From positions 1 to 52,207 of the forward strand of contig JAITOC010000057.1 in NCBI GenBank assembly GCA_031290175.1: a DNA stretch of 52,207 nt. Direction: 5' to 3'. A program made the position numbers and the translations under genes. How positions within the stretch are numbered: the stretch's first letter is position 1; each line of letters begins with the position of its first letter. The notes beneath the pieces are model-generated. The model searched no databases. It was not told the DNA's origin and saw nothing but the letters and a program-made list of their open reading frames with translations. Below are positions 1-52,207 of the stretch, piece by piece. This DNA is from Coriobacteriales bacterium (GTDB lineage Bacteria; Actinomycetota; Coriobacteriia; Coriobacteriales; UBA8131).

Positions 1-101
1 CTCTTCCCATACTGCGGTGCGACTTTGTCCCAAAAGGCCGCCTGGTTGGGGAGCGCACGCAAGCGCTGCATCTTCTCCCATTTGGCATTCCAGTCAATCA
101 T
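1..101 (-). CDS. 5' fragment of a gene running off the window; possibly a class I SAM-dependent methyltransferase
   Basis: Not in the ORF track. ATG at 101 gives MIDWNAKWEKMQRLRALPNQAAFWDKVAPQYGK..., open to the window edge. Purine-rich RBS and TGgTACAAT extended -10 upstream. Product guessed only from the DWN..W...FWD..AP N-terminal pattern. Confidence 0.55.
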   Translation of the reverse strand, partial: MIDWNAKWEKMQRLRALPNQAAFWDKVAPQYGK

Positions 102-179
102 GGCGCTCTTTCATGTTGTTTCATGTTGAGGTCTTGGAATTGTACCATGCGTGGGCTTCCGGGGAGCAGGAGATGAGAC

Positions 180-223
180 GCAATACAGGGCTCGACTCAC
201 GCTTGAGACGAGCCCTGTATTGC
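180..223. terminator. Long stem-loop downstream of the flavoprotein gene, probable terminator
   Basis: GCAATACAGGGCTCG (180-194) pairs perfectly with CGAGCCCTGTATTGC (209-223), plus an inner CTCA/TGAG stem. No clear U-tract. Confidence 0.6.
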
Positions 224-239
224 GGGGAATTGCTGCTTC

Positions 240-1907
240 CTAGCTCAAGCCCAGAGCCTTTCTGACGCCGATGTAGCTCATCACGGCTCCGGCACCAACA
301 GTCATGCCAGCTCCACAGTACTGGCCACCGGAGATACTGGCGGTGCAGTTACCTACGGCGTACAGATGGGGGATGACCTCATCCTTTGTCGTAAGCACCT
401 GAGCAAACTCATTGGTTCTGAGACCGCCGTTGGTACCGCATGTGCCAGGTACATACAGCGCCGCATAGAAGGGCGCTGTTGCAACAGGTGCAAGCACGGG
501 GTTGGCGAGTTCTGTTGCATAGGGATGATAGGCACCGATGGCGCGGTCGACCTCCTTCTCCCCACGATGGAAGGCGGGGTCGAAGCCTTGTTCCGCGCTT
601 GCGTTGAAGGTTGCGACCTCATCCTCAAGAGCTGCTGCATCGATGCCAAAGTGCTCGGCAATCTGTGCCAGAGAGTCAGCCTTGAAGAGGATGGAGGGCA
701 GATCTTCATTGACCTTTGCTCCGCCAGGCAGGCCACTGACTGCATACTTGCTGTCACAGATGAAGACGGCTGGAGTATTGAGATACGCAAGCGTGCCAGT
801 ATCGTAGTTGCCAAACGCCCGGTTGAACACCGCATAAGCGGAGGACTCATTGGCAAAACGACGACCCTGTTTGTTGACGATAATGCTTCCGGCGCCACTG
901 CGGTAGATGCCCCAATCTGGCCACATCATGTTATAGACAGCGGGCGCAGCAGGGTCAAAGACATCGATAAAGCTGGGAAGTCCCCAGTTGGTGTCCATAT
1001 TGGCCAATTGTGCGCCTATCGCCTGACCCATGGCATGACCGTCGCCCGTGTTGGTCTGAACCGCATTGCTCACGTAGATGGGAATCGATTGGAAGGCGGC
1101 AACCATCTCGGGGTTGTGGTCAAAGCCTCCTGTACCCAACACAACGCAGGTGCTCGCCTTGATGTTAAACGCCTTTCCACTACTTTGCGCCTCCACGCCA
1201 ATGACTGCTCCGGTCTCGTCCTGGACAAGTGCGGTTGCGGGGGTCTCCAGCATAATCTCAACACCAAGACCTGTGAGTTCTTCCTGCAAAGTCAGCCACT
1301 CCTGCGCGCCGCCGCCCGCGAAGTCAACCTGACGACCGTGCGAACGATAGCCCTGATATGGCTCATAGTAATCCTTGAATCCGGCACCGGGCGTACCCGA
1401 TCCCCATTCCCAACCAAAGGTGTCGCGTGTCCACTCGAGCAAGGCGTTTCCGTTATCGATATAGGCCTCCATGGCTTTGATGTTGCCGCGATCAGCAGCG
1501 CAGAGCTTCATGTAGGCGAGGGCTTCTTCACGCGTGTCATTCATACCCACCGCCTGACCAGTATAGGACAAGGGGATCCAAAGCGTACCCCCCGAGGTAC
1601 CCGAGGTGCCACCCCAGATTACGCTCTTCTCGATAACGAGGACATTCTCTGCGCCATTGCCTTTTGCAACCAGTGCGGCATAGGCAGCCGTTCCTGAGCC
1701 TACCACCAGTACGTCAACTTCTTTGTCCCAGGCGATGTTTGCGCCCGATGACCCCTGCGGCGCAGCACCGCCCTCAGCGTCCTTGCCGGAGCCTGGTGAA
1801 CAGGCCGCGAGGATTCCCAGCCCTACGGCTCCAAGTCCAGCAACTGCCGAGCCTCTTAGAAAATCCTTCCTGCTGATAGCACTCTGCTCGCTGTGTAGGT
1901 CGCCCAT
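240..1907 (-). CDS. Tat-exported lipoprotein FAD-dependent oxidoreductase (flavocytochrome c / fumarate reductase / KstD-like, FAD_binding_2)
   Basis: ATG at 1907 behind AAAGGAG. Twin-arginine variant SRKDFLRG, lipobox LAAC, DVLVVGSGTAA FAD site, GGTSGTSGG, VVLGTGGF, NTGDG, GTCGTNGGL, LYAVGN. Confidence 0.9.
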   Translation of the reverse strand: MGDLHSEQSAISRKDFLRGSAVAGLGAVGLGILAACSPGSGKDAEGGAAPQGSSGANIAWDKEVDVLVVGSGTAAYAALVAKGNGAENVLVIEKSVIWGGTSGTSGGTLWIPLSYTGQAVGMNDTREEALAYMKLCAADRGNIKAMEAYIDNGNALLEWTRDTFGWEWGSGTPGAGFKDYYEPYQGYRSHGRQVDFAGGGAQEWLTLQEELTGLGVEIMLETPATALVQDETGAVIGVEAQSSGKAFNIKASTCVVLGTGGFDHNPEMVAAFQSIPIYVSNAVQTNTGDGHAMGQAIGAQLANMDTNWGLPSFIDVFDPAAPAVYNMMWPDWGIYRSGAGSIIVNKQGRRFANESSAYAVFNRAFGNYDTGTLAYLNTPAVFICDSKYAVSGLPGGAKVNEDLPSILFKADSLAQIAEHFGIDAAALEDEVATFNASAEQGFDPAFHRGEKEVDRAIGAYHPYATELANPVLAPVATAPFYAALYVPGTCGTNGGLRTNEFAQVLTTKDEVIPHLYAVGNCTASISGGQYCGAGMTVGAGAVMSYIGVRKALGLS

Positions 1908-2119
1908 AGCTTCTCCTTTTCTGCTGTTTCTTCCAGTCCTGTGCGCGAAAGACAAGACCGCATGTCAGGCTCACCATAGTGGACTCAGGCGCAGGAGGAA
2001 ATCCGCTTTTTCTTGGTATCTTTGGCCTGAGCCTTGTCACTACTTTTGGATGATGTCAAAGGGAGCGCGAGACAAGTGGTACACTCTCCACTGCGTTTTA
2101 CAAAGAGACGGAAGGGCGT

Positions 2120-3601
2120 TTGTTGGGGAAACCAATTCAGGATACAGCGATCACGCTCTGCGCCTGTGTGGCGTTCATTGCCTGCAGCGTGTGGTTTTAC
2201 CTCGTAGGCTACAGTTCTTCGTTTGAGGGTTCTGCAAAAATACTCATCCTTGGCATCAGCCCTGAGCGTATGCTGTTCTTTCTCGCGGTGATAACCGCCG
2301 GTGTGCTTATGGCCTTGCTACGCCGTCGCGTGCAACGCAACAGCAACCTCATATCCGCCATCGTCTATACCCTGCTGCTCATGGGCACACTCGTCTTCGG
2401 TCTCGCTGGTTATCAGGTACTGGTAAACGCAACAGTGCTCGCGTGTATCACCACGGTGCTGATGGGTTTTGGCTATGGGTGGACACTCACGATACTGTGG
2501 CTGATGTTGGTTCGTTTTGACAGTCTCTGGCGTATCGCGGTCGTGGTTGTGGGCTCATCGGCTCTGGCTCTCCTGATCCTTGCCGCAATCCATTATTTCA
2601 CCGACGATGCCGCTCAGGTAATCCTCTCGGTACTCATGGTACTACTGCTCATCGCTTGCATCCTCGTTCTGCAACGTAAGCTTGCTGTATGGGGCGCCTC
2701 CAAAGAAAAGATGGTGCAAGCTGCTGCACAGCCGTCGGTGGTACCGGTTGCGCAAGGTGAATACCCGTCCCTCAATAACGAGCAGCGTTATCATTTGTTG
2801 CAGCTCATGGCCATGTGCATCATTGTGATTGCCCTGCGCGACACCAACTCTGGTGGTCTTTGGGGAGGCGTGCGTGGAGATTTGCAAATTGTCGATCTCG
2901 CCGCATTTGCGCCTACCTTGGCTACCGCAGCCCTGTTCTTGGCCGTAAGCCTTTTTATGTTCCGCTTTCATACCCGCTCTGAGCGTAATCAGCGCCTGCA
3001 GTTGCCTTATCTGCTGCTGGTTGCCTTATTCCTTGCGTTGAGTTTGTTGCAGACGAACTTTGGCTCAACGCTCTCCTATACGGTGTTCTCCTCGGCAACC
3101 GAGTACATCAGTCTGGCGATATTCAGTTTTACCATTGCCAGCACGGCGCGCAGGCTGCCCTATCCGCCCTTGCTCACAATAGGCGCTGCGGTTGCATTCA
3201 ACCATTTGATTGCACTCGTCTGGATGGTCTTCTTTGAAGACATCGGCCTGATGGCAAGCTTCGTGTTTTCCTGCCTCTGCTATCTGCTGGTTCTGCTCAT
3301 GGCCTTCATGGGCTGGAAGGGCATCATTAAAGGGGCGAATACCACATCGGAGAGCAACGACATCTATGCCTCTCTGCTGCACCGCTGTAAAGAGCTTGCA
3401 GACGATAAGGGGCTCACCCAACGCGAGACCGAGGTTCTGATCCTCCTTGCACAGGGTCGCAGCATGCCCTTTATACAAAGCGAGCTCCATCTCTCAGAAG
3501 GCACCGTGAAGACCCACGTGAAACATATCTACGCCAAGCTCGACATCCACACAAAGCAGGAACTGCTCGATTTTATGGGCGCTCCTCTGCGCCAGGCGTA
3601 A
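2120..3601 (+). CDS. Multi-pass membrane sensor with C-terminal LuxR HTH (Eggerthellaceae-type one-component regulator)
   Basis: About 12 hydrophobic segments, then GLTQRETEVLILLAQGRS...LSEGTVKTHVKHIYAKL. Divergent from the flavoprotein. TGgTACACT extended -10 at about 2077-2085. Confidence 0.9.
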   Translation: MLGKPIQDTAITLCACVAFIACSVWFYLVGYSSSFEGSAKILILGISPERMLFFLAVITAGVLMALLRRRVQRNSNLISAIVYTLLLMGTLVFGLAGYQVLVNATVLACITTVLMGFGYGWTLTILWLMLVRFDSLWRIAVVVVGSSALALLILAAIHYFTDDAAQVILSVLMVLLLIACILVLQRKLAVWGASKEKMVQAAAQPSVVPVAQGEYPSLNNEQRYHLLQLMAMCIIVIALRDTNSGGLWGGVRGDLQIVDLAAFAPTLATAALFLAVSLFMFRFHTRSERNQRLQLPYLLLVALFLALSLLQTNFGSTLSYTVFSSATEYISLAIFSFTIASTARRLPYPPLLTIGAAVAFNHLIALVWMVFFEDIGLMASFVFSCLCYLLVLLMAFMGWKGIIKGANTTSESNDIYASLLHRCKELADDKGLTQRETEVLILLAQGRSMPFIQSELHLSEGTVKTHVKHIYAKLDIHTKQELLDFMGAPLRQA

Positions 3602-3797
3602 GCAATCAGGCAATACGAACAGCAGCTCTCAGTGTGCGTGATACCTGATGTACGGCGTGGGCAGGTAGCTGGTATCGCCATCGTAGTAATTGCTTGCATA
3701 GAGAAAGCTGGCTCCCTTGCAGGTAGCAGTCTTTCTTGAGGATGATGGGGTTTTCCACGGCTACAGCCATGCGTGGCACCCGCGCTCATAGAGTTTG

Positions 3798-4024
3798 ACG
3801 CAAAAACCCCTCGCGGGTTCGAATCCACGAGGAGTTGATGTTGTTGGTAGCCCGTACGGGATTCGACAATCGCTCGCTTCGCTCACGCTTGTAGACCTCA
3901 CTCGCTTCGCTCGCTCGGACGTTTTTGCTAAAACGTGCCGCGGGCACGTTTCTTAACGCAAAAACCCCTCGCGGGTTCGAATCCACGAGGGGTTGATGTT
4001 GTTGGTAGCCCGTACGGGATTCGA
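3798..4024. repeat. 69-bp direct repeat (3798-3866 and 3956-4024) of the tRNA-Glu 3' end plus flank, enclosing an 89-bp palindromic insert
   Basis: Copies differ at 1 base. Insert has GCTTCGC at 3876 and 3904 and AAACGTGCC-gcg-GGCACGTTT at 3931-3951. Confidence 0.9.
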
Positions 4025-4080
4025 ACCCGTGAATCTCCGCCTTGAGAGGGCGGTGTCCTAGGCCGCTAGACGAACGGGCC
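4003..4080 (-). tRNA. tRNA-Glu(CUC)
   Basis: GGCCCGTTCGTCTAGCGGCCTAGGACACCGCCCTCTCAAGGCGG...GGTTCGAATCCCGTACGGGCTACCA; cloverleaf, anticodon CTC, encoded CCA. Confidence 0.97.
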
Positions 4081-4177
4081 ATGCCTAGTGCGCAGATTTC
4101 GCGCGACGCTCAAATAACTTTCCTTGCTGCCTCATCCTGGCTGAAGTGAAAGAAGCGAGCAGCTCCTTCCCGGCTTC

Positions 4178-4251
4178 TGGCTGGGATGGAAGGAGTTGAA
4201 CCCTCACTGACGGAACCAGAATCCGCTGTCCTACCATTAGACGACATCCCA
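4178..4251 (-). tRNA. tRNA-Gln(CUG)
   Basis: TGGGATGTCGTCTAATGGTAGGACAGCGGATTCTGGTTCCGT...GGTTCAACTCCTTCCATCCCAGCCA; anticodon CTG, encoded CCA. Confidence 0.97.
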
Positions 4252-4292
4252 GTGACAAGCTTTCGCGATGCCCTGTTTGAGCGCAAACCGTA

Positions 4293-4321
4293 ATGTTACC
4301 GAACCTGAGCCTCAAGTGCAA
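4293..4321 (-). promoter_or_regulatory. Sigma70-type promoter for tRNA-Gln/tRNA-Glu
   Basis: Minus strand TTGCAC-17 bp-TAACAT, about 40 bp upstream of tRNA-Gln. Confidence 0.6.
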
Positions 4322-4381
4322 TACAAAGCTTGCAGGCGATTTGATGATTCGGTCGATTTGACGCCATTTTGACACTTTTTG

Positions 4382-5410
4382 TCAAAATGACTCGAGGAAA
4401 AGATCGAGTGAGTCTCCATAAGAGATGTCGTTGACCCGGGAGGTCGCGAACACGCTGGCCGCCAACAGGACAAGGGACGCAAACACAACAATCACCAAAG
4501 CACGGAGCGCCGATCCGACGATGAGTCTGATTCGTGTGGGAAGACTCCGTTTTGGAGCGCGTGGAAACTCATGGTAAATATGTATCTGCTTGCCTGAGGC
4601 CATGGTCACAATCTGGTTCTCATCAGAAAATGTGCCCAGCACGAGAGGAGCTGGCGATCTCTCTCTTCCCATTGAGTCATGTTCGGGGTCACTCTGCTGT
4701 AGTATCCGGTCAGCCTCAAGCCCAAGCGCCTCGCTCTTGAGCTCCTCGTTCTGCAGGCTGAGCTCAAGTAGTTCAGTTATGCGTTCGGCAAGTTCCTGCT
4801 CAAGGGTGAACTTCTCCTCAAGCGCACGCTCAAGTTCTGCACCGAGATTCTCCGTTGTTCCACTTACTTTTTCAAGGTCGTCGATCAGCTCTTCGCGGCT
4901 TAATGCGTCGAGCTTGACACGTTCACGGGTGTTCTCCAGCACGGCGCGGAGCAGTTCGTTGTCTTCCTTCTGTGTTTTCAGGGATTCCGAGAGGTCGCGC
5001 AGCAGTTCATCCCGCTGCTCGATCTTCACGTTCAGATCGAGCAGGTTTTCATCGCGATGATGTATCTCTTCTTGAAGCCTGGCTGCTTCTGCCAGCGCGG
5101 TCGAATAAGCTGTCGATGACTCGACCGCGCTTTCTGCTTGCGTTTCAATCGCAGGGGCATCATCCTGTGCTTCAGCTTCGTTGTCTGCGGCATGCTCGAC
5201 GCCCTGAAAGCCATGGTCATCGAGAAACTCCTTGGCGGCAAAGATGTCATCAGCGCATGCCAACTCCCTACCCAGACCAACATGGCGTTTGTCCGGATAG
5301 ATGAGAACATTTCCCACACGGTACGTGTTTGAAGCGCCTTCGGGGAGCAGCAGATCCTGCGCAGTAATCTCGTAGAGATACAGATCCTTGTATCTACCGC
5401 GCCCGATCAA
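4382..5410 (-). CDS. Hypothetical coiled-coil protein with C-terminal transmembrane segment
   Basis: 342 aa. Small N-terminal domain, long E/L-rich heptad region, hydrophobic ALVIVVFASLVLLAASVFA near the C-terminus. TTG start uncertain. Confidence 0.75.
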   Translation of the reverse strand: MIGRGRYKDLYLYEITAQDLLLPEGASNTYRVGNVLIYPDKRHVGLGRELACADDIFAAKEFLDDHGFQGVEHAADNEAEAQDDAPAIETQAESAVESSTAYSTALAEAARLQEEIHHRDENLLDLNVKIEQRDELLRDLSESLKTQKEDNELLRAVLENTRERVKLDALSREELIDDLEKVSGTTENLGAELERALEEKFTLEQELAERITELLELSLQNEELKSEALGLEADRILQQSDPEHDSMGRERSPAPLVLGTFSDENQIVTMASGKQIHIYHEFPRAPKRSLPTRIRLIVGSALRALVIVVFASLVLLAASVFATSRVNDISYGDSLDLFLESF

Positions 5411-5447
5411 GGTAGCTCTGCTTATCTCTGCTCAGTTGAGTGAGAGC

Positions 5448-5675
5448 TCACGAAAGTCCGAGGTATTGATCAAGAGCCTCGCGGATCATATCTGAAGAAC
5501 TTGTTGGATGGATACCGTGGATCTTGTTGTAGGCAGACTTCTCGAGCAGCAGCACGTATTGATCTGCGTAGATGTAGAATCCCTTGTACACTGTTGGGCG
5601 CTCAACACCCTTTTCATTCTTTAGCGCTTTCGTGAGTGCTGATTCGTTCGTCGGTTTTGCAGTTGCTTTTGCCAT
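5448..5675 (-). CDS. Small ribbon-helix-helix-like (CopG/ParG-type) DNA-binding protein
   Basis: ATG at 5675 after AAGGGGG. 75 aa: flexible K-rich N-terminus, beta strand KGFYIY, helices ending SSDMIREALDQYLG. Confidence 0.6.
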   Translation of the reverse strand: MAKATAKPTNESALTKALKNEKGVERPTVYKGFYIYADQYVLLLEKSAYNKIHGIHPTSSSDMIREALDQYLGLS

Positions 5676-5722
5676 ATGCGCAACCCCCTTCATAAATAAT
5701 TGAACTTTTTTCCTAAAACCTA

Positions 5723-5756
5723 TTGACAACCGAGTACTGCTCTATGCTAGCATAAT
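5723..5756. promoter_or_regulatory. AT-rich divergent control region with TTGACA and 12-bp palindrome TATGCTAGCATA
   Basis: TTGACA 5723-5728; palindrome 5743-5754 overlaps the candidate -10. Spacing is non-ideal. Confidence 0.45.
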
Positions 5757-5818
5757 AAAGCATCAGGGGGAATACTTTTTTTGTAGATATTTTATGAAAA
5801 TGTATGGAGGGATGATGA

Positions 5819-7114
5819 ATGAGACCAAAAAAGGTCGTTTTTCGGCACCGGTTACAGCTATCTGATGCAAGGGTACATCTTTGTGAGCGCTTCTTCTTGT
5901 CATTCATTTTGACTTTTGCATCGGTGCTCTTCTGCTCCATGGTCTCAGTGTTCAGTGGTTTGATCCCCTGGGAAGTTCAGGTTGCCTACGGGTTGGACAA
6001 GATAGACAGGGAGTATACCTACGATGCCGCAGGAGCCCCTCCGCAAGTAGAGCAGATGGTCACCGATGAGGCCGGAAGCCACTACAAGCTCGTAGCCACC
6101 AGCGAGCCGATTCCCGCAGATGGCTTTATCCACGAGATGGTCTTCACTTTTACGCAGATACGAGCCATTACTGCTGAACAACAAGCACAGGGGGAGGCTG
6201 CGCTGCGTGCCCAATTTGAACCCCGAGTGCTTATTGACGAAGACGATTATCGGGGTTCCATTCCGTTTGTCTCGCTCAATTCGGAGCCGTTTTGGCGCTC
6301 GGTTGAACGGGTGGTTGATAGGCAGTCCACCTACAAGGGTCTCCCCAGCGAGGACATCATACAGTTGCCCGAATATGCCGATTTTCTCGTCACAAGCGAC
6401 GAATCCGTGGATGCAAGCACGACAAAGAGCTTACGACGTGCTGGCGTTGTCTGGAAAACAACGGGCTATGCGGAGGATGGGCGGCCAAACGAGTTTGCCG
6501 CAACCGTCACCTATCGAGGTGTCGAGCGCGATCTGGTTGCCGATTATTATCTGGTCACCGCTCACTATGAAGGCGTCGTACCCGCGCGCGCCCAGATGGT
6601 GACCATTGTTGCAACCTATGAATTGCAGGTCGAGCCAGAGGTTGTGCGCGCCGCAGCGGTTCCGCCGCGTGAGTCGGCCAGCCTGCCCGCTGTCAATATC
6701 CCCCTTGATGCTCCTGCGGCTCCCTTCCCCTGGTTTATGCTCGGTCTTGCAGCCATGGTGAGTCTGCTTGGTCTGCTCATCTTGCTCTACTTTCTCCTGC
6801 GCAACAACGCCCAGCTCATTGAGACCTCTGTGGAGGGGCCAAGTCGCGTGTTGTTGCGCAAGCGTCTGAGGCTGAACGACGGTGAGGCACTCTTTCCGAT
6901 TCCCGCTGAACTTGAGCTCTTTGCTGCGGGTACTGCGCACAGGATTGTTCTGAGCGAGCGCCTTGCAAAGCGCGAAGGGATGCTGGTCGTGCACTGGGGT
7001 GACCTGCGGCTTTTGCTAACGCGTCTGTCGCGTGAGGTGGATTTGGCAGAGGATTTGGTCAGTGCCGCAACACCAGAGGTGTTGTCTGAAGGGGGGTTGA
7101 CCAAAGATGCATGA
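5819..7114 (+). CDS. Exported membrane-anchored protein of unknown family, with a C-terminal cytoplasmic domain
   Basis: Signal-like N-terminus ending VAYG, beta-rich extracellular domain, Pro/Ala linker, TM WFMLGLAAMVSLLGLLILLYFLL, ~100-aa tail. Homologous to the last third of 44171..49243. Confidence 0.8.
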   Translation: MRPKKVVFRHRLQLSDARVHLCERFFLSFILTFASVLFCSMVSVFSGLIPWEVQVAYGLDKIDREYTYDAAGAPPQVEQMVTDEAGSHYKLVATSEPIPADGFIHEMVFTFTQIRAITAEQQAQGEAALRAQFEPRVLIDEDDYRGSIPFVSLNSEPFWRSVERVVDRQSTYKGLPSEDIIQLPEYADFLVTSDESVDASTTKSLRRAGVVWKTTGYAEDGRPNEFAATVTYRGVERDLVADYYLVTAHYEGVVPARAQMVTIVATYELQVEPEVVRAAAVPPRESASLPAVNIPLDAPAAPFPWFMLGLAAMVSLLGLLILLYFLLRNNAQLIETSVEGPSRVLLRKRLRLNDGEALFPIPAELELFAAGTAHRIVLSERLAKREGMLVVHWGDLRLLLTRLSREVDLAEDLVSAATPEVLSEGGLTKDA

Positions 7115-7919
7115 CGAGAAGACAAACCCCGAAGACAAGCAGGAGCTCGAAGACAAGGCCGACCGCAGAGGAGTGATTATTGGCCTTGCGCTAGTGGTTG
7201 TCTTCTTCATTGCGCTCATCTTGCTGTTTGCTTGTTCGCATTCGGTGGATTCTGTGTACACAGACGATACCAAGACGCTGCCCTCTTCCGGGAAGCCAAC
7301 AGAGGCTGGAGCCGAAAGGGACGTTAAGGCACCCGACAAGGCAACGGATGCGGATAAGGATGACGGGGACGGGAGGGGTGCAGACTCAGCTGGCGGCGAA
7401 GACACGCCTGCATTCGGTGATGAAAGCTCAAGCGGTGGGAGTGGCTCCGGGGGAACGGGGTCTGGCTCAGGAAGCGCGGGGAGCGGGAGCCCGGGGAGCG
7501 GGAGCACGGGCAGCAGCGGTTCTGGCAGCACGGGGGGCTCCGGTGGAGGAGGGACTGCGCCGGGTGGCAGCGGTTCCGGTGGCACGGGTGGCTCGGGCGG
7601 GGGAGGAGCAACGACGCCAACAGATCCCAATGCCGGAAAGACCTGGCACCCCGCATGGGACGAGAGCGTGTGGGTTGTAGATGTTCCGGGGCACAATAAC
7701 GAGGTCTACCATCAGGAGGAGGGACACTATGCTGCTGTGTGCAATACCTGTGGCGCAGAGCTCGGTCCCGGGTTGGCGGGTCAGCACTTGTTGGGCACAG
7801 GGCACGATAGTTACAGAAGCAATATATGGTTTACAGATGTCCCTGCGTGGATCGAGTCTGTCTGGGTACCTGAAGTAGGGCATTGGACAACGATACACCA
7901 TCCGGGTTATTGGCAATAG
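7107..7919 (+). CDS. Membrane-anchored protein with Gly/Ser stalk and His/Trp-rich CxxC terminal domain
   Basis: N-terminal TM, GS-rich linker, C-terminal WHPAW..VCNTCG..H..H..HHPGYW. Overlaps the upstream stop codon. Confidence 0.8.
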   Translation: MHDEKTNPEDKQELEDKADRRGVIIGLALVVVFFIALILLFACSHSVDSVYTDDTKTLPSSGKPTEAGAERDVKAPDKATDADKDDGDGRGADSAGGEDTPAFGDESSSGGSGSGGTGSGSGSAGSGSPGSGSTGSSGSGSTGGSGGGGTAPGGSGSGGTGGSGGGGATTPTDPNAGKTWHPAWDESVWVVDVPGHNNEVYHQEEGHYAAVCNTCGAELGPGLAGQHLLGTGHDSYRSNIWFTDVPAWIESVWVPEVGHWTTIHHPGYWQ

Positions 7920-7934
7920 GGAGGAGAAGTAGAA

Positions 7935-10900
7935 ATGACACACAAAACAACACACACTGCGTCTGTGGGAGCTACGCTTCGGCGTTGCCTGCCGGCACTG
8001 TTTCTCGTAGCGGCTCTTGTGCTCTGTGGTTTGCAGGCTTCCCTCGCCTTTGCAGAAGACGAGATGGAGGAGGCTGTTTCTGGCACATCGGTTACGGCTG
8101 AAGAGGATGCAGGGGAAGATGACGCTCCTGCCGTCAAGCAGTATTCACCCCCTCTAACGCCCGGGCCTCCTCCGGTTGCAAGCATTCCACTGGGCAGCGG
8201 TGGCTTCGGTCTATTTGATGTAGCACCCTTCACTCCTCCCGCCACCTTGACCGGCACGTTTGAGGTGACCTACGCCTATGATACAAACGAGCCAAACAGC
8301 CCCGTGCGCAGCGATGACCACTTTGAGGGTAACCTGGCTATTGTGGAAGGGGACTTCACGGTAGATCGCTACGGTGCCTGGACACCGAACAATCCTTACA
8401 GCAACAGGGCAGCTGTGTGTTTGGATGGCTATGACCCCAATCGCCCCTATTACAACACCAGTTGGCCGGTCGGTACGCGTGCGGAGCATGTCGTACTGAC
8501 CTTTCTGAACTACGACACAACGACAAAACTTGTCTGGTACTACGCTCAGCTCTCGATGAACGCACCTCAATATCAGCGCCTTGGCATGTATGTGGCACTG
8601 AGCTGGGGCGGTGCGATTGAGTTGCAGAAACTCAGTGCAAGTCCAGCGATGACCGACGGTAATGCCTGCTACTCACTTGCAGGTGCCACCTATGGATTGT
8701 ATGAGTCTCAGCTAGACGCCGCAAACGATACCAAGCGTATCCATACCTTTACCACGAACAGCAGCGGTTATGGAGGCAAGGCAGAAGACCTCTGGTTTAG
8801 CACCTACTACATCAAGGAGTTGACCGCTTCTCCCGGATACGAGCTCGACGGGCGCATCTACGCGGTTGCGCTCAATACCGCGCTGGTCAAGCAGGAGGTT
8901 CTGGAAATACCCAAGGCCGACCCAGTGATCATGGTCGTACAAAAGCTCGACACTGAGACCGGTGAGGCCTACGGCAAGGATGACCCCTCAGGTGCTTCTT
9001 TGGCAGGGGCAGAGTTCACCATCCGCTATTGGGCTGGCTACTACGATACGGTGGAGGATGCTGAGGAATCTGGAGCGCCGACGAGAACATGGGTTTTGGT
9101 GACGGAGTCCAGCGGGCAGACCGCAATGATACCTCGGCTGCTTGTTTCTGGAGATCCCTTCTATTATGGTCTCGACGGCAACCCCACCCTCCCCCTCGGC
9201 ACCGTCATCATCCAGGAGACAAAGGCACCCCCTGCCTACCTCTTGCCCACCACCACACCCACGCTTGCCAACAAGGGCATCCAGCACATCAAGGAAGACC
9301 CCCTCGGTAAAGTTATCGAACTCAACCCGCTCCTCGTACCTGAGACTCCCCGCAAGCTCATCGTTGCCAAGCGTGACCGCGACACGCAGGCACTCCTGCC
9401 CGGTGCCACCTTTGCCCTCTATAAGGAGAGCGCCAAGGGGGCAGGTGACTGGAAGCTCATCGCCACCAAGACAACCGATGCAACAGGAACCATCAGCTAC
9501 GCTCCCATTGCGGCGGGTTCGTACAAGGCGGTAGAGACCGCAGCGCCTGCGGGCTACCTCCTTCCCTCTCAAAACGGTGGTAGCAATGAGCAGGCCTTCG
9601 TGATCAGGGAAAGCGACACCAAGCAGACCGTCGAGCTCACCTTCAACGACGCAGAGATTACCGGGGCAATCGAGCTGCGGAAGCAAAGCGAGAATCCAGC
9701 TTTGACTAACGGCAATGCCAGCTATTCCCTTGCGGGTGCCACCTATGGACTTTATGGGTCGGAGACAAACGCAAAGGCGGACAAGAACCGTCTGCACACG
9801 TTTACAACCAACGCAAGCGGCTACGGTGGCAAGGCGGTCGATCTGAAATACAGAACCTACTACATCAAGGAGCTAAAAGCCTCTCCTGGATACACACTCG
9901 ATGAGAAAATCTACACCGTGAAGCTCAATACTGCGCTGACCACGCAGGAGGTTTTAGAAGTGCCCAAGGGAACCCCGGTGAGCATGCTTGTGCAAAAGCT
10001 CGATAGCGAGACTGGCCAGACCTACGGCAAAGACGACCCGACCGGGGCTGCCCTGGCAGGGGCAGAGTTCACCGTCCGCTATTGGGATGGCTACTACGAT
10101 ACGGTAGAAGAGGCTGAGGCCTCTGGTGTACCGACGAGGGTCTGGGTGTTAAAGACGGGCGTCGATGGAAAGGCCTCGATGGGCTCTCCTTGGCTCGTTT
10201 CAGGAGACGCCTTTTACTACGATACCAGCGGCTCCCTGATCCTGCCTCTCGGTACGGTTGTCATCCAGGAGACAAAGGCACCACTTGCCTATCTCTTGCC
10301 CACCACCACACCAACGCTTGTCAACAAGGGCATCCAGCACATCAAAGAGAACGCGCTTGGTACCGTCGTTGCATTCAACTCGCTTAAGGTACCCGAGACC
10401 CCGCGTAAACTCATCGTTGCCAAGCGCGATAGCGAGACACAGGAGCTTCTGCCCGGCGCAACCTTCAAGCTTTACAGGGAGAGCGCCAAGGGTGCAGGCG
10501 ACTGGAAGCTCATCACCACCAAGACGACCGATGCAGCGGGAACCATCACCTATTCGCCCATTGCAGCAGGATCTTACAAAGTGGTCGAGACTGTGGCGCC
10601 TGCGGGCTATCTTCTTCCTTCCCAATGCGGCTACAGCGACGAGCAGGCCTTCGAGATAAAGGAAAGCGACACCGCGCAGATCGTCAAGCTCACCTTTGAG
10701 GACACAGCAGGCACCATAATCGTGAACAAAGTCGACAGCGATACCGCAGAACCTGTGGATAACACAGAGTTCACGCTCTACTCCTATCCCGTGACTCTTG
10801 CCAATGGACTTATCACAACCGATGTCTCCATCATCACCTCCGACGACCCCGCCTGGGCAGAGGTGGATACCAAGGTCACAGACGCACAGGGCAAGTTGGT

Positions 10901-12122
10901 TTTTGAAACCCTGCCCTTTGGGTACTACAAGATCGTCGAAACCCGCTCGAATCCCCTCTACGCAACCAATGAGGAGAGCGGGGGCACAGACCACTTTATC
11001 GTGCTCGACAAGAACACGACATCCGAGGTTCAGCTCTTTGAGGACGATCTCATACAGCTGTCCTGCGAGATATTCAAAGACACTATCAACGTCACGAGCG
11101 CAGCATTCCGAAGTGGCGAGGACGACTCGCTCGGCATTGATAACACGAATGCCGAGATGTTCCACTACGATCTTGACTTCCGTTCGACCTCCAGCGTGCG
11201 TGCCGACGAGTTCACGGTTATCGATTACATGGAAAGCGCCGCCGCTGGTCAGGTCACGCTCGTCGAGTTGTTCACGCCGGTTACCTGGGGCGATACGGAC
11301 GGATCTTTCAATCTCTGGTATCAGACGAACCTGACAGATGCGGGCACAATGTATTCACATGCGAATGCCATGAGTATCGACTCAACAGACGCCGACATTC
11401 CTGAGAAGGCACAGCAATGGTCGTCTCGCGGCTGGAGGCTCTGGGCGGCCGGTTTGCCCACCACAGCCACAACTCATTTGTTGGTCGCCGATCTCGGACT
11501 CTCGCCCAATGAATACGTGACGGCAGTCCGGTTTGAGTTTGGCAGCGTTGAGGCGGGGTTCACGACACGGGCAGCTGTCATCAACGGGCTGCAAACGGCC
11601 AAGGAGTTCAAAGATACCTCTGTGGATTGGACGAACCCGAAGATCACGGATGATGGTGCTGACAGAACAGACGAGGTGGACGCAGGCAATCCAAGGAGCG
11701 TTACCGTCCAAGGTGTGGCAAGTGCTTCATGCGCCCCCTCTGCCTCCGAGCTCAGACCCGCCACCTACCTCGTAACCTGCCCCGACGAGCTCATACCGCC
11801 GGCGGTGCTCACGAGCTCAGCACAAGCATTCATCGCACGCAACAGCGTCTTGACTGACGAGGATCTTGATTCTGTGAACACGCAGGTCATCGGAAGTTTC
11901 ATGCCACTGACCTTCTCTGATCCGCCGACCGATACCTCTACTCTGAAGAACTACGGCCAATCGGGCTCTGGCAAGCGCCTGCCCGACATGGGCGACTCTA
12001 CCTTAGGCACGCTTGCTCTTGCAGGAGCTCTGTTTGCCCTGGGTCTCGCCTTCATCGCACAACGCCGACTTGATAAATCAGCAAACAGGAGAACGACGCA
12101 ATCCCAAGGGGAGGCCGCATAA
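7935..12122 (+). CDS. Large sortase-type surface protein with SpaA/Cna-B (prealbumin-like) repeats
   Basis: RBS GGAGGAG. Signal peptide ending AFA. Repeated LAGATYGLY / YYIKEL.ASPGY / LPGATF.LY / VET.APAGY motifs. LPDMG at 11979-11993, then TM and basic tail. Confidence 0.9.
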   Translation: MTHKTTHTASVGATLRRCLPALFLVAALVLCGLQASLAFAEDEMEEAVSGTSVTAEEDAGEDDAPAVKQYSPPLTPGPPPVASIPLGSGGFGLFDVAPFTPPATLTGTFEVTYAYDTNEPNSPVRSDDHFEGNLAIVEGDFTVDRYGAWTPNNPYSNRAAVCLDGYDPNRPYYNTSWPVGTRAEHVVLTFLNYDTTTKLVWYYAQLSMNAPQYQRLGMYVALSWGGAIELQKLSASPAMTDGNACYSLAGATYGLYESQLDAANDTKRIHTFTTNSSGYGGKAEDLWFSTYYIKELTASPGYELDGRIYAVALNTALVKQEVLEIPKADPVIMVVQKLDTETGEAYGKDDPSGASLAGAEFTIRYWAGYYDTVEDAEESGAPTRTWVLVTESSGQTAMIPRLLVSGDPFYYGLDGNPTLPLGTVIIQETKAPPAYLLPTTTPTLANKGIQHIKEDPLGKVIELNPLLVPETPRKLIVAKRDRDTQALLPGATFALYKESAKGAGDWKLIATKTTDATGTISYAPIAAGSYKAVETAAPAGYLLPSQNGGSNEQAFVIRESDTKQTVELTFNDAEITGAIELRKQSENPALTNGNASYSLAGATYGLYGSETNAKADKNRLHTFTTNASGYGGKAVDLKYRTYYIKELKASPGYTLDEKIYTVKLNTALTTQEVLEVPKGTPVSMLVQKLDSETGQTYGKDDPTGAALAGAEFTVRYWDGYYDTVEEAEASGVPTRVWVLKTGVDGKASMGSPWLVSGDAFYYDTSGSLILPLGTVVIQETKAPLAYLLPTTTPTLVNKGIQHIKENALGTVVAFNSLKVPETPRKLIVAKRDSETQELLPGATFKLYRESAKGAGDWKLITTKTTDAAGTITYSPIAAGSYKVVETVAPAGYLLPSQCGYSDEQAFEIKESDTAQIVKLTFEDTAGTIIVNKVDSDTAEPVDNTEFTLYSYPVTLANGLITTDVSIITSDDPAWAEVDTKVTDAQGKLVFETLPFGYYKIVETRSNPLYATNEESGGTDHFIVLDKNTTSEVQLFEDDLIQLSCEIFKDTINVTSAAFRSGEDDSLGIDNTNAEMFHYDLDFRSTSSVRADEFTVIDYMESAAAGQVTLVELFTPVTWGDTDGSFNLWYQTNLTDAGTMYSHANAMSIDSTDADIPEKAQQWSSRGWRLWAAGLPTTATTHLLVADLGLSPNEYVTAVRFEFGSVEAGFTTRAAVINGLQTAKEFKDTSVDWTNPKITDDGADRTDEVDAGNPRSVTVQGVASASCAPSASELRPATYLVTCPDELIPPAVLTSSAQAFIARNSVLTDEDLDSVNTQVIGSFMPLTFSDPPTDTSTLKNYGQSGSGKRLPDMGDSTLGTLALAGALFALGLAFIAQRRLDKSANRRTTQSQGEAA
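8613..10710 (+). repeat. Intragenic tandem duplication, two ~1053-bp (351-aa) units
   Basis: AIELQKLS...LTFND starts at 8613 and AIELRKQS...LTFED at 9666. Long near-identical stretches, e.g. VIQETKAP.AYLLPTTTPTL.NKGIQHIKE. Confidence 0.9.
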
Positions 12123-13960
12123 TGAATCTGGCAGCAGAAAGGCTCGTGCAGAGCATACAGGAAACCACCGAGGTGCCGACCTTCATCGTGGCACCTTCAA
12201 AATCCGGGCGTTCCGCCCTTGCGCTCGCCTATGCCCGTGCCCATTGTGGCGTCGAAGAGGCGTGTTGGCTTGATGGCACTTCCGAGGCTTTTAGAGAGGC
12301 GCTCGATAAGGGTCTGCTTGAAGTGTTCCTCAGCTCTGAGGCTCCCGAGTATGCTGTATGCAGACTTATCGTCATTGACGATTTACCGGGGCTCGACGAT
12401 GGAGCTGCCCAGCGTTTCTCGGACGGGATCGACCGTCTGGTTGAACGAGGCAAACAAATAATCGTCATCTGTTCGCCTGAAAACGATGCGTTTGCAAGCC
12501 TTCAATCTGATCGTCACCTCATCGATGTGCGAGCGCTCTGCTCGATCTTCAGGCACGATGAAATGCGCACACTTGCCTTTCTGCAAGCATTTTTTGCCTC
12601 GGATCTACCGCTTGAGTTCAAATCGACTGCAAGCCTCATGATACTGATGCGCACGGGCGTTGCCGATGAGTTGCGCGCCCTGGGGTATCACATTGCATCC
12701 GACACCCCCCTGCTCCTCAGTGCGTCTTGTCCCCTTATCGACTTCGATAGCTCTAGCGGCTACTTTGATGCCCGTGCATGCTTGCTCAAAGGGCTTGACC
12801 AGCAGCTCTTCGCCAGTGTTTGTGCTGCTGCGCGCGAAGGAGAGTGTGTCGTACAAAGCGAGAAGGAGCGAGCTTTTGAGCGGCTGTCAGGGCTTGCCAT
12901 GCATCTGTTTGGGCGCGACGAGCGACAGGAGAGCATGGAGGTACTCGAACTTGCGGGCAGGATACTTGCCTTCGATGAGCTCGGATCAGCCCAGCTCACA
13001 AGCCTTCCGAAGGAAGGGAAGCCCAACGAATCTGATCTCATCCGTCCATCCGCTACTGCTTTGGACTTTACCCACGCGCCCGGCACTGTCTCCAACCTCA
13101 TCTGTTCACTCGACAGCATATCCGGTGAGGAGCTTCCCTCTCTCGATGTTCCAAAAACCCCCAAGGGGCGCACGAGTGTTTCAGAGCAGCGTGATTGTGC
13201 GGTGGAGCCGCTCGTGGTTCGCTTGTTCGGTGGCATGGAGATTATACTCAACGGTGTGCGCATCGAAGCGTCACTCCTGAGAAGAAGCAAGGTCAAACTA
13301 CTCTTTATCCACCTTGTCCTGAGCCTGGGTAAGGGCGTCTCGCGCGATACGCTTATCGAACGCCTTTGGCCGAACAAAGACCGTGTCCATGCGCGCGACA
13401 ACTTCTATGTCACCTGGTCACGCCTGTGTCGGGTGCTTGCAGGCTCGGAAAGCAGTTGCCCCTATCTTTCCAACAACAATCAGATATGTCGCATTGATGA
13501 TCGCTATGTCTCACTGGATATCCTTGAGTTCGATGAGCTCTCCAAGGCGGTGCTCTTTGGCAGAGGACCCCTCGATGAGCAGCTTGATGCTATCTTCCGG
13601 CTCGACCAGCTCTATCGAGGAGACATCCTCGCCGGCCTGCAGCTCGATTCTCATATTCGCAGCAATCAGCAGCGCTACCGGAGCCTTCTGGTTGACGTTA
13701 TGCTCAAGGCGGCGCAGACCTTCTCTGAGATGGGCAATGGCGACAATGCGTTATGGTTCGCGCGCAAAGCCTATGAGACCGATGCGACGCGCGAGGACGT
13801 GTACCGCATCCTCATGGACATGCAGGATCGCGCGGGGCAGCGCACCTCAGCCTTGCGCACGTACTTTGACTGCAAGCGCTATCTCAATGAAGAACTCGGC
13901 ATCATCCCCTCACAGCGCACAACAGCGCTCTATCAGGAACTCATCCTCGATCGGAGGTGA
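12122..13960 (+). CDS. SARP/AfsR-like regulator: degenerate P-loop NTPase domain + wHTH + BTAD
   Basis: APSKSGRS (degenerate Walker A), LIVIDD (Walker B), VRLFGG, SRDTLIERLWP, LYRGDIL, REDVYRILM, LNEELGIIPS. TAATG overlap with the adhesin stop. Confidence 0.85.
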   Translation: MNLAAERLVQSIQETTEVPTFIVAPSKSGRSALALAYARAHCGVEEACWLDGTSEAFREALDKGLLEVFLSSEAPEYAVCRLIVIDDLPGLDDGAAQRFSDGIDRLVERGKQIIVICSPENDAFASLQSDRHLIDVRALCSIFRHDEMRTLAFLQAFFASDLPLEFKSTASLMILMRTGVADELRALGYHIASDTPLLLSASCPLIDFDSSSGYFDARACLLKGLDQQLFASVCAAAREGECVVQSEKERAFERLSGLAMHLFGRDERQESMEVLELAGRILAFDELGSAQLTSLPKEGKPNESDLIRPSATALDFTHAPGTVSNLICSLDSISGEELPSLDVPKTPKGRTSVSEQRDCAVEPLVVRLFGGMEIILNGVRIEASLLRRSKVKLLFIHLVLSLGKGVSRDTLIERLWPNKDRVHARDNFYVTWSRLCRVLAGSESSCPYLSNNNQICRIDDRYVSLDILEFDELSKAVLFGRGPLDEQLDAIFRLDQLYRGDILAGLQLDSHIRSNQQRYRSLLVDVMLKAAQTFSEMGNGDNALWFARKAYETDATREDVYRILMDMQDRAGQRTSALRTYFDCKRYLNEELGIIPSQRTTALYQELILDRR

Positions 13961-14141
13961 GCTTTCGGGGCGTCCGGTCTGCACCCGCATATCGTTGATT
14001 GCCGGTTGTGAAGACCGTGCAACCGGACGCAACCCGAATTGCCGCGAAGCTAACTCTCTCGGGACTTGTGCTGTGGTAGAGTTATCATCGTACGCGTACG
14101 GCACGTACAGATGATAGTTTCGACCAAAGAAGGCATGTTAT

Positions 14142-16886
14142 ATGAGTTTTTTCTCAAAACTCCTCTCTATGGGTGAGGGCAAGCAGCTTAAAAGCTTTGA
14201 AGAGATCGTTGGACGTATCAACGAGATCGAACCGAGCATACAAAAACTTGATGATGAGGCACTGGTTGCTCAGACAACGGTCTTTCGCGAGCGGCTCGAG
14301 AACGGCGCTGGTCTTGACGATCTGCTGGTTGAGGCCTTCGCCACCGTGCGCGAGGCTTCGATGCGAACCCTTGGGATGCGTCATTTTGACGTGCAGCTCA
14401 TCGGTGCTATGGCGCTCGATGCGGGTCAGATTGCCGAGATGAAAACCGGTGAAGGCAAGACCCTCGTGTCCACGCTCGCGGGCTATCTGAATGCGCTTCC
14501 TGCGCGTGGCGTGCACGTGGTTACTGTCAATGACTACCTGGCAAAGCGCGACTCCGACTGGATGGGGCGCATCTATCGCTTCCTTGGTATGGATGTCGGC
14601 TTGATCCAAAACGGCATGAAGATTGCGGGCAAGATCCCGGCGTATCGGGCTGATGTGACCTACGGTACGAATGCTGAGTTCGGCTTTGACTATCTGCGTG
14701 ACAACATGGTCACCCGGGCGGATGATCGCGTCCAGCGCGGTCACGCATTCGCCATCGTCGACGAGGTTGACTCCATCCTCATCGACGAGGCGCGAACACC
14801 GCTCATCATCTCCGGAGCGGGAACCCGAGCCGCCGATACCTACAACAAGTTCGCCCGTGCGGTGCCCAACCTGCGCGATAGCATAGATTTTGAGATGGAA
14901 GAGGCAAAGCACACAATCTTCTCAACCGACGCCGGTCTCCATAAGATGGAGGTGCTACTCGGCATCGAGGACATCTATGCGGATCCTTCGGGCATGCTCG
15001 TCAATCACCTCCAGCAGGCACTTCGTGCGCAGTTCCTTTTCAAGAAGGACGTGGATTACGTCGTCGTGGATGGCGAGGTGAAGATTGTTGACGAGTTCAC
15101 CGGCCGCATCATGGAAGGGCGTCGTTACTCTGAAGGCCTGCATCAGGCACTCGAGGCAAAGGAGCGCGTGCTTATCCGTGAAGAGAACCAGACGCTTGCG
15201 ACCATAACGCTCCAGAATTACTTTCGTTTGTATGAGAAACTCTCCGGTATGACGGGTACCGCCATGACGGAAGACAGTGAGTTTCGTCAGATATACAAGT
15301 TGCCGGTCATGGCGATTCCTTCTAACAGGCCCGTGATCCGTGATGACAGGAACGATCTCATCTACCGTACGGTTGAGGCAAAGTTCAACGCCGTTGCCGA
15401 CGACGTGGCAGAGCGCCACGAAGCAGGGCAACCCTCGCTCGTCGGTACGGTCTCCATCGAGAACTCGGAGCGGCTTTCACGCCTGCTCGACAAGCGTGGC
15501 ATCCCGCATGAGGTTTTGAATGCCAAGCATCATGAGCGTGAGGCACATATCGTCGCGCAGGCAGGACGTGCGGGAGCCGTCACCATTGCGACCAACATGG
15601 CCGGTCGTGGTACCGACATCCTGCTCGGTGGAAACCCTGAGTTCCTTGTCGATGAACTGCTGGTAAACAAGGGCATCGTACTGGAAGAAGCCACAGATGT
15701 GGAGCGCGAGATGGCGCTTACACAGGCCGTCGGTATCTGTAAGGCAGAGCATGAGGTCGTTGTCTCAGCGGGAGGGCTTGCGGTCATCGGCACCGAGCGA
15801 CATGAGGCGCGTCGTATCGATAATCAGCTGCGTGGTCGCGCTGGTCGTCAGGGAGACCCAGGCTCCACACAGTTCTACCTGTCGCTTAAAGACGATTTGA
15901 TGCGCCTCTTTGGCGGTGACCGGATGGATCGTATCGGCTCGATTATGGAGCGTACCGACTTGCCGGAGGATGTGCCTATCGACTCGGGTATGGTATCGAA
16001 GGCGATAGAGGGGGCGCAGCGCCAGGTCGAGTCGATGCATTTTGATTCGCGTAAACACGTCCTCGAATACGACGATGTCATGAATCGCCAGCGTTCCGCC
16101 ATCTACCAGGAGCGCAACGCCATCCTCGATGGGAAGGACATCCATCAACGTGCGCTTGACATCATGCAGGACACTGTGGAGAAGGCGGCAGCGGAGTTTG
16201 CCAACACTGTCGCCGACGATTGGGATTTCGAGGGCATGCAGCTGTGGCTGAATGAGCTCACGGGCAGGGATGACTATCCTGTGAGAAACATCAAGCACAA
16301 AGACGACGCCAACGTGCTCGCCGAGAAGCTGTTTGAGCACCTCGATGGCATCCTCGCCGAGAAGGAGGAAACCCTTGGTGCAGAGCGTCTCCGCAAGCTT
16401 GAGATGCAGGTTATGCTGCGAATCATGGACACGCGTTGGATGAACCATCTGCAGGAGATGGACTATCTCAAGGCAGGCATCGGCCTGCGTGCCTTTGGCC
16501 AGCGCGATCCGCTCACTGAGTACAAGAGCGAGGCACACCTTGCCTTCGGTGAATTGCGTGACTCGATGTTTGAGGATTACCTGCGCACCGTCCTGCGTAT
16601 CCAGATAGTCATTCAGGATGAGCCGCCCGCCCAACTTGAGCAGGCAAAATACTCCGGCCCATCAGAGAATGTCCCTTCGCTGATGGGGGAGGCGCGGGCT
16701 CAGGCGGCACAACAGGCTGCAGCCAGAGGCGGTGCCGTCCCTGCGGGAACCCAACCTGCGGTTCGCAAGACAGCAACCATCATGAAAGACAAGGATGACC
16801 CCTTTGCCACCGTTGGGCGCAATGACCTCTGCCCCTGCGGGTCGGGCAAGAAGTACAAGAAATGCCATGGCCTTACGGCCGAGTGA
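14142..16886 (+). CDS. secA: Preprotein translocase ATPase SecA
   Basis: MKTGEGKT, DEVDSILIDEARTPLIISG, IATNMAGRGTDI, QLRGRAGRQGDPG, SEC-C GRNDLCPCGSGKKYKKCHG. Confidence 0.99.
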   Translation: MSFFSKLLSMGEGKQLKSFEEIVGRINEIEPSIQKLDDEALVAQTTVFRERLENGAGLDDLLVEAFATVREASMRTLGMRHFDVQLIGAMALDAGQIAEMKTGEGKTLVSTLAGYLNALPARGVHVVTVNDYLAKRDSDWMGRIYRFLGMDVGLIQNGMKIAGKIPAYRADVTYGTNAEFGFDYLRDNMVTRADDRVQRGHAFAIVDEVDSILIDEARTPLIISGAGTRAADTYNKFARAVPNLRDSIDFEMEEAKHTIFSTDAGLHKMEVLLGIEDIYADPSGMLVNHLQQALRAQFLFKKDVDYVVVDGEVKIVDEFTGRIMEGRRYSEGLHQALEAKERVLIREENQTLATITLQNYFRLYEKLSGMTGTAMTEDSEFRQIYKLPVMAIPSNRPVIRDDRNDLIYRTVEAKFNAVADDVAERHEAGQPSLVGTVSIENSERLSRLLDKRGIPHEVLNAKHHEREAHIVAQAGRAGAVTIATNMAGRGTDILLGGNPEFLVDELLVNKGIVLEEATDVEREMALTQAVGICKAEHEVVVSAGGLAVIGTERHEARRIDNQLRGRAGRQGDPGSTQFYLSLKDDLMRLFGGDRMDRIGSIMERTDLPEDVPIDSGMVSKAIEGAQRQVESMHFDSRKHVLEYDDVMNRQRSAIYQERNAILDGKDIHQRALDIMQDTVEKAAAEFANTVADDWDFEGMQLWLNELTGRDDYPVRNIKHKDDANVLAEKLFEHLDGILAEKEETLGAERLRKLEMQVMLRIMDTRWMNHLQEMDYLKAGIGLRAFGQRDPLTEYKSEAHLAFGELRDSMFEDYLRTVLRIQIVIQDEPPAQLEQAKYSGPSENVPSLMGEARAQAAQQAAARGGAVPAGTQPAVRKTATIMKDKDDPFATVGRNDLCPCGSGKKYKKCHGLTAE

Positions 16887-16967
16887 AAGCTATTACAAAA
16901 CGGCAATCAGCCAGGGCTTTACAGAGTGCGGGGATCGGGTTCCCGCTCTACACCGATGAGGATGATG

Positions 16968-18068
16968 ATGGAAGATCTGCGTGATGCGATAGAACGACTC
17001 GATACCCGCCTAGTGGAGGCTGAGCAGTATCTCCACCTCGTGGACAGGCGCACACAGCTTGCTGAACTGGAAAAGACCTTCTCGGAACCCAATTTCTGGG
17101 ATGACCAGCAACGCGCCAGTAAACTTTCGAAGCAGGCGTCGGACATACGTTCAGATATCACCTCTTATGAGGAGGCAGCCGCGCTGCTTGAGGATGCGCG
17201 CGTTGCCAATGAACTTGCGCTCTCCGAGGAGGACGAATCCTTTGCCGTTGAGGCCGAGCAGGCCATCGCCCAGCTCACGCATCGTATCGATACGCTCGAG
17301 CTCGCGTCCTGGTTCTCTGGGGAGTTCGATGCCGGCGATGCCATCGTCAGCGTGAATCCTGGCCAAGGAGGGCTTGAGGCGCAGGATTGGGCGGACATGC
17401 TCTTCAAGATGTATACGCGGTATTCTCAGCGTAACGGCTGGAAAGTCGAGGTGCTTGATGCGCCGAGCGGCGAGGTCATCGGCATCGACCACGCCACCTT
17501 TATCGTGAGCGGACATAATGCCTACGGCATGCTTAGAGCCGAGCAGGGCGTGCACCGCCTCGTGCGCATCTCGCCAACCGACGTGAAGCAGCGCCGTCAG
17601 ACCACCTTTGCCGGGGTGGAGGTGCTGCCCGTGCTGCCCGATGATATCGAGGTCGAGATCAAGGACGCAGACCTGCGCATCGACGTCTATCGTTCGAGCG
17701 GACCGGGGGGGCAGAGCGTTAACACGACCGACTCTGCGGTGCGCATCACCCACCTGCCAACAAACACCGTCGTCACCTGTCAGAATGAGAAGTCACAGCT
17801 GCAAAACAAAGAAGCAGCGATGAAGATCCTCCGTGCACGTCTCTACGAGATAGAACAGGCAAAGCGCGAAGCAGAACTTGAGGAGCTGCGCGGCCCTCGT
17901 GCTGAAGCCTCATGGGGAAACCAGATCCGCAACTACGTTCTCTATCCGTATCAACTGGTAAAAGATGTGCGTACGGGGGTCGAGACGGGCAATGTCGATA
18001 CGGTGCTCGATGGTGACCTTGATCAATTCATCGTGGCATTTCTGAGACAACAAGCGACGAAGAGGTGA
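16968..18068 (+). CDS. prfB: Peptide chain release factor 2
   Basis: GGLEAQDWA, GVHRLVRISP, SGPGGQSVNTTDSAVR, WGNQIRNYV. Start chosen among the ATGs at 16956-16968 behind GAGGA. Single uninterrupted frame. Confidence 0.97.
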   Translation: MEDLRDAIERLDTRLVEAEQYLHLVDRRTQLAELEKTFSEPNFWDDQQRASKLSKQASDIRSDITSYEEAAALLEDARVANELALSEEDESFAVEAEQAIAQLTHRIDTLELASWFSGEFDAGDAIVSVNPGQGGLEAQDWADMLFKMYTRYSQRNGWKVEVLDAPSGEVIGIDHATFIVSGHNAYGMLRAEQGVHRLVRISPTDVKQRRQTTFAGVEVLPVLPDDIEVEIKDADLRIDVYRSSGPGGQSVNTTDSAVRITHLPTNTVVTCQNEKSQLQNKEAAMKILRARLYEIEQAKREAELEELRGPRAEASWGNQIRNYVLYPYQLVKDVRTGVETGNVDTVLDGDLDQFIVAFLRQQATKR

Positions 18069-18072
18069 CAGC

Positions 18073-18960
18073 ATGAGAGATTCGTGCAACTTTGAAGCGG
18101 TGCAGGCAAAGGTAGCTGCGCTTCGCACAGACATCGTGCGGATGATCACCGCAGCGGGCAGCGGGCATCCTGGGGGTTCGCTTTCTGCCGTCGAGATCAT
18201 GGCGACCCTCTACTTTGGGGGCGTGCTCAACTACGATGCGGAAAACCCGAAGGCGGAGGCGCGCGACCGCTTTATCCTGAGCAAAGGTCATGCCGCTCCG
18301 GTGCTGTATGCCACGCTCGCCAATGCCGGGTATTTCCCGCGCGAGGAGCTGACCACGCTTCGCGCGTTTGGGTCACGCCTTCAGGGGCATCCTGACAGCC
18401 TGAAGCTCCCCGGTGTCGAGGTTTCCACGGGCTCCCTCGGTCAGGGGCTCTCCATCTCATCCGGTCTCGCCTATGCTCTCGCATTCCCTGCGAGCGCACA
18501 AAGCCCGACCGTATTCACCCTCCTTGGCGATGGCGAACTGCAGGAGGGTCAGGTCTGGGAGGCAGCTATGTTCGCGGCTCACTATCGCCTGAGCAACCTT
18601 GTGGCCATCATCGACAACAATGAGCTCCAGATTGATGGAGCAGTCTCCGAGGTCATGGACGTGAGGGATATCTCCGCGAAGCTCAGTTCGTTTGGGTGGT
18701 ATGTCCTTGAGGCCGACGGCCACGATGTGAGGGCGCTTTACAAAGAGCTGACCACGGCAAAGGCTCACAAAGAAGGCCCTGCTGTCGTTGTCGCTCACAC
18801 GGTTAAAGGCAAAGGCGTCAGCTTCATGGAAAACCAATGCGGCTGGCACGGCAAGGCTCCCAATGCCGAGCAGTGCGCCGCAGCCCTGGACGAGTTGTGC
18901 GCGCCGGGCGAGGCGGCGCTCTCAGTATCAGACAGGCCCGCTGACCGGGAGGTGGTGTGA
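18073..18960 (+). CDS. Transketolase, N-terminal (TPP-binding) subunit
   Basis: GSGHPGGSLS, DRFILSKGHAAP, LQGHP, TGSLGQGLS, GDGELQEG, WHGKAP. Confidence 0.95.
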   Translation: MRDSCNFEAVQAKVAALRTDIVRMITAAGSGHPGGSLSAVEIMATLYFGGVLNYDAENPKAEARDRFILSKGHAAPVLYATLANAGYFPREELTTLRAFGSRLQGHPDSLKLPGVEVSTGSLGQGLSISSGLAYALAFPASAQSPTVFTLLGDGELQEGQVWEAAMFAAHYRLSNLVAIIDNNELQIDGAVSEVMDVRDISAKLSSFGWYVLEADGHDVRALYKELTTAKAHKEGPAVVVAHTVKGKGVSFMENQCGWHGKAPNAEQCAAALDELCAPGEAALSVSDRPADREVV

Positions 18961-18962
18961 GG

Positions 18963-19895
18963 ATGAGCGAGAAGAAAGCAACCCGCGCTGCCTTTGGCGA
19001 GACCTTGGTCGAGCTTTTGTATGAGGGCGTGGATGTCTATGCGGTCGATGCCGACCTCTCTGGCTCTACGACGACGGCCAAACTGGCTGCGGTTGCACCT
19101 GAGCGGCACCTCAACGTGGGTATTGCTGAGCAGAATATGATTGACGTTGCCGCCGGTCTCTCTCTTGCGGGCAAGACTGTGTTTACGGGGTCGTTTGCCG
19201 TGTTTGGCACCGGACGTGTCTATGATCAGATCCGCAATACCGTGTGCTACACGAAGCTCAACGTGAAAATAACGCCGACCCACGCCGGAATCAGCGTCGG
19301 CTCCGATGGCGGCAGCCATCAAATGATCGAGGATATAGCGCTCATGCGGGCGCTGCCCAACATGCGCGTCCTCGTGCCGGCGGATTTCAACTCCACCAAG
19401 GCGGCGCTTCGCATCGCAGCCGCTACGCCGGGGCCCTTCTACGTGCGCATGGGTCGCGCGAACGTGCCCAGTTTGTATCCGGACACCGGGGGCTTCGAGC
19501 TCGGTCGGGCGCGCATCCTCCGCGAGGGCTGTGACGTGACCATCGTGGCGTGCGGGGTCGAGGTCTATCTTGCGCTTGAGGCTGCTGAGCTTCTTGCTGC
19601 CGAGGGCATCCAGGCCGAGGTCATCGACGCCTTCTCTCTCAAGCCACTTGACGCTGCAACCATCCTCGCTTCGGCGCGGAAAACCGGGTTTGTCGTCACT
19701 GCAGAAGAACACTCGGTCATCGGTGGCCTTGGCGAGGCGACCGCCGCGCTTCTTGCGGAGAACCCCGGGGTTGCCGTAAAGCCACTGAGGCGCATAGGCG
19801 TTCAGGATCGGTTTGGAACCTCGGGCGAATTCGAGGAGTTGTTCAGGGAATACGGGCTTGACGCTCAGGCCATCCATGATGTTGTGGTAGAATAG
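18963..19895 (+). CDS. Transketolase, C-terminal subunit
   Basis: DADLSGST, NVGIAEQNM, DGGSHQ, EEHSVIGGLG, DRFGTSG. ATG 18963 behind GGAGG, or GTG 18957. Confidence 0.95.
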   Translation: MSEKKATRAAFGETLVELLYEGVDVYAVDADLSGSTTTAKLAAVAPERHLNVGIAEQNMIDVAAGLSLAGKTVFTGSFAVFGTGRVYDQIRNTVCYTKLNVKITPTHAGISVGSDGGSHQMIEDIALMRALPNMRVLVPADFNSTKAALRIAAATPGPFYVRMGRANVPSLYPDTGGFELGRARILREGCDVTIVACGVEVYLALEAAELLAAEGIQAEVIDAFSLKPLDAATILASARKTGFVVTAEEHSVIGGLGEATAALLAENPGVAVKPLRRIGVQDRFGTSGEFEELFREYGLDAQAIHDVVVE

Positions 19896-19999
19896 AAGCG
19901 TCATATGCTCTACAGCGCCTGGAGTTGCGTGTTTAGCGAGACACTACCCTGGGATACAAGACTCCAGCAGAAAATGATCACTAAACGAACGGAGAGATA

Positions 20000-21283
20000 G
20001 TGACAGACGAGAATCAGGCGTGGGTTTCAGCAAACCCGCCACAGACCTCGCAACCGGAGCCGATAGCAGCACCGTCAGGCACAAACTCACAGACCACAAT
20101 CCAGCAGGCGAAAGCGGAAGCTGATTTGCGCGCCCAGTACCTCGTGGATGAGTTGATTGCCCAAAGCACGACGCTCGGTTCGCCGATACCCGAGGTAAAG
20201 ATCACAACACCAGCTTCGCAGGAGGCGGCGGTTGTGTCTCCGGCAAGCGTTGCACCCCCCCCAGCAGCTCCACCCGCGCAAACTGAGCCGGTAGCCGTCC
20301 GGGTCGAGGCGCCTGCTCCCGCATCCGCATCTGCTCCCGTCGCGAGCACGACAGCATCAATGCCTGCACCCGTCGCTTTCGCGGAGACTTCAGCGGTGCC
20401 TGCACCGGCATCGGGAAGCGCTTTAGCAACAACTCTGCCTGAGACTACGGTTGCACCCGCAGCGGAGCAGGGTTCAACCATGTCTATCCCTGAGGTGGCT
20501 CCTGTTGAACCTGTCACACCGGTCTATGATGGAACGGTGTCCGCAGGAAGATTGGGCACACAGAGACCCCGCTCACAGAGTGGCAGACCCGTCATCGTCT
20601 TCGACCACCTCACCAAAGCGTACCCCACGCAGCCGAATAAACCGGCGCTGTCCGGTGTGACGCTTGAGGTCTTTCCAGGAGAGTTCATCTTCCTCGTCGG
20701 CCATTCCGGCTCGGGCAAATCGACCTTCATCCGTCTGATAAACCGTGAACTCACCGCCACAAACGGTAGGCTTATCGTTGCAGGTGAAGATCTCGTTCGG
20801 ATGCGCAACTGGCGCGTTCCCTATCTGCGCCGCAACATCGGCTGTGTCTTTCAGGACTTCAAGTTGCTCCCAAACAAGACGGCGTTTGAGAATGTCGCCT
20901 TTGCGCTCGAGGTCATCGGCAAGTCAAAACACATAATCCGCACTCAGGTGCCCGAGGTTTTGCGATTGGTCGGTCTCGATGAGAAGCTTGACCAGTACCC
21001 CGATCAGCTCTCTGGCGGTGAACAGCAGCGCGTTTCTATCGCGCGCGCTATCGTGAATCGTCCACCGCTGCTCATCTGCGATGAGCCGACGGGCAATCTC
21101 GATCCGCAGACCTCACTTGGTATCATGCGCCTGCTCGACCGCATCAACCGTACCGGCACGACTATCCTGGTGGCCACGCACGACCGAGAGATGGTCGACT
21201 CGCTCCGCAAGCGCGTCGTTGCCCTCGAAAACGGCTGCCTTATCCGCGATGAGGAGAAGGGGGTGTACGGTCTCGATGCGTAA
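20000..21283 (+). CDS. ftsE: Cell division ATP-binding protein FtsE with long Pro/Ala-rich N-terminal extension
   Basis: GHSGSGKST, VFQDFKLL, LSGGEQQRV, DEPTGNLD. Directly upstream of ftsX. GTG start behind GGAGA. Confidence 0.93.
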   Translation: MTDENQAWVSANPPQTSQPEPIAAPSGTNSQTTIQQAKAEADLRAQYLVDELIAQSTTLGSPIPEVKITTPASQEAAVVSPASVAPPPAAPPAQTEPVAVRVEAPAPASASAPVASTTASMPAPVAFAETSAVPAPASGSALATTLPETTVAPAAEQGSTMSIPEVAPVEPVTPVYDGTVSAGRLGTQRPRSQSGRPVIVFDHLTKAYPTQPNKPALSGVTLEVFPGEFIFLVGHSGSGKSTFIRLINRELTATNGRLIVAGEDLVRMRNWRVPYLRRNIGCVFQDFKLLPNKTAFENVAFALEVIGKSKHIIRTQVPEVLRLVGLDEKLDQYPDQLSGGEQQRVSIARAIVNRPPLLICDEPTGNLDPQTSLGIMRLLDRINRTGTTILVATHDREMVDSLRKRVVALENGCLIRDEEKGVYGLDA

Positions 21284-22190
21284 TATCTGGCATTTCATAC
21301 GCGAGGCGCTCAGCAACTCGAAGAAGAACTTCTCCACGACTCTTGGTGCCATCGTCACCATATTCCTGTCTTTGTTGATAATCGGTGTGTTTATGGTCTT
21401 CTCGCTCATCATCGAAAAGCTTATCGTCCAGGTGGAAAGCGACATCAACATCACCATCTTTCTGGCAGACGATGTCAACGCTGAGGATCTTGCAGCTTTC
21501 CAGGACTACATCCGCACCCTCCCCGGCGTCGACAAGGATGGCGTGCTCTATGTGTCTAAGGAGGATGCGCTCGAGAAGTTCAGGGAGCAGGCCGGCTCCG
21601 AGATCGTGGACGCACTCGATGGCAATCCTCTGCCTGCTTCGATTGAGATCAAGCTCTCGGATCCCGAGCAGGTTCAGGCGGTCGTTGACGAGATAATCCT
21701 CTATCCGGGCACCATGACCGTAATCGACCGACCGGACAATCAGAGTGAGTCGTTCAGGTATGGTGAAGAATATGTCGAGCGACTCATAGACATCGCGAAC
21801 ATCATCCGAACCATCAGCCTAGCACTCATTGTGCTCCTGGTTGTTGTTGCTCTCATCTTTATCAACAACACGATCCGCCTTGCCATCCTCGCGCGGCGGA
21901 AGGAGATCGCCATCATGCGTCTCGTTGGTGCCTCCAATGGCTTCATCCGCGGACCCTACCTCATGGAGGGTGCACTGCAGGCTGCTATCGGAGCCGGGCT
22001 TGCGATAGGGACGATTTCCTTTGCCTGTGGCTATCTCCTCCCAAAGATACAAGAATCGACCATCCGGTGGCTGCCGCTTGACTTCACCTCTTTGGATCTC
22101 GGTTTGATCTATCTGATTTTGCTGGGTGTGGGGCTCATAATCGGTCTGTTCGGCTCGTTCTTCTCGGTACGACGCCATCTTAAGGTGTAG
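21276..22190 (+). CDS. ftsX: Cell division permease FtsX
   Basis: Start MRNIWHF overlaps the ftsE stop. NPLPAS, INNTIRLAILARRKEIAIMRLVGAS..FIRGPY. Confidence 0.95.
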   Translation: MRNIWHFIREALSNSKKNFSTTLGAIVTIFLSLLIIGVFMVFSLIIEKLIVQVESDINITIFLADDVNAEDLAAFQDYIRTLPGVDKDGVLYVSKEDALEKFREQAGSEIVDALDGNPLPASIEIKLSDPEQVQAVVDEIILYPGTMTVIDRPDNQSESFRYGEEYVERLIDIANIIRTISLALIVLLVVVALIFINNTIRLAILARRKEIAIMRLVGASNGFIRGPYLMEGALQAAIGAGLAIGTISFACGYLLPKIQESTIRWLPLDFTSLDLGLIYLILLGVGLIIGLFGSFFSVRRHLKV

Positions 22191-22191
22191 C

Positions 22192-23565
22192 ATGGGGGAG
22201 CAATTTCCTCCGGAGCAACGCCCTCCGTATCCTCCAAATCCTCCCTTTGGAGGGGAGGAGCAGCGTCCTTCACATAAGGCGCCCAGACAACTGGGTGCCT
22301 TTTTGCTCGGTGTCTTGCTCGCCCTTGCCCTCTTTGCCAGTGGCAACTTGTTTGCTGAGCTGGGGATCGTCAATCTTGGCACTGTCCTCGGCTTTCAGGA
22401 TGCACGGGTCAACGGCTCACCTGACGGCGACAAGGGTGTTTCACTGGTGCAGGTTCCCGCGCGTGTGCAGGAGGCTGCCACGATACTTGAGGCTGACGCG
22501 CTCCACGAGTTCACGCAGGAGGAGATCGACCGGGCAACCGACAGCGCCGTCTCTGGTCTGATCGAGGCCAGCGGCGATCCCTACGCAATCTATTACAGCG
22601 CCGCCGACTACGAGCAATACCTGCGCGACTCGAGTGGTGAATACGGTGGCATCGGTGTCACACTGACTGACGACGAAGGGGCGGTGACCGTAACGGAGGT
22701 ATTCTCCGACTCGCCAGCCGAGGAGGCCGGGGTTATCGCGGGTGACACCATAATCGCAATCGACGGCGTTCGTAAGGAATGGACGACCGAAGAGGCGGTT
22801 GGAGCTATTCGTCGCGAGGAGGGCACGTCGGTCACGCTTGTTTGGGGGCGCGAAGATGGTGAGCGTGAGACCACCATGACTTTGCGTGCCATCATCGTGC
22901 CGATCGTCACGACACACCTCCTTGAGGTGGATGGAGCCAAAGTTGGATACCTTTCCCTCGGCCGTTTTACTATGGACTGCGCCGATGACCTGCGTCGAGC
23001 AATCGAGGATTTCGAGGCTCTTGGTGTCGATGGCTACATCCTTGATCTACGGGGCAATCCAGGAGGCTTTCTGGTGGCAGCCATCGGTGTGACCTCACTG
23101 TTCGTGCCCGAAGGTGTGGTTTTGCAAATCGAGGATCACGAGGGCATCGTGACAAAGAAGGTCACGGGCAAGATGGCCACCGATAAGCCGGTCGTTGTGC
23201 TCGTCGATGGGAATTCAGCTTCTGCATCTGAGATTGTCGCGGGCGCGTTCAAGGACTATGGGCGTGCTACCATCGTGGGGGAGACAACCTATGGCAAGGG
23301 AACCGTCCAGGATGTTGTGATGCTGAGCTGGGGGGGCGCTATCCGCTTCACAGTCGCGCATTATCTGAGTCCTCTGGGTCATACGATAGACAAAGTGGGG
23401 GTGGTGCCCGATGTCGAGGTCACCTACAAGGCACCAGAGGTTCCCGAGGATATGAAATTGACAGATAGATTAGCACATTCTCTCTCAAATGATGCCTACG
23501 TCTATGAGCGTGGTTGGGACAATCAGCTCGATAGTGCCCTCAGTGTCTTCATATCGGAACCATAA
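22192..23565 (+). CDS. S41 family C-terminal processing protease (CtpA/Prc-like) with PDZ domain
   Basis: TM anchor, GIGV/SPAEEAGV PDZ, ILDLRGNPGG, SASASEIVAG, TYGKGTVQ. Confidence 0.93.
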   Translation: MGEQFPPEQRPPYPPNPPFGGEEQRPSHKAPRQLGAFLLGVLLALALFASGNLFAELGIVNLGTVLGFQDARVNGSPDGDKGVSLVQVPARVQEAATILEADALHEFTQEEIDRATDSAVSGLIEASGDPYAIYYSAADYEQYLRDSSGEYGGIGVTLTDDEGAVTVTEVFSDSPAEEAGVIAGDTIIAIDGVRKEWTTEEAVGAIRREEGTSVTLVWGREDGERETTMTLRAIIVPIVTTHLLEVDGAKVGYLSLGRFTMDCADDLRRAIEDFEALGVDGYILDLRGNPGGFLVAAIGVTSLFVPEGVVLQIEDHEGIVTKKVTGKMATDKPVVVLVDGNSASASEIVAGAFKDYGRATIVGETTYGKGTVQDVVMLSWGGAIRFTVAHYLSPLGHTIDKVGVVPDVEVTYKAPEVPEDMKLTDRLAHSLSNDAYVYERGWDNQLDSALSVFISEP

Positions 23566-25618
23566 AAAAAGGCGAAAGCCGAGCCCTGTCAGTGCTGGTG
23601 TCATCCACATCGCACGGAGGGGCTATGGTTTCGTGGACACACCCGAGGGTGAGTATTTCGTGCTGCGCGGATACCTCCGTGGTGCCATGGACGGCGATCT
23701 TGTCGAGGTCGTGCGCCTGCGTAGTCTGGAAGCACGAAGACGTCAGCAGATGCGTAAGCCAAGCACTCAGAACCCCCGACCAGGCGGCGGCGTTGGAGAT
23801 CGTGAGATGCTCGGCGGCGTACGACGCGTTATCGAACGCGCGCATACGACGGTTGTGGGAACCTTGCGTCTTGAGAACGGCCTTGGGGTTGTCATCCCCC
23901 AGGATGAGCGCATCCAGCACGACATCTTCATCGACCTGCGGACTCCCGGTAAGCAGGCAGATGAAGGGGCTATCGTTGTCGTGCGCATCACAACCTATCC
24001 CAGCAAGCTCGAATGTGCCTCTGGTTATATCGAGGAGGTCGTGGGGCATGAGACTGACCAAGGGATGGACATTGAGGTCATCATCCGCAAACATGGCCTT
24101 GAGACCGTCTTTTCTGCCGCCGCGCTTGAAGAGGCAGAAGCGGTTTGTCAGTCTGCGGGCACCCCTGAGGGGGCGGAGGCGTTCGGAGCGTCTGGAGTTC
24201 CTGGAGTACCTGGAACGCCCAGAGCGTACGAAGCTCAGCTCATACGCCGGGACCTGCGGGAGCGTTTTGTCTTTACGATCGACCCAGCTGACGCACGTGA
24301 TTTTGACGATGCGCTCTCAGTCGATTATCTTGACGGAAAGATGCGCCTGGGGGTGCACATCGCCGATGTCTCCGCTTACGTACCCTGGAACAGCGCGCTC
24401 GACCTGGATGCACGCCGTCGCGCCACGAGCGTCTACCTGCCCGACCGCGTTATCCCGATGCTGCCGCCCGCGCTCTCTGATGACCTCTGTTCCCTCAAGC
24501 CCCATGAGGACCGCCTGGCGTTCACGGTCGATATGCTCATGCGCAATGACGGAAGTGTCGAGAGCGCCGAGTTTTATCCCTCAATCATCCACTCGTCTGT
24601 GCGCCTGAGCTACGACGAGGTGCAGGAGCTCTTGGGCGCAAAGACCTCTGCGGCAGCCGCAGCGGCACCAGCAGCTCTTATCGGCGCACTCAATAAACTC
24701 ACCAAGAAGCTCGCCCGCAGACGGGAACAGCGGGGCGCTATCGACTTCGAGGGCACTGAGGCAAAGGTGGTGCTTGATGAGAGTGGGCACCCCGTAGCCG
24801 TTAACCTCCGCACAAAGACCGAGGCCACCTCACTGGTAGAGGAATCCATGATTCTCGCAAACGAGCAGATTGCGGCCTTTATGCTTGCTGCTGCAGCGCC
24901 GATGGTCTATCGCATCCACGATGAGCCTTACCCAGCAGCGCTTATCGATTTGCTCCCCACGTTGCAGGAGTTCGGCTATGCGATGCAGAGGGCACCCCAG
25001 ACATCTTTGGATATACAGGCGATCATCAGGCAAAGCAAGGGCAAGCCTGAACACACCCTTATCAGCACGCTCCTGCTGCGATCCATGAAACGAGCGCGTT
25101 ATGCACCCGTGTTCACCACCCACTACGGACTCGCCTCTGAGGCATACACACACTTTACCTCACCGATTCGCCGCTATCCCGATCTCATGGTGCACCGGCT
25201 TTTGCGCTACCTGCTGGCAGGGGAGCAGCCGCCCGAGGACATGTTGAAGCAGCTTGAGTGGATAAGCGCGCACGCATCCGAGATGGAACGTGAGGCAGAG
25301 CACGCCTCCTTTGAGGCAACCGCCCTCAAGCTGCGCGAATACCTCGCTCCCCTGGTGGGAGAGCGGTTCTCGGGAATCATCAGCGGCATCAACAGCTACG
25401 GTTTTTATGTGCGTGAGAATACGACAACGGCCGAAGGCTTTGTCGCTTGCGAGAGCCTTCCCGAGGGCTTTGCATACGACCCGGCGCGGTACCGCTATCA
25501 CCACGCAGACTTCCGCCAAAGCTATCGCCTGGGACAACCGGTCTCCGTCCTGCTTAAGGCAGTCGATCTCTCCCGGGGAAGCCTTGTGTTTGAGGTCATG
25601 GCGGCAACGAGCCTCTGA
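23543..25618 (+). CDS. rnr: Ribonuclease R family exoribonuclease
   Basis: RGYGFV cold-shock domain, TIDPADARDFDDA, HFTSPIRRYPDL, C-terminal S1. Start uncertain (GTG 23543 chosen; ORF open from 23489). Confidence 0.92.
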   Translation: MSSYRNHKKRRKPSPVSAGVIHIARRGYGFVDTPEGEYFVLRGYLRGAMDGDLVEVVRLRSLEARRRQQMRKPSTQNPRPGGGVGDREMLGGVRRVIERAHTTVVGTLRLENGLGVVIPQDERIQHDIFIDLRTPGKQADEGAIVVVRITTYPSKLECASGYIEEVVGHETDQGMDIEVIIRKHGLETVFSAAALEEAEAVCQSAGTPEGAEAFGASGVPGVPGTPRAYEAQLIRRDLRERFVFTIDPADARDFDDALSVDYLDGKMRLGVHIADVSAYVPWNSALDLDARRRATSVYLPDRVIPMLPPALSDDLCSLKPHEDRLAFTVDMLMRNDGSVESAEFYPSIIHSSVRLSYDEVQELLGAKTSAAAAAAPAALIGALNKLTKKLARRREQRGAIDFEGTEAKVVLDESGHPVAVNLRTKTEATSLVEESMILANEQIAAFMLAAAAPMVYRIHDEPYPAALIDLLPTLQEFGYAMQRAPQTSLDIQAIIRQSKGKPEHTLISTLLLRSMKRARYAPVFTTHYGLASEAYTHFTSPIRRYPDLMVHRLLRYLLAGEQPPEDMLKQLEWISAHASEMEREAEHASFEATALKLREYLAPLVGERFSGIISGINSYGFYVRENTTTAEGFVACESLPEGFAYDPARYRYHHADFRQSYRLGQPVSVLLKAVDLSRGSLVFEVMAATSL

Positions 25619-25704
25619 TATGCTACAATCGCTGCACTTCACCTGAACCAAAACGCCTGCCGAGGGACGAAGCCGGACGCAGGCTCTGATGAAAGGAACG
25701 ACCC

Positions 25705-26790
25705 ATGAACAAGAAAGACCTTGATTTTCTCCGCGACCTCACTGAGGCACCCTCTCCGAGCGGCTATGAGGTGCCGGCGGCTGAGCTTGTCCGCACGCGC
25801 CTGAAAAGCAGTGCCGACCAGATTGAGACCAACGTTCTCGGCAGCGTGCACGCAACCCTCAAGGGCAGCAAGAAAGCTGCTCCGAGTGTCATGATCGCCG
25901 GTCACATCGACGAGATCGGCATGATGGTGCGCTACATCAGCGATGAGGGCTTTATCAGCTTCGGTGCAATCGGTGGCGTTGACGCAGCGGTTTTGCCGGG
26001 CATACGGGTCAACGTTTACGGTACGGGCGACTCACCTGCCAAGCCGCAGCTGTTCCGTGGCGTCATGGGCAGAAAGCCCATCCATCTCATCGAGCCTGAT
26101 GAGCGTAAAAATGTTACTCAAATTGACAAATTATTCATCGATGTTGGACTCTCCGGCGCGGAGGCAAAGAAGCATATCCGCATCGGTGACCCCATCACCT
26201 TCGGGGTCGGGTTCGAGACCTTTGGCGACGGCTTTGCTGTCGCGCGTGCCTTTGACGACAAGATAGGCATCTGGATTGCCGTACGCGTCCTTGAGGAAGT
26301 CAAAAAGGCAGGCGGCGCTCAGGGTGACCTTATCGCCGCAGGTACCGTGCAGGAGGAGATAGGCCTGCGTGGCGGCGTGACCAGCGCCTATGGCGTCAAT
26401 CCCACTATCGGCATCAGTGCTGAGGTGGGTCATGCCACCGACTATCCCGGAATCGAGAAAACGAAGTATGGTGAGGCCAAGGCAGGCGCCGGCCCGCTCA
26501 TAGCGCGCGGCCCGAACATCAACCCGGTGCTCTTCGAGCGCATGATTGCAGCTGCCGATGCGGTAAAGGTGCCCTACCAGATAGGCCCTGAGCGCGGTGC
26601 CACCGGCACGGACGCCAACCCTATCCAGATAGCGCGTGGCGGCAAGGTGGCGGGGCTTATCTCCATCCCCCTGCGCTATATGCACACGCCCACCGAGGTG
26701 CTGAAACTCGTCGATCTGGAGCACGCCGTCAAGCTCCTGACCCGTTTTGTGCTTGACCTCGATGACTCAGTGGACTTCACGCCGCGCTAA
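25705..26790 (+). CDS. M42 family metallo-aminopeptidase
   Basis: PSGYE, GHIDEIG, DDK, QEEIGLRG, GTDA, RYMHTPTE. RBS GAAAGGA. Confidence 0.93.
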   Translation: MNKKDLDFLRDLTEAPSPSGYEVPAAELVRTRLKSSADQIETNVLGSVHATLKGSKKAAPSVMIAGHIDEIGMMVRYISDEGFISFGAIGGVDAAVLPGIRVNVYGTGDSPAKPQLFRGVMGRKPIHLIEPDERKNVTQIDKLFIDVGLSGAEAKKHIRIGDPITFGVGFETFGDGFAVARAFDDKIGIWIAVRVLEEVKKAGGAQGDLIAAGTVQEEIGLRGGVTSAYGVNPTIGISAEVGHATDYPGIEKTKYGEAKAGAGPLIARGPNINPVLFERMIAAADAVKVPYQIGPERGATGTDANPIQIARGGKVAGLISIPLRYMHTPTEVLKLVDLEHAVKLLTRFVLDLDDSVDFTPR

Positions 26791-26803
26791 TTGAGGATGA
26801 AAC

Positions 26804-27277
26804 GTGTCAAAACAGCCGGAACATAAGACCATCGCAAAGAACCGTAAGGCCTACCACGAGTACGATATCGAGGAGACCTTTGAGGCAGGCGTCGCGCTGA
26901 CCGGAACCGAGGTGCGCTCCTTGCGCGAGGGGGGTGGTCAGCTGACGGACACCTTTGCGCTCGTGCGCCAGGGGGAGGCCTGGCTGCATGGCCTGCACAT
27001 CAAGCCCTACAGCCACGGTAATCGTGCCAACGTTGAGCCCGACCGCAAACGCAAGCTCCTGCTCCACAAAAAGCAGATCCGCTATCTCTATGAGAAGGTG
27101 CAGAAGGTGGGCATGACCCTCATCCCTCTCTCGATTTACTTCTCTGAGTCAGGGCTCGTAAAGGTCGAGCTGGGGCTTGCGCGCGGCAAGAAAACCTACG
27201 ACAAGCGGGCGTCCATGGCAGAGCGCGACCACAAACGCGACCTCGACCGCGCCCTGAAGGAGCGCAGCCGGGAGTAG
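26804..27277 (+). CDS. smpB: SsrA-binding protein SmpB
   Basis: NRKAYHEY, EAGVALTGTEVRSLR, RKLLLHK, GKKTYDKR. Confidence 0.98.
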   Translation: MSKQPEHKTIAKNRKAYHEYDIEETFEAGVALTGTEVRSLREGGGQLTDTFALVRQGEAWLHGLHIKPYSHGNRANVEPDRKRKLLLHKKQIRYLYEKVQKVGMTLIPLSIYFSESGLVKVELGLARGKKTYDKRASMAERDHKRDLDRALKERSRE

Positions 27278-27370
27278 GACGTTGCCGTTAGCCGCGGCAG
27301 TGCGCCTGCGGATTGCCAGGAGCTCCTGTAACCACATGTGGACAGAAGGCAAATTAGAGAATATATGAGC

Positions 27371-27463
27371 TTGTAAAAAATAGGTTATACTAGTATAGTT
27401 GATTATGACATTGTTCTAGCAGATGATTTCGTATTTGCAAGATGATACTATATATGATACTAT
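27371..27463 (+). promoter_or_regulatory. Two candidate promoters and operator-like repeats for hicAB
   Basis: TTGTAA-17-TATAGT (27371-27399) overlapping palindrome TATACTAGTATA; TTGCAA-17-TACTAT (27435-27463) containing two TGATACTAT direct repeats. Confidence 0.55.
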
Positions 27464-27476
27464 CTAGGAGTTCTGC

Positions 27477-27704
27477 ATGACGCCATCAATCGAGAGCATC
27501 ATTGACAAAATGAAGACGCAGCCAGCGGGTATTCGTCCTTCGGAGGTCGAGCGGGTGCTCGAAGCAAACGGCTATCGATTTGTTCGGCAAAAGGGTTCTC
27601 ATAAGAACTACCGAAATGGATTCGGAGATGTTATAACAATAAAAATCGAGACACCACTCAAAGCTGTGTATGTCAAAGATGTCTTAAAGCGAATCAAGGA
27701 GTGA
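27477..27704 (+). CDS. hicA: HicA family mRNA interferase toxin
   Basis: 75 aa, basic, LEANGYRFVRQKGSHKNY (GSH motif). RBS AGGAG. Confidence 0.9.
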   Translation: MTPSIESIIDKMKTQPAGIRPSEVERVLEANGYRFVRQKGSHKNYRNGFGDVITIKIETPLKAVYVKDVLKRIKE

Positions 27705-27708
27705 ACCT

Positions 27709-28065
27709 ATGGATGCAAAGGACTACCAAAAACTTCCTTATAACTACATAATCCAGCCGGTGAACGATGAGAGCGGATCGTATTTTCATGCCAGGATTCT
27801 GGAGTTTGACGGTTGTCAGAGCACCGGAGATACCTATGAGGAAGCGTACGGCGGACTCCTGGAGGCTATGGAAGGTTGGATAGAGACGAAGCTCAGCGGT
27901 GGTTATCCCATACCCGAACCGATTGCAGCCGACTCCTTCAGCGGTCGATTTGTTTTACGGATACCGAAGTCCCTTCACGCAAAACTGGCACTATGCGCTC
28001 AAAGAGAAGGCGTCTCTCTCAATCAATACGCCCTCTTCAAATTAAGCGGGCAGGGTGGCTCCTAG
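27709..28065 (+). CDS. hicB: HicB family antitoxin with C-terminal RHH
   Basis: EFDGCQSTGDTYEEA, PIPEP, SGRFVLRIPKSLHAKL..A.REGVSLNQY. Confidence 0.92.
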   Translation: MDAKDYQKLPYNYIIQPVNDESGSYFHARILEFDGCQSTGDTYEEAYGGLLEAMEGWIETKLSGGYPIPEPIAADSFSGRFVLRIPKSLHAKLALCAQREGVSLNQYALFKLSGQGGS

Positions 28066-28081
28066 CGCCCATCGCTCCTAT

Positions 28082-28111
28082 TTGCATAAAAAGTGTGAAA
28101 GGTTGTATACT
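28082..28111 (+). promoter_or_regulatory. Probable ssrA promoter
   Basis: TTGCAT-18 bp-TATACT, about 100 bp before the tmRNA 5' end. Confidence 0.55.
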
Positions 28112-28213
28112 TACACGTCCGCCGCTTGTGGTGGTTGAACCTTGAGAAGTCGAGGTCTCTTTGAAAGTTCCCGGGGCGGTGGCTCAGACGCCGTGCCCAG
28201 GGGGACACAACAG

Positions 28214-28564
28214 GGGGGCGACTGGATTCGACATGATAGTCCTGAGAAGGGAAGCATGCGGTGGTCTCCTCGCCACCTTAAACAGGGGTACCGTCAAATT
28301 TAATTGACAGAAATCGTTTTGCACTCGCCGCCTGATTAGGCCGCGACGTCAACTTGGGATACATCCCCGCTCCCAACGCGACGCCACTTAGGGGAATGCT
28401 CCTGCGCACGTAGTCGGTATGGCGTAGGAAAAGATTGAACCGGCTGGCAATGGGCTCGTTTGTCAGTGTGCCTGCCCGGCGCGAGACCTGAACACCGACT
28501 GAGCATGGAGATGCCTTTCAAGGGGTTGTTATGGACCGGAGTTCGATTCTCCGCGCCTCCACCA
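28214..28564 (+). ncRNA. ssrA: tmRNA; tag reading frame (A)DRNRFALAA at 28306-28335
   Basis: 5' GGGGGCGACTGGATTCGAC and 3' GTTCGATTCTCCGCGCCTCCACCA form an acceptor stem with the G3-U alanine identity pair. Tag ends ALAA-stop. Near smpB. Confidence 0.97.
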
Positions 28565-28758
28565 AATCTCATACCCGATCAGCTTACAGCCACAATAAAC
28601 CTGCGGGTTCTCCGCGGCGCAGAGAATACCCATGGGCTCATGCGCTGCTTCGCAGCTTCGCCCCTAAACAGTCCACTGGACTGTTTACCCCCTTGCCTCC
28701 ACCAAATCCCATACCCGATCAGCTTACAGCCACAATAAGCCTGCGGGTTCTCCGCGGC
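28555..28758. repeat. 64-bp direct repeat (28555-28618 and 28695-28758) of the tmRNA 3' end plus flank, enclosing a 76-bp palindromic insert
   Basis: Copies differ at 2 bases. Insert has GCTTCGC at 28647 and 28655 and TAAACAGTCC-act-GGACTGTTTA at 28665-28687. Confidence 0.9.
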
Positions 28759-28772
28759 TTCTATCCAGCGCC

Positions 28773-29120
28773 TCAGGCGTCGGGCTGTCGCGATAGGACG
28801 ACTGCGGTGCCGTAGGCGATTGCTGCGCCGCCTGAATCGCCCATGTTTTCAGTGTCAAAGCGCAGGGCGAGTACGGCGTTTGCGCCCCTTTCAGCGGCAG
28901 CCAGACGCATACGCTCCAAAGCTTCATAGCGACATTCGGCAACGAGGTCTGTGAAGGAGTCGAGTTCACCACCCGACACCATGACGAGCCCTGCTCCCTG
29001 CGTGGCCACACGATTGCGTGAGCGACTCGATACCCCAAAGACCTCGCCGAGCACCGAGACGACTCGATAACCAGGAACATTCTCGGTTGTAACAACAAAG
29101 ACTGCGGCAGGATTAATCAT
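28773..29120 (-). CDS. YbjQ / UPF0145 family protein
   Basis: ATG 29120 behind GGGGAG. VTTENVPGY..LGEVFG, GGEL, R.EALERM..A..GANAVLALRFD, AYGTAV. Confidence 0.92.
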   Translation of the reverse strand: MINPAAVFVVTTENVPGYRVVSVLGEVFGVSSRSRNRVATQGAGLVMVSGGELDSFTDLVAECRYEALERMRLAAAERGANAVLALRFDTENMGDSGGAAIAYGTAVVLSRQPDA

Positions 29121-29207
29121 ATACACTCCCCTGAACTCCCCCAGACGTTTACTAAACAGGCGTACCAAGCTCGTAAATGATACTACACTTTGTGTTACGA
29201 TGACCAC

Positions 29208-32024
29208 ATGAGAACCATAGCAGTCATCGACGGCAACTCGCTTATGCACCGAGCGTTCCATGCTGTCCCACCTTATATGACGGCACCTGACGGCCGTCCT
29301 ACCAACGCATGTTTTGGCTTTATCTCGATGTTGCTCAAACTTGCCGAGGATTTCAAGCCTGACGGTATCGTCTGCGCCTTTGACAAGGGCATTCCGGAGT
29401 TCCGGCTCAAGGCGCTGAGGGAATACAAAGCGCAGCGTCCGCCGACCGATCCCGATCTCAAAGTGCAATTCCCGATGATTCAGCAGCTGCTCGTAGGACT
29501 CTCCATCCCCGTTGTTCAGATTGAAGGATGGGAGGGTGACGACATCCTTGGCACGCTTGCCGTGCGCGGTGAGGAGGCGGGCATGAGCGTGCTTCTCGTC
29601 ACGGGGGACAAGGACGCGTTGCAGCTGACCAGCGAGTTTGTCAGCGTCGTCAAGAACAAGAAGGGCATGTCCGAGGTCGATATCTTTGACCCTGCCAAGG
29701 TGGAAGCAGAGTGGGGCGTGCCACCCGCACGTATCACCGATCTGCTCGGGCTTATGGGGGACACGTCGGACAATATCCCCGGCATCCCTGGCGTTGGCCC
29801 AAAGAAGGCCGTGCAACTCCTGCAAGACTACGGCACCCTCGAAAAAGTGCTTGCCCATGGTGCAGAGATAAAGGGCAAACTGGGGGAGAATGTGCGGGCA
29901 AACGGTGACTTGGCGCGCGCAAGCAAGGAAGTCGCGACCATCATGTGTGATGTGCCCCTTGTCTGCGATCTCACCACCGTGTCATTCCCGGCTTTTGATA
30001 CGGCAGCCATGAGCGCCGTCTTCACCGAGTTCGCTCTTACATCCCAGCTCAGGAAGCTGCTGACTCTGGCAGGGAGGACACCCGGAGCAGGAAGCGCGTC
30101 CGGGTCAGGGCGTGTTCCCGGGACGGGGGCTACGCCTAGGGCAGGAGCCATGCCGAACGCTGTGAGCGCCACCGGAGCAAAGGTGCCCGCCAAACCTGCC
30201 GAATCCCCTACCGCGCCCGCACCAGACGGCAACGCCCCAACGCTTACCCCTGTGCTGCCACTCACCCTCACAACGCCACTCACCCTCGCCCCGCCGATCA
30301 CCGGCAGTGACGCCCAGCGCCAGCTTGAGCTCGCCTGTGAGGCAGGCAGCCTTCTCGCCGCTTCTATCGACTCCGAGGCGGGAACCTCCCTCTTCGACTC
30401 AGCTCGTCACCTCTATATTGCTACACAAAATAGCATATTATGCTTCGACGACACAGCTATGACCACGGCGCTCACCGCAATCGTCAGACGGGGCACGCTT
30501 ATCACCGTCGATGCAAAGGCGCTGCTCCAAGAGCTTATCCCTCCCAACTCCAGCAAAGCCTGCGCCCTCGACCCCTGGGAGCTCGACCCCACGCGTATCT
30601 TCGACGCATCGCTGGCGGCATACCTTCTCGATTCCTCATCCGACTACCGCAAGGTCGATGCGCTCATCGAGCGCTTTACGCCGGGCATGCTGCCAGAAGC
30701 CACGGAGCAACTTCCGCAGGGTGCCCTGAACGCCGCCGCTCTTCTCAGTCTGCATGCCTTGCTTACGCAGCGGCTTATCGACGATGGCTCGATGGAATGC
30801 TACCAGCGCATCGAGATGCCGCTGGTTGCCGTGCTCGTGCAAATCGAGCGCTGGGGCATGAATGTCGATTCCAAGGTGCTCGATACCCTGGGTGCGCAGT
30901 TGGCGACGACGCTTGCGACGCTCAGGGCGCAAGCTACAGCTGAGGCGGGGGAGGAATTCAACCTCGATTCTCCCAAACAGCTCGGGGTTATCCTTTTCGA
31001 GAAGCTCAAGCTCCCGACGATCAGAAAGACGCGTACCGGCTATTCCACCGATGCCGCCGTGTTGCAGGAGCTCTCAGGGATGCACCCCCTGCCGCACATC
31101 ATGCTTGAATACCGCGAGCTCGCCAAGCTCAAATCAACCTATCTCGATGCGCTGCCGCGCCTGGTTGCCTCTGACCAGCACATCCACACCAGCCTGAACC
31201 AGGCGGTGACGGCAACGGGGCGGCTCTCATCAAGCGACCCCAATCTCCAGAACATCCCCGTGCGCACCGACCTCGGTCGCCAGATACGCACGGCGTTCAT
31301 CCCCGATCCTGTGGCGCTGGGGGTGGCGGACGCGGTGTTCCTCTCGGCGGACTACTCCCAGATAGAACTCCGTCTGCTGGCGCACCTCTCGGGCGATGAG
31401 GGGCTAATTGAGGCATTCCTGAGTGGCGAGGATTTTCACGCCTCTACGGCAGCACGGGTCTTCAATGTGCCGGTTACAGAGATCACCCCGCAGTTGCGCT
31501 CACGGGCAAAGGCGGTCAACTTCGGTATCGTCTATGGGCAACAGGCTTTTGGGCTGGCGCAGTCGCTGGGGGTTGCCTTTGCCGAGGCACAGGAGATGAT
31601 AAAGCGTTACTTTGCGGTTTATCCGCAGGTCAGATGCTATTTGGACGAGGTTGTCGAGCTGGCGCGTGAGCAGGGCTGGGTCGAAACACTCTATGGACGC
31701 AAACGGCATATCCATGAGATACGGTCATCCAATGCAAACCTGCGCGGTTTTGGTGAGCGCACCGCCATGAATCATCCCATGCAGGGCAGCGCGGCAGACA
31801 TCATCAAACTTGCGATGATTGAGGTGCAGCGGCGTCTTTGTGCAGAGGGATTCGTGTCGCAGATGATACTGCAGGTGCATGACGAACTCGATTTTAACTG
31901 CGCGAAATCTGAGGCAGACCGTCTCCAGATCATGGTAAAACAGGTGATGGAGAACGTCGCTGAACTCAGGGTGCCGCTGCTCGCAACCGTCTCGATAGGG
32001 GACAGCTGGGCGACTGCCCACTGA
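29208..32024 (+). CDS. polA: DNA polymerase I
   Basis: IDGNSLMHRAFHA, GDTSDNIPG, TGRLSSSDPNLQNIP, DYSQIELR, RAKAVNFGIVYG, QVHDEL. Confidence 0.98.
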   Translation: MRTIAVIDGNSLMHRAFHAVPPYMTAPDGRPTNACFGFISMLLKLAEDFKPDGIVCAFDKGIPEFRLKALREYKAQRPPTDPDLKVQFPMIQQLLVGLSIPVVQIEGWEGDDILGTLAVRGEEAGMSVLLVTGDKDALQLTSEFVSVVKNKKGMSEVDIFDPAKVEAEWGVPPARITDLLGLMGDTSDNIPGIPGVGPKKAVQLLQDYGTLEKVLAHGAEIKGKLGENVRANGDLARASKEVATIMCDVPLVCDLTTVSFPAFDTAAMSAVFTEFALTSQLRKLLTLAGRTPGAGSASGSGRVPGTGATPRAGAMPNAVSATGAKVPAKPAESPTAPAPDGNAPTLTPVLPLTLTTPLTLAPPITGSDAQRQLELACEAGSLLAASIDSEAGTSLFDSARHLYIATQNSILCFDDTAMTTALTAIVRRGTLITVDAKALLQELIPPNSSKACALDPWELDPTRIFDASLAAYLLDSSSDYRKVDALIERFTPGMLPEATEQLPQGALNAAALLSLHALLTQRLIDDGSMECYQRIEMPLVAVLVQIERWGMNVDSKVLDTLGAQLATTLATLRAQATAEAGEEFNLDSPKQLGVILFEKLKLPTIRKTRTGYSTDAAVLQELSGMHPLPHIMLEYRELAKLKSTYLDALPRLVASDQHIHTSLNQAVTATGRLSSSDPNLQNIPVRTDLGRQIRTAFIPDPVALGVADAVFLSADYSQIELRLLAHLSGDEGLIEAFLSGEDFHASTAARVFNVPVTEITPQLRSRAKAVNFGIVYGQQAFGLAQSLGVAFAEAQEMIKRYFAVYPQVRCYLDEVVELAREQGWVETLYGRKRHIHEIRSSNANLRGFGERTAMNHPMQGSAADIIKLAMIEVQRRLCAEGFVSQMILQVHDELDFNCAKSEADRLQIMVKQVMENVAELRVPLLATVSIGDSWATAH

Positions 32025-32262
32025 GCGTCGCCCGACCGTTGCCCGACCACACCCCGACCGTTGCCCGACCGACCGCTGAGCTCCGTCCACTGAGCGCGCC
32101 CAAGCATCCGCCCTTTTTGTTTCCGGCGTGTTAATTCAACGGTTCACCTGTGTAAACTTCCTGCAAAAGCCCTTGAACCATCCGCATATCTCCTGCATAG
32201 TACCTCTAAGCGCGGCTGCTGGAGCTGTGCATAGACACGGTCATGAGGGTCGTGCGGGAGTG

Positions 32263-33546
32263 ATGGAGGAGTTGAGAGGTTTGGACACAGGGACTATGGC
32301 ATTTATGCTCGTGTGCGCGATGCTGGTGCTCCTGATGACACCGGGGCTCGCGTTCTTTTACGGTGGTTTGGCCAGACGCAAGAATGTTGTGAACACCATG
32401 TTCATGTCCTTGGTTGTTCTGGGCATCGTCGGAGTGGTATGGGTACTCGCCGGGCATTCGTTTGCCTACGGCGGGGACGGAGAGAACCTGTTCTTCGGTG
32501 GATTTGACTTGTTAGGCGGTGCCAATTTTGTTTCGACGATGTTTGCTGAGTCGGCTGACCCCGAGTTCGACGGTGGCTATCTCACACTGGTGAACATCAC
32601 CTATCAGGCGGCTTTTGCGATGATTACCACCGCAATCATCACCGGATCACTTGCCGGGCGTATGAAGTTCGGTGCAGTCGTCGCGTTTGCGACTATTTGG
32701 GTGCTGCTGGTCTACGCGCCCCTTGCCCACATGGTCTGGGGCGGCGGTCTCATCGGTGGTACGATCGGTGCCTTGGACTTTGCCGGAGGCGACGTTGTTC
32801 ACATCTCCTCAGGTTTGACCGGCCTTACCCTCTGCCTCCTGCTGGGCAAACGTAAGGGCTACGGTCTCATGAGCTATCGTCCGCATAATGTTCCCTTCGT
32901 CGTGCTCGGTGCTTCGTTGCTGTGGTTTGGCTGGTTTGGCTTCAACGGTGGTTCGGCGTTCGCGCCTGACGGCATTGCGGCGCTCGCTCTGCTCAACACC
33001 GTTGCCGCCTCGGCAGCCGCCCTGCTTTCTTGGTCACTTGTCGAGAAGATCAAGACAGGCAAGTCCACCCTCGTTGGTGCATGCACCGGTCTGGTCGCCG
33101 GCCTGGTCGTCATCACGCCAGCTGCTGGTTTTGTCGAACCTTGGGCAGCCATCATAATGGGCATCATCGTCTCGCCCATCTGCTACTTTGCCATCTCCTT
33201 TCTCAAGGGAAAGATTGGCTACGACGACGCACTCGATGCTTTTGGTTGTCACACGGTTGGTGGTATCACAGGAGGTATCCTGACAGGCCTGTTTTGTGTG
33301 CCGGAGCTTTCCTGGACCGAGTTTGGCGGCCTGTTCTATACCGGGGACCCCACGCTGCTCGGAGCGCAGGTCTTGGGTATACTGATAACCATCGTCTTTG
33401 TCGCTGTGGCGACGCTCATTATCGGTTTCGTGCTCAAACTTATCTTCAAGGGCAGCCTGCGTGCGAGCGAGGAAGAAGAGTCGACCGGTCTGGATGTCTC
33501 CCTTCACGGCGAATCCGCTTATCCCGCGTTCAACGGTCTTGACTGA
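32263..33546 (+). CDS. amtB: Ammonium transporter (Amt)
   Basis: MTPGLAFFYGG, DFAGGDVVHI, LWFGWFGFNGGS, DDALDAFGCH, HGESAY. Start may be TTG 32272 or 32281. Confidence 0.95.
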   Translation: MEELRGLDTGTMAFMLVCAMLVLLMTPGLAFFYGGLARRKNVVNTMFMSLVVLGIVGVVWVLAGHSFAYGGDGENLFFGGFDLLGGANFVSTMFAESADPEFDGGYLTLVNITYQAAFAMITTAIITGSLAGRMKFGAVVAFATIWVLLVYAPLAHMVWGGGLIGGTIGALDFAGGDVVHISSGLTGLTLCLLLGKRKGYGLMSYRPHNVPFVVLGASLLWFGWFGFNGGSAFAPDGIAALALLNTVAASAAALLSWSLVEKIKTGKSTLVGACTGLVAGLVVITPAAGFVEPWAAIIMGIIVSPICYFAISFLKGKIGYDDALDAFGCHTVGGITGGILTGLFCVPELSWTEFGGLFYTGDPTLLGAQVLGILITIVFVAVATLIIGFVLKLIFKGSLRASEEEESTGLDVSLHGESAYPAFNGLD

Positions 33547-33562
33547 GAGGGAGTGACTATAC

Positions 33563-33901
33563 ATGAAAAAGATTGAAGCAATCGTTCGTCCCGCCAAGCT
33601 CGAAGCTCTCAAAGAAGCATTCCTCAAAGCGGACATCAAGGGCATGACCATTTCTGAGGTGCATGGCTGCGGTAATCAGCACGGGTGGAAGGAGTTCTAC
33701 CGCGGCAGCGAGATCATCGTGAACACGCTGCCCAAAATCAAATTCGAGGTTGTGGTTGCAGACAGTAAGGTGCAGAGCACCGTGGATCTCATCGTCGAAA
33801 CCGCAAAGACCGGAGAGGTGGGAGATGGCAAGATATTCATCCTCCCCGTCGAAGAAGTCGTACGCATCCGCACCAGCGAATCAGGAGAGGTAGCCATCTA
33901 G
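33563..33901 (+). CDS. glnK: PII nitrogen regulatory protein (GlnK/GlnB)
   Basis: MKKIEAIVRP, GCGNQHG..YRG T-loop, TGEVGDGKIF. Follows amt. Confidence 0.93.
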   Translation: MKKIEAIVRPAKLEALKEAFLKADIKGMTISEVHGCGNQHGWKEFYRGSEIIVNTLPKIKFEVVVADSKVQSTVDLIVETAKTGEVGDGKIFILPVEEVVRIRTSESGEVAI

Positions 33902-33926
33902 CCCCTTCTTCTCGCCAGAACGTTTT

Positions 33927-33959
33927 ATGAACCCCTGCATTTCTGTGGGGGTTCATTTA
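33927..33959. terminator. Intrinsic terminator after amt-PII
   Basis: ATGAACCCCTGCA-tttc-TGTGGGGGTTCAT followed by TTA. Confidence 0.75.
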
Positions 33960-34002
33960 TAATGAACCGCTGTCCACAACGTTTGAGAGGAAGAGGAACC
34001 AT

Positions 34003-35013
34003 ATGCGCGCAAAGATCGTTCGCTTGGCTCTTGTGTTTGTGCTTATAGGTGCGACGCTGCTTTCGGGCTGTCAGGCACCGGGTACGGACACCGAGGGTAC
34101 AGAGGGCACAGGCACAGGGGGAGCACGGCGGGTCGTCGTCGGCACGATGGTCACGGAGGATCTCCTGCCGCTTTGGGCTGCCGAGCAGGACGGCATTCTC
34201 ACCGGGGATGACTTCATCGTTGAGATACAGGTTTTTCAATCCGCGCAGGAGCTCTCGACAGCCATCGCTGCTGGAGAGATCGATTTCGCCATGACCGACC
34301 CGCTCGTAGCTGCCAACCTCACCGCAGGAGGAACCCCCGTTACCCTGGAGTGGGTGACCCTCGGCGCAACCCCTGCTCAAGGACGTTTTGGCATCATGGC
34401 CAGCCCAGAAAGCGGCATCACGAGTTTGAAGGATCTTGCCGGTGTGCCCATCGGAGTTGGCTCGAACACGATGCTCGAATATGTCATGGACTCAGTGCTG
34501 ATTGATGCGGGCGTTCCCGTCAATCAGATAAAGAAAGAAGAGATCAAGAAGATACCGGTTCGCTACGAGATGATGGCGAGCAATCAGGTTGCCGCCGCCG
34601 TATTGCCTGCGACGATGCTCTATCTGGGAGAGAGCTCCGGAATGGTACTTATCGCCGATGACACAAAGGGCAAGAACCTCTCACAGTCGGTTATGGTCTC
34701 ACGCAGCGCCTTTACTGAAACACCCGAAGGACAAGAAGCACTCGCCTTCGTCAAGCAGGCATGGGATACTTCAGCTGCTCAGATAAACAAGAATCCGGAA
34801 TCGTACCGCGCGCTTCTTGTGGAGAAGTGCTCGCTGCCCGATCCTATAGCGGACAGCTATCCGGTCAGCGACTATCCGCTCGCCCAGCGCCCCGGCGCAG
34901 AAACCCTAGACCCACTCCTTGCTTGGATGGAGGAGAAGGGTTACCTTGAGCAGCCGCTTTCCTACGACCCGAAGACAGGGGAGTTCCGCAAAGACGAGAC
35001 AACAGGTAACTGA
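34003..35013 (+). CDS. ABC transporter substrate-binding lipoprotein, NitT/TauT (SsuA-like)
   Basis: Lipobox LSGC, AIAAGEIDF, ITSLKDLAG..IGV. First gene of a three-gene ABC unit. Confidence 0.85.
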   Translation: MRAKIVRLALVFVLIGATLLSGCQAPGTDTEGTEGTGTGGARRVVVGTMVTEDLLPLWAAEQDGILTGDDFIVEIQVFQSAQELSTAIAAGEIDFAMTDPLVAANLTAGGTPVTLEWVTLGATPAQGRFGIMASPESGITSLKDLAGVPIGVGSNTMLEYVMDSVLIDAGVPVNQIKKEEIKKIPVRYEMMASNQVAAAVLPATMLYLGESSGMVLIADDTKGKNLSQSVMVSRSAFTETPEGQEALAFVKQAWDTSAAQINKNPESYRALLVEKCSLPDPIADSYPVSDYPLAQRPGAETLDPLLAWMEEKGYLEQPLSYDPKTGEFRKDETTGN

Positions 35014-35016
35014 TCG

Positions 35017-35841
35017 GTGCCCATGCTCTCCTACAAGGATGTGTTCCTGACCTACCGCGGTACTGCGGTCAGCGTCAAAGCGCTCTCTCACTTCAGTCTC
35101 GACATCGACCCTGGTGAGCCCGTCGCGATAATCGGTCCTTCCGGTTGCGGCAAATCGACAGCCTTGTTGCTGGCTGCCGGCCTGCTGCAGCCGACGGATG
35201 GAGAGGTGAGCATAGCTGCGAGCAAGGTGACGAAACCACGCTTTGAGACCGCACTCATCCTGCAGGATTTTGGCCTGCTTCCATGGAAGACCGTCTATGA
35301 CAACGCAGCCCTTGGCCTGCGTGTTCGCAAGTTCAAGCGCTCTGAGATCAGGCAGCGCACCGAGAAGGCTCTGCAACAAGCCGAGCTCGCCGACTTTGCG
35401 CGGCTGTATCCAGCGGAGCTTTCAGGTGGTATGCGGCAACGCCTTGCGCTGGCACGCGCGCTGGCACTTGACGTGAATCTTTTGTTGATGGATGAGCCGC
35501 TTTCTGCTCTTGACGCTCTGCTGAGGGAGCAGTTGCAGGATCTCTTGCTGCAACTTTGGAGGACGAGCGCCTATGCGCAGGTGCTCGTGACGCACTCCAT
35601 TGAGGAGGCTGTCTTTCTCGGGCGGCGCATCATCATCATGAGCCAGCGCCCGGGACGCGTGGCGCACATTGTCGACAACCCGGGCATGGGCTCGACCGAT
35701 TTTCGCGGTGAGGCGGCTTTTTACACGAAGTGCCAGGAAGTACGTGCCGTTCTTACCGCGCAGAGCCTTAAGGGTGCAGGCGTAGCAGGTGCAGATGTGG
35801 CTACGGGTGCAAATGCAGACGCAGGGGTGAGCCGTGCGTAA
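35017..35841 (+). CDS. ABC transporter ATPase, NitT/TauT family
   Basis: GPSGCGKST, LLPWKTV, LSGGMRQR, MDEPLSALD, VTHSIEEAVFLG. Confidence 0.93.
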   Translation: MPMLSYKDVFLTYRGTAVSVKALSHFSLDIDPGEPVAIIGPSGCGKSTALLLAAGLLQPTDGEVSIAASKVTKPRFETALILQDFGLLPWKTVYDNAALGLRVRKFKRSEIRQRTEKALQQAELADFARLYPAELSGGMRQRLALARALALDVNLLLMDEPLSALDALLREQLQDLLLQLWRTSAYAQVLVTHSIEEAVFLGRRIIIMSQRPGRVAHIVDNPGMGSTDFRGEAAFYTKCQEVRAVLTAQSLKGAGVAGADVATGANADAGVSRA

Positions 35842-36577
35842 GCTCCTTTCTTATCTTGCAGCTATCGCCGTTATCCTCGTGGTGTGGGAGCTTGCGGCGC
35901 TGATGGTGCACTCGCCCGTGCTGCCCACGCCGCTGGCGACCTTTCCCATGCTCGTGCGCTATGCGGGTGCACTTGCGCCGGACTTCCTCATCAGTCTCTA
36001 CCGCGTCGTAATCGCGATGGCGCTGGGAACCGTCCTGGCCATGCCTCTCGGGCTTGCGGTTGGGCGCTCGCCTCGGCTCGATACTTTGTTGGCACCGCTC
36101 CTGTATATACTCTATCCCATACCCAAGATCGTCTTTTTGCCCGTGCTGCTTGTGCTCCTGGGTCTTGCCGATGCGCCCAAGATAGTGTTAATTGCAATAA
36201 CAATATTCTTCCAGGTGTTGGTGACGGTGCGAGATGCCGCAAAGGCCGTCCCCGAGGCTTCGGTTCTCAGTGTCCGCTCGCTCGGGGCGTCCCGGCTCGA
36301 TGTCTTTACGAATGTCGTCGTGCCGGCATCTCTCCCCGAGCTCTTTACCGCGCTGCGGATTAGCTCGGGTACAGCTGTTGCTATCTTGTTCTTTGCCGAG
36401 GCGATTGCCGGTTCAACCGGGCTTGGCTACTTTATCGTTGATGCGTGGGGTGCCATCGACTATCCCCGTATGTTCGCTGGTATCATTTCCATGGGACTTC
36501 TGGGAGTTGCCCTCTATGAGGTCTTCGACCTCGTAGAACACCGCCTGACACGCTGGCGCTCCTCCGTGCGTCGCTAA
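35834..36577 (+). CDS. ABC transporter permease, NitT/TauT family
   Basis: YPIPKIVFLP, RSLGAS (EAA-like loop), VPASLP..FTALR, GLGYFI. Confidence 0.92.
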   Translation: MRKLLSYLAAIAVILVVWELAALMVHSPVLPTPLATFPMLVRYAGALAPDFLISLYRVVIAMALGTVLAMPLGLAVGRSPRLDTLLAPLLYILYPIPKIVFLPVLLVLLGLADAPKIVLIAITIFFQVLVTVRDAAKAVPEASVLSVRSLGASRLDVFTNVVVPASLPELFTALRISSGTAVAILFFAEAIAGSTGLGYFIVDAWGAIDYPRMFAGIISMGLLGVALYEVFDLVEHRLTRWRSSVRR

Positions 36578-36750
36578 GAAGGCACCGATTCCTTGCCAGC
36601 CCACTGACCCTCTGAACAGAAACGCTTTGATCCCTCATTGAAAAAGTTTGCACTTCTGGCTTGCTTGTTTCTGCGCAAGCGCTACAATGACAGAGATATA
36701 TAAATGTGGTTACAGGGTTTACGGCGGGGTTTCTAAGGGGCTGGGGGGTT

Positions 36751-36837
36751 GTGAAGATTCGTACTTCAATATCACTCATAAAACGATTAGCGATTAGCTA
36801 TCCCATCAAGGGCAGAGCGCTCTACTTCTTGAAGTAG
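36751..36837 (+). pseudogene. 3' remnant of a paralog of lipoprotein 37312..37797
   Basis: GTGAAGATTCGTACTTC...GCTCTACTTCTTGAAGTAG aligns with GTGAAGACCTGTACTTC...GCTCTACTTCTCAAAGTAG (ISYPIKGRALYFLK* vs ISYTTEDGTLYFSK*). Contains a 7-bp GATTAGC duplication. Confidence 0.7.
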
Positions 36838-36903
36838 TCGGCGTGGTGTCTTGGTGTGTGTGCAATAGTAGTTCAATATTAGCTAGAGGATAAGGAGAAA
36901 GTT

Positions 36904-37059
36904 ATGAAAAAGCGTCTTGTTCTATCTGTAGTGACCGTTATGGCCGTTGTTGCGATGTCACTTGCCTTTACCGGCTGTCATCGGGGCAGCGGTGGCACCA
37001 CCACTGGTGGCGCTGAAGAAACAGTAACCAATGCTGCGCTCTCAGCTCTTGGCCTGTAG
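36904..37059 (+). CDS. 51-aa small lipoprotein (not in ORF track)
   Basis: RBS TAAGGAG. MKKRLVLSVVTVMAVVAMSLAFTGCHRGSGGTTTGGAEETVTNAALSALGL*; lipobox FTGC; terminator follows. Confidence 0.7.
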   Translation: MKKRLVLSVVTVMAVVAMSLAFTGCHRGSGGTTTGGAEETVTNAALSALGL

Positions 37060-37100
37060 GCGGTTAACGAACTGCGTCTAGCCACAACCTGATAGACCAC

Positions 37101-37139
37101 TGATAATCCTCCCAGGACACGTGAATGGGAGGATTATCG
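37101..37139 (+). terminator. Stem-loop terminator after the small lipoprotein
   Basis: GATAATCCTCCCA ... TGGGAGGATTATC, a 13-bp stem. Confidence 0.65.
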
Positions 37140-37211
37140 TGTGGGCGGCATACATTCACTCACGTCATACTAACGCTTTCGGTCGCTCACTGAAAAAGTT
37201 ACTGGTTCTGG

Positions 37212-37239
37212 CTTGTTCGTCTCTGCAAATCGCTATAAT
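37212..37239 (+). promoter_or_regulatory. Promoter for the lipoprotein pair (possibly also pheST); paralogous copy at about 36661-36689
   Basis: TTGTTC...TATAAT here and TTGCTT-17-TACAAT in the upstream copy, both within ~100 bp of mutually similar sequence. Confidence 0.6.
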
Positions 37240-37311
37240 GGCGAGTGTTGTATAAAATGAGGTTATAGGGATTTATGGAGGGGTTTTCCCCTGGGACTAG
37301 AGGAGAGGACA

Positions 37312-37797
37312 ATGAAGAAACGCTATCTTACGAAGTTGATTGCCCTTCTGACGGTGTTCGTGCTGGCTTTTGGCATGAGCGGCTGTTTGTTGATGGGCGG
37401 CGGCAACAGTGATCCAAAAGATGAACCATCCACTGCGAGCACGACCGGTGACACCGGTGACACTGGTGACGCTAAAGCTCCGGTGGCTCCGTCGACTCCG
37501 GTAACAGCATCAGCCATGAGTGGCACCTACAAGCTCTCGAAGTTCACGCTGACAGATGGTGAGAGTGTCTCTGGGAGCGACCTAGAGGAGCTTCTCCCTG
37601 CCGATGAGACCTATATCGAGTTCGGCAGTGGCGATAAAGTGACCTTCGTTCTCATGGGAGAAGAAATTGAAACAACCTATGAAGTCGATGGCGATATCCT
37701 GATTGTTGAAGACGGCAGTGAAGACCTGTACTTCGACATCGATGGTGATACAATCAGCTACACCACCGAGGACGGGACGCTCTACTTCTCAAAGTAG
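37312..37797 (+). CDS. Lipoprotein with small beta-barrel (lipocalin-like) domain
   Basis: RBS GAGGAG, lipobox MSGC, T/G/D linker, SGTYKL...YIEFGSGDKVTFVLMG..IETTY.V.GD. Confidence 0.8.
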   Translation: MKKRYLTKLIALLTVFVLAFGMSGCLLMGGGNSDPKDEPSTASTTGDTGDTGDAKAPVAPSTPVTASAMSGTYKLSKFTLTDGESVSGSDLEELLPADETYIEFGSGDKVTFVLMGEEIETTYEVDGDILIVEDGSEDLYFDIDGDTISYTTEDGTLYFSK

Positions 37798-37875
37798 CGA
37801 GCGCGGTTCTTGGTGTGCATGCAATAAGGATTCAAAGTCAGTGTATATGAGTATTTGGGTGATAAGGAGAAAGTT

Positions 37876-38256
37876 ATGAAAAAGCGTCTTGTTCTGGTTG
37901 TGGTGGCTCTTATGGCTGTTGGTGCGATGGCATTTGCTTTTGTCGGCTGTGGTGGCGGTAGCGCTGAGGGCGACCTTTCGGGTACCTATGGCCTCTCAGG
38001 GTTTGTGGCACCGGATGGCACAGAGCTCACCGGTGACCTTCTCACCACGTCCCTCCCGGCCAGCGAGAACTACATCGAGTTTGGCAGCGGCGACAAGGTG
38101 ACTTTTGTTCTCATGGGACAACCGATTGAGACGACCTACACGGTCAGCGGCGATACCGTCAGTGTAAAGGACGGCACCAGCAGCCTTGAGTTCATCGTCG
38201 ACGGCGACTCCCTCAGCTATGACAGCGAGATGGGAAAGCTGATCTTCTCCAAGTAA
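37876..38256 (+). CDS. Lipoprotein, paralog of the preceding gene
   Basis: RBS TAAGGAG, lipobox FVGC. Shares YIEFGSGDKVTFVLMG and ends L.FSK like 37312..37797. Confidence 0.8.
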   Translation: MKKRLVLVVVALMAVGAMAFAFVGCGGGSAEGDLSGTYGLSGFVAPDGTELTGDLLTTSLPASENYIEFGSGDKVTFVLMGQPIETTYTVSGDTVSVKDGTSSLEFIVDGDSLSYDSEMGKLIFSK

Positions 38257-38261
38257 ATCAG

Positions 38262-39323
38262 ATGTCCTTAGTTACAGACATAGAAGAGCAACAGTCAGCG
38301 GTGCTCGCCCGGATAGCGCTATCGGGCAGCACCGCTGAGCTTGAAGAGCTCCGTATTGCGGTCTTGGGAAAGAAGGGTTCGCTCACGGGGCTTTTGCGCG
38401 GCATGGGACAGGTGCCTCCCGAGGAGCGCGCGCTCGTTGGGCGATTGGTCAACGAGCTGCGTGATGTCGTGGAAGCCGCTCTGGGGCTTCGCCACGAAGA
38501 GTTGGCGTCTGCTGAGCTTGAAGCGCGCATCAGTGCCGAGGCGCTCGATGTCACATTGCCTGCTCGTGCGCGCCCCCTGGGCACCCAGCACCTCATCAGT
38601 CGCCTCACGGAGGAGATTGTCGAGGTTTTCCGGGGGATCGGCTACCGGGTAGTCTCGGGCACCGAGATTGAGACCGACTATTACAATTTTACGGCACTGA
38701 ATTCTCCGCCTGACCATCCTTCACGTGGCCTGCAGGACACCTTCTATGTGGTGGATCGCTCAGGCGCTGTGGCTGCGATAACCGGAGAGAGCGATGTCGT
38801 GCTGCGATCGCAGACAAGTGGTGTGCAAGTTCACACGATGGAGGACAGCGAACTGCCCATCTACATACTTGCCCCAGGTCGCGTCTATCGTCGTGATGTT
38901 GCCGACCCAACCCATCTACCACAGTTCACGCAGATAGAAGGTCTTGTCGTTGACCGTGGAATCACCTTTGGGGATCTCAAGGGCACGCTGGAATACTTCT
39001 GTCAGCAGGTTTTTGGCTCGGAGCGCAAAACGCGCTTTCGTCCGCACTTCTTCCCCTTTACGGAGCCTTCCGCAGAAGTGGATGTAAGCTGTGGCATCTG
39101 TGGAGGCGTGGGCTGTCGCTCCTGCGGGGGAACCGGCTGGCTTGAGATCCTCGGCTGTGGCATGGTGGATCCCAATGTGTACGGTTTCGTGGGCATAAAT
39201 CCGGAGCTTTATAGCGGCTTTGCCTTCGGGCTGGGAGTCGAGCGTATCGCCTGCCTGAAATACAACGTTCCCGATCTGCGCATGCTCCTTGAAGGGGATA
39301 TGCGCTTTCTCAGACAATTCTAG
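38262..39323 (+). CDS. pheS: Phenylalanine--tRNA ligase alpha subunit
   Basis: HPSRGLQDTFY, LRSQTSGVQ, PGRVYRRD, FPFTEPSAEVD, GFAFGLGVER. Confidence 0.98.
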   Translation: MSLVTDIEEQQSAVLARIALSGSTAELEELRIAVLGKKGSLTGLLRGMGQVPPEERALVGRLVNELRDVVEAALGLRHEELASAELEARISAEALDVTLPARARPLGTQHLISRLTEEIVEVFRGIGYRVVSGTEIETDYYNFTALNSPPDHPSRGLQDTFYVVDRSGAVAAITGESDVVLRSQTSGVQVHTMEDSELPIYILAPGRVYRRDVADPTHLPQFTQIEGLVVDRGITFGDLKGTLEYFCQQVFGSERKTRFRPHFFPFTEPSAEVDVSCGICGGVGCRSCGGTGWLEILGCGMVDPNVYGFVGINPELYSGFAFGLGVERIACLKYNVPDLRMLLEGDMRFLRQF

Positions 39324-39332
39324 GAAGTCTCC

Positions 39333-41795
39333 ATGAAGGTATCGGTCAAATGGCTTAAGACCCTGGTGGACGTACCCGCTGACCTGCGGGAGTTCAGCCA
39401 GCGCCTCGACCTGACCGGCACTGCCGTTGAGGGTGTGGAGGTCATCGGCGCCGCTCTTGAAGGTATTGTTGTTGGGCAGATACTGACGCGCGATCCCCAT
39501 CCTGATGCCGATACCCTCTGGATTACCACGGTGGATGTAGGGGAGCACAACCTCGACGCCGACGGCAAACCCACATCCCTGCAAATCGTCTGTGGTGCCC
39601 AAAACTTTGTTGCAGGCGATAAGGTGCCGGTTGCTCTGGTGGGCGCGATTCTGCCTGATGGCACCCCAATCAAGAAAGCAAAGCTGCGCGGTATCGAGTC
39701 GCGTGGCATGAACTGCTCGGCTCGTGAGCTCGGTCTTGGAGCAGACCACGCTGGGCTGCTTATACTCAATACGAATGCACCGGTCGGAGTTCCCATTGCG
39801 GAGCACCTCGACCTTTCTGATAGCATCATCGATCTGGAGATAACCCCCAACCGTCCCGACTGCATGAGTATGCTGGGCGTTGCCCGTGAGGTTGCCACCA
39901 TCTATGACACGAGCTACAGCATAGGGCGCACCGTGCCCGACCCTCCTGTTGGCGAGCCGGTGGACAGTCTTGTGCGTGTAACCATCGACGATGCGGCGCT
40001 CTGCCCACGGTATACCGCTCGTGTGATACGGGGTGTGAAGGTCGGTCCCTCACCTGATTGGCTCGTCGAGCGCGTGACGGCTGCGGGGGCACGCTCTATC
40101 AACAACGTCGTCGATGTGACGAACTACATCATGTTTGAGCTAGGGCAACCACTGCATGCCTTTGACCTGGCGACCTTAACCAAAGACGCTGAAGGGCGCG
40201 CACATATTGTCGTCAGGGCGTGTGCAGAAGCTGAGCGTTTCACGACCCTCGACAAGGTGGAGCGTACGCTCGATGCGGATGTCACCGCCATCGTTGACGG
40301 CAATGCCGCTGGTGGGGCGGGTACCACGATTGCCCTGGCCGGCGTCATGGGCGGTTTGGACAGTGAGGTTACCGAGCAGACCTGCGACATCCTTTTGGAG
40401 TCCGCAACCTTCTCAAGCGCCCACACAAGCCGCACGAGCCGCAAGCTGCATCTTTTTTCCGAGGCATCCGCCCGGTATGAGCGCGGCGTGGACGCAGCAA
40501 CCTGCGATGCCTTCTCGGCACGTGCAGCCGCCCTCATGGCGGAGGTCGCCGGTGGCGTGGTCTGCGAAGGCGTGGTCGATGGATACCCCGAGCTGATCAT
40601 ACTGCCTAAGTTGAACTTCCGCACAGAGCGCTTCCGGGATTTTGTCGGAGCAGCCATCCCCGAAGACGAGATACGAGCCATTCTCACCCGCCTGGGTTGC
40701 ACGGTCGATCTCCCACAGGTGACGCCGCCCTCTTTTCGCCCTGATCTCTCACGTGAGATAGACCTGTATGAAGAAGTGCTCCGCGTTTGGGGCATGGATC
40801 GTGTGGCGTCCACGCTTCCCGGTGGGCGCGAGCGCATCGGTGAGGCAACACGCGAACAGCAACGCTCAGCCCTCATCTCGCGGACGCTTCGCGGGTGTGG
40901 TTTGAATGAGACGATGACGTATTCCCTCGTTTCTCCGAGTGATTCCGTGCTTGTCGCTATGCCTTTTGAGGAGCATCAACAGGCCGTTGAGCTCATCAAC
41001 CCTATGAACAGCGAGCAGAGCGTCATGCGCCGGAGTATCTTGCCGGGCCTCTTGCGATCGGTCGCCTACAATCAGAGTCGTGGCGTGGAGAATATCCACC
41101 TCTTTGAGACCGGCGCGGTCTATTTTGCAGCCGAAGGGCGCAAGCTGCCCAAAGAGCGCCAGATGCTTGCCGGGGTTTTGGCGGGCAGCTGGAACGAAGC
41201 AGGCTGGAACACCGCTTCGACCCCCCTTGATTTCTTTGACGGTAAGGGCGTTGTGGAGAATCTGTTGCGCGAGCTCAACATCCCCAAGCAGCGCTTCAAA
41301 GCGCTGGATTCCAACGCGGCACCCTGGCTTCAACCGGGGCGCGCGGCTGAGGTGTTCTCGGGTTCAAAGCTGCTTGGCTGGCTCGGTGAAGTACATCCTC
41401 GCGTGTGTGCAGCCCTGGAAGCAGTTGCCCCAGTCGTAGCCTTTGAGCTTGACCTGAAGGCGCTGCTCGGATCTGCTGAGCAGGCGCGCCCCTATCGCGA
41501 TGTGCCCCTGTATCCCGCCGTCACCCTCGATGTTGCTCTGGTTGTGAACGAGCAGGTTTCAGCTGAACGCCTTGTGCAGGTCATTACCTCGGCGGGCGGC
41601 AGCCTGCTTGCTGCTGTTCAGGTTTTTGATGTCTACCGCGACGCGGAGCGCATCGGCGCAGACAGAAAATCTGTCGCGCTCACACTCTCCTATCGAGCTC
41701 CCGATCGCACACTGACCTCCGACGAGATCGAGAAACTTCATCAAAAGGTGCTCAACAAACTCGTTGGCGCCACCGGCGGAGAGCTTCGTTCCTAA
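39333..41795 (+). CDS. pheT: Phenylalanine--tRNA ligase beta subunit
   Basis: QIVCGAQN, TPNRPD, INNVVDVTNY, RPDLSREIDLYEEV, C-terminal FDX-ACB (FDVY, YRAPDRTLT). Confidence 0.98.
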   Translation: MKVSVKWLKTLVDVPADLREFSQRLDLTGTAVEGVEVIGAALEGIVVGQILTRDPHPDADTLWITTVDVGEHNLDADGKPTSLQIVCGAQNFVAGDKVPVALVGAILPDGTPIKKAKLRGIESRGMNCSARELGLGADHAGLLILNTNAPVGVPIAEHLDLSDSIIDLEITPNRPDCMSMLGVAREVATIYDTSYSIGRTVPDPPVGEPVDSLVRVTIDDAALCPRYTARVIRGVKVGPSPDWLVERVTAAGARSINNVVDVTNYIMFELGQPLHAFDLATLTKDAEGRAHIVVRACAEAERFTTLDKVERTLDADVTAIVDGNAAGGAGTTIALAGVMGGLDSEVTEQTCDILLESATFSSAHTSRTSRKLHLFSEASARYERGVDAATCDAFSARAAALMAEVAGGVVCEGVVDGYPELIILPKLNFRTERFRDFVGAAIPEDEIRAILTRLGCTVDLPQVTPPSFRPDLSREIDLYEEVLRVWGMDRVASTLPGGRERIGEATREQQRSALISRTLRGCGLNETMTYSLVSPSDSVLVAMPFEEHQQAVELINPMNSEQSVMRRSILPGLLRSVAYNQSRGVENIHLFETGAVYFAAEGRKLPKERQMLAGVLAGSWNEAGWNTASTPLDFFDGKGVVENLLRELNIPKQRFKALDSNAAPWLQPGRAAEVFSGSKLLGWLGEVHPRVCAALEAVAPVVAFELDLKALLGSAEQARPYRDVPLYPAVTLDVALVVNEQVSAERLVQVITSAGGSLLAAVQVFDVYRDAERIGADRKSVALTLSYRAPDRTLTSDEIEKLHQKVLNKLVGATGGELRS

Positions 41796-41821
41796 GTGTT
41801 TGACGGCTTGGGCGCAACTCC

Positions 41822-41856
41822 TTGACAAAATACTATTAAACATATAAGTTTACTAG
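41822..41856 (+). promoter_or_regulatory. TTGACA promoter overlapped by an imperfect inverted repeat (operator candidate)
   Basis: TTGACA at 41822; CTATTAAAC-atataa-GTTTACTAG at 41833-41856 with 1 mismatch. Confidence 0.5.
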
Positions 41857-42013
41857 CATTATGAAAAAGACCTTGATGCGAATGCCGAGAAAGACCATCT
41901 GCCTGGTAGCGTCTTATTGCCACCAGGGCTAGCACGCGCACGTTCTGTGCGTACAGGGTTCGTTCATGCCCAACACACCCTTCTTCACTCCCAAACCAAA
42001 AGGAGAGAGCATC

Positions 42014-42982
42014 ATGACAAAGAAATACCGTGGCAGCGAATGTGCCATCACACGCAGGGAGTTCATCAGGAACTTGGCACTTGGCTCGACCGTCATCAGC
42101 TTCACCGGTATCTCGGGGATATTCCTTACCGCTTGCAGTGCATCAGCCGTAACCTACAACCCCAAATACGCTTATGCCGAGCTCAGCACTGGCATCAAAA
42201 TCGCTTATGTAGAACTCGGCGATGAGGCAAAGCCACCCATCGTGTTCATCCATGGTGCGACCGACAGTTATATTTCCTGGTCGCAAGTCGCCCCACGCGT
42301 CGCCGATGCGGGGCACCGCGTCATTGTCTTGGAGCTTCGCGGCCACGGCAAGAGTGATAAGCCGGAGCAAGGACCCTATACCATCCAAACACATGCAGCC
42401 GATGTCAGTGCTCTTCTCACCCAGTTGGGTGTCTCAAATGCACATATCGTGGGGCACTCCTTGGGCACCTTTGTCGCGCAGAACCTCGCAGTGGAATATC
42501 CTGATACGGTCAAGTCGCTCACCTTGATTGGGAGTGCCGCGACCGTTGCTGGCAACCCCACCCTGGACTGGCTTCTTAACGGTGACGGTGAGTTTTTGGG
42601 GATAAATAATGAGTCCAGCCTCGACGAGGGATTCTTGCGGGATTGGACGGCCTCGACCAATTACGCCCCGGAGTTCATTGAGGCGACCTATGAACATGCG
42701 AAAGCCCTGCCCTTGTATGTATGGCGCAATGTCTTCAATGGCCTCAGCTCAAAGGCAACCGACCTCTCGAAGATCACAGTTCCCGCCCAGGTCATCTGGG
42801 GTAGCGAGGATGGGTTCTTCTCACGGGCTGACGAAGATGCCCTGTTGGCAGAACTCGGTAGCAACTCCAATGACATCGAGTTCCTCGTCAAAGACGGTGG
42901 GAGCCACAATACCCATTGGGAGGGGCATCTCGATGAAGAGGTTGCCCAGGACATCGTGGCTTTCGTCAAAGGCCATCAATAG
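42014..42982 (+). CDS. Tat-exported lipoprotein alpha/beta hydrolase
   Basis: ATG behind AAAGGAG. TRREFI twin-Arg, LTAC lipobox, FIHG, RGHGKS, GHSLG nucleophile elbow, WGSED, SHNTH. Confidence 0.88.
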   Translation: MTKKYRGSECAITRREFIRNLALGSTVISFTGISGIFLTACSASAVTYNPKYAYAELSTGIKIAYVELGDEAKPPIVFIHGATDSYISWSQVAPRVADAGHRVIVLELRGHGKSDKPEQGPYTIQTHAADVSALLTQLGVSNAHIVGHSLGTFVAQNLAVEYPDTVKSLTLIGSAATVAGNPTLDWLLNGDGEFLGINNESSLDEGFLRDWTASTNYAPEFIEATYEHAKALPLYVWRNVFNGLSSKATDLSKITVPAQVIWGSEDGFFSRADEDALLAELGSNSNDIEFLVKDGGSHNTHWEGHLDEEVAQDIVAFVKGHQ

Positions 42983-42999
42983 CATGCTGGTAGGCATAC

Positions 43000-43911
43000 A
43001 TGAATGCGCCTAGCGCTCCCGCGCCTCACTTCAACGCAGGCTTTCTGTACGCTACGGGAAGCTACCTGTTGTGGGGGCTATTCCCCTTTTACTGGAAGCT
43101 GCTCGTCACCGTCGCGCCGTTTGAGATACTTACGCATCGTATGCTTTGGTCGTTTGTGTTTGTGTCAGGGGTGTGTCTCCTGGTGCGCAGGGGAGAGTTG
43201 ATTCGCCTCTTCAAGGATCGGCGTGCCCTGCTCATCTTAGGTGCTGCTGGCTTCATCGTCGCTGTCAACTGGGGGCTCTATATCGTGGCAATCAATACCG
43301 GACACGTGCTTCAAGCAAGTTTGGGATACTACATCAACCCGCTTATCGCCATTCTGTTCGGGGTCGTTATATTCAAGGAGAGACTTACTCATATCCAAAA
43401 GACTGCCACGGTGCTGGCGGCGCTGGGGGTTTTGTATTTCTCGATAAGCTATGGGAGTTTTCCTTGGCTCTCGGTGGGGATGGCAGTCTCCTTCGCGTTG
43501 TATGGGGCGCTCAAGAAAAAGGGTGGCTACCCTGCGACACCGGCGCTTGCCGTCGAGTCCACGCTGGTGCTGCCCCTTGCGCTGGTGTTTGTGGTGGTAA
43601 CGTTCCTCCTGCCCAGCCATGCGTTCCTCGATGTTACCAACAGCGCAGGTTTGGGCTATTCCTGGGTTACGACCACCTTGCTCATGGGCGGCGGCATCGT
43701 GACCGCCGTGCCGTTGCTGCTGTTCTCCAAAGGTGCCAACAGCATCCCGCTCTCGTGGATGGGCTTCCTGCAATATATAACTCCCAGCATGACACTTCTG
43801 CTGGGCGTCTTCGTATACGGCGAGCCCTTCACTCCTGCACACGTAGTCTGTTTCTCCCTTATCTGGGCTGGACTTATCATGATAAGCATCGAGCTATTTC
43901 TGGGTCGCTAA
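43000..43911 (+). CDS. rarD: EamA family transporter RarD
   Basis: LWGLFPFYWK, EILTHR..WS, NWGLYI, ASLGYYINPL, GFLQYITPS. Confidence 0.93.
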   Translation: MNAPSAPAPHFNAGFLYATGSYLLWGLFPFYWKLLVTVAPFEILTHRMLWSFVFVSGVCLLVRRGELIRLFKDRRALLILGAAGFIVAVNWGLYIVAINTGHVLQASLGYYINPLIAILFGVVIFKERLTHIQKTATVLAALGVLYFSISYGSFPWLSVGMAVSFALYGALKKKGGYPATPALAVESTLVLPLALVFVVVTFLLPSHAFLDVTNSAGLGYSWVTTTLLMGGGIVTAVPLLLFSKGANSIPLSWMGFLQYITPSMTLLLGVFVYGEPFTPAHVVCFSLIWAGLIMISIELFLGR

Positions 43912-43969
43912 GAGTCAAGAATCTGACGCACAAGCGGCTATGAAAGGTGCCCTAAAGTTCAAAAAACTA

Positions 43970-43999
43970 TTTACAAACACTTCTCCACAGGAGTATCAT
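43970..43999 (+). promoter_or_regulatory. Candidate promoter for the 1690-aa ORF
   Basis: TTTACA-18 bp-TATCAT, about 170 bp upstream of the ATG. Confidence 0.5.
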
Positions 44000-44170
44000 G
44001 TGCGGCAGAGATGAAGAGCAGGGTCTGCGACAGCCGTCGTAGGCCTATGTCGGGTCAAAACGTAAATGCACTAGAAACAAACCAGTCTTCGACGAATGCT
44101 CTGCGTCACCGTGCTTTCAAGATAATCAAATAGGAAAGACTTTTTCCTCGCTTCAGAGGGGTAAGGTTTT

Positions 44171-47100
44171 ATGAAACTGCAATCTATTTCGGCGGCATTA
44201 GCTAAAGGCCTGGCCACGGCTCTCGTCGTGCTGGTTGTCACTGCGGGCATCCCCTTTGTGGGACTCGCGTTTGGCAACGAGACGGTGAGGGGGTCGGGCG
44301 TTGCGGGCACTGCGCCTGCGGACTCCGACGCACAGAGTGCGCCTGATTCCAGCGCCATCCGAACACTAGACCCCGTACTTGCAGCAGAGACGAGCAACGC
44401 GGGCGCCTTGAGCGCGAGCGGCGTCGTCAGTGAGGACGCCCTAATCCCGGTCGAGCAGGAAAACTCCGATCAAGCCAACGACACCACCAGCTCTGAGGGT
44501 GCGGATGGCGCGGAGGTCGATATCAGCGGATTCACCATTCTTAGCGCGGATCTCACCGACCAGATAAATCTTCAGACGGGCTTTTTCTACTTCGACATGG
44601 CACTTCAGGAGTTTGTCAGGGTTCCGCCGAGCTTCTTGTTCATGAACGACCAGGTTGCCAGCCGTTACCGGATAAAGGCTGATTGGGATCTCGCGGGCGG
44701 CGTCATTGTAGAAGAGGGCAGCAGCTTCAGGATACCCATCTCCTTCGAGGGATCGGATATGCGTTTTGGAAACGTCTTGCCTATCTCATTCAAAGGCATA
44801 GATCAGACATCCGGGCAGGAGTTCCAGCTGGGAACCATCACGCTCAAGCATACCGATGCGCTGGGCAATCTGCTTGATACACCCCTGACCGAACCTGGCA
44901 GCTACTTTGCGCTCATCGCCACGTTTGACAGCGGTGCCTTCAGCGCACTGAACAACATCAAAGGCGAGTTCTTTATCGACTGCGAGATATACCCCGAGGA
45001 GGGGACTGAGTACGACGAGTTCAAGTGGACCGTGGGCAATGAGACGGGTGAGGGCTCCACGCAGGAGCCCTACGTCCCCCCGATAGTGGGGGAGCCGGGC
45101 TGGAGCACCAAGGAGGACTTTAAAAAGCTCTCGCAGCTCGATGCAAACAATGCCATGGTTCTCAACAGCCTCTACATCAACGAACAGCGCGAGAGCTTTT
45201 CAACGTATGGGAGCTCGGTGAAGTTGGCCGATACGATTGGCCCCGGCCAGGTGCTTTCGCAGCACTATGTTTGGGTGGACGGATCTGGTTTTGACCAGTC
45301 CTACGCACCCCAAACCGTCGATTACGCGCGCGGTATCTTTGGCTCCACGGTAACTGCCTCGGAGGGTGCCCCGGCGTACTTCAAGATGCTGGCTATCGAC
45401 TGGGAGCACGCTTATCAGATCCTCTACGATGTGCAAAGAGGCAGGAACAAGAGCTCGCTCGCTGGATATCCCATCACCAATCCTGCCTCTATCCCCAATC
45501 TCTCCTACGAGCTGCAGCAGAAATACCTTATCGTCGTGCGTTCCGCCACATGGGCGATAATCACCCGGGCAGTTGGTGGTGACTCGATAAGCCAAGCCCA
45601 AGGAGCTTTGATATTCGGCACCGACTTCAGCTACCTGAATAGCAATCCCGCGTACGCAACCTATCGCGCTACCTACGGCGATTTTACCGACTTTGAGGAT
45701 GTGCTGGCCTACTTTCTTACGCCGGTGGATCCCGCAGCCCTAAACAGCATCGAAGTTGATGAGACCAGCTTCACCCTAGACTTCAAGGATAAGGCGCTCG
45801 ACAAACAGACGCTGTTCATCTCCTACTTGACCAAGGTATTCGATCCTTTGCAGTCGTTGCTGTCAAACTCGGCAAACATCGATTGGAAGGGCAGCCCACG
45901 TCCGGTTTATTCATCGACGACAAACACAACAGGCGGCGGCGTGGTGACGGGTGATACCAACACCATCATGCTGCACAAACTTGACCCCCAGGGCAATCCC
46001 TTGCCGGGCGCGCACTTCAATGTTAGCAGGTATGCCGCTGACGACATCGAGCTCACGACTCCGCTCTTCAGTGAGGACCTCATACTCGGCAATGACGGCG
46101 CATGGGCCTCTACCGACAGGTTGGGCACCTATACAAAAGAGGATCAGATCGTCATAACCGAGACCCATCCACCGCGCGGATTCCTCCCTATCCCGGAAGC
46201 AAAGATTGTTTTGCATATAGACCCGGAGCACAACTATGCCGTTGTATCCTGTACGCCAGTGCCGAGTGGAGGTGGAGCCGATGGCGTACCCTGGCTTCAT
46301 GTTAGCGTCACAAACAATGGATCGGTACATATCTACGTAATCGACCAGCTCGATCAACAGCTCTCTCTGTATGACGTAGCTCTGCGGAAGTGGATTGTCA
46401 GGGTAAATGATACAGCCGTCACTGACGACGCCGCAACACAGGGGCTGCCTTCTCCCGTTGTGCAGGTTGATTACAACGATTATGTCACCTTCAAGATACG
46501 AGTCTTCAACCAGTGCGAGGAGCCGCTCATAGCAGCTGAAATCACCGATTACTTCCCTCGCTGGTTGCTTTGGGATGAGGATCTTGCCTCTGTTGAGAAC
46601 GCCGGCTGGAGCTTGGTTCCAGGAGCGGGGGGTGCGCGCGACCTGCTCGTTTACGACTGGAGCGACTATCCTACGGGTGCTCCGGTACTCACTCCGAACA
46701 CCTCAACTGAGCCGGGTGTCTACAGTGAGGGTTCTTATGCAGACGTCTATCTGACGCTTCGTGTCTCACCCTCAGCACCGGCAGGAGACGTCTTCACCAA
46801 CCTTGCGGAGGTCAGCAGGCTGACCGATGAGGACGGTGCCGCTGTTGTCGATATTGATTCGATCCCTGACCAAGACCCTGAAAATGACGGAGCCGTATGG
46901 GATAACGTCATAGACGGCAACGCGAAGGATCCATCAGCATCAGGCGCGGATAAGGATGAGGACGATAGCGACCTCGCTGAAGTCATTATCCCCAAGGCTA
47001 TCAGCTGCGAGGTTGACAAGGACACCATCAACCGCACGAGCGCAGCCTATGTCAGCCTGCCCGGGCAAGAGGGTTTTGATAACGTAGGCAAGGAAGACGA

Positions 47101-49243
47101 GCGGTTCCGCTACGACATAGACTTCCGTTCGACCGCGAATACGGACTGCACTGAGTTTGTCGTCGATGATCCGCTGGAAAATGTCGGAACCCTTGATCAG
47201 GTACGGGTTGAGGAGCTTTGGACAGCAGTGGTCTGGGGCGATAAAGACGGCAGGTTCAATGTCTGGTACAAGACCAACAAGACAGACGACTCGGCTGACT
47301 ATGACATAAGCACGCTCAGCGCCGATTCTGGTGTCCTGGCTTTTCCCAACACCGGCTTCAAACTCTGGGCAGCGTTTGATGACGCTACGAGTAGCAGTTA
47401 TACAGAAAGTGGCGTTATTCCGCGCCATCGGCTGAGCCTTCCCGAGGGTCTTGCTGATGATGAGTACATTACCGCTATCCGTTTTGAATACGGGGAAGTC
47501 TCGATAGGATTTACCAGCAAGAATTATTCTGATGTCTCGAAAAACGGGGAACACCGTGATAGCGAAGGCAACGTCGCGCTTCCCTCGGAGAAGGCGTCAG
47601 CCCTCAAGCTCCTCTCCACCTCGGATCCCTTCTCCCCGAGCTTGGCGATGGGCGAAGCAATCACCAAGACATCGCTTGATTGGACGCCGCAGACCATACG
47701 GTCGGACTTCGCACAGGGAGCACTCGATGCACCTGGACTCAAGCCAGCCTCCTATCTCGTATCAGCGACGCGACTCATGGAGGATGATGACATCGTATCC
47801 TCCGCATCTGCCCGTATAGCTTTAGCCGAGATGCGTGACCTCGACCAGGATGCTGTAGTTACCAAAGAGATTGGAACGTTCAAGACGCTCCCCATCACCC
47901 CCAATTTCGAAATCGGTCTGGACAAGACCAGCAGCGAAGTAAACGATGATTTGAAAGTTAACCAACGGACTGTCTGGGGTGGTCTTCCTTTGACGGGCGA
48001 TGACATCGTTTTATTGGTAGTGGGTCTCGTGCTTTGTCTCATAGGTCTTTGCTTCATAGTCGCGAGCAGGCGACGCTTGAGGCTTGAGAGCGACTCAAGC
48101 GGTTTGCTCGCATCCGCGTCCGCAGGAGTTCACCGAAGGCCGACTTCGACCGAACCGACCGTGTCTGTGGAGGCTCGCCTGGGGCAGTACGAGAAAAGCC
48201 CCTCGCGTGCAGGCATGCACAGTCGTCGTCGAAGGCTCCGCTTTAAGTGGCTTCCTATCACCAGTGGCTTCCTGCTTATGTTGGGCGTCTTGGTCTCGCA
48301 CGCCTTTGCTGAACCCGTCTCCACTGTTCCTGCAGACAGCTTGGTCAATGTCGAGTACCGTTATCTGGAGGGTGAAAGTGTCGATATGCCGCAGGAGATA
48401 GTTCAGTACGGACAGCGCTATCGCCTTGTGAGCCAAACTGAACCAACACTTGAAAACATGCTCCCCACGACGCGTACGTATACATACCGTGTCTACGGAA
48501 AATTGACCGAGGAGGGGCTTGCGGAGGCAAAGGCGTTGCCCGGCGTGAGCATCGTCCCCGTCGATCTCGTCTTTGAGCGACAGGTTGAGGGAAGAGGGAT
48601 CATCGAAGGTCTGAGCGATAACGATGTCGATAACCCTGACCTGCCCACCAAGGGGCTGTTCTCCGTCACTTCAGCAGATGCAGCTACGGGGACAGTTCAG
48701 TCTGAGCTCAGCCGTGCTGGAGTAGCGTACGAGGTGACCAGCTATGATGAGTTCGGTCTGCCAGAAACGTACAAGGCAACACTCGTGTTTCGTGGAATCG
48801 AGTCTTTCAAGGACTTCGGATATTACGAGGTCAATGCGCAGTACACCTCAACTGAGCAGATTGGCGAGAAGGCGCAGTATGTCATCGTTGCAACCTATGA
48901 ACCGGTCGACTTGGTAATCACGACTCCAGAAGGAGCTTGGCAGGCAGGTATCGATCCTTCTGCCGGAAGCGCGACAGGCGAGCAGTCCAGTGACGCTGCA
49001 GCTGATGGGCAAGACGAGGGCTCGGGGCAGCTCGGGCTGACCCCTCCCGTAACGGTTCCGAACAAGCCGCCTGTGGCTGATGGCATGGCGGGGAACGTTC
49101 TTGCCGGTATCCCCGATGGTGAAGTTGCTTTGGCGGGTCAGCCAGGGTCTCCTGCCCTTGCGCTTATAGCCGTCTTTATCGGGCTGGTGCTCATAGCGCT
49201 GCTCACAGTCTTCCTGTGGAGGAGGAAGCGGGCAGGCAAGTAA
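44171..49243 (+). CDS. 1690-aa surface protein: SpaA/DUF11-like adhesin with internal LPLTG signal, fused to a second exported membrane-anchored domain
   Basis: N-terminal signal peptide; KLDPQGNPLPGAHF / ETHPPRGF SpaA-like domain; DVALRK and Asp-rich DIDSIPD..DEDDSD; LPLTG at 47984-47998 + TM + RRR; second signal MHSRRRR...SHAFA at 48215; final TM + RRKR. Confidence 0.85.
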   Translation: MKLQSISAALAKGLATALVVLVVTAGIPFVGLAFGNETVRGSGVAGTAPADSDAQSAPDSSAIRTLDPVLAAETSNAGALSASGVVSEDALIPVEQENSDQANDTTSSEGADGAEVDISGFTILSADLTDQINLQTGFFYFDMALQEFVRVPPSFLFMNDQVASRYRIKADWDLAGGVIVEEGSSFRIPISFEGSDMRFGNVLPISFKGIDQTSGQEFQLGTITLKHTDALGNLLDTPLTEPGSYFALIATFDSGAFSALNNIKGEFFIDCEIYPEEGTEYDEFKWTVGNETGEGSTQEPYVPPIVGEPGWSTKEDFKKLSQLDANNAMVLNSLYINEQRESFSTYGSSVKLADTIGPGQVLSQHYVWVDGSGFDQSYAPQTVDYARGIFGSTVTASEGAPAYFKMLAIDWEHAYQILYDVQRGRNKSSLAGYPITNPASIPNLSYELQQKYLIVVRSATWAIITRAVGGDSISQAQGALIFGTDFSYLNSNPAYATYRATYGDFTDFEDVLAYFLTPVDPAALNSIEVDETSFTLDFKDKALDKQTLFISYLTKVFDPLQSLLSNSANIDWKGSPRPVYSSTTNTTGGGVVTGDTNTIMLHKLDPQGNPLPGAHFNVSRYAADDIELTTPLFSEDLILGNDGAWASTDRLGTYTKEDQIVITETHPPRGFLPIPEAKIVLHIDPEHNYAVVSCTPVPSGGGADGVPWLHVSVTNNGSVHIYVIDQLDQQLSLYDVALRKWIVRVNDTAVTDDAATQGLPSPVVQVDYNDYVTFKIRVFNQCEEPLIAAEITDYFPRWLLWDEDLASVENAGWSLVPGAGGARDLLVYDWSDYPTGAPVLTPNTSTEPGVYSEGSYADVYLTLRVSPSAPAGDVFTNLAEVSRLTDEDGAAVVDIDSIPDQDPENDGAVWDNVIDGNAKDPSASGADKDEDDSDLAEVIIPKAISCEVDKDTINRTSAAYVSLPGQEGFDNVGKEDERFRYDIDFRSTANTDCTEFVVDDPLENVGTLDQVRVEELWTAVVWGDKDGRFNVWYKTNKTDDSADYDISTLSADSGVLAFPNTGFKLWAAFDDATSSSYTESGVIPRHRLSLPEGLADDEYITAIRFEYGEVSIGFTSKNYSDVSKNGEHRDSEGNVALPSEKASALKLLSTSDPFSPSLAMGEAITKTSLDWTPQTIRSDFAQGALDAPGLKPASYLVSATRLMEDDDIVSSASARIALAEMRDLDQDAVVTKEIGTFKTLPITPNFEIGLDKTSSEVNDDLKVNQRTVWGGLPLTGDDIVLLVVGLVLCLIGLCFIVASRRRLRLESDSSGLLASASAGVHRRPTSTEPTVSVEARLGQYEKSPSRAGMHSRRRRLRFKWLPITSGFLLMLGVLVSHAFAEPVSTVPADSLVNVEYRYLEGESVDMPQEIVQYGQRYRLVSQTEPTLENMLPTTRTYTYRVYGKLTEEGLAEAKALPGVSIVPVDLVFERQVEGRGIIEGLSDNDVDNPDLPTKGLFSVTSADAATGTVQSELSRAGVAYEVTSYDEFGLPETYKATLVFRGIESFKDFGYYEVNAQYTSTEQIGEKAQYVIVATYEPVDLVITTPEGAWQAGIDPSAGSATGEQSSDAAADGQDEGSGQLGLTPPVTVPNKPPVADGMAGNVLAGIPDGEVALAGQPGSPALALIAVFIGLVLIALLTVFLWRRKRAGK

Positions 49244-49334
49244 GTAAGATTAACTCCATCCATTCTAATATGAGTTAACTTATAATATTGCTATACTTAT
49301 GAATGATGACTGGGATACCCGTGAATAGGAAAGG

Positions 49335-49552
49335 GTGGACACATTGAGCACGTCTATAGACCCTACGAGAGAAAAAGGCACAACGCGGGTGAAGACCGGC
49401 TTTGCGGAGATGATGAAGGGCGGCGTCTTTATCCGCGCCCCGCGCTTCAAAGGGCTCGCCGCCGCCGTGGAGGTGCTCTCAGCAACCCCCCAGGGTGAGT
49501 GCGCCAAGGCAGTGTTCTGGCGGTCACCCTCCACCCCGAACTGACCCCCTGA
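49335..49552 (+). pseudogene. Chimeric remnant of pdxS (5' end) and pdxT (3' part)
   Basis: KGTTRVKTGFAEMMKGGV (PdxS N-terminus) runs into GVFIRAP...VEVLS (PdxT). After a frameshift, VRQGSVLAVTLHPELTP* (PdxT HPE motif). Confidence 0.85.
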
Positions 49553-49771
49553 ACTGCACCAGCACGTCATTCCAGTTCAGGGGGTCAGTACATTGGCAAG
49601 GAAACTCCGCACCCGATGCTCATTCCTATGCATTCAGCGCGAGAACCCCGGATAGTTTTGAGGGTTCAAGCTCTTATCCGGTCGGCTCGCGCTAACGAAT
49701 GCACAGCACTGAGCATCTGCTCCGCGATTCCTTGCCAACGCACTGACCCCCTGAACTGCAACAGCACGTCA
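49540..49771. repeat. REP/REPIN-like cluster: three copies of ACTGACCCCCTGAACTG (forward, reverse, forward) with a long palindromic spacer
   Basis: Copies at 49540-49556, 49573-49589 (inverted) and 49742-49758. 30-bp direct repeat with 1 mismatch. Nested inverted segments across 49593-49738. Confidence 0.75.
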
Positions 49772-49805
49772 AAGTGCAAGTTGATTTGACGAATCGGATT
49801 TTTTG

Positions 49806-49848
49806 CCTTAATATAATGACAATTATAATAATATGCATTATATTAAGG
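49806..49848. promoter_or_regulatory. Perfect 13-bp inverted repeat over the promoter/RBS of the ATPase gene
   Basis: CCTTAATATAATG-17 bp-CATTATATTAAGG. TATAAT at 49812 and 49824. Right arm overlaps AAGGAG. Confidence 0.7.
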
Positions 49849-49859
49849 AGAGAGCTGTC

Positions 49860-51176
49860 ATGCACTTTGTCAACCGCGTCAATGAGCTCAAAACCCTTAC
49901 TGCAACGCTGCAGCGCTCGAAGCAAAACGCCCAGTTCACACTGGTGACCGGACGTCGTCGTGTGGGAAAAACCGCCCTGTTGTTAGAGCATTTGAAGGGC
50001 ATCGAAGGCAAGACGCTCTATCTGTACGTCGCCCGTAAAAGCGAGACACTTCTGGTCGTCGATTTTCAGCAAGCAGCCGAAGCCGAGCTTGGACTCAAAA
50101 TTTTTGGCACCCTCACGTCGTTCAGCGACTATTTTGAGCAGCTGCTCATCTATGCGCAGCAGGAGCACCTGACTCTGGTTTTGGATGAATTCCAAGACTT
50201 TGATCGTGTGAACAAGAGCATTTTCGGTAGCATTCAAAACCTTTGGGACCGCTACAAGGATTCGGCGCACATCAATCTGATAGTCTCGGGCTCAATCTAC
50301 GCGCTCATGGTAAAGCTATTCGAAGACGACAAGGAGCCCCTATTTGGTCGCCTGACCAGTAAACTCATTTTGCAGCCGTTCACGACTGAAATCATAAAAT
50401 CGGTATTGTATGACTATAACCCAACATGCAACAGTGAGGATCTGCTCTTTCTCTACGCGCTCAGCGGAGGCAGCCCTCGGTACCTTGCTTTGTTGATCGA
50501 TGCTGAAGCCACCGACCGCGCGTCCATGCTCTCCTACATCGCGAGTAACGGCTCGCCTTTTCTCTCGGACGGTAAGGACATCCTCGTCTCAGAGTTCGGC
50601 AAGGATTATGCGACCTACTTTTCCATCCTGCAATTAATCGCCAGTGGCAAAACGTCGCAAAGCGCCATCGACTTGATAATCGGCAAAACCACGGGCGCTT
50701 ACCTTCAGAATCTGGAGAAAGACTATTCCCTCATCGCGCCGCAACGCCCACTGTTTGCAAAGCCCCAGAGCCGTACCGTCAAGTGGCGCATTATAGACCG
50801 CTATCTGGTTTTCTGGTTTCGCTTCGTCTTTGCCAATCAAGGGCTTATCGAGATGGGGCGCTTCGATTTGCTGCAACAGAGCATAGAGCAGCACTACTCG
50901 ACGTTCAGCGGTTTGGCCTTGGAGGATTACTTCAGAGCCAAGCTCGCTGAAGAGGGGCGCTACACGCGCATCGGTGCCAGCTGGGACAACAAGGGTTTGG
51001 CTGAAATCGACATACTTGCCCTCAATGACCTGGATAAGACTGCCTTGGTTGCCGAAGTAAAGCGCAATGCAAAGAAAATCAATCTTGCAGCATTACGAGT
51101 GAAAGCCGACAGTCTGACCAATGAGCTCGCAGCCTACGAAGTGAGCTATCAGGGCTTCAGCATGGCGGATATGTGA
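49860..51176 (+). CDS. Archaeal-type AAA ATPase with wHTH, DUF234 and C-terminal PD-(D/E)xK-like region
   Basis: FVNRVNEL, GRRRVGKT, LDEFQ, PLFGR, GGSPRYL, FWFRFV, EIDI...AEVK. Lower GC than the backbone. Confidence 0.88.
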   Translation: MHFVNRVNELKTLTATLQRSKQNAQFTLVTGRRRVGKTALLLEHLKGIEGKTLYLYVARKSETLLVVDFQQAAEAELGLKIFGTLTSFSDYFEQLLIYAQQEHLTLVLDEFQDFDRVNKSIFGSIQNLWDRYKDSAHINLIVSGSIYALMVKLFEDDKEPLFGRLTSKLILQPFTTEIIKSVLYDYNPTCNSEDLLFLYALSGGSPRYLALLIDAEATDRASMLSYIASNGSPFLSDGKDILVSEFGKDYATYFSILQLIASGKTSQSAIDLIIGKTTGAYLQNLEKDYSLIAPQRPLFAKPQSRTVKWRIIDRYLVFWFRFVFANQGLIEMGRFDLLQQSIEQHYSTFSGLALEDYFRAKLAEEGRYTRIGASWDNKGLAEIDILALNDLDKTALVAEVKRNAKKINLAALRVKADSLTNELAAYEVSYQGFSMADM

Positions 51177-51277
51177 CCGTTGGGGTGTGTCGCCGGTGCG
51201 CCACCCGACAAACTGGCAACACGCTATCTACTGGCAATACGCTGTTTATGAGAGCTGCCCTTGATTGGGCGCACCCC

Positions 51278-51784
51278 TCAGAGCAAGATGCCTTCCAGTT
51301 TGAGCAGGGCGGCCTTCTTGTCGAGCCCGCCGGCGTAGCCGGTGAGGGAGCCGGTGGAGCCTACCACACGGTGGCAGGGGATGAGGATCGAGATAGGGTT
51401 GTGACCTACGGCGCCGCCCACCGCCTGAGCGCTGACCTTCTTAACGCCGGTTTCCCGAGCGATCTGCGCAGCGATGGCACCGTAGGTAGTGGTAGTGCCG
51501 TGGGGTATCGCGCGGAGAATGTCCCAGACGCGGCGACGGAAGGTGGAGCCACCCTGAGGGTCGAGGGGAAAGTCGATAGGCTTGTTCTCGCCTTTGAAGT
51601 AGGCGTCGAGCCAGTCCTGGGCGGCGTTGAGCAGGGGGTGGTCGGGGGCGGAGAGCCACGCGGGCTTATCGGCAGGGAAGTACTTCTGCCCGTCGAACCA
51701 GATGCCGACAAGAGCGGTGTCGGAAGCCGAGGCGGTGATGGAGCCGAGCGGCGTGGCTATGGAGCGGGTGTAGAGGGCGGTCAT
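51278..51784 (-). CDS. ogt: Methylated-DNA--protein-cysteine S-methyltransferase
   Basis: TPLG, IPHGTTTTYG, AQAVGGAVGHNP, IPCHRVVG, GYAGG. Confidence 0.95.
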   Translation of the reverse strand: MTALYTRSIATPLGSITASASDTALVGIWFDGQKYFPADKPAWLSAPDHPLLNAAQDWLDAYFKGENKPIDFPLDPQGGSTFRRRVWDILRAIPHGTTTTYGAIAAQIARETGVKKVSAQAVGGAVGHNPISILIPCHRVVGSTGSLTGYAGGLDKKAALLKLEGILL

Positions 51785-51965
51785 GATTCCCCCTTGGGAT
51801 GGATTGGGATATGGCGAGGGGCTGCGCCTGCTTTGGCGGGCTTGGCTTTATCCACATCCCAGAGGTATCCGAGCGTGCAGAAGTGGGATCAGGTCATCGC
51901 TTTCCCGCAGAAGAAAGTAGCAGGTGATAAGGGCGCAAGGTGATAGGGCATCGCAACAACAGGTT

Positions 51966-52175
51966 CTAATGCTCCACGCCAATCATCACCGAGGATGCCT
52001 TTATGACGGCATAGGCCTCCTGACCTGGCACCAGCGCTAGGTCATCTACGGCGGCATTGGAGATGCTGGCTGTAATCAGGTTGTCACCAATCCTGATGGC
52101 AACGTAACTGGTGACAGCGCCCTTTTCGATTTTCTCGATAACACCCTTGAGCTGATTGCGAGCAGATAACTTCAT
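51966..52175 (-). CDS. TOBE/Mop domain molybdate-binding protein
   Basis: MKLSARNQLKG, ITASIS, L.L.PG.EAYAVIKASSV. RBS AGAGGA. Confidence 0.92.
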   Translation of the reverse strand: MKLSARNQLKGVIEKIEKGAVTSYVAIRIGDNLITASISNAAVDDLALVPGQEAYAVIKASSVMIGVEH

Positions 52176-52207
52176 GGTGGTTCCTCTTCTCAGTAGAGCC
52201 TCCCCTG

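Follow-up and report, generated by a model that had tools for sequence, protein, structure and literature searches.

An adhesin cassette with a predicted membrane partner, set in a regulator layer near secA, in an uncultured gut Coriobacteriia bacterium

Why should a large surface adhesin, a membrane-anchored protein without a family name and a putative regulator of the SARP type lie together between tRNA genes and secA? The six open reading frames in question belong to an uncultured gut Coriobacteriia bacterium and were analysed within a stretch of 52,207 nucleotides, here called the window. The original prediction saw in them a regulated, multi-component adhesion or appendage system. In the best reading, which is drawn from sequence and models, the locus consists of two layers: an adhesin cassette and a regulator layer.

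Layout and recurrence of the locus

The six genes and the interval from which they diverge are the following.

P0001, 4382..5410, minus strand: small N-terminal domain, long coiled coil, C-terminal membrane segment
P0002, 5448..5675, minus strand: 75 aa, RHH-like; the ORF could extend to 5729
Divergent intergenic region, 5676..5818, no strand: 143 bp, AT-richer than its surroundings
P0003, 5819..7114, plus strand: signal/anchor, beta ectodomain, Pro-rich linker, membrane helix, cytoplasmic domain
P0004, 7107..7919, plus strand: membrane anchor, Gly/Ser stalk, C-terminal domain of ~95 aa
P0005, 7935..12122, plus strand: 1395 aa; signal peptide, collagen-adhesin-like region, SpaA/CnaB-type stretches, C-domain, LPDMGD
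P0006, 12122..13960, plus strand: STAND-like N-terminal domain, then wHTH and BTAD (SARP module)

Checking the ORFs and their translations confirmed these coordinates as originally proposed, and likewise the position of the locus between tRNA-Gln (4178-4251, minus strand) and secA (14142..16886). A second tRNA gene, tRNA-Glu (4003-4080, minus strand), lies beside tRNA-Gln, and the genes flanking the locus include a LuxR-type regulator, secA, a prfB-like gene and transketolase. Both overlaps that had been noted among the rightward genes exist, one of 8 nt at 7107-7114 between P0003 and P0004 (ATGCATGA) and one of 1 nt at 12122 between P0005 and P0006 (TAATG); the 15-nt gap between P0004 and P0005, just upstream of 7935, contains GGAGG. 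GC content falls to 0.484 in 5001-6000, against 0.54-0.60 around it. No RNA run contains this stretch. A scan for consensus promoters found no site in 5676-5818 and, region-wide, 5 sites against 4.8 expected; we presume that this interval is a common control region for P0002/P0001 and for P0003 through P0006, and infer for it a promoter role.

The order P0001-(P0002)<>P0003-(P0004)-P0005-P0006 is found in the window and in G007, G006, G025, G004, G010 and G017; in G004 and G010 the unit is intact although secA is not adjacent. This arrangement is more than chance: it recurs in at least seven genomes from several genera. The conserved multi-component surface locus that had been proposed is thus real, in that a neighbourhood check run on relatives finds its homologues to co-occur and to cluster. 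Gene order, conservation, fusions and domain content are all directly observed.

The adhesin and its membrane partner

Two parts of P0005 and a second cassette of the window are needed for what follows.

C-domain of P0005, 11037..11969, plus strand: aa 1035-1345; pilin-type Ig fold and linker
LPDMGD sorting motif of P0005, 11979..11996, plus strand: Met where relatives carry Thr
P0007, 44171..49243, plus strand: one ORF with adhesin, C-domain, LPLTGD, membrane segment, Arg-rich loop and P0003-like ectodomain

P0005 is the 1395-aa LPDMG adhesin that had been expected; it is of fibrillar type, with SpaA repeats, and its C-terminal LPDMGD lies at aa 1349. Its seven SpaA stretches (PF17802, E 2.6e-74) identify an isopeptide-domain adhesin; it also matches SdrD_B (E 9.1e-11), its collagen-adhesin-like region matches PDB 7k1u_A (E 1.1e-32), and it contains an internal duplication of 347 aa (73% identical). 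The NCBIfam match to the SpaH/EbpB pilin family, at 84 bits, stays below the cut-off of 95. The protein starts with a signal peptide (...LVLCGLQASLAFA), was detected by a sorting-signal scan of the genome, and carries behind its motif a hydrophobic segment, STLGTLALAGALFALGLAFIAQ, followed by the basic tail RRLDKSANRR. The motif itself, LPDMG(D), departs from the pentapeptide LPXTG by Met for Thr. The relatives' motif, [LFMIT]PxTG[DE], reads xPxTG[DE] in eleven cases and IPRTAD in one, and a contig built by another assembler from the probable source run differs in no letter at the LPDMGD site. Because the motif is LPDMGD and not LPxTGD, cleavage of P0005 by sortase is doubtful.

The C-domain has no Pfam model. 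Its AF2 model (pLDDT 75, pTM 0.74) finds its best fold match in BcpA (3kpt_A, Z 9.9, rmsd 2.7, 127 aligned), with further matches to EbpB (Z 9.0), SpaD (Z 8.7) and RrgB (Z 8.4), and its linker stops three residues ahead of LPDMGD. This domain is the hallmark of those adhesins that pair with P0003.

P0003 had been described as an anchored protein of unknown family, and searches of Pfam and NCBIfam indeed return no match. Its N-terminal signal/anchor leads to an all-beta ectodomain (aa ~60-270), and a membrane helix (304-326) is followed by a folded cytoplasmic domain (330-416); the mean pLDDT of the AF2 model is 84, and the cytoplasmic domain is conserved and exceeds 90. Compared with the PDB, the fold has no Foldseek match at E<=1e-3 and a best Z of 4.9 in VIA, and the alignment of the family contains no invariant Cys or His and no catalytic residues. 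P0003 is the founding member of an unnamed, previously undescribed family with 798 representative proteins (clusters) at E<=1e-3. Among the genomes searched, it is restricted to one family of uncultured Coriobacteriia, where P0003 is found in 23 of 33 genomes, and two neighbouring families; nothing matched in 400 other genomes sampled from the phylum. In the tree, the P0003 genes of the secA locus fall on one side of a branch with 96/99 support.

How closely is P0003 tied to the adhesin? We surveyed 20 relatives' loci, 5 of which end within 600 nt on the adhesin side and are hence uninformative; in all 15 others a P0003-family ORF adjoins a C-domain adhesin or lies one small gene apart from it, and both gene orders are seen. 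Across 61 relatives, 23 have P0003 and the C-domain, 3 P0003 alone, 8 the C-domain alone and 27 neither; the C-domain-like matches without P0003 in G035, G045 and G049, near-complete genomes of other families, are weaker (E 1e-25 to 1e-46). A search of the bacterium's own assembly gives two C-domain matches and two P0003 matches, counts that are lower bounds because this genome is 78.5% complete. Both P0003 matches lie on the contig of the window (C98), and the sorting-signal proteins of contigs C21 and C83 (both LPPTGD) are not among the two C-domain matches.

Co-folding had been suggested as a check and was run for one pair, the P0003 ectodomain and the last domain of P0005, which reached a median score of 0.87, whereas the best of three controls stayed at 0.00. 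The alignments were unpaired and self-made, and for the latter reason the calibration holds only roughly here; in it, 116 of 157 solved complexes and 2 of 215 mismatched pairs attained this mark. At least 90% of the contacts agree between runs, with a pLDDT of the partner of at least 87. The predicted interface comprises the conserved D179, G221, P223, R233 and G234 of P0003 and, on the adhesin, T20, N36, E40, I285, F288 and residues 285-311. The product of P0003 is accordingly predicted by the model to bind the adhesin's last domain. This relation, of predicted binding and of fusion behind the sorting signal, is absent from the original prediction.

Such fusion occurs in the window itself. 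The second copy foreseen at 44171 is real, but its supposed two components are one continuous ORF of 1690 aa and not two genes. In P0007 the C-domain (46979-47956) and LPLTGD (47984-48001) precede a membrane segment, an Arg-rich loop and a signal-like segment ending in AFA; a P0003-like ectodomain begins at ~48200 and is followed by a membrane segment, with no cytoplasmic domain. Its sequence matches extend over 206 aa (29%, E 5e-14) and 335 aa (35%, E 2e-34). Neighbouring ORFs, translated and scanned, include no P0001-, P0002- or P0006-like gene. Counting P0007 and 13 proteins picked from the best 150 P0003-family matches, adhesin and P0003 ectodomain form a single chain in at least 14 proteins, each standing for a 50%-identity cluster of its own. 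Along the chain, the adhesin is followed by an xPxTGD sorting motif, then by two membrane segments and finally by the P0003 ectodomain; the pair of membrane segments separates the two parts in 14 of 14, and a canonical xPxTG[DE] stands immediately ahead of the first membrane segment in 11 of 14. A literature search on sortases with internal LPXTG or LPXTG polyproteins yielded no natural internal sorting signal among the matches listed. One fused relative, G017:C61, has an in-frame TAG at its junction.

P0004, claimed to be a Gly-stalk CxxC protein, does possess a Gly/Ser stalk and CNTCG. In its C-terminal domain C212, C215, H227 and H233 are invariant and the terminus reads H-x-GYW. BLAST detects it in 5 of the 20 relatives' loci; P0004 is an optional cassette member that displays a Cys2His2 domain on its stalk.

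The regulator layer

P0001 bears out its description as a coiled-coil TM protein, having both a coiled coil and a C-terminal membrane segment, and from its sequence would be tail-anchored and mostly cytoplasmic. It belongs to no Pfam or NCBIfam family. Alignment of 14 homologues reveals a conserved SGKQIHVYHEF motif, and nearly every genome of the family has the gene (29 of 33), whereas none of 27 genomes from the order's other families does. An RHH-like protein, P0002, is present as predicted, but its RHH match falls short of the threshold (E 0.008; 16.5 bits, with 20.5 required). RHH_1 matches of E 0.008-0.012 and ~16 bits (cut-off 20.5) cover the second helix only; below-threshold matches recur in 7 of 11 homologues, at a best E of 0.0082, and a PDB profile search gave nothing (best E 0.69). 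The start of P0002 is most likely the ATG at 5675, as indicated by an upstream AAGGGGG and by homologue alignments. RHH-like genes flank cassettes in other contexts too (L024, L027, L028).

For P0006, the proposed degenerate-NTPase/wHTH/BTAD protein, BTAD is clear (PF03704, E 6e-16, 59.6 bits against a cut-off of 22.1) and shared by all 6 orthologues. For Trans_reg_C, P0006 itself gives no match at E<=1, and 3 of the 6 orthologues give one (best 3.3e-5). Residues 379-608 align to SARP models below their cut-offs, and residues 393-607 to AfsR (8hvr_I, E 0.0018). The 'NTPase' part is less firm, being suggested by the motifs APSKSGRS and LIVIDD, weak AAA_14 matches and Atlas leads. APSKSGRS deviates from the Walker A consensus GxxxxGK[ST], and its degenerate form, SGR[ST], is conserved in four long orthologues; two orthologues lack the STAND-like domain. 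AAA_14 matches weakly (E 0.13) in 2 of 6 orthologues, the structure of the Atlas model matches AAA_14 clusters at TM 0.41-0.48, and the Atlas feature match to AAA_22/WHD_MalT clusters (0.87) is a lead only.

Are these the cassette's own regulators, as had been claimed? The trio flanks the cassette in at least seven genomes, but there are also trios without cassette and cassettes without trio. P0001-(P0002)<>P0006-secA occurs with no intervening cassette in five loci on related contigs, and in three of these five genomes, whose completeness is not given, no P0003 relative was found. Of the 26 loci recovered, 16 have a P0006-like SARP gene immediately upstream of secA, and some Coriobacteriia contigs have a SARP gene at secA with no P0001, P0003 or P0005 relative detected. 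Cassettes without any of the three regulators are L029-L034 and the second copy of the window. Because trio and cassette each occur separately and P0001 is near-universal, the claim is only partly right. A literature search joining SARP, BTAD and adhesin found nothing.

A two-layer model, its alternatives and known systems

How might P0003 serve the adhesin? We envision that its ectodomain grasps the last, pilin-like Ig domain of the adhesin together with the ~27-residue linker. By gripping the foot of the adhesin before the sorting motif, P0003 would be an adhesin-specific escort or dock at the membrane's outer face and would act while the adhesin is sorted: it might hold the foot of the exported adhesin for the single class B sortase or retain the adhesin there, and it would not be a general sortase cofactor. 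P0004 would be an optional third part of the cassette. The fused chain keeps every topogenic signal, so that cleavage by sortase, and probably also by signal peptidase, would release adhesin and partner 1:1. P0006 is a resident of the region upstream of secA, and the cassette sits between P0002/P0001 and P0006, whereby the adhesin genes would share the control region and be translationally coupled to P0006. We consider this explanation, an escort or dock for the adhesin combined with a shared regulator layer, moderately probable; the escort role of P0003 and the regulation of the operon are parts that we infer. An escort 'for sorting' may fail to apply to the P0005 copy of the window. The model assigns no role to the conserved, well-folded cytoplasmic domain of P0003.

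Alternatively, P0003 may be mainly a transmembrane sensor whose ectodomain registers if the adhesin foot is present, processed or under load, with its cytoplasmic domain signalling to P0001 and/or the STAND-like domain of P0006 and thereby adjusting transcription of the operon, as feedback on adhesin anchoring; a possible coupling of the surface to the regulator through this cytoplasmic tail had been part of the original prediction. A confidently folded, conserved domain directly behind the membrane helix, the conserved juxtamembrane motif of P0001 on the same membrane face and the wedging of the cassette between regulators in at least seven genomes would suit such a role, and there is precedent in Streptococcus gordonii SGO_1180, which, in the excerpted text of PMC11326707, monitors sortase processing via the membrane remnant of the sorting signal. 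However, the cytoplasmic domain is missing from many members of the family, the window's fused copy among them; P0003 genes that have it occur in L030 and L032-L034 with no P0001, P0002 or P0006 nearby; and two P0006 orthologues are without the STAND-like domain. We hence regard a sensor as unlikely. A wider version is decidedly unlikely: the P0003 family would represent a hitherto undescribed step of Gram-positive surface display, as substrate-specific membrane receptors for the foot of one class of sortase-type adhesins; the polyprotein with its internal sorting signal would be cut by sortase between T and G of LPxTG and by signal peptidase after AFA, and, in the secA-linked operon, the cytoplasmic domain would report anchoring to the tail-anchored coiled coil and the STAND-like/SARP regulator, as feedback from the surface to the genes. 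It is highly unlikely that P0003 is an independent, co-expressed surface protein, the complex a false positive and the fusions read-through accidents. Both partners are exported and beta-rich, which models tend to place side by side, 2 of the 215 mismatched pairs did reach the mark, and the TAG in G017:C61 lies in frame at the junction. Set against this are the co-folding score of 0.87 versus 0.00 for controls, an interface on conserved residues of both partners, fusions in at least 14 separate 50%-identity clusters, all 14 with both membrane segments, and adjacency in all 15 informative loci, with either gene order represented.

The pilin motif is a YPKN-like lysine, and regular expressions for YPK or [YFW]PK[NDST] find none in P0005 or P0007. 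As anticipated, the six ORFs contain no integrase, conjugation or sortase gene (Pfam, NCBIfam), and a sortase is found elsewhere: the sole one detected in the 78.5%-complete genome, a lower bound on account of that completeness, is a PF04203 match on contig C2 and of class B (TIGR03064, 177.9 bits against a cut-off of 153.75). An appendage, as in the original reading, is unlikely, because neither a class C sortase nor a YPK pilin motif turned up. We accordingly rate as very remote a sortase-polymerised pilus in which P0005 is the pilin and P0003/P0004 are assembly factors like SipA. Its best arguments are the pilin domains that head the fold matches of the C-domain (BcpA, EbpB, SpaD, RrgB), the SpaH/EbpB match below cut-off and the precedent of an accessory membrane protein that pili need in order to polymerise (excerpted text of PMC4049620); the locus nevertheless encodes a single multi-domain protein of 1395 aa and no pilin set. 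The chance that the block is mobile-element or ICE-remnant cargo inserted beside tRNA genes is practically negligible. The tRNA-Glu and tRNA-Gln genes do lie 130 nt beyond P0001 and some relatives lack the cassette at this locus, yet Pfam and NCBIfam scans of the six ORFs reveal no integrase, relaxase or conjugation family, GC in the locus (0.48-0.60) is within the range of the rest of the window (0.50-0.62), the family-core gene P0001 separates the tRNAs from the cassette, and the 96/99-supported branch of the locus P0003 genes fits vertical descent with losses. The earlier view that this is not ICE cargo therefore holds.

Returning to the two-layer model, how does it relate to known systems? 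In the usual view, sortase-anchored adhesins require no more than Sec, signal peptidase and sortase, and for those of the MSCRAMM-type/SpaA(CnaB) class we know of no dedicated membrane partner. P0005 resembles this class (7k1u, BcpA 3kpt) in its signal peptide, collagen-adhesin-like region and SpaA repeats, and in a last domain of pilin-type Ig fold followed by a C-terminal motif, membrane segment and basic tail; it differs in its LPDMGD and in the last domain without Pfam model, which marks the subgroup that pairs with P0003. If true, a dedicated partner would extend the sortase display pathway by a new component, in the form of a sizeable family (those 798 clusters) without Pfam name, predicted with high confidence to bind just ahead of the sorting motif and repeatedly fused behind it. 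To our knowledge there is no earlier natural example of a sorting signal inside a chain rather than at its end; the fused proteins would be the first, as far as known.

The nearest functional analogue of the proposed escort may be SipA/LepA of Streptococcus pyogenes pili, in the excerpted text of PMC4049620 a non-catalytic, membrane-anchored protein encoded beside the sortase substrate and needed for assembly. SipA is a signal-peptidase homologue, whereas P0003 has no sequence or fold match to a known family, and polymerisation of a pilus is not expected at its locus. For the outer layer, a possible logic is offered by the SGO_1180 two-component system of S. gordonii, which monitors processing by sortase A through sensing what the sorting signal leaves behind in the membrane (excerpted text of PMC11326707): anchoring state might likewise be reported across the membrane to a transcription regulator. 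There is no histidine kinase or response regulator at the P0003 locus, unlike in that system, and the candidates here would be the bitopic cytoplasmic domain, the tail-anchored coiled coil and the STAND-like/SARP protein.

With SARP regulators such as AfsR and DnrI, finally, the C-terminal 250 aa of P0006 share BTAD, and they align to SARP models and to AfsR over wHTH and BTAD. The domain order of AfsR is the inverse of that of P0006, which begins with the NTPase-like domain and ends with the SARP module. P0006 differs further in a degenerate but conserved Walker A, SGR[ST], and in its context, which is secA and a surface adhesin and not secondary metabolism. In Coriobacteriia, the region upstream of secA is conserved as the site of a SARP-type gene, and it is an unexpected place for this family of regulators.

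Layout of the locus

All six open reading frames that make up the predicted surface locus were found at their positions by ORF check and translation, between two tRNA genes and secA. The features needed here are as follows, with P0007 as the second cassette of the contig.

4003-4080, minus strand: tRNA-Glu (tRNA scan)
4178-4251, minus strand: tRNA-Gln (tRNA scan)
4382..5410, minus strand: P0001, tail-anchored coiled-coil protein
5448..5675, minus strand: P0002, RHH-like protein
5819..7114, plus strand: P0003, membrane protein
7107..7919, plus strand: P0004, membrane-anchored stalk protein
7935..12122, plus strand: P0005, adhesin
12122..13960, plus strand: P0006, SARP-type (BTAD) protein
14142..16886: secA, with genes for a release factor, for transketolase (in two halves) and for an ABC ATPase after it
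44171..49243, plus strand: P0007, fused form

Junction sequences show that the rightward genes from P0003 to P0006 are closely joined: the P0003 and P0004 reading frames share 8 nt (ATGCATGA), a 15-nt gap containing GGAGG separates P0004 from P0005, and one base of the TAATG at the P0005/P0006 junction is common to both genes. The most likely start codon of P0002 is the ATG at 5675, for a protein of 75 aa, so that the divergent intergenic region measures 143 bp. Scans of the locus region found no excess of promoter-like sites (5, against 4.8 expected from shuffles) or of terminator-like sites (11 against 9.1). Among the sequencing runs listed as containing the stretch there was no RNA run. One DNA run contains it, with contigs that span 5400-14100 in pieces and differ there by 3 letters, none inside the P0005 sorting motif; this run may itself be the source of the window DNA, and the agreement is not independent support.

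Beyond the tRNA genes, window 2120-3601 encodes a LuxR-family (GerE) regulator of 493 aa, a homologue of which (43% identical) sits upstream of a cassette in L015, one of the fetched loci. A tmRNA gene with the tag peptide DRNRFALAA lies at window 28214-28564.

The adhesin and its predicted partner P0003

P0005 carries seven SpaA-type stretches (PF17802, E 2.6e-74), a collagen-adhesin-like region matching PDB 7k1u_A (E 1.1e-32) and a tandem duplication of a module of about 347 aa (73% identity; window 8610-10703, aa 226-923), a region in which another assembler's contigs from the probable source run fragment. At the C-terminus of the protein, LPDMGD precedes a membrane segment and a basic tail; its relatives carry [LFMIT]PxTG[DE], so the Met is a departure, and cleavage of this copy is doubtful. 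Searching the rest of the genome for sortases, as had been suggested, yielded a single enzyme in an assembly that is 78.5% complete. It is of class B and lies on contig C2 rather than on the window contig (L001 1075-2013, G000:C2, G000 being the genome's own assembly), between a purL-like gene and purF, a housekeeping-like position. Among 4378 ORFs scanned, three bear C-terminal sorting signals, namely P0005 and two LPPTGD proteins found by the same sorting-signal scan:

G000:C21:6983-12577, minus strand: LPPTGD protein, 1864 aa
G000:C83:725-3037, minus strand: LPPTGD protein, 770 aa

Both are absent from the genome's matches to the C-domain (the last pilin-like Ig domain of the adhesin, before the sorting motif), and their contigs are without any P0003 match; on these grounds we rejected a role for P0003 as a general sortase cofactor.

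Neither P0003 nor P0004 matched a Pfam or NCBIfam family. In P0004, a membrane anchor is followed by a Gly/Ser stalk and then by a C-terminal domain in which C212, C215, H227 and H233 are invariant. In the AF2 model of P0003 (mean pLDDT 84; above 90 over aa 60-270 and 330-415), the ectodomain is elongated and all-beta, and beyond it come one membrane helix and a small cytoplasmic domain. With the whole model, Foldseek returned nothing from the PDB at E<=1e-3 and VIA-align no solved relative, its best Z being 4.9 with the N-terminal helix occupying most rows. Look-alikes in the Atlas (scores 0.90-0.88) are unnamed clusters labelled Bacillota and serve as a lead only. The alignment contains no invariant Cys or His position, for which reason a sortase-like enzyme was dropped as a reading of P0003.

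How widely is this family distributed? A word-indexed search with P0003 returned just 3 near-identical proteins; searching 1.84 billion representative proteins with a profile gave 798 members at the E<=1e-3 cut-off and 390 at the stricter E<=1e-10. Within the same family, 21 of 33 genomes had a match (23 of 33 with the profile), as did 2 of 27 from the order's other families; 400 further genomes sampled from the phylum had none. The neighbourhood check bore out the predicted co-occurrence of homologues: in 15 of 20 fetched loci a P0003-family ORF neighbours a SpaA adhesin carrying the same C-domain or is separated from it by one small gene, in the order P0003 then adhesin, or adhesin, optional P0004, P0003; the other five loci end less than 600 nt away on the relevant side. 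Across 61 genomes, 23 had both P0003 and the C-domain, 3 P0003 alone, 8 the C-domain alone and 27 neither, the eight with the C-domain alone being five incomplete family members and three near-complete genomes, from other families, whose matches are weaker. The genome under study (78.5% complete, as above) holds two matches of each kind.

A second copy of two components had been proposed at 44171; both parts are indeed present, but as one ORF of 1690 aa (P0007) rather than two genes. Its residues 944-1243 match the last ~290 residues preceding the P0005 sorting signal (35% identity, E 2e-34). This C-domain is followed by LPLTGD, a membrane segment, an Arg-rich loop, a second hydrophobic segment ending in AFA, a domain like the P0003 ectodomain (29% identity, E 5e-14) and a final membrane segment. 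An Arg-rich loop on the cytoplasmic side would put the adhesin as well as the P0003-like domain on the outer face. The arrangement is not confined to P0007, as several of the best 150 profile matches have the P0003 domain as the C-terminal part of proteins of 1000-2700 aa. In all 14 fused proteins examined (13 read from those best 150, and P0007), two membrane segments separate the adhesin part from the P0003 domain, and in 11 a canonical xPxTG[DE] stands just ahead of the first.

In the fused relatives P0126, P0131 and P0159, two or three extra membrane segments replace the cytoplasmic domain after the P0003-like domain. A relative of the fused form at G017:C61:6236-7216 contains one in-frame TAG inside its P0003-like match, so that this clade may switch between fused and split versions. 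Downstream of the fused adhesin gene, at a distance of 590 nt, lies a gene for an ATPase_2 plus DUF234 protein (window 49833-51176).

The model of the adhesin C-domain (pLDDT 75, pTM 0.74) resembles Ig domains of pilins and adhesins, namely BcpA (Z 9.9, rmsd 2.7 over 127 residues), EbpB (9.0) and SpaD (8.7). Co-folded with the P0003 ectodomain, it had a median score of 0.87, whereas the best of three controls scored 0.00. In calibration, 116 of 157 solved complexes attained that mark, as did 2 of 215 mismatched pairs; these counts apply only roughly to this pair because our own alignments were the input. At least 90% of contacts agreed between runs, with partner pLDDT of at least 87, and the predicted interface has conserved residues on both sides, including on the adhesin side the linker, which stops 3 residues ahead of LPDMGD. 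The predicted complex thus supports binding of the adhesin C-domain by the P0003 ectodomain.

Regulators and the secA neighbourhood

P0001 is a single-copy protein in which the motif SGKQIHVYHEF, immediately ahead of the membrane segment, is conserved; it occurs in 29 of 33 family genomes, against 0 of 27 from the order's other families, and looks like a lineage-specific core gene. P0002 is RHH-like, as first described, but its match lies below threshold, and a PDB profile search with it reached E 0.69 at best. For P0006, which the original prediction had read as a degenerate-NTPase/wHTH/BTAD protein, the BTAD assignment is borne out (E 6e-16), with aa ~380-608 aligning to SARP models and AfsR. 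In the N-terminal third of P0006, the Walker A motif (SGR[ST]) is degenerate yet conserved, and an hhhhDD motif is present; family evidence for an NTPase there is weak (AAA_14, E 0.13 in 2 of 6 orthologues; Atlas leads at 0.87).

Searching public genomes with the P0006 alignment (A3) recovered 26 loci, mostly from records labelled as Coriobacteriia MAGs, and in 16 of them, including an Atopobiaceae locus, a P0006-like SARP gene immediately precedes secA. The secA-upstream BTAD genes (loci L035-L051 and L056; window 12122-16886 here) encode 285 to 1087 aa with varied N-terminal additions, and short SARP-only forms of 285-351 aa are among those directly preceding secA. This placement of a SARP-type (BTAD) gene, immediately before secA, is thus conserved among Coriobacteriia MAGs, a pairing for which we know of no explanation.

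The claim that the cassette has its "own" regulators holds only in part. Five loci (L035-L038, L040) have P0001 divergent from P0006-secA with no cassette between, four of them with P0002, and P0001 is nearly family-wide; just 2 of the 5 genomes with such cassette-free loci yielded a P0003 relative elsewhere. Several observations nevertheless tie the regulators to the cassette. The full order P0001-(P0002), divergent from P0003-(P0004)-P0005-P0006, recurs in six genomes (G007, G006, G025, G004, G010, G017) and is retained in G004 and G010 although secA is not adjacent. Where cassettes lie in other contexts (L024, L027, L028), RHH-like genes of more distant kinship flank them. In the unrooted P0003 tree, the genes of secA-linked loci lie to the same side of a branch supported at 96/99. 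That tree would fit one old placement of the cassette at the secA locus followed by losses. In sum, the regulators are family-core genes with the cassette alongside, not a private regulatory pair, and the cassette probably shares their promoter region. Cargo of a mobile element, set as an island at the tRNA genes, is an alternative origin for such a block that strikes us as very unlikely and was rejected.

Possible roles of P0003

How might P0003 serve the adhesin? We envision that the inner cassette encodes a sortase-type fibrillar adhesin together with a dedicated, non-enzymatic membrane partner, P0003. We lean, by a little, towards P0003 being an escort or dock for the foot of the adhesin at the sorting step. 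The fused forms retain every topogenic signal, so cleavage by sortase, and probably by signal peptidase as well, would yield adhesin and partner in equal amounts. An escort or dock leaves the conserved cytoplasmic domain of P0003 unexplained, and this domain speaks for P0003 being a sensor, which we nonetheless regard as unlikely. That the locus builds a pilus, despite the pilin-like fold of the C-domain, appears very improbable.

Literature searches, which left most subscription journals outside their coverage, found no natural internal LPXTG sorting signal with a sortase; among the matches listed for LPXTG, polyprotein and sortase, none concerned natural cases. Nothing was found linking SARP, BTAD and adhesin, and for Coriobacteriia, LPXTG and adhesin one review was returned; no paper among all these reports such a membrane partner or such fusions. 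Two known systems offer tentative analogies: SipA (PMC4049620) for the escort role proposed for P0003, and the sorting-signal sensor of S. gordonii (PMC11326707) for its possible role as a sensor.
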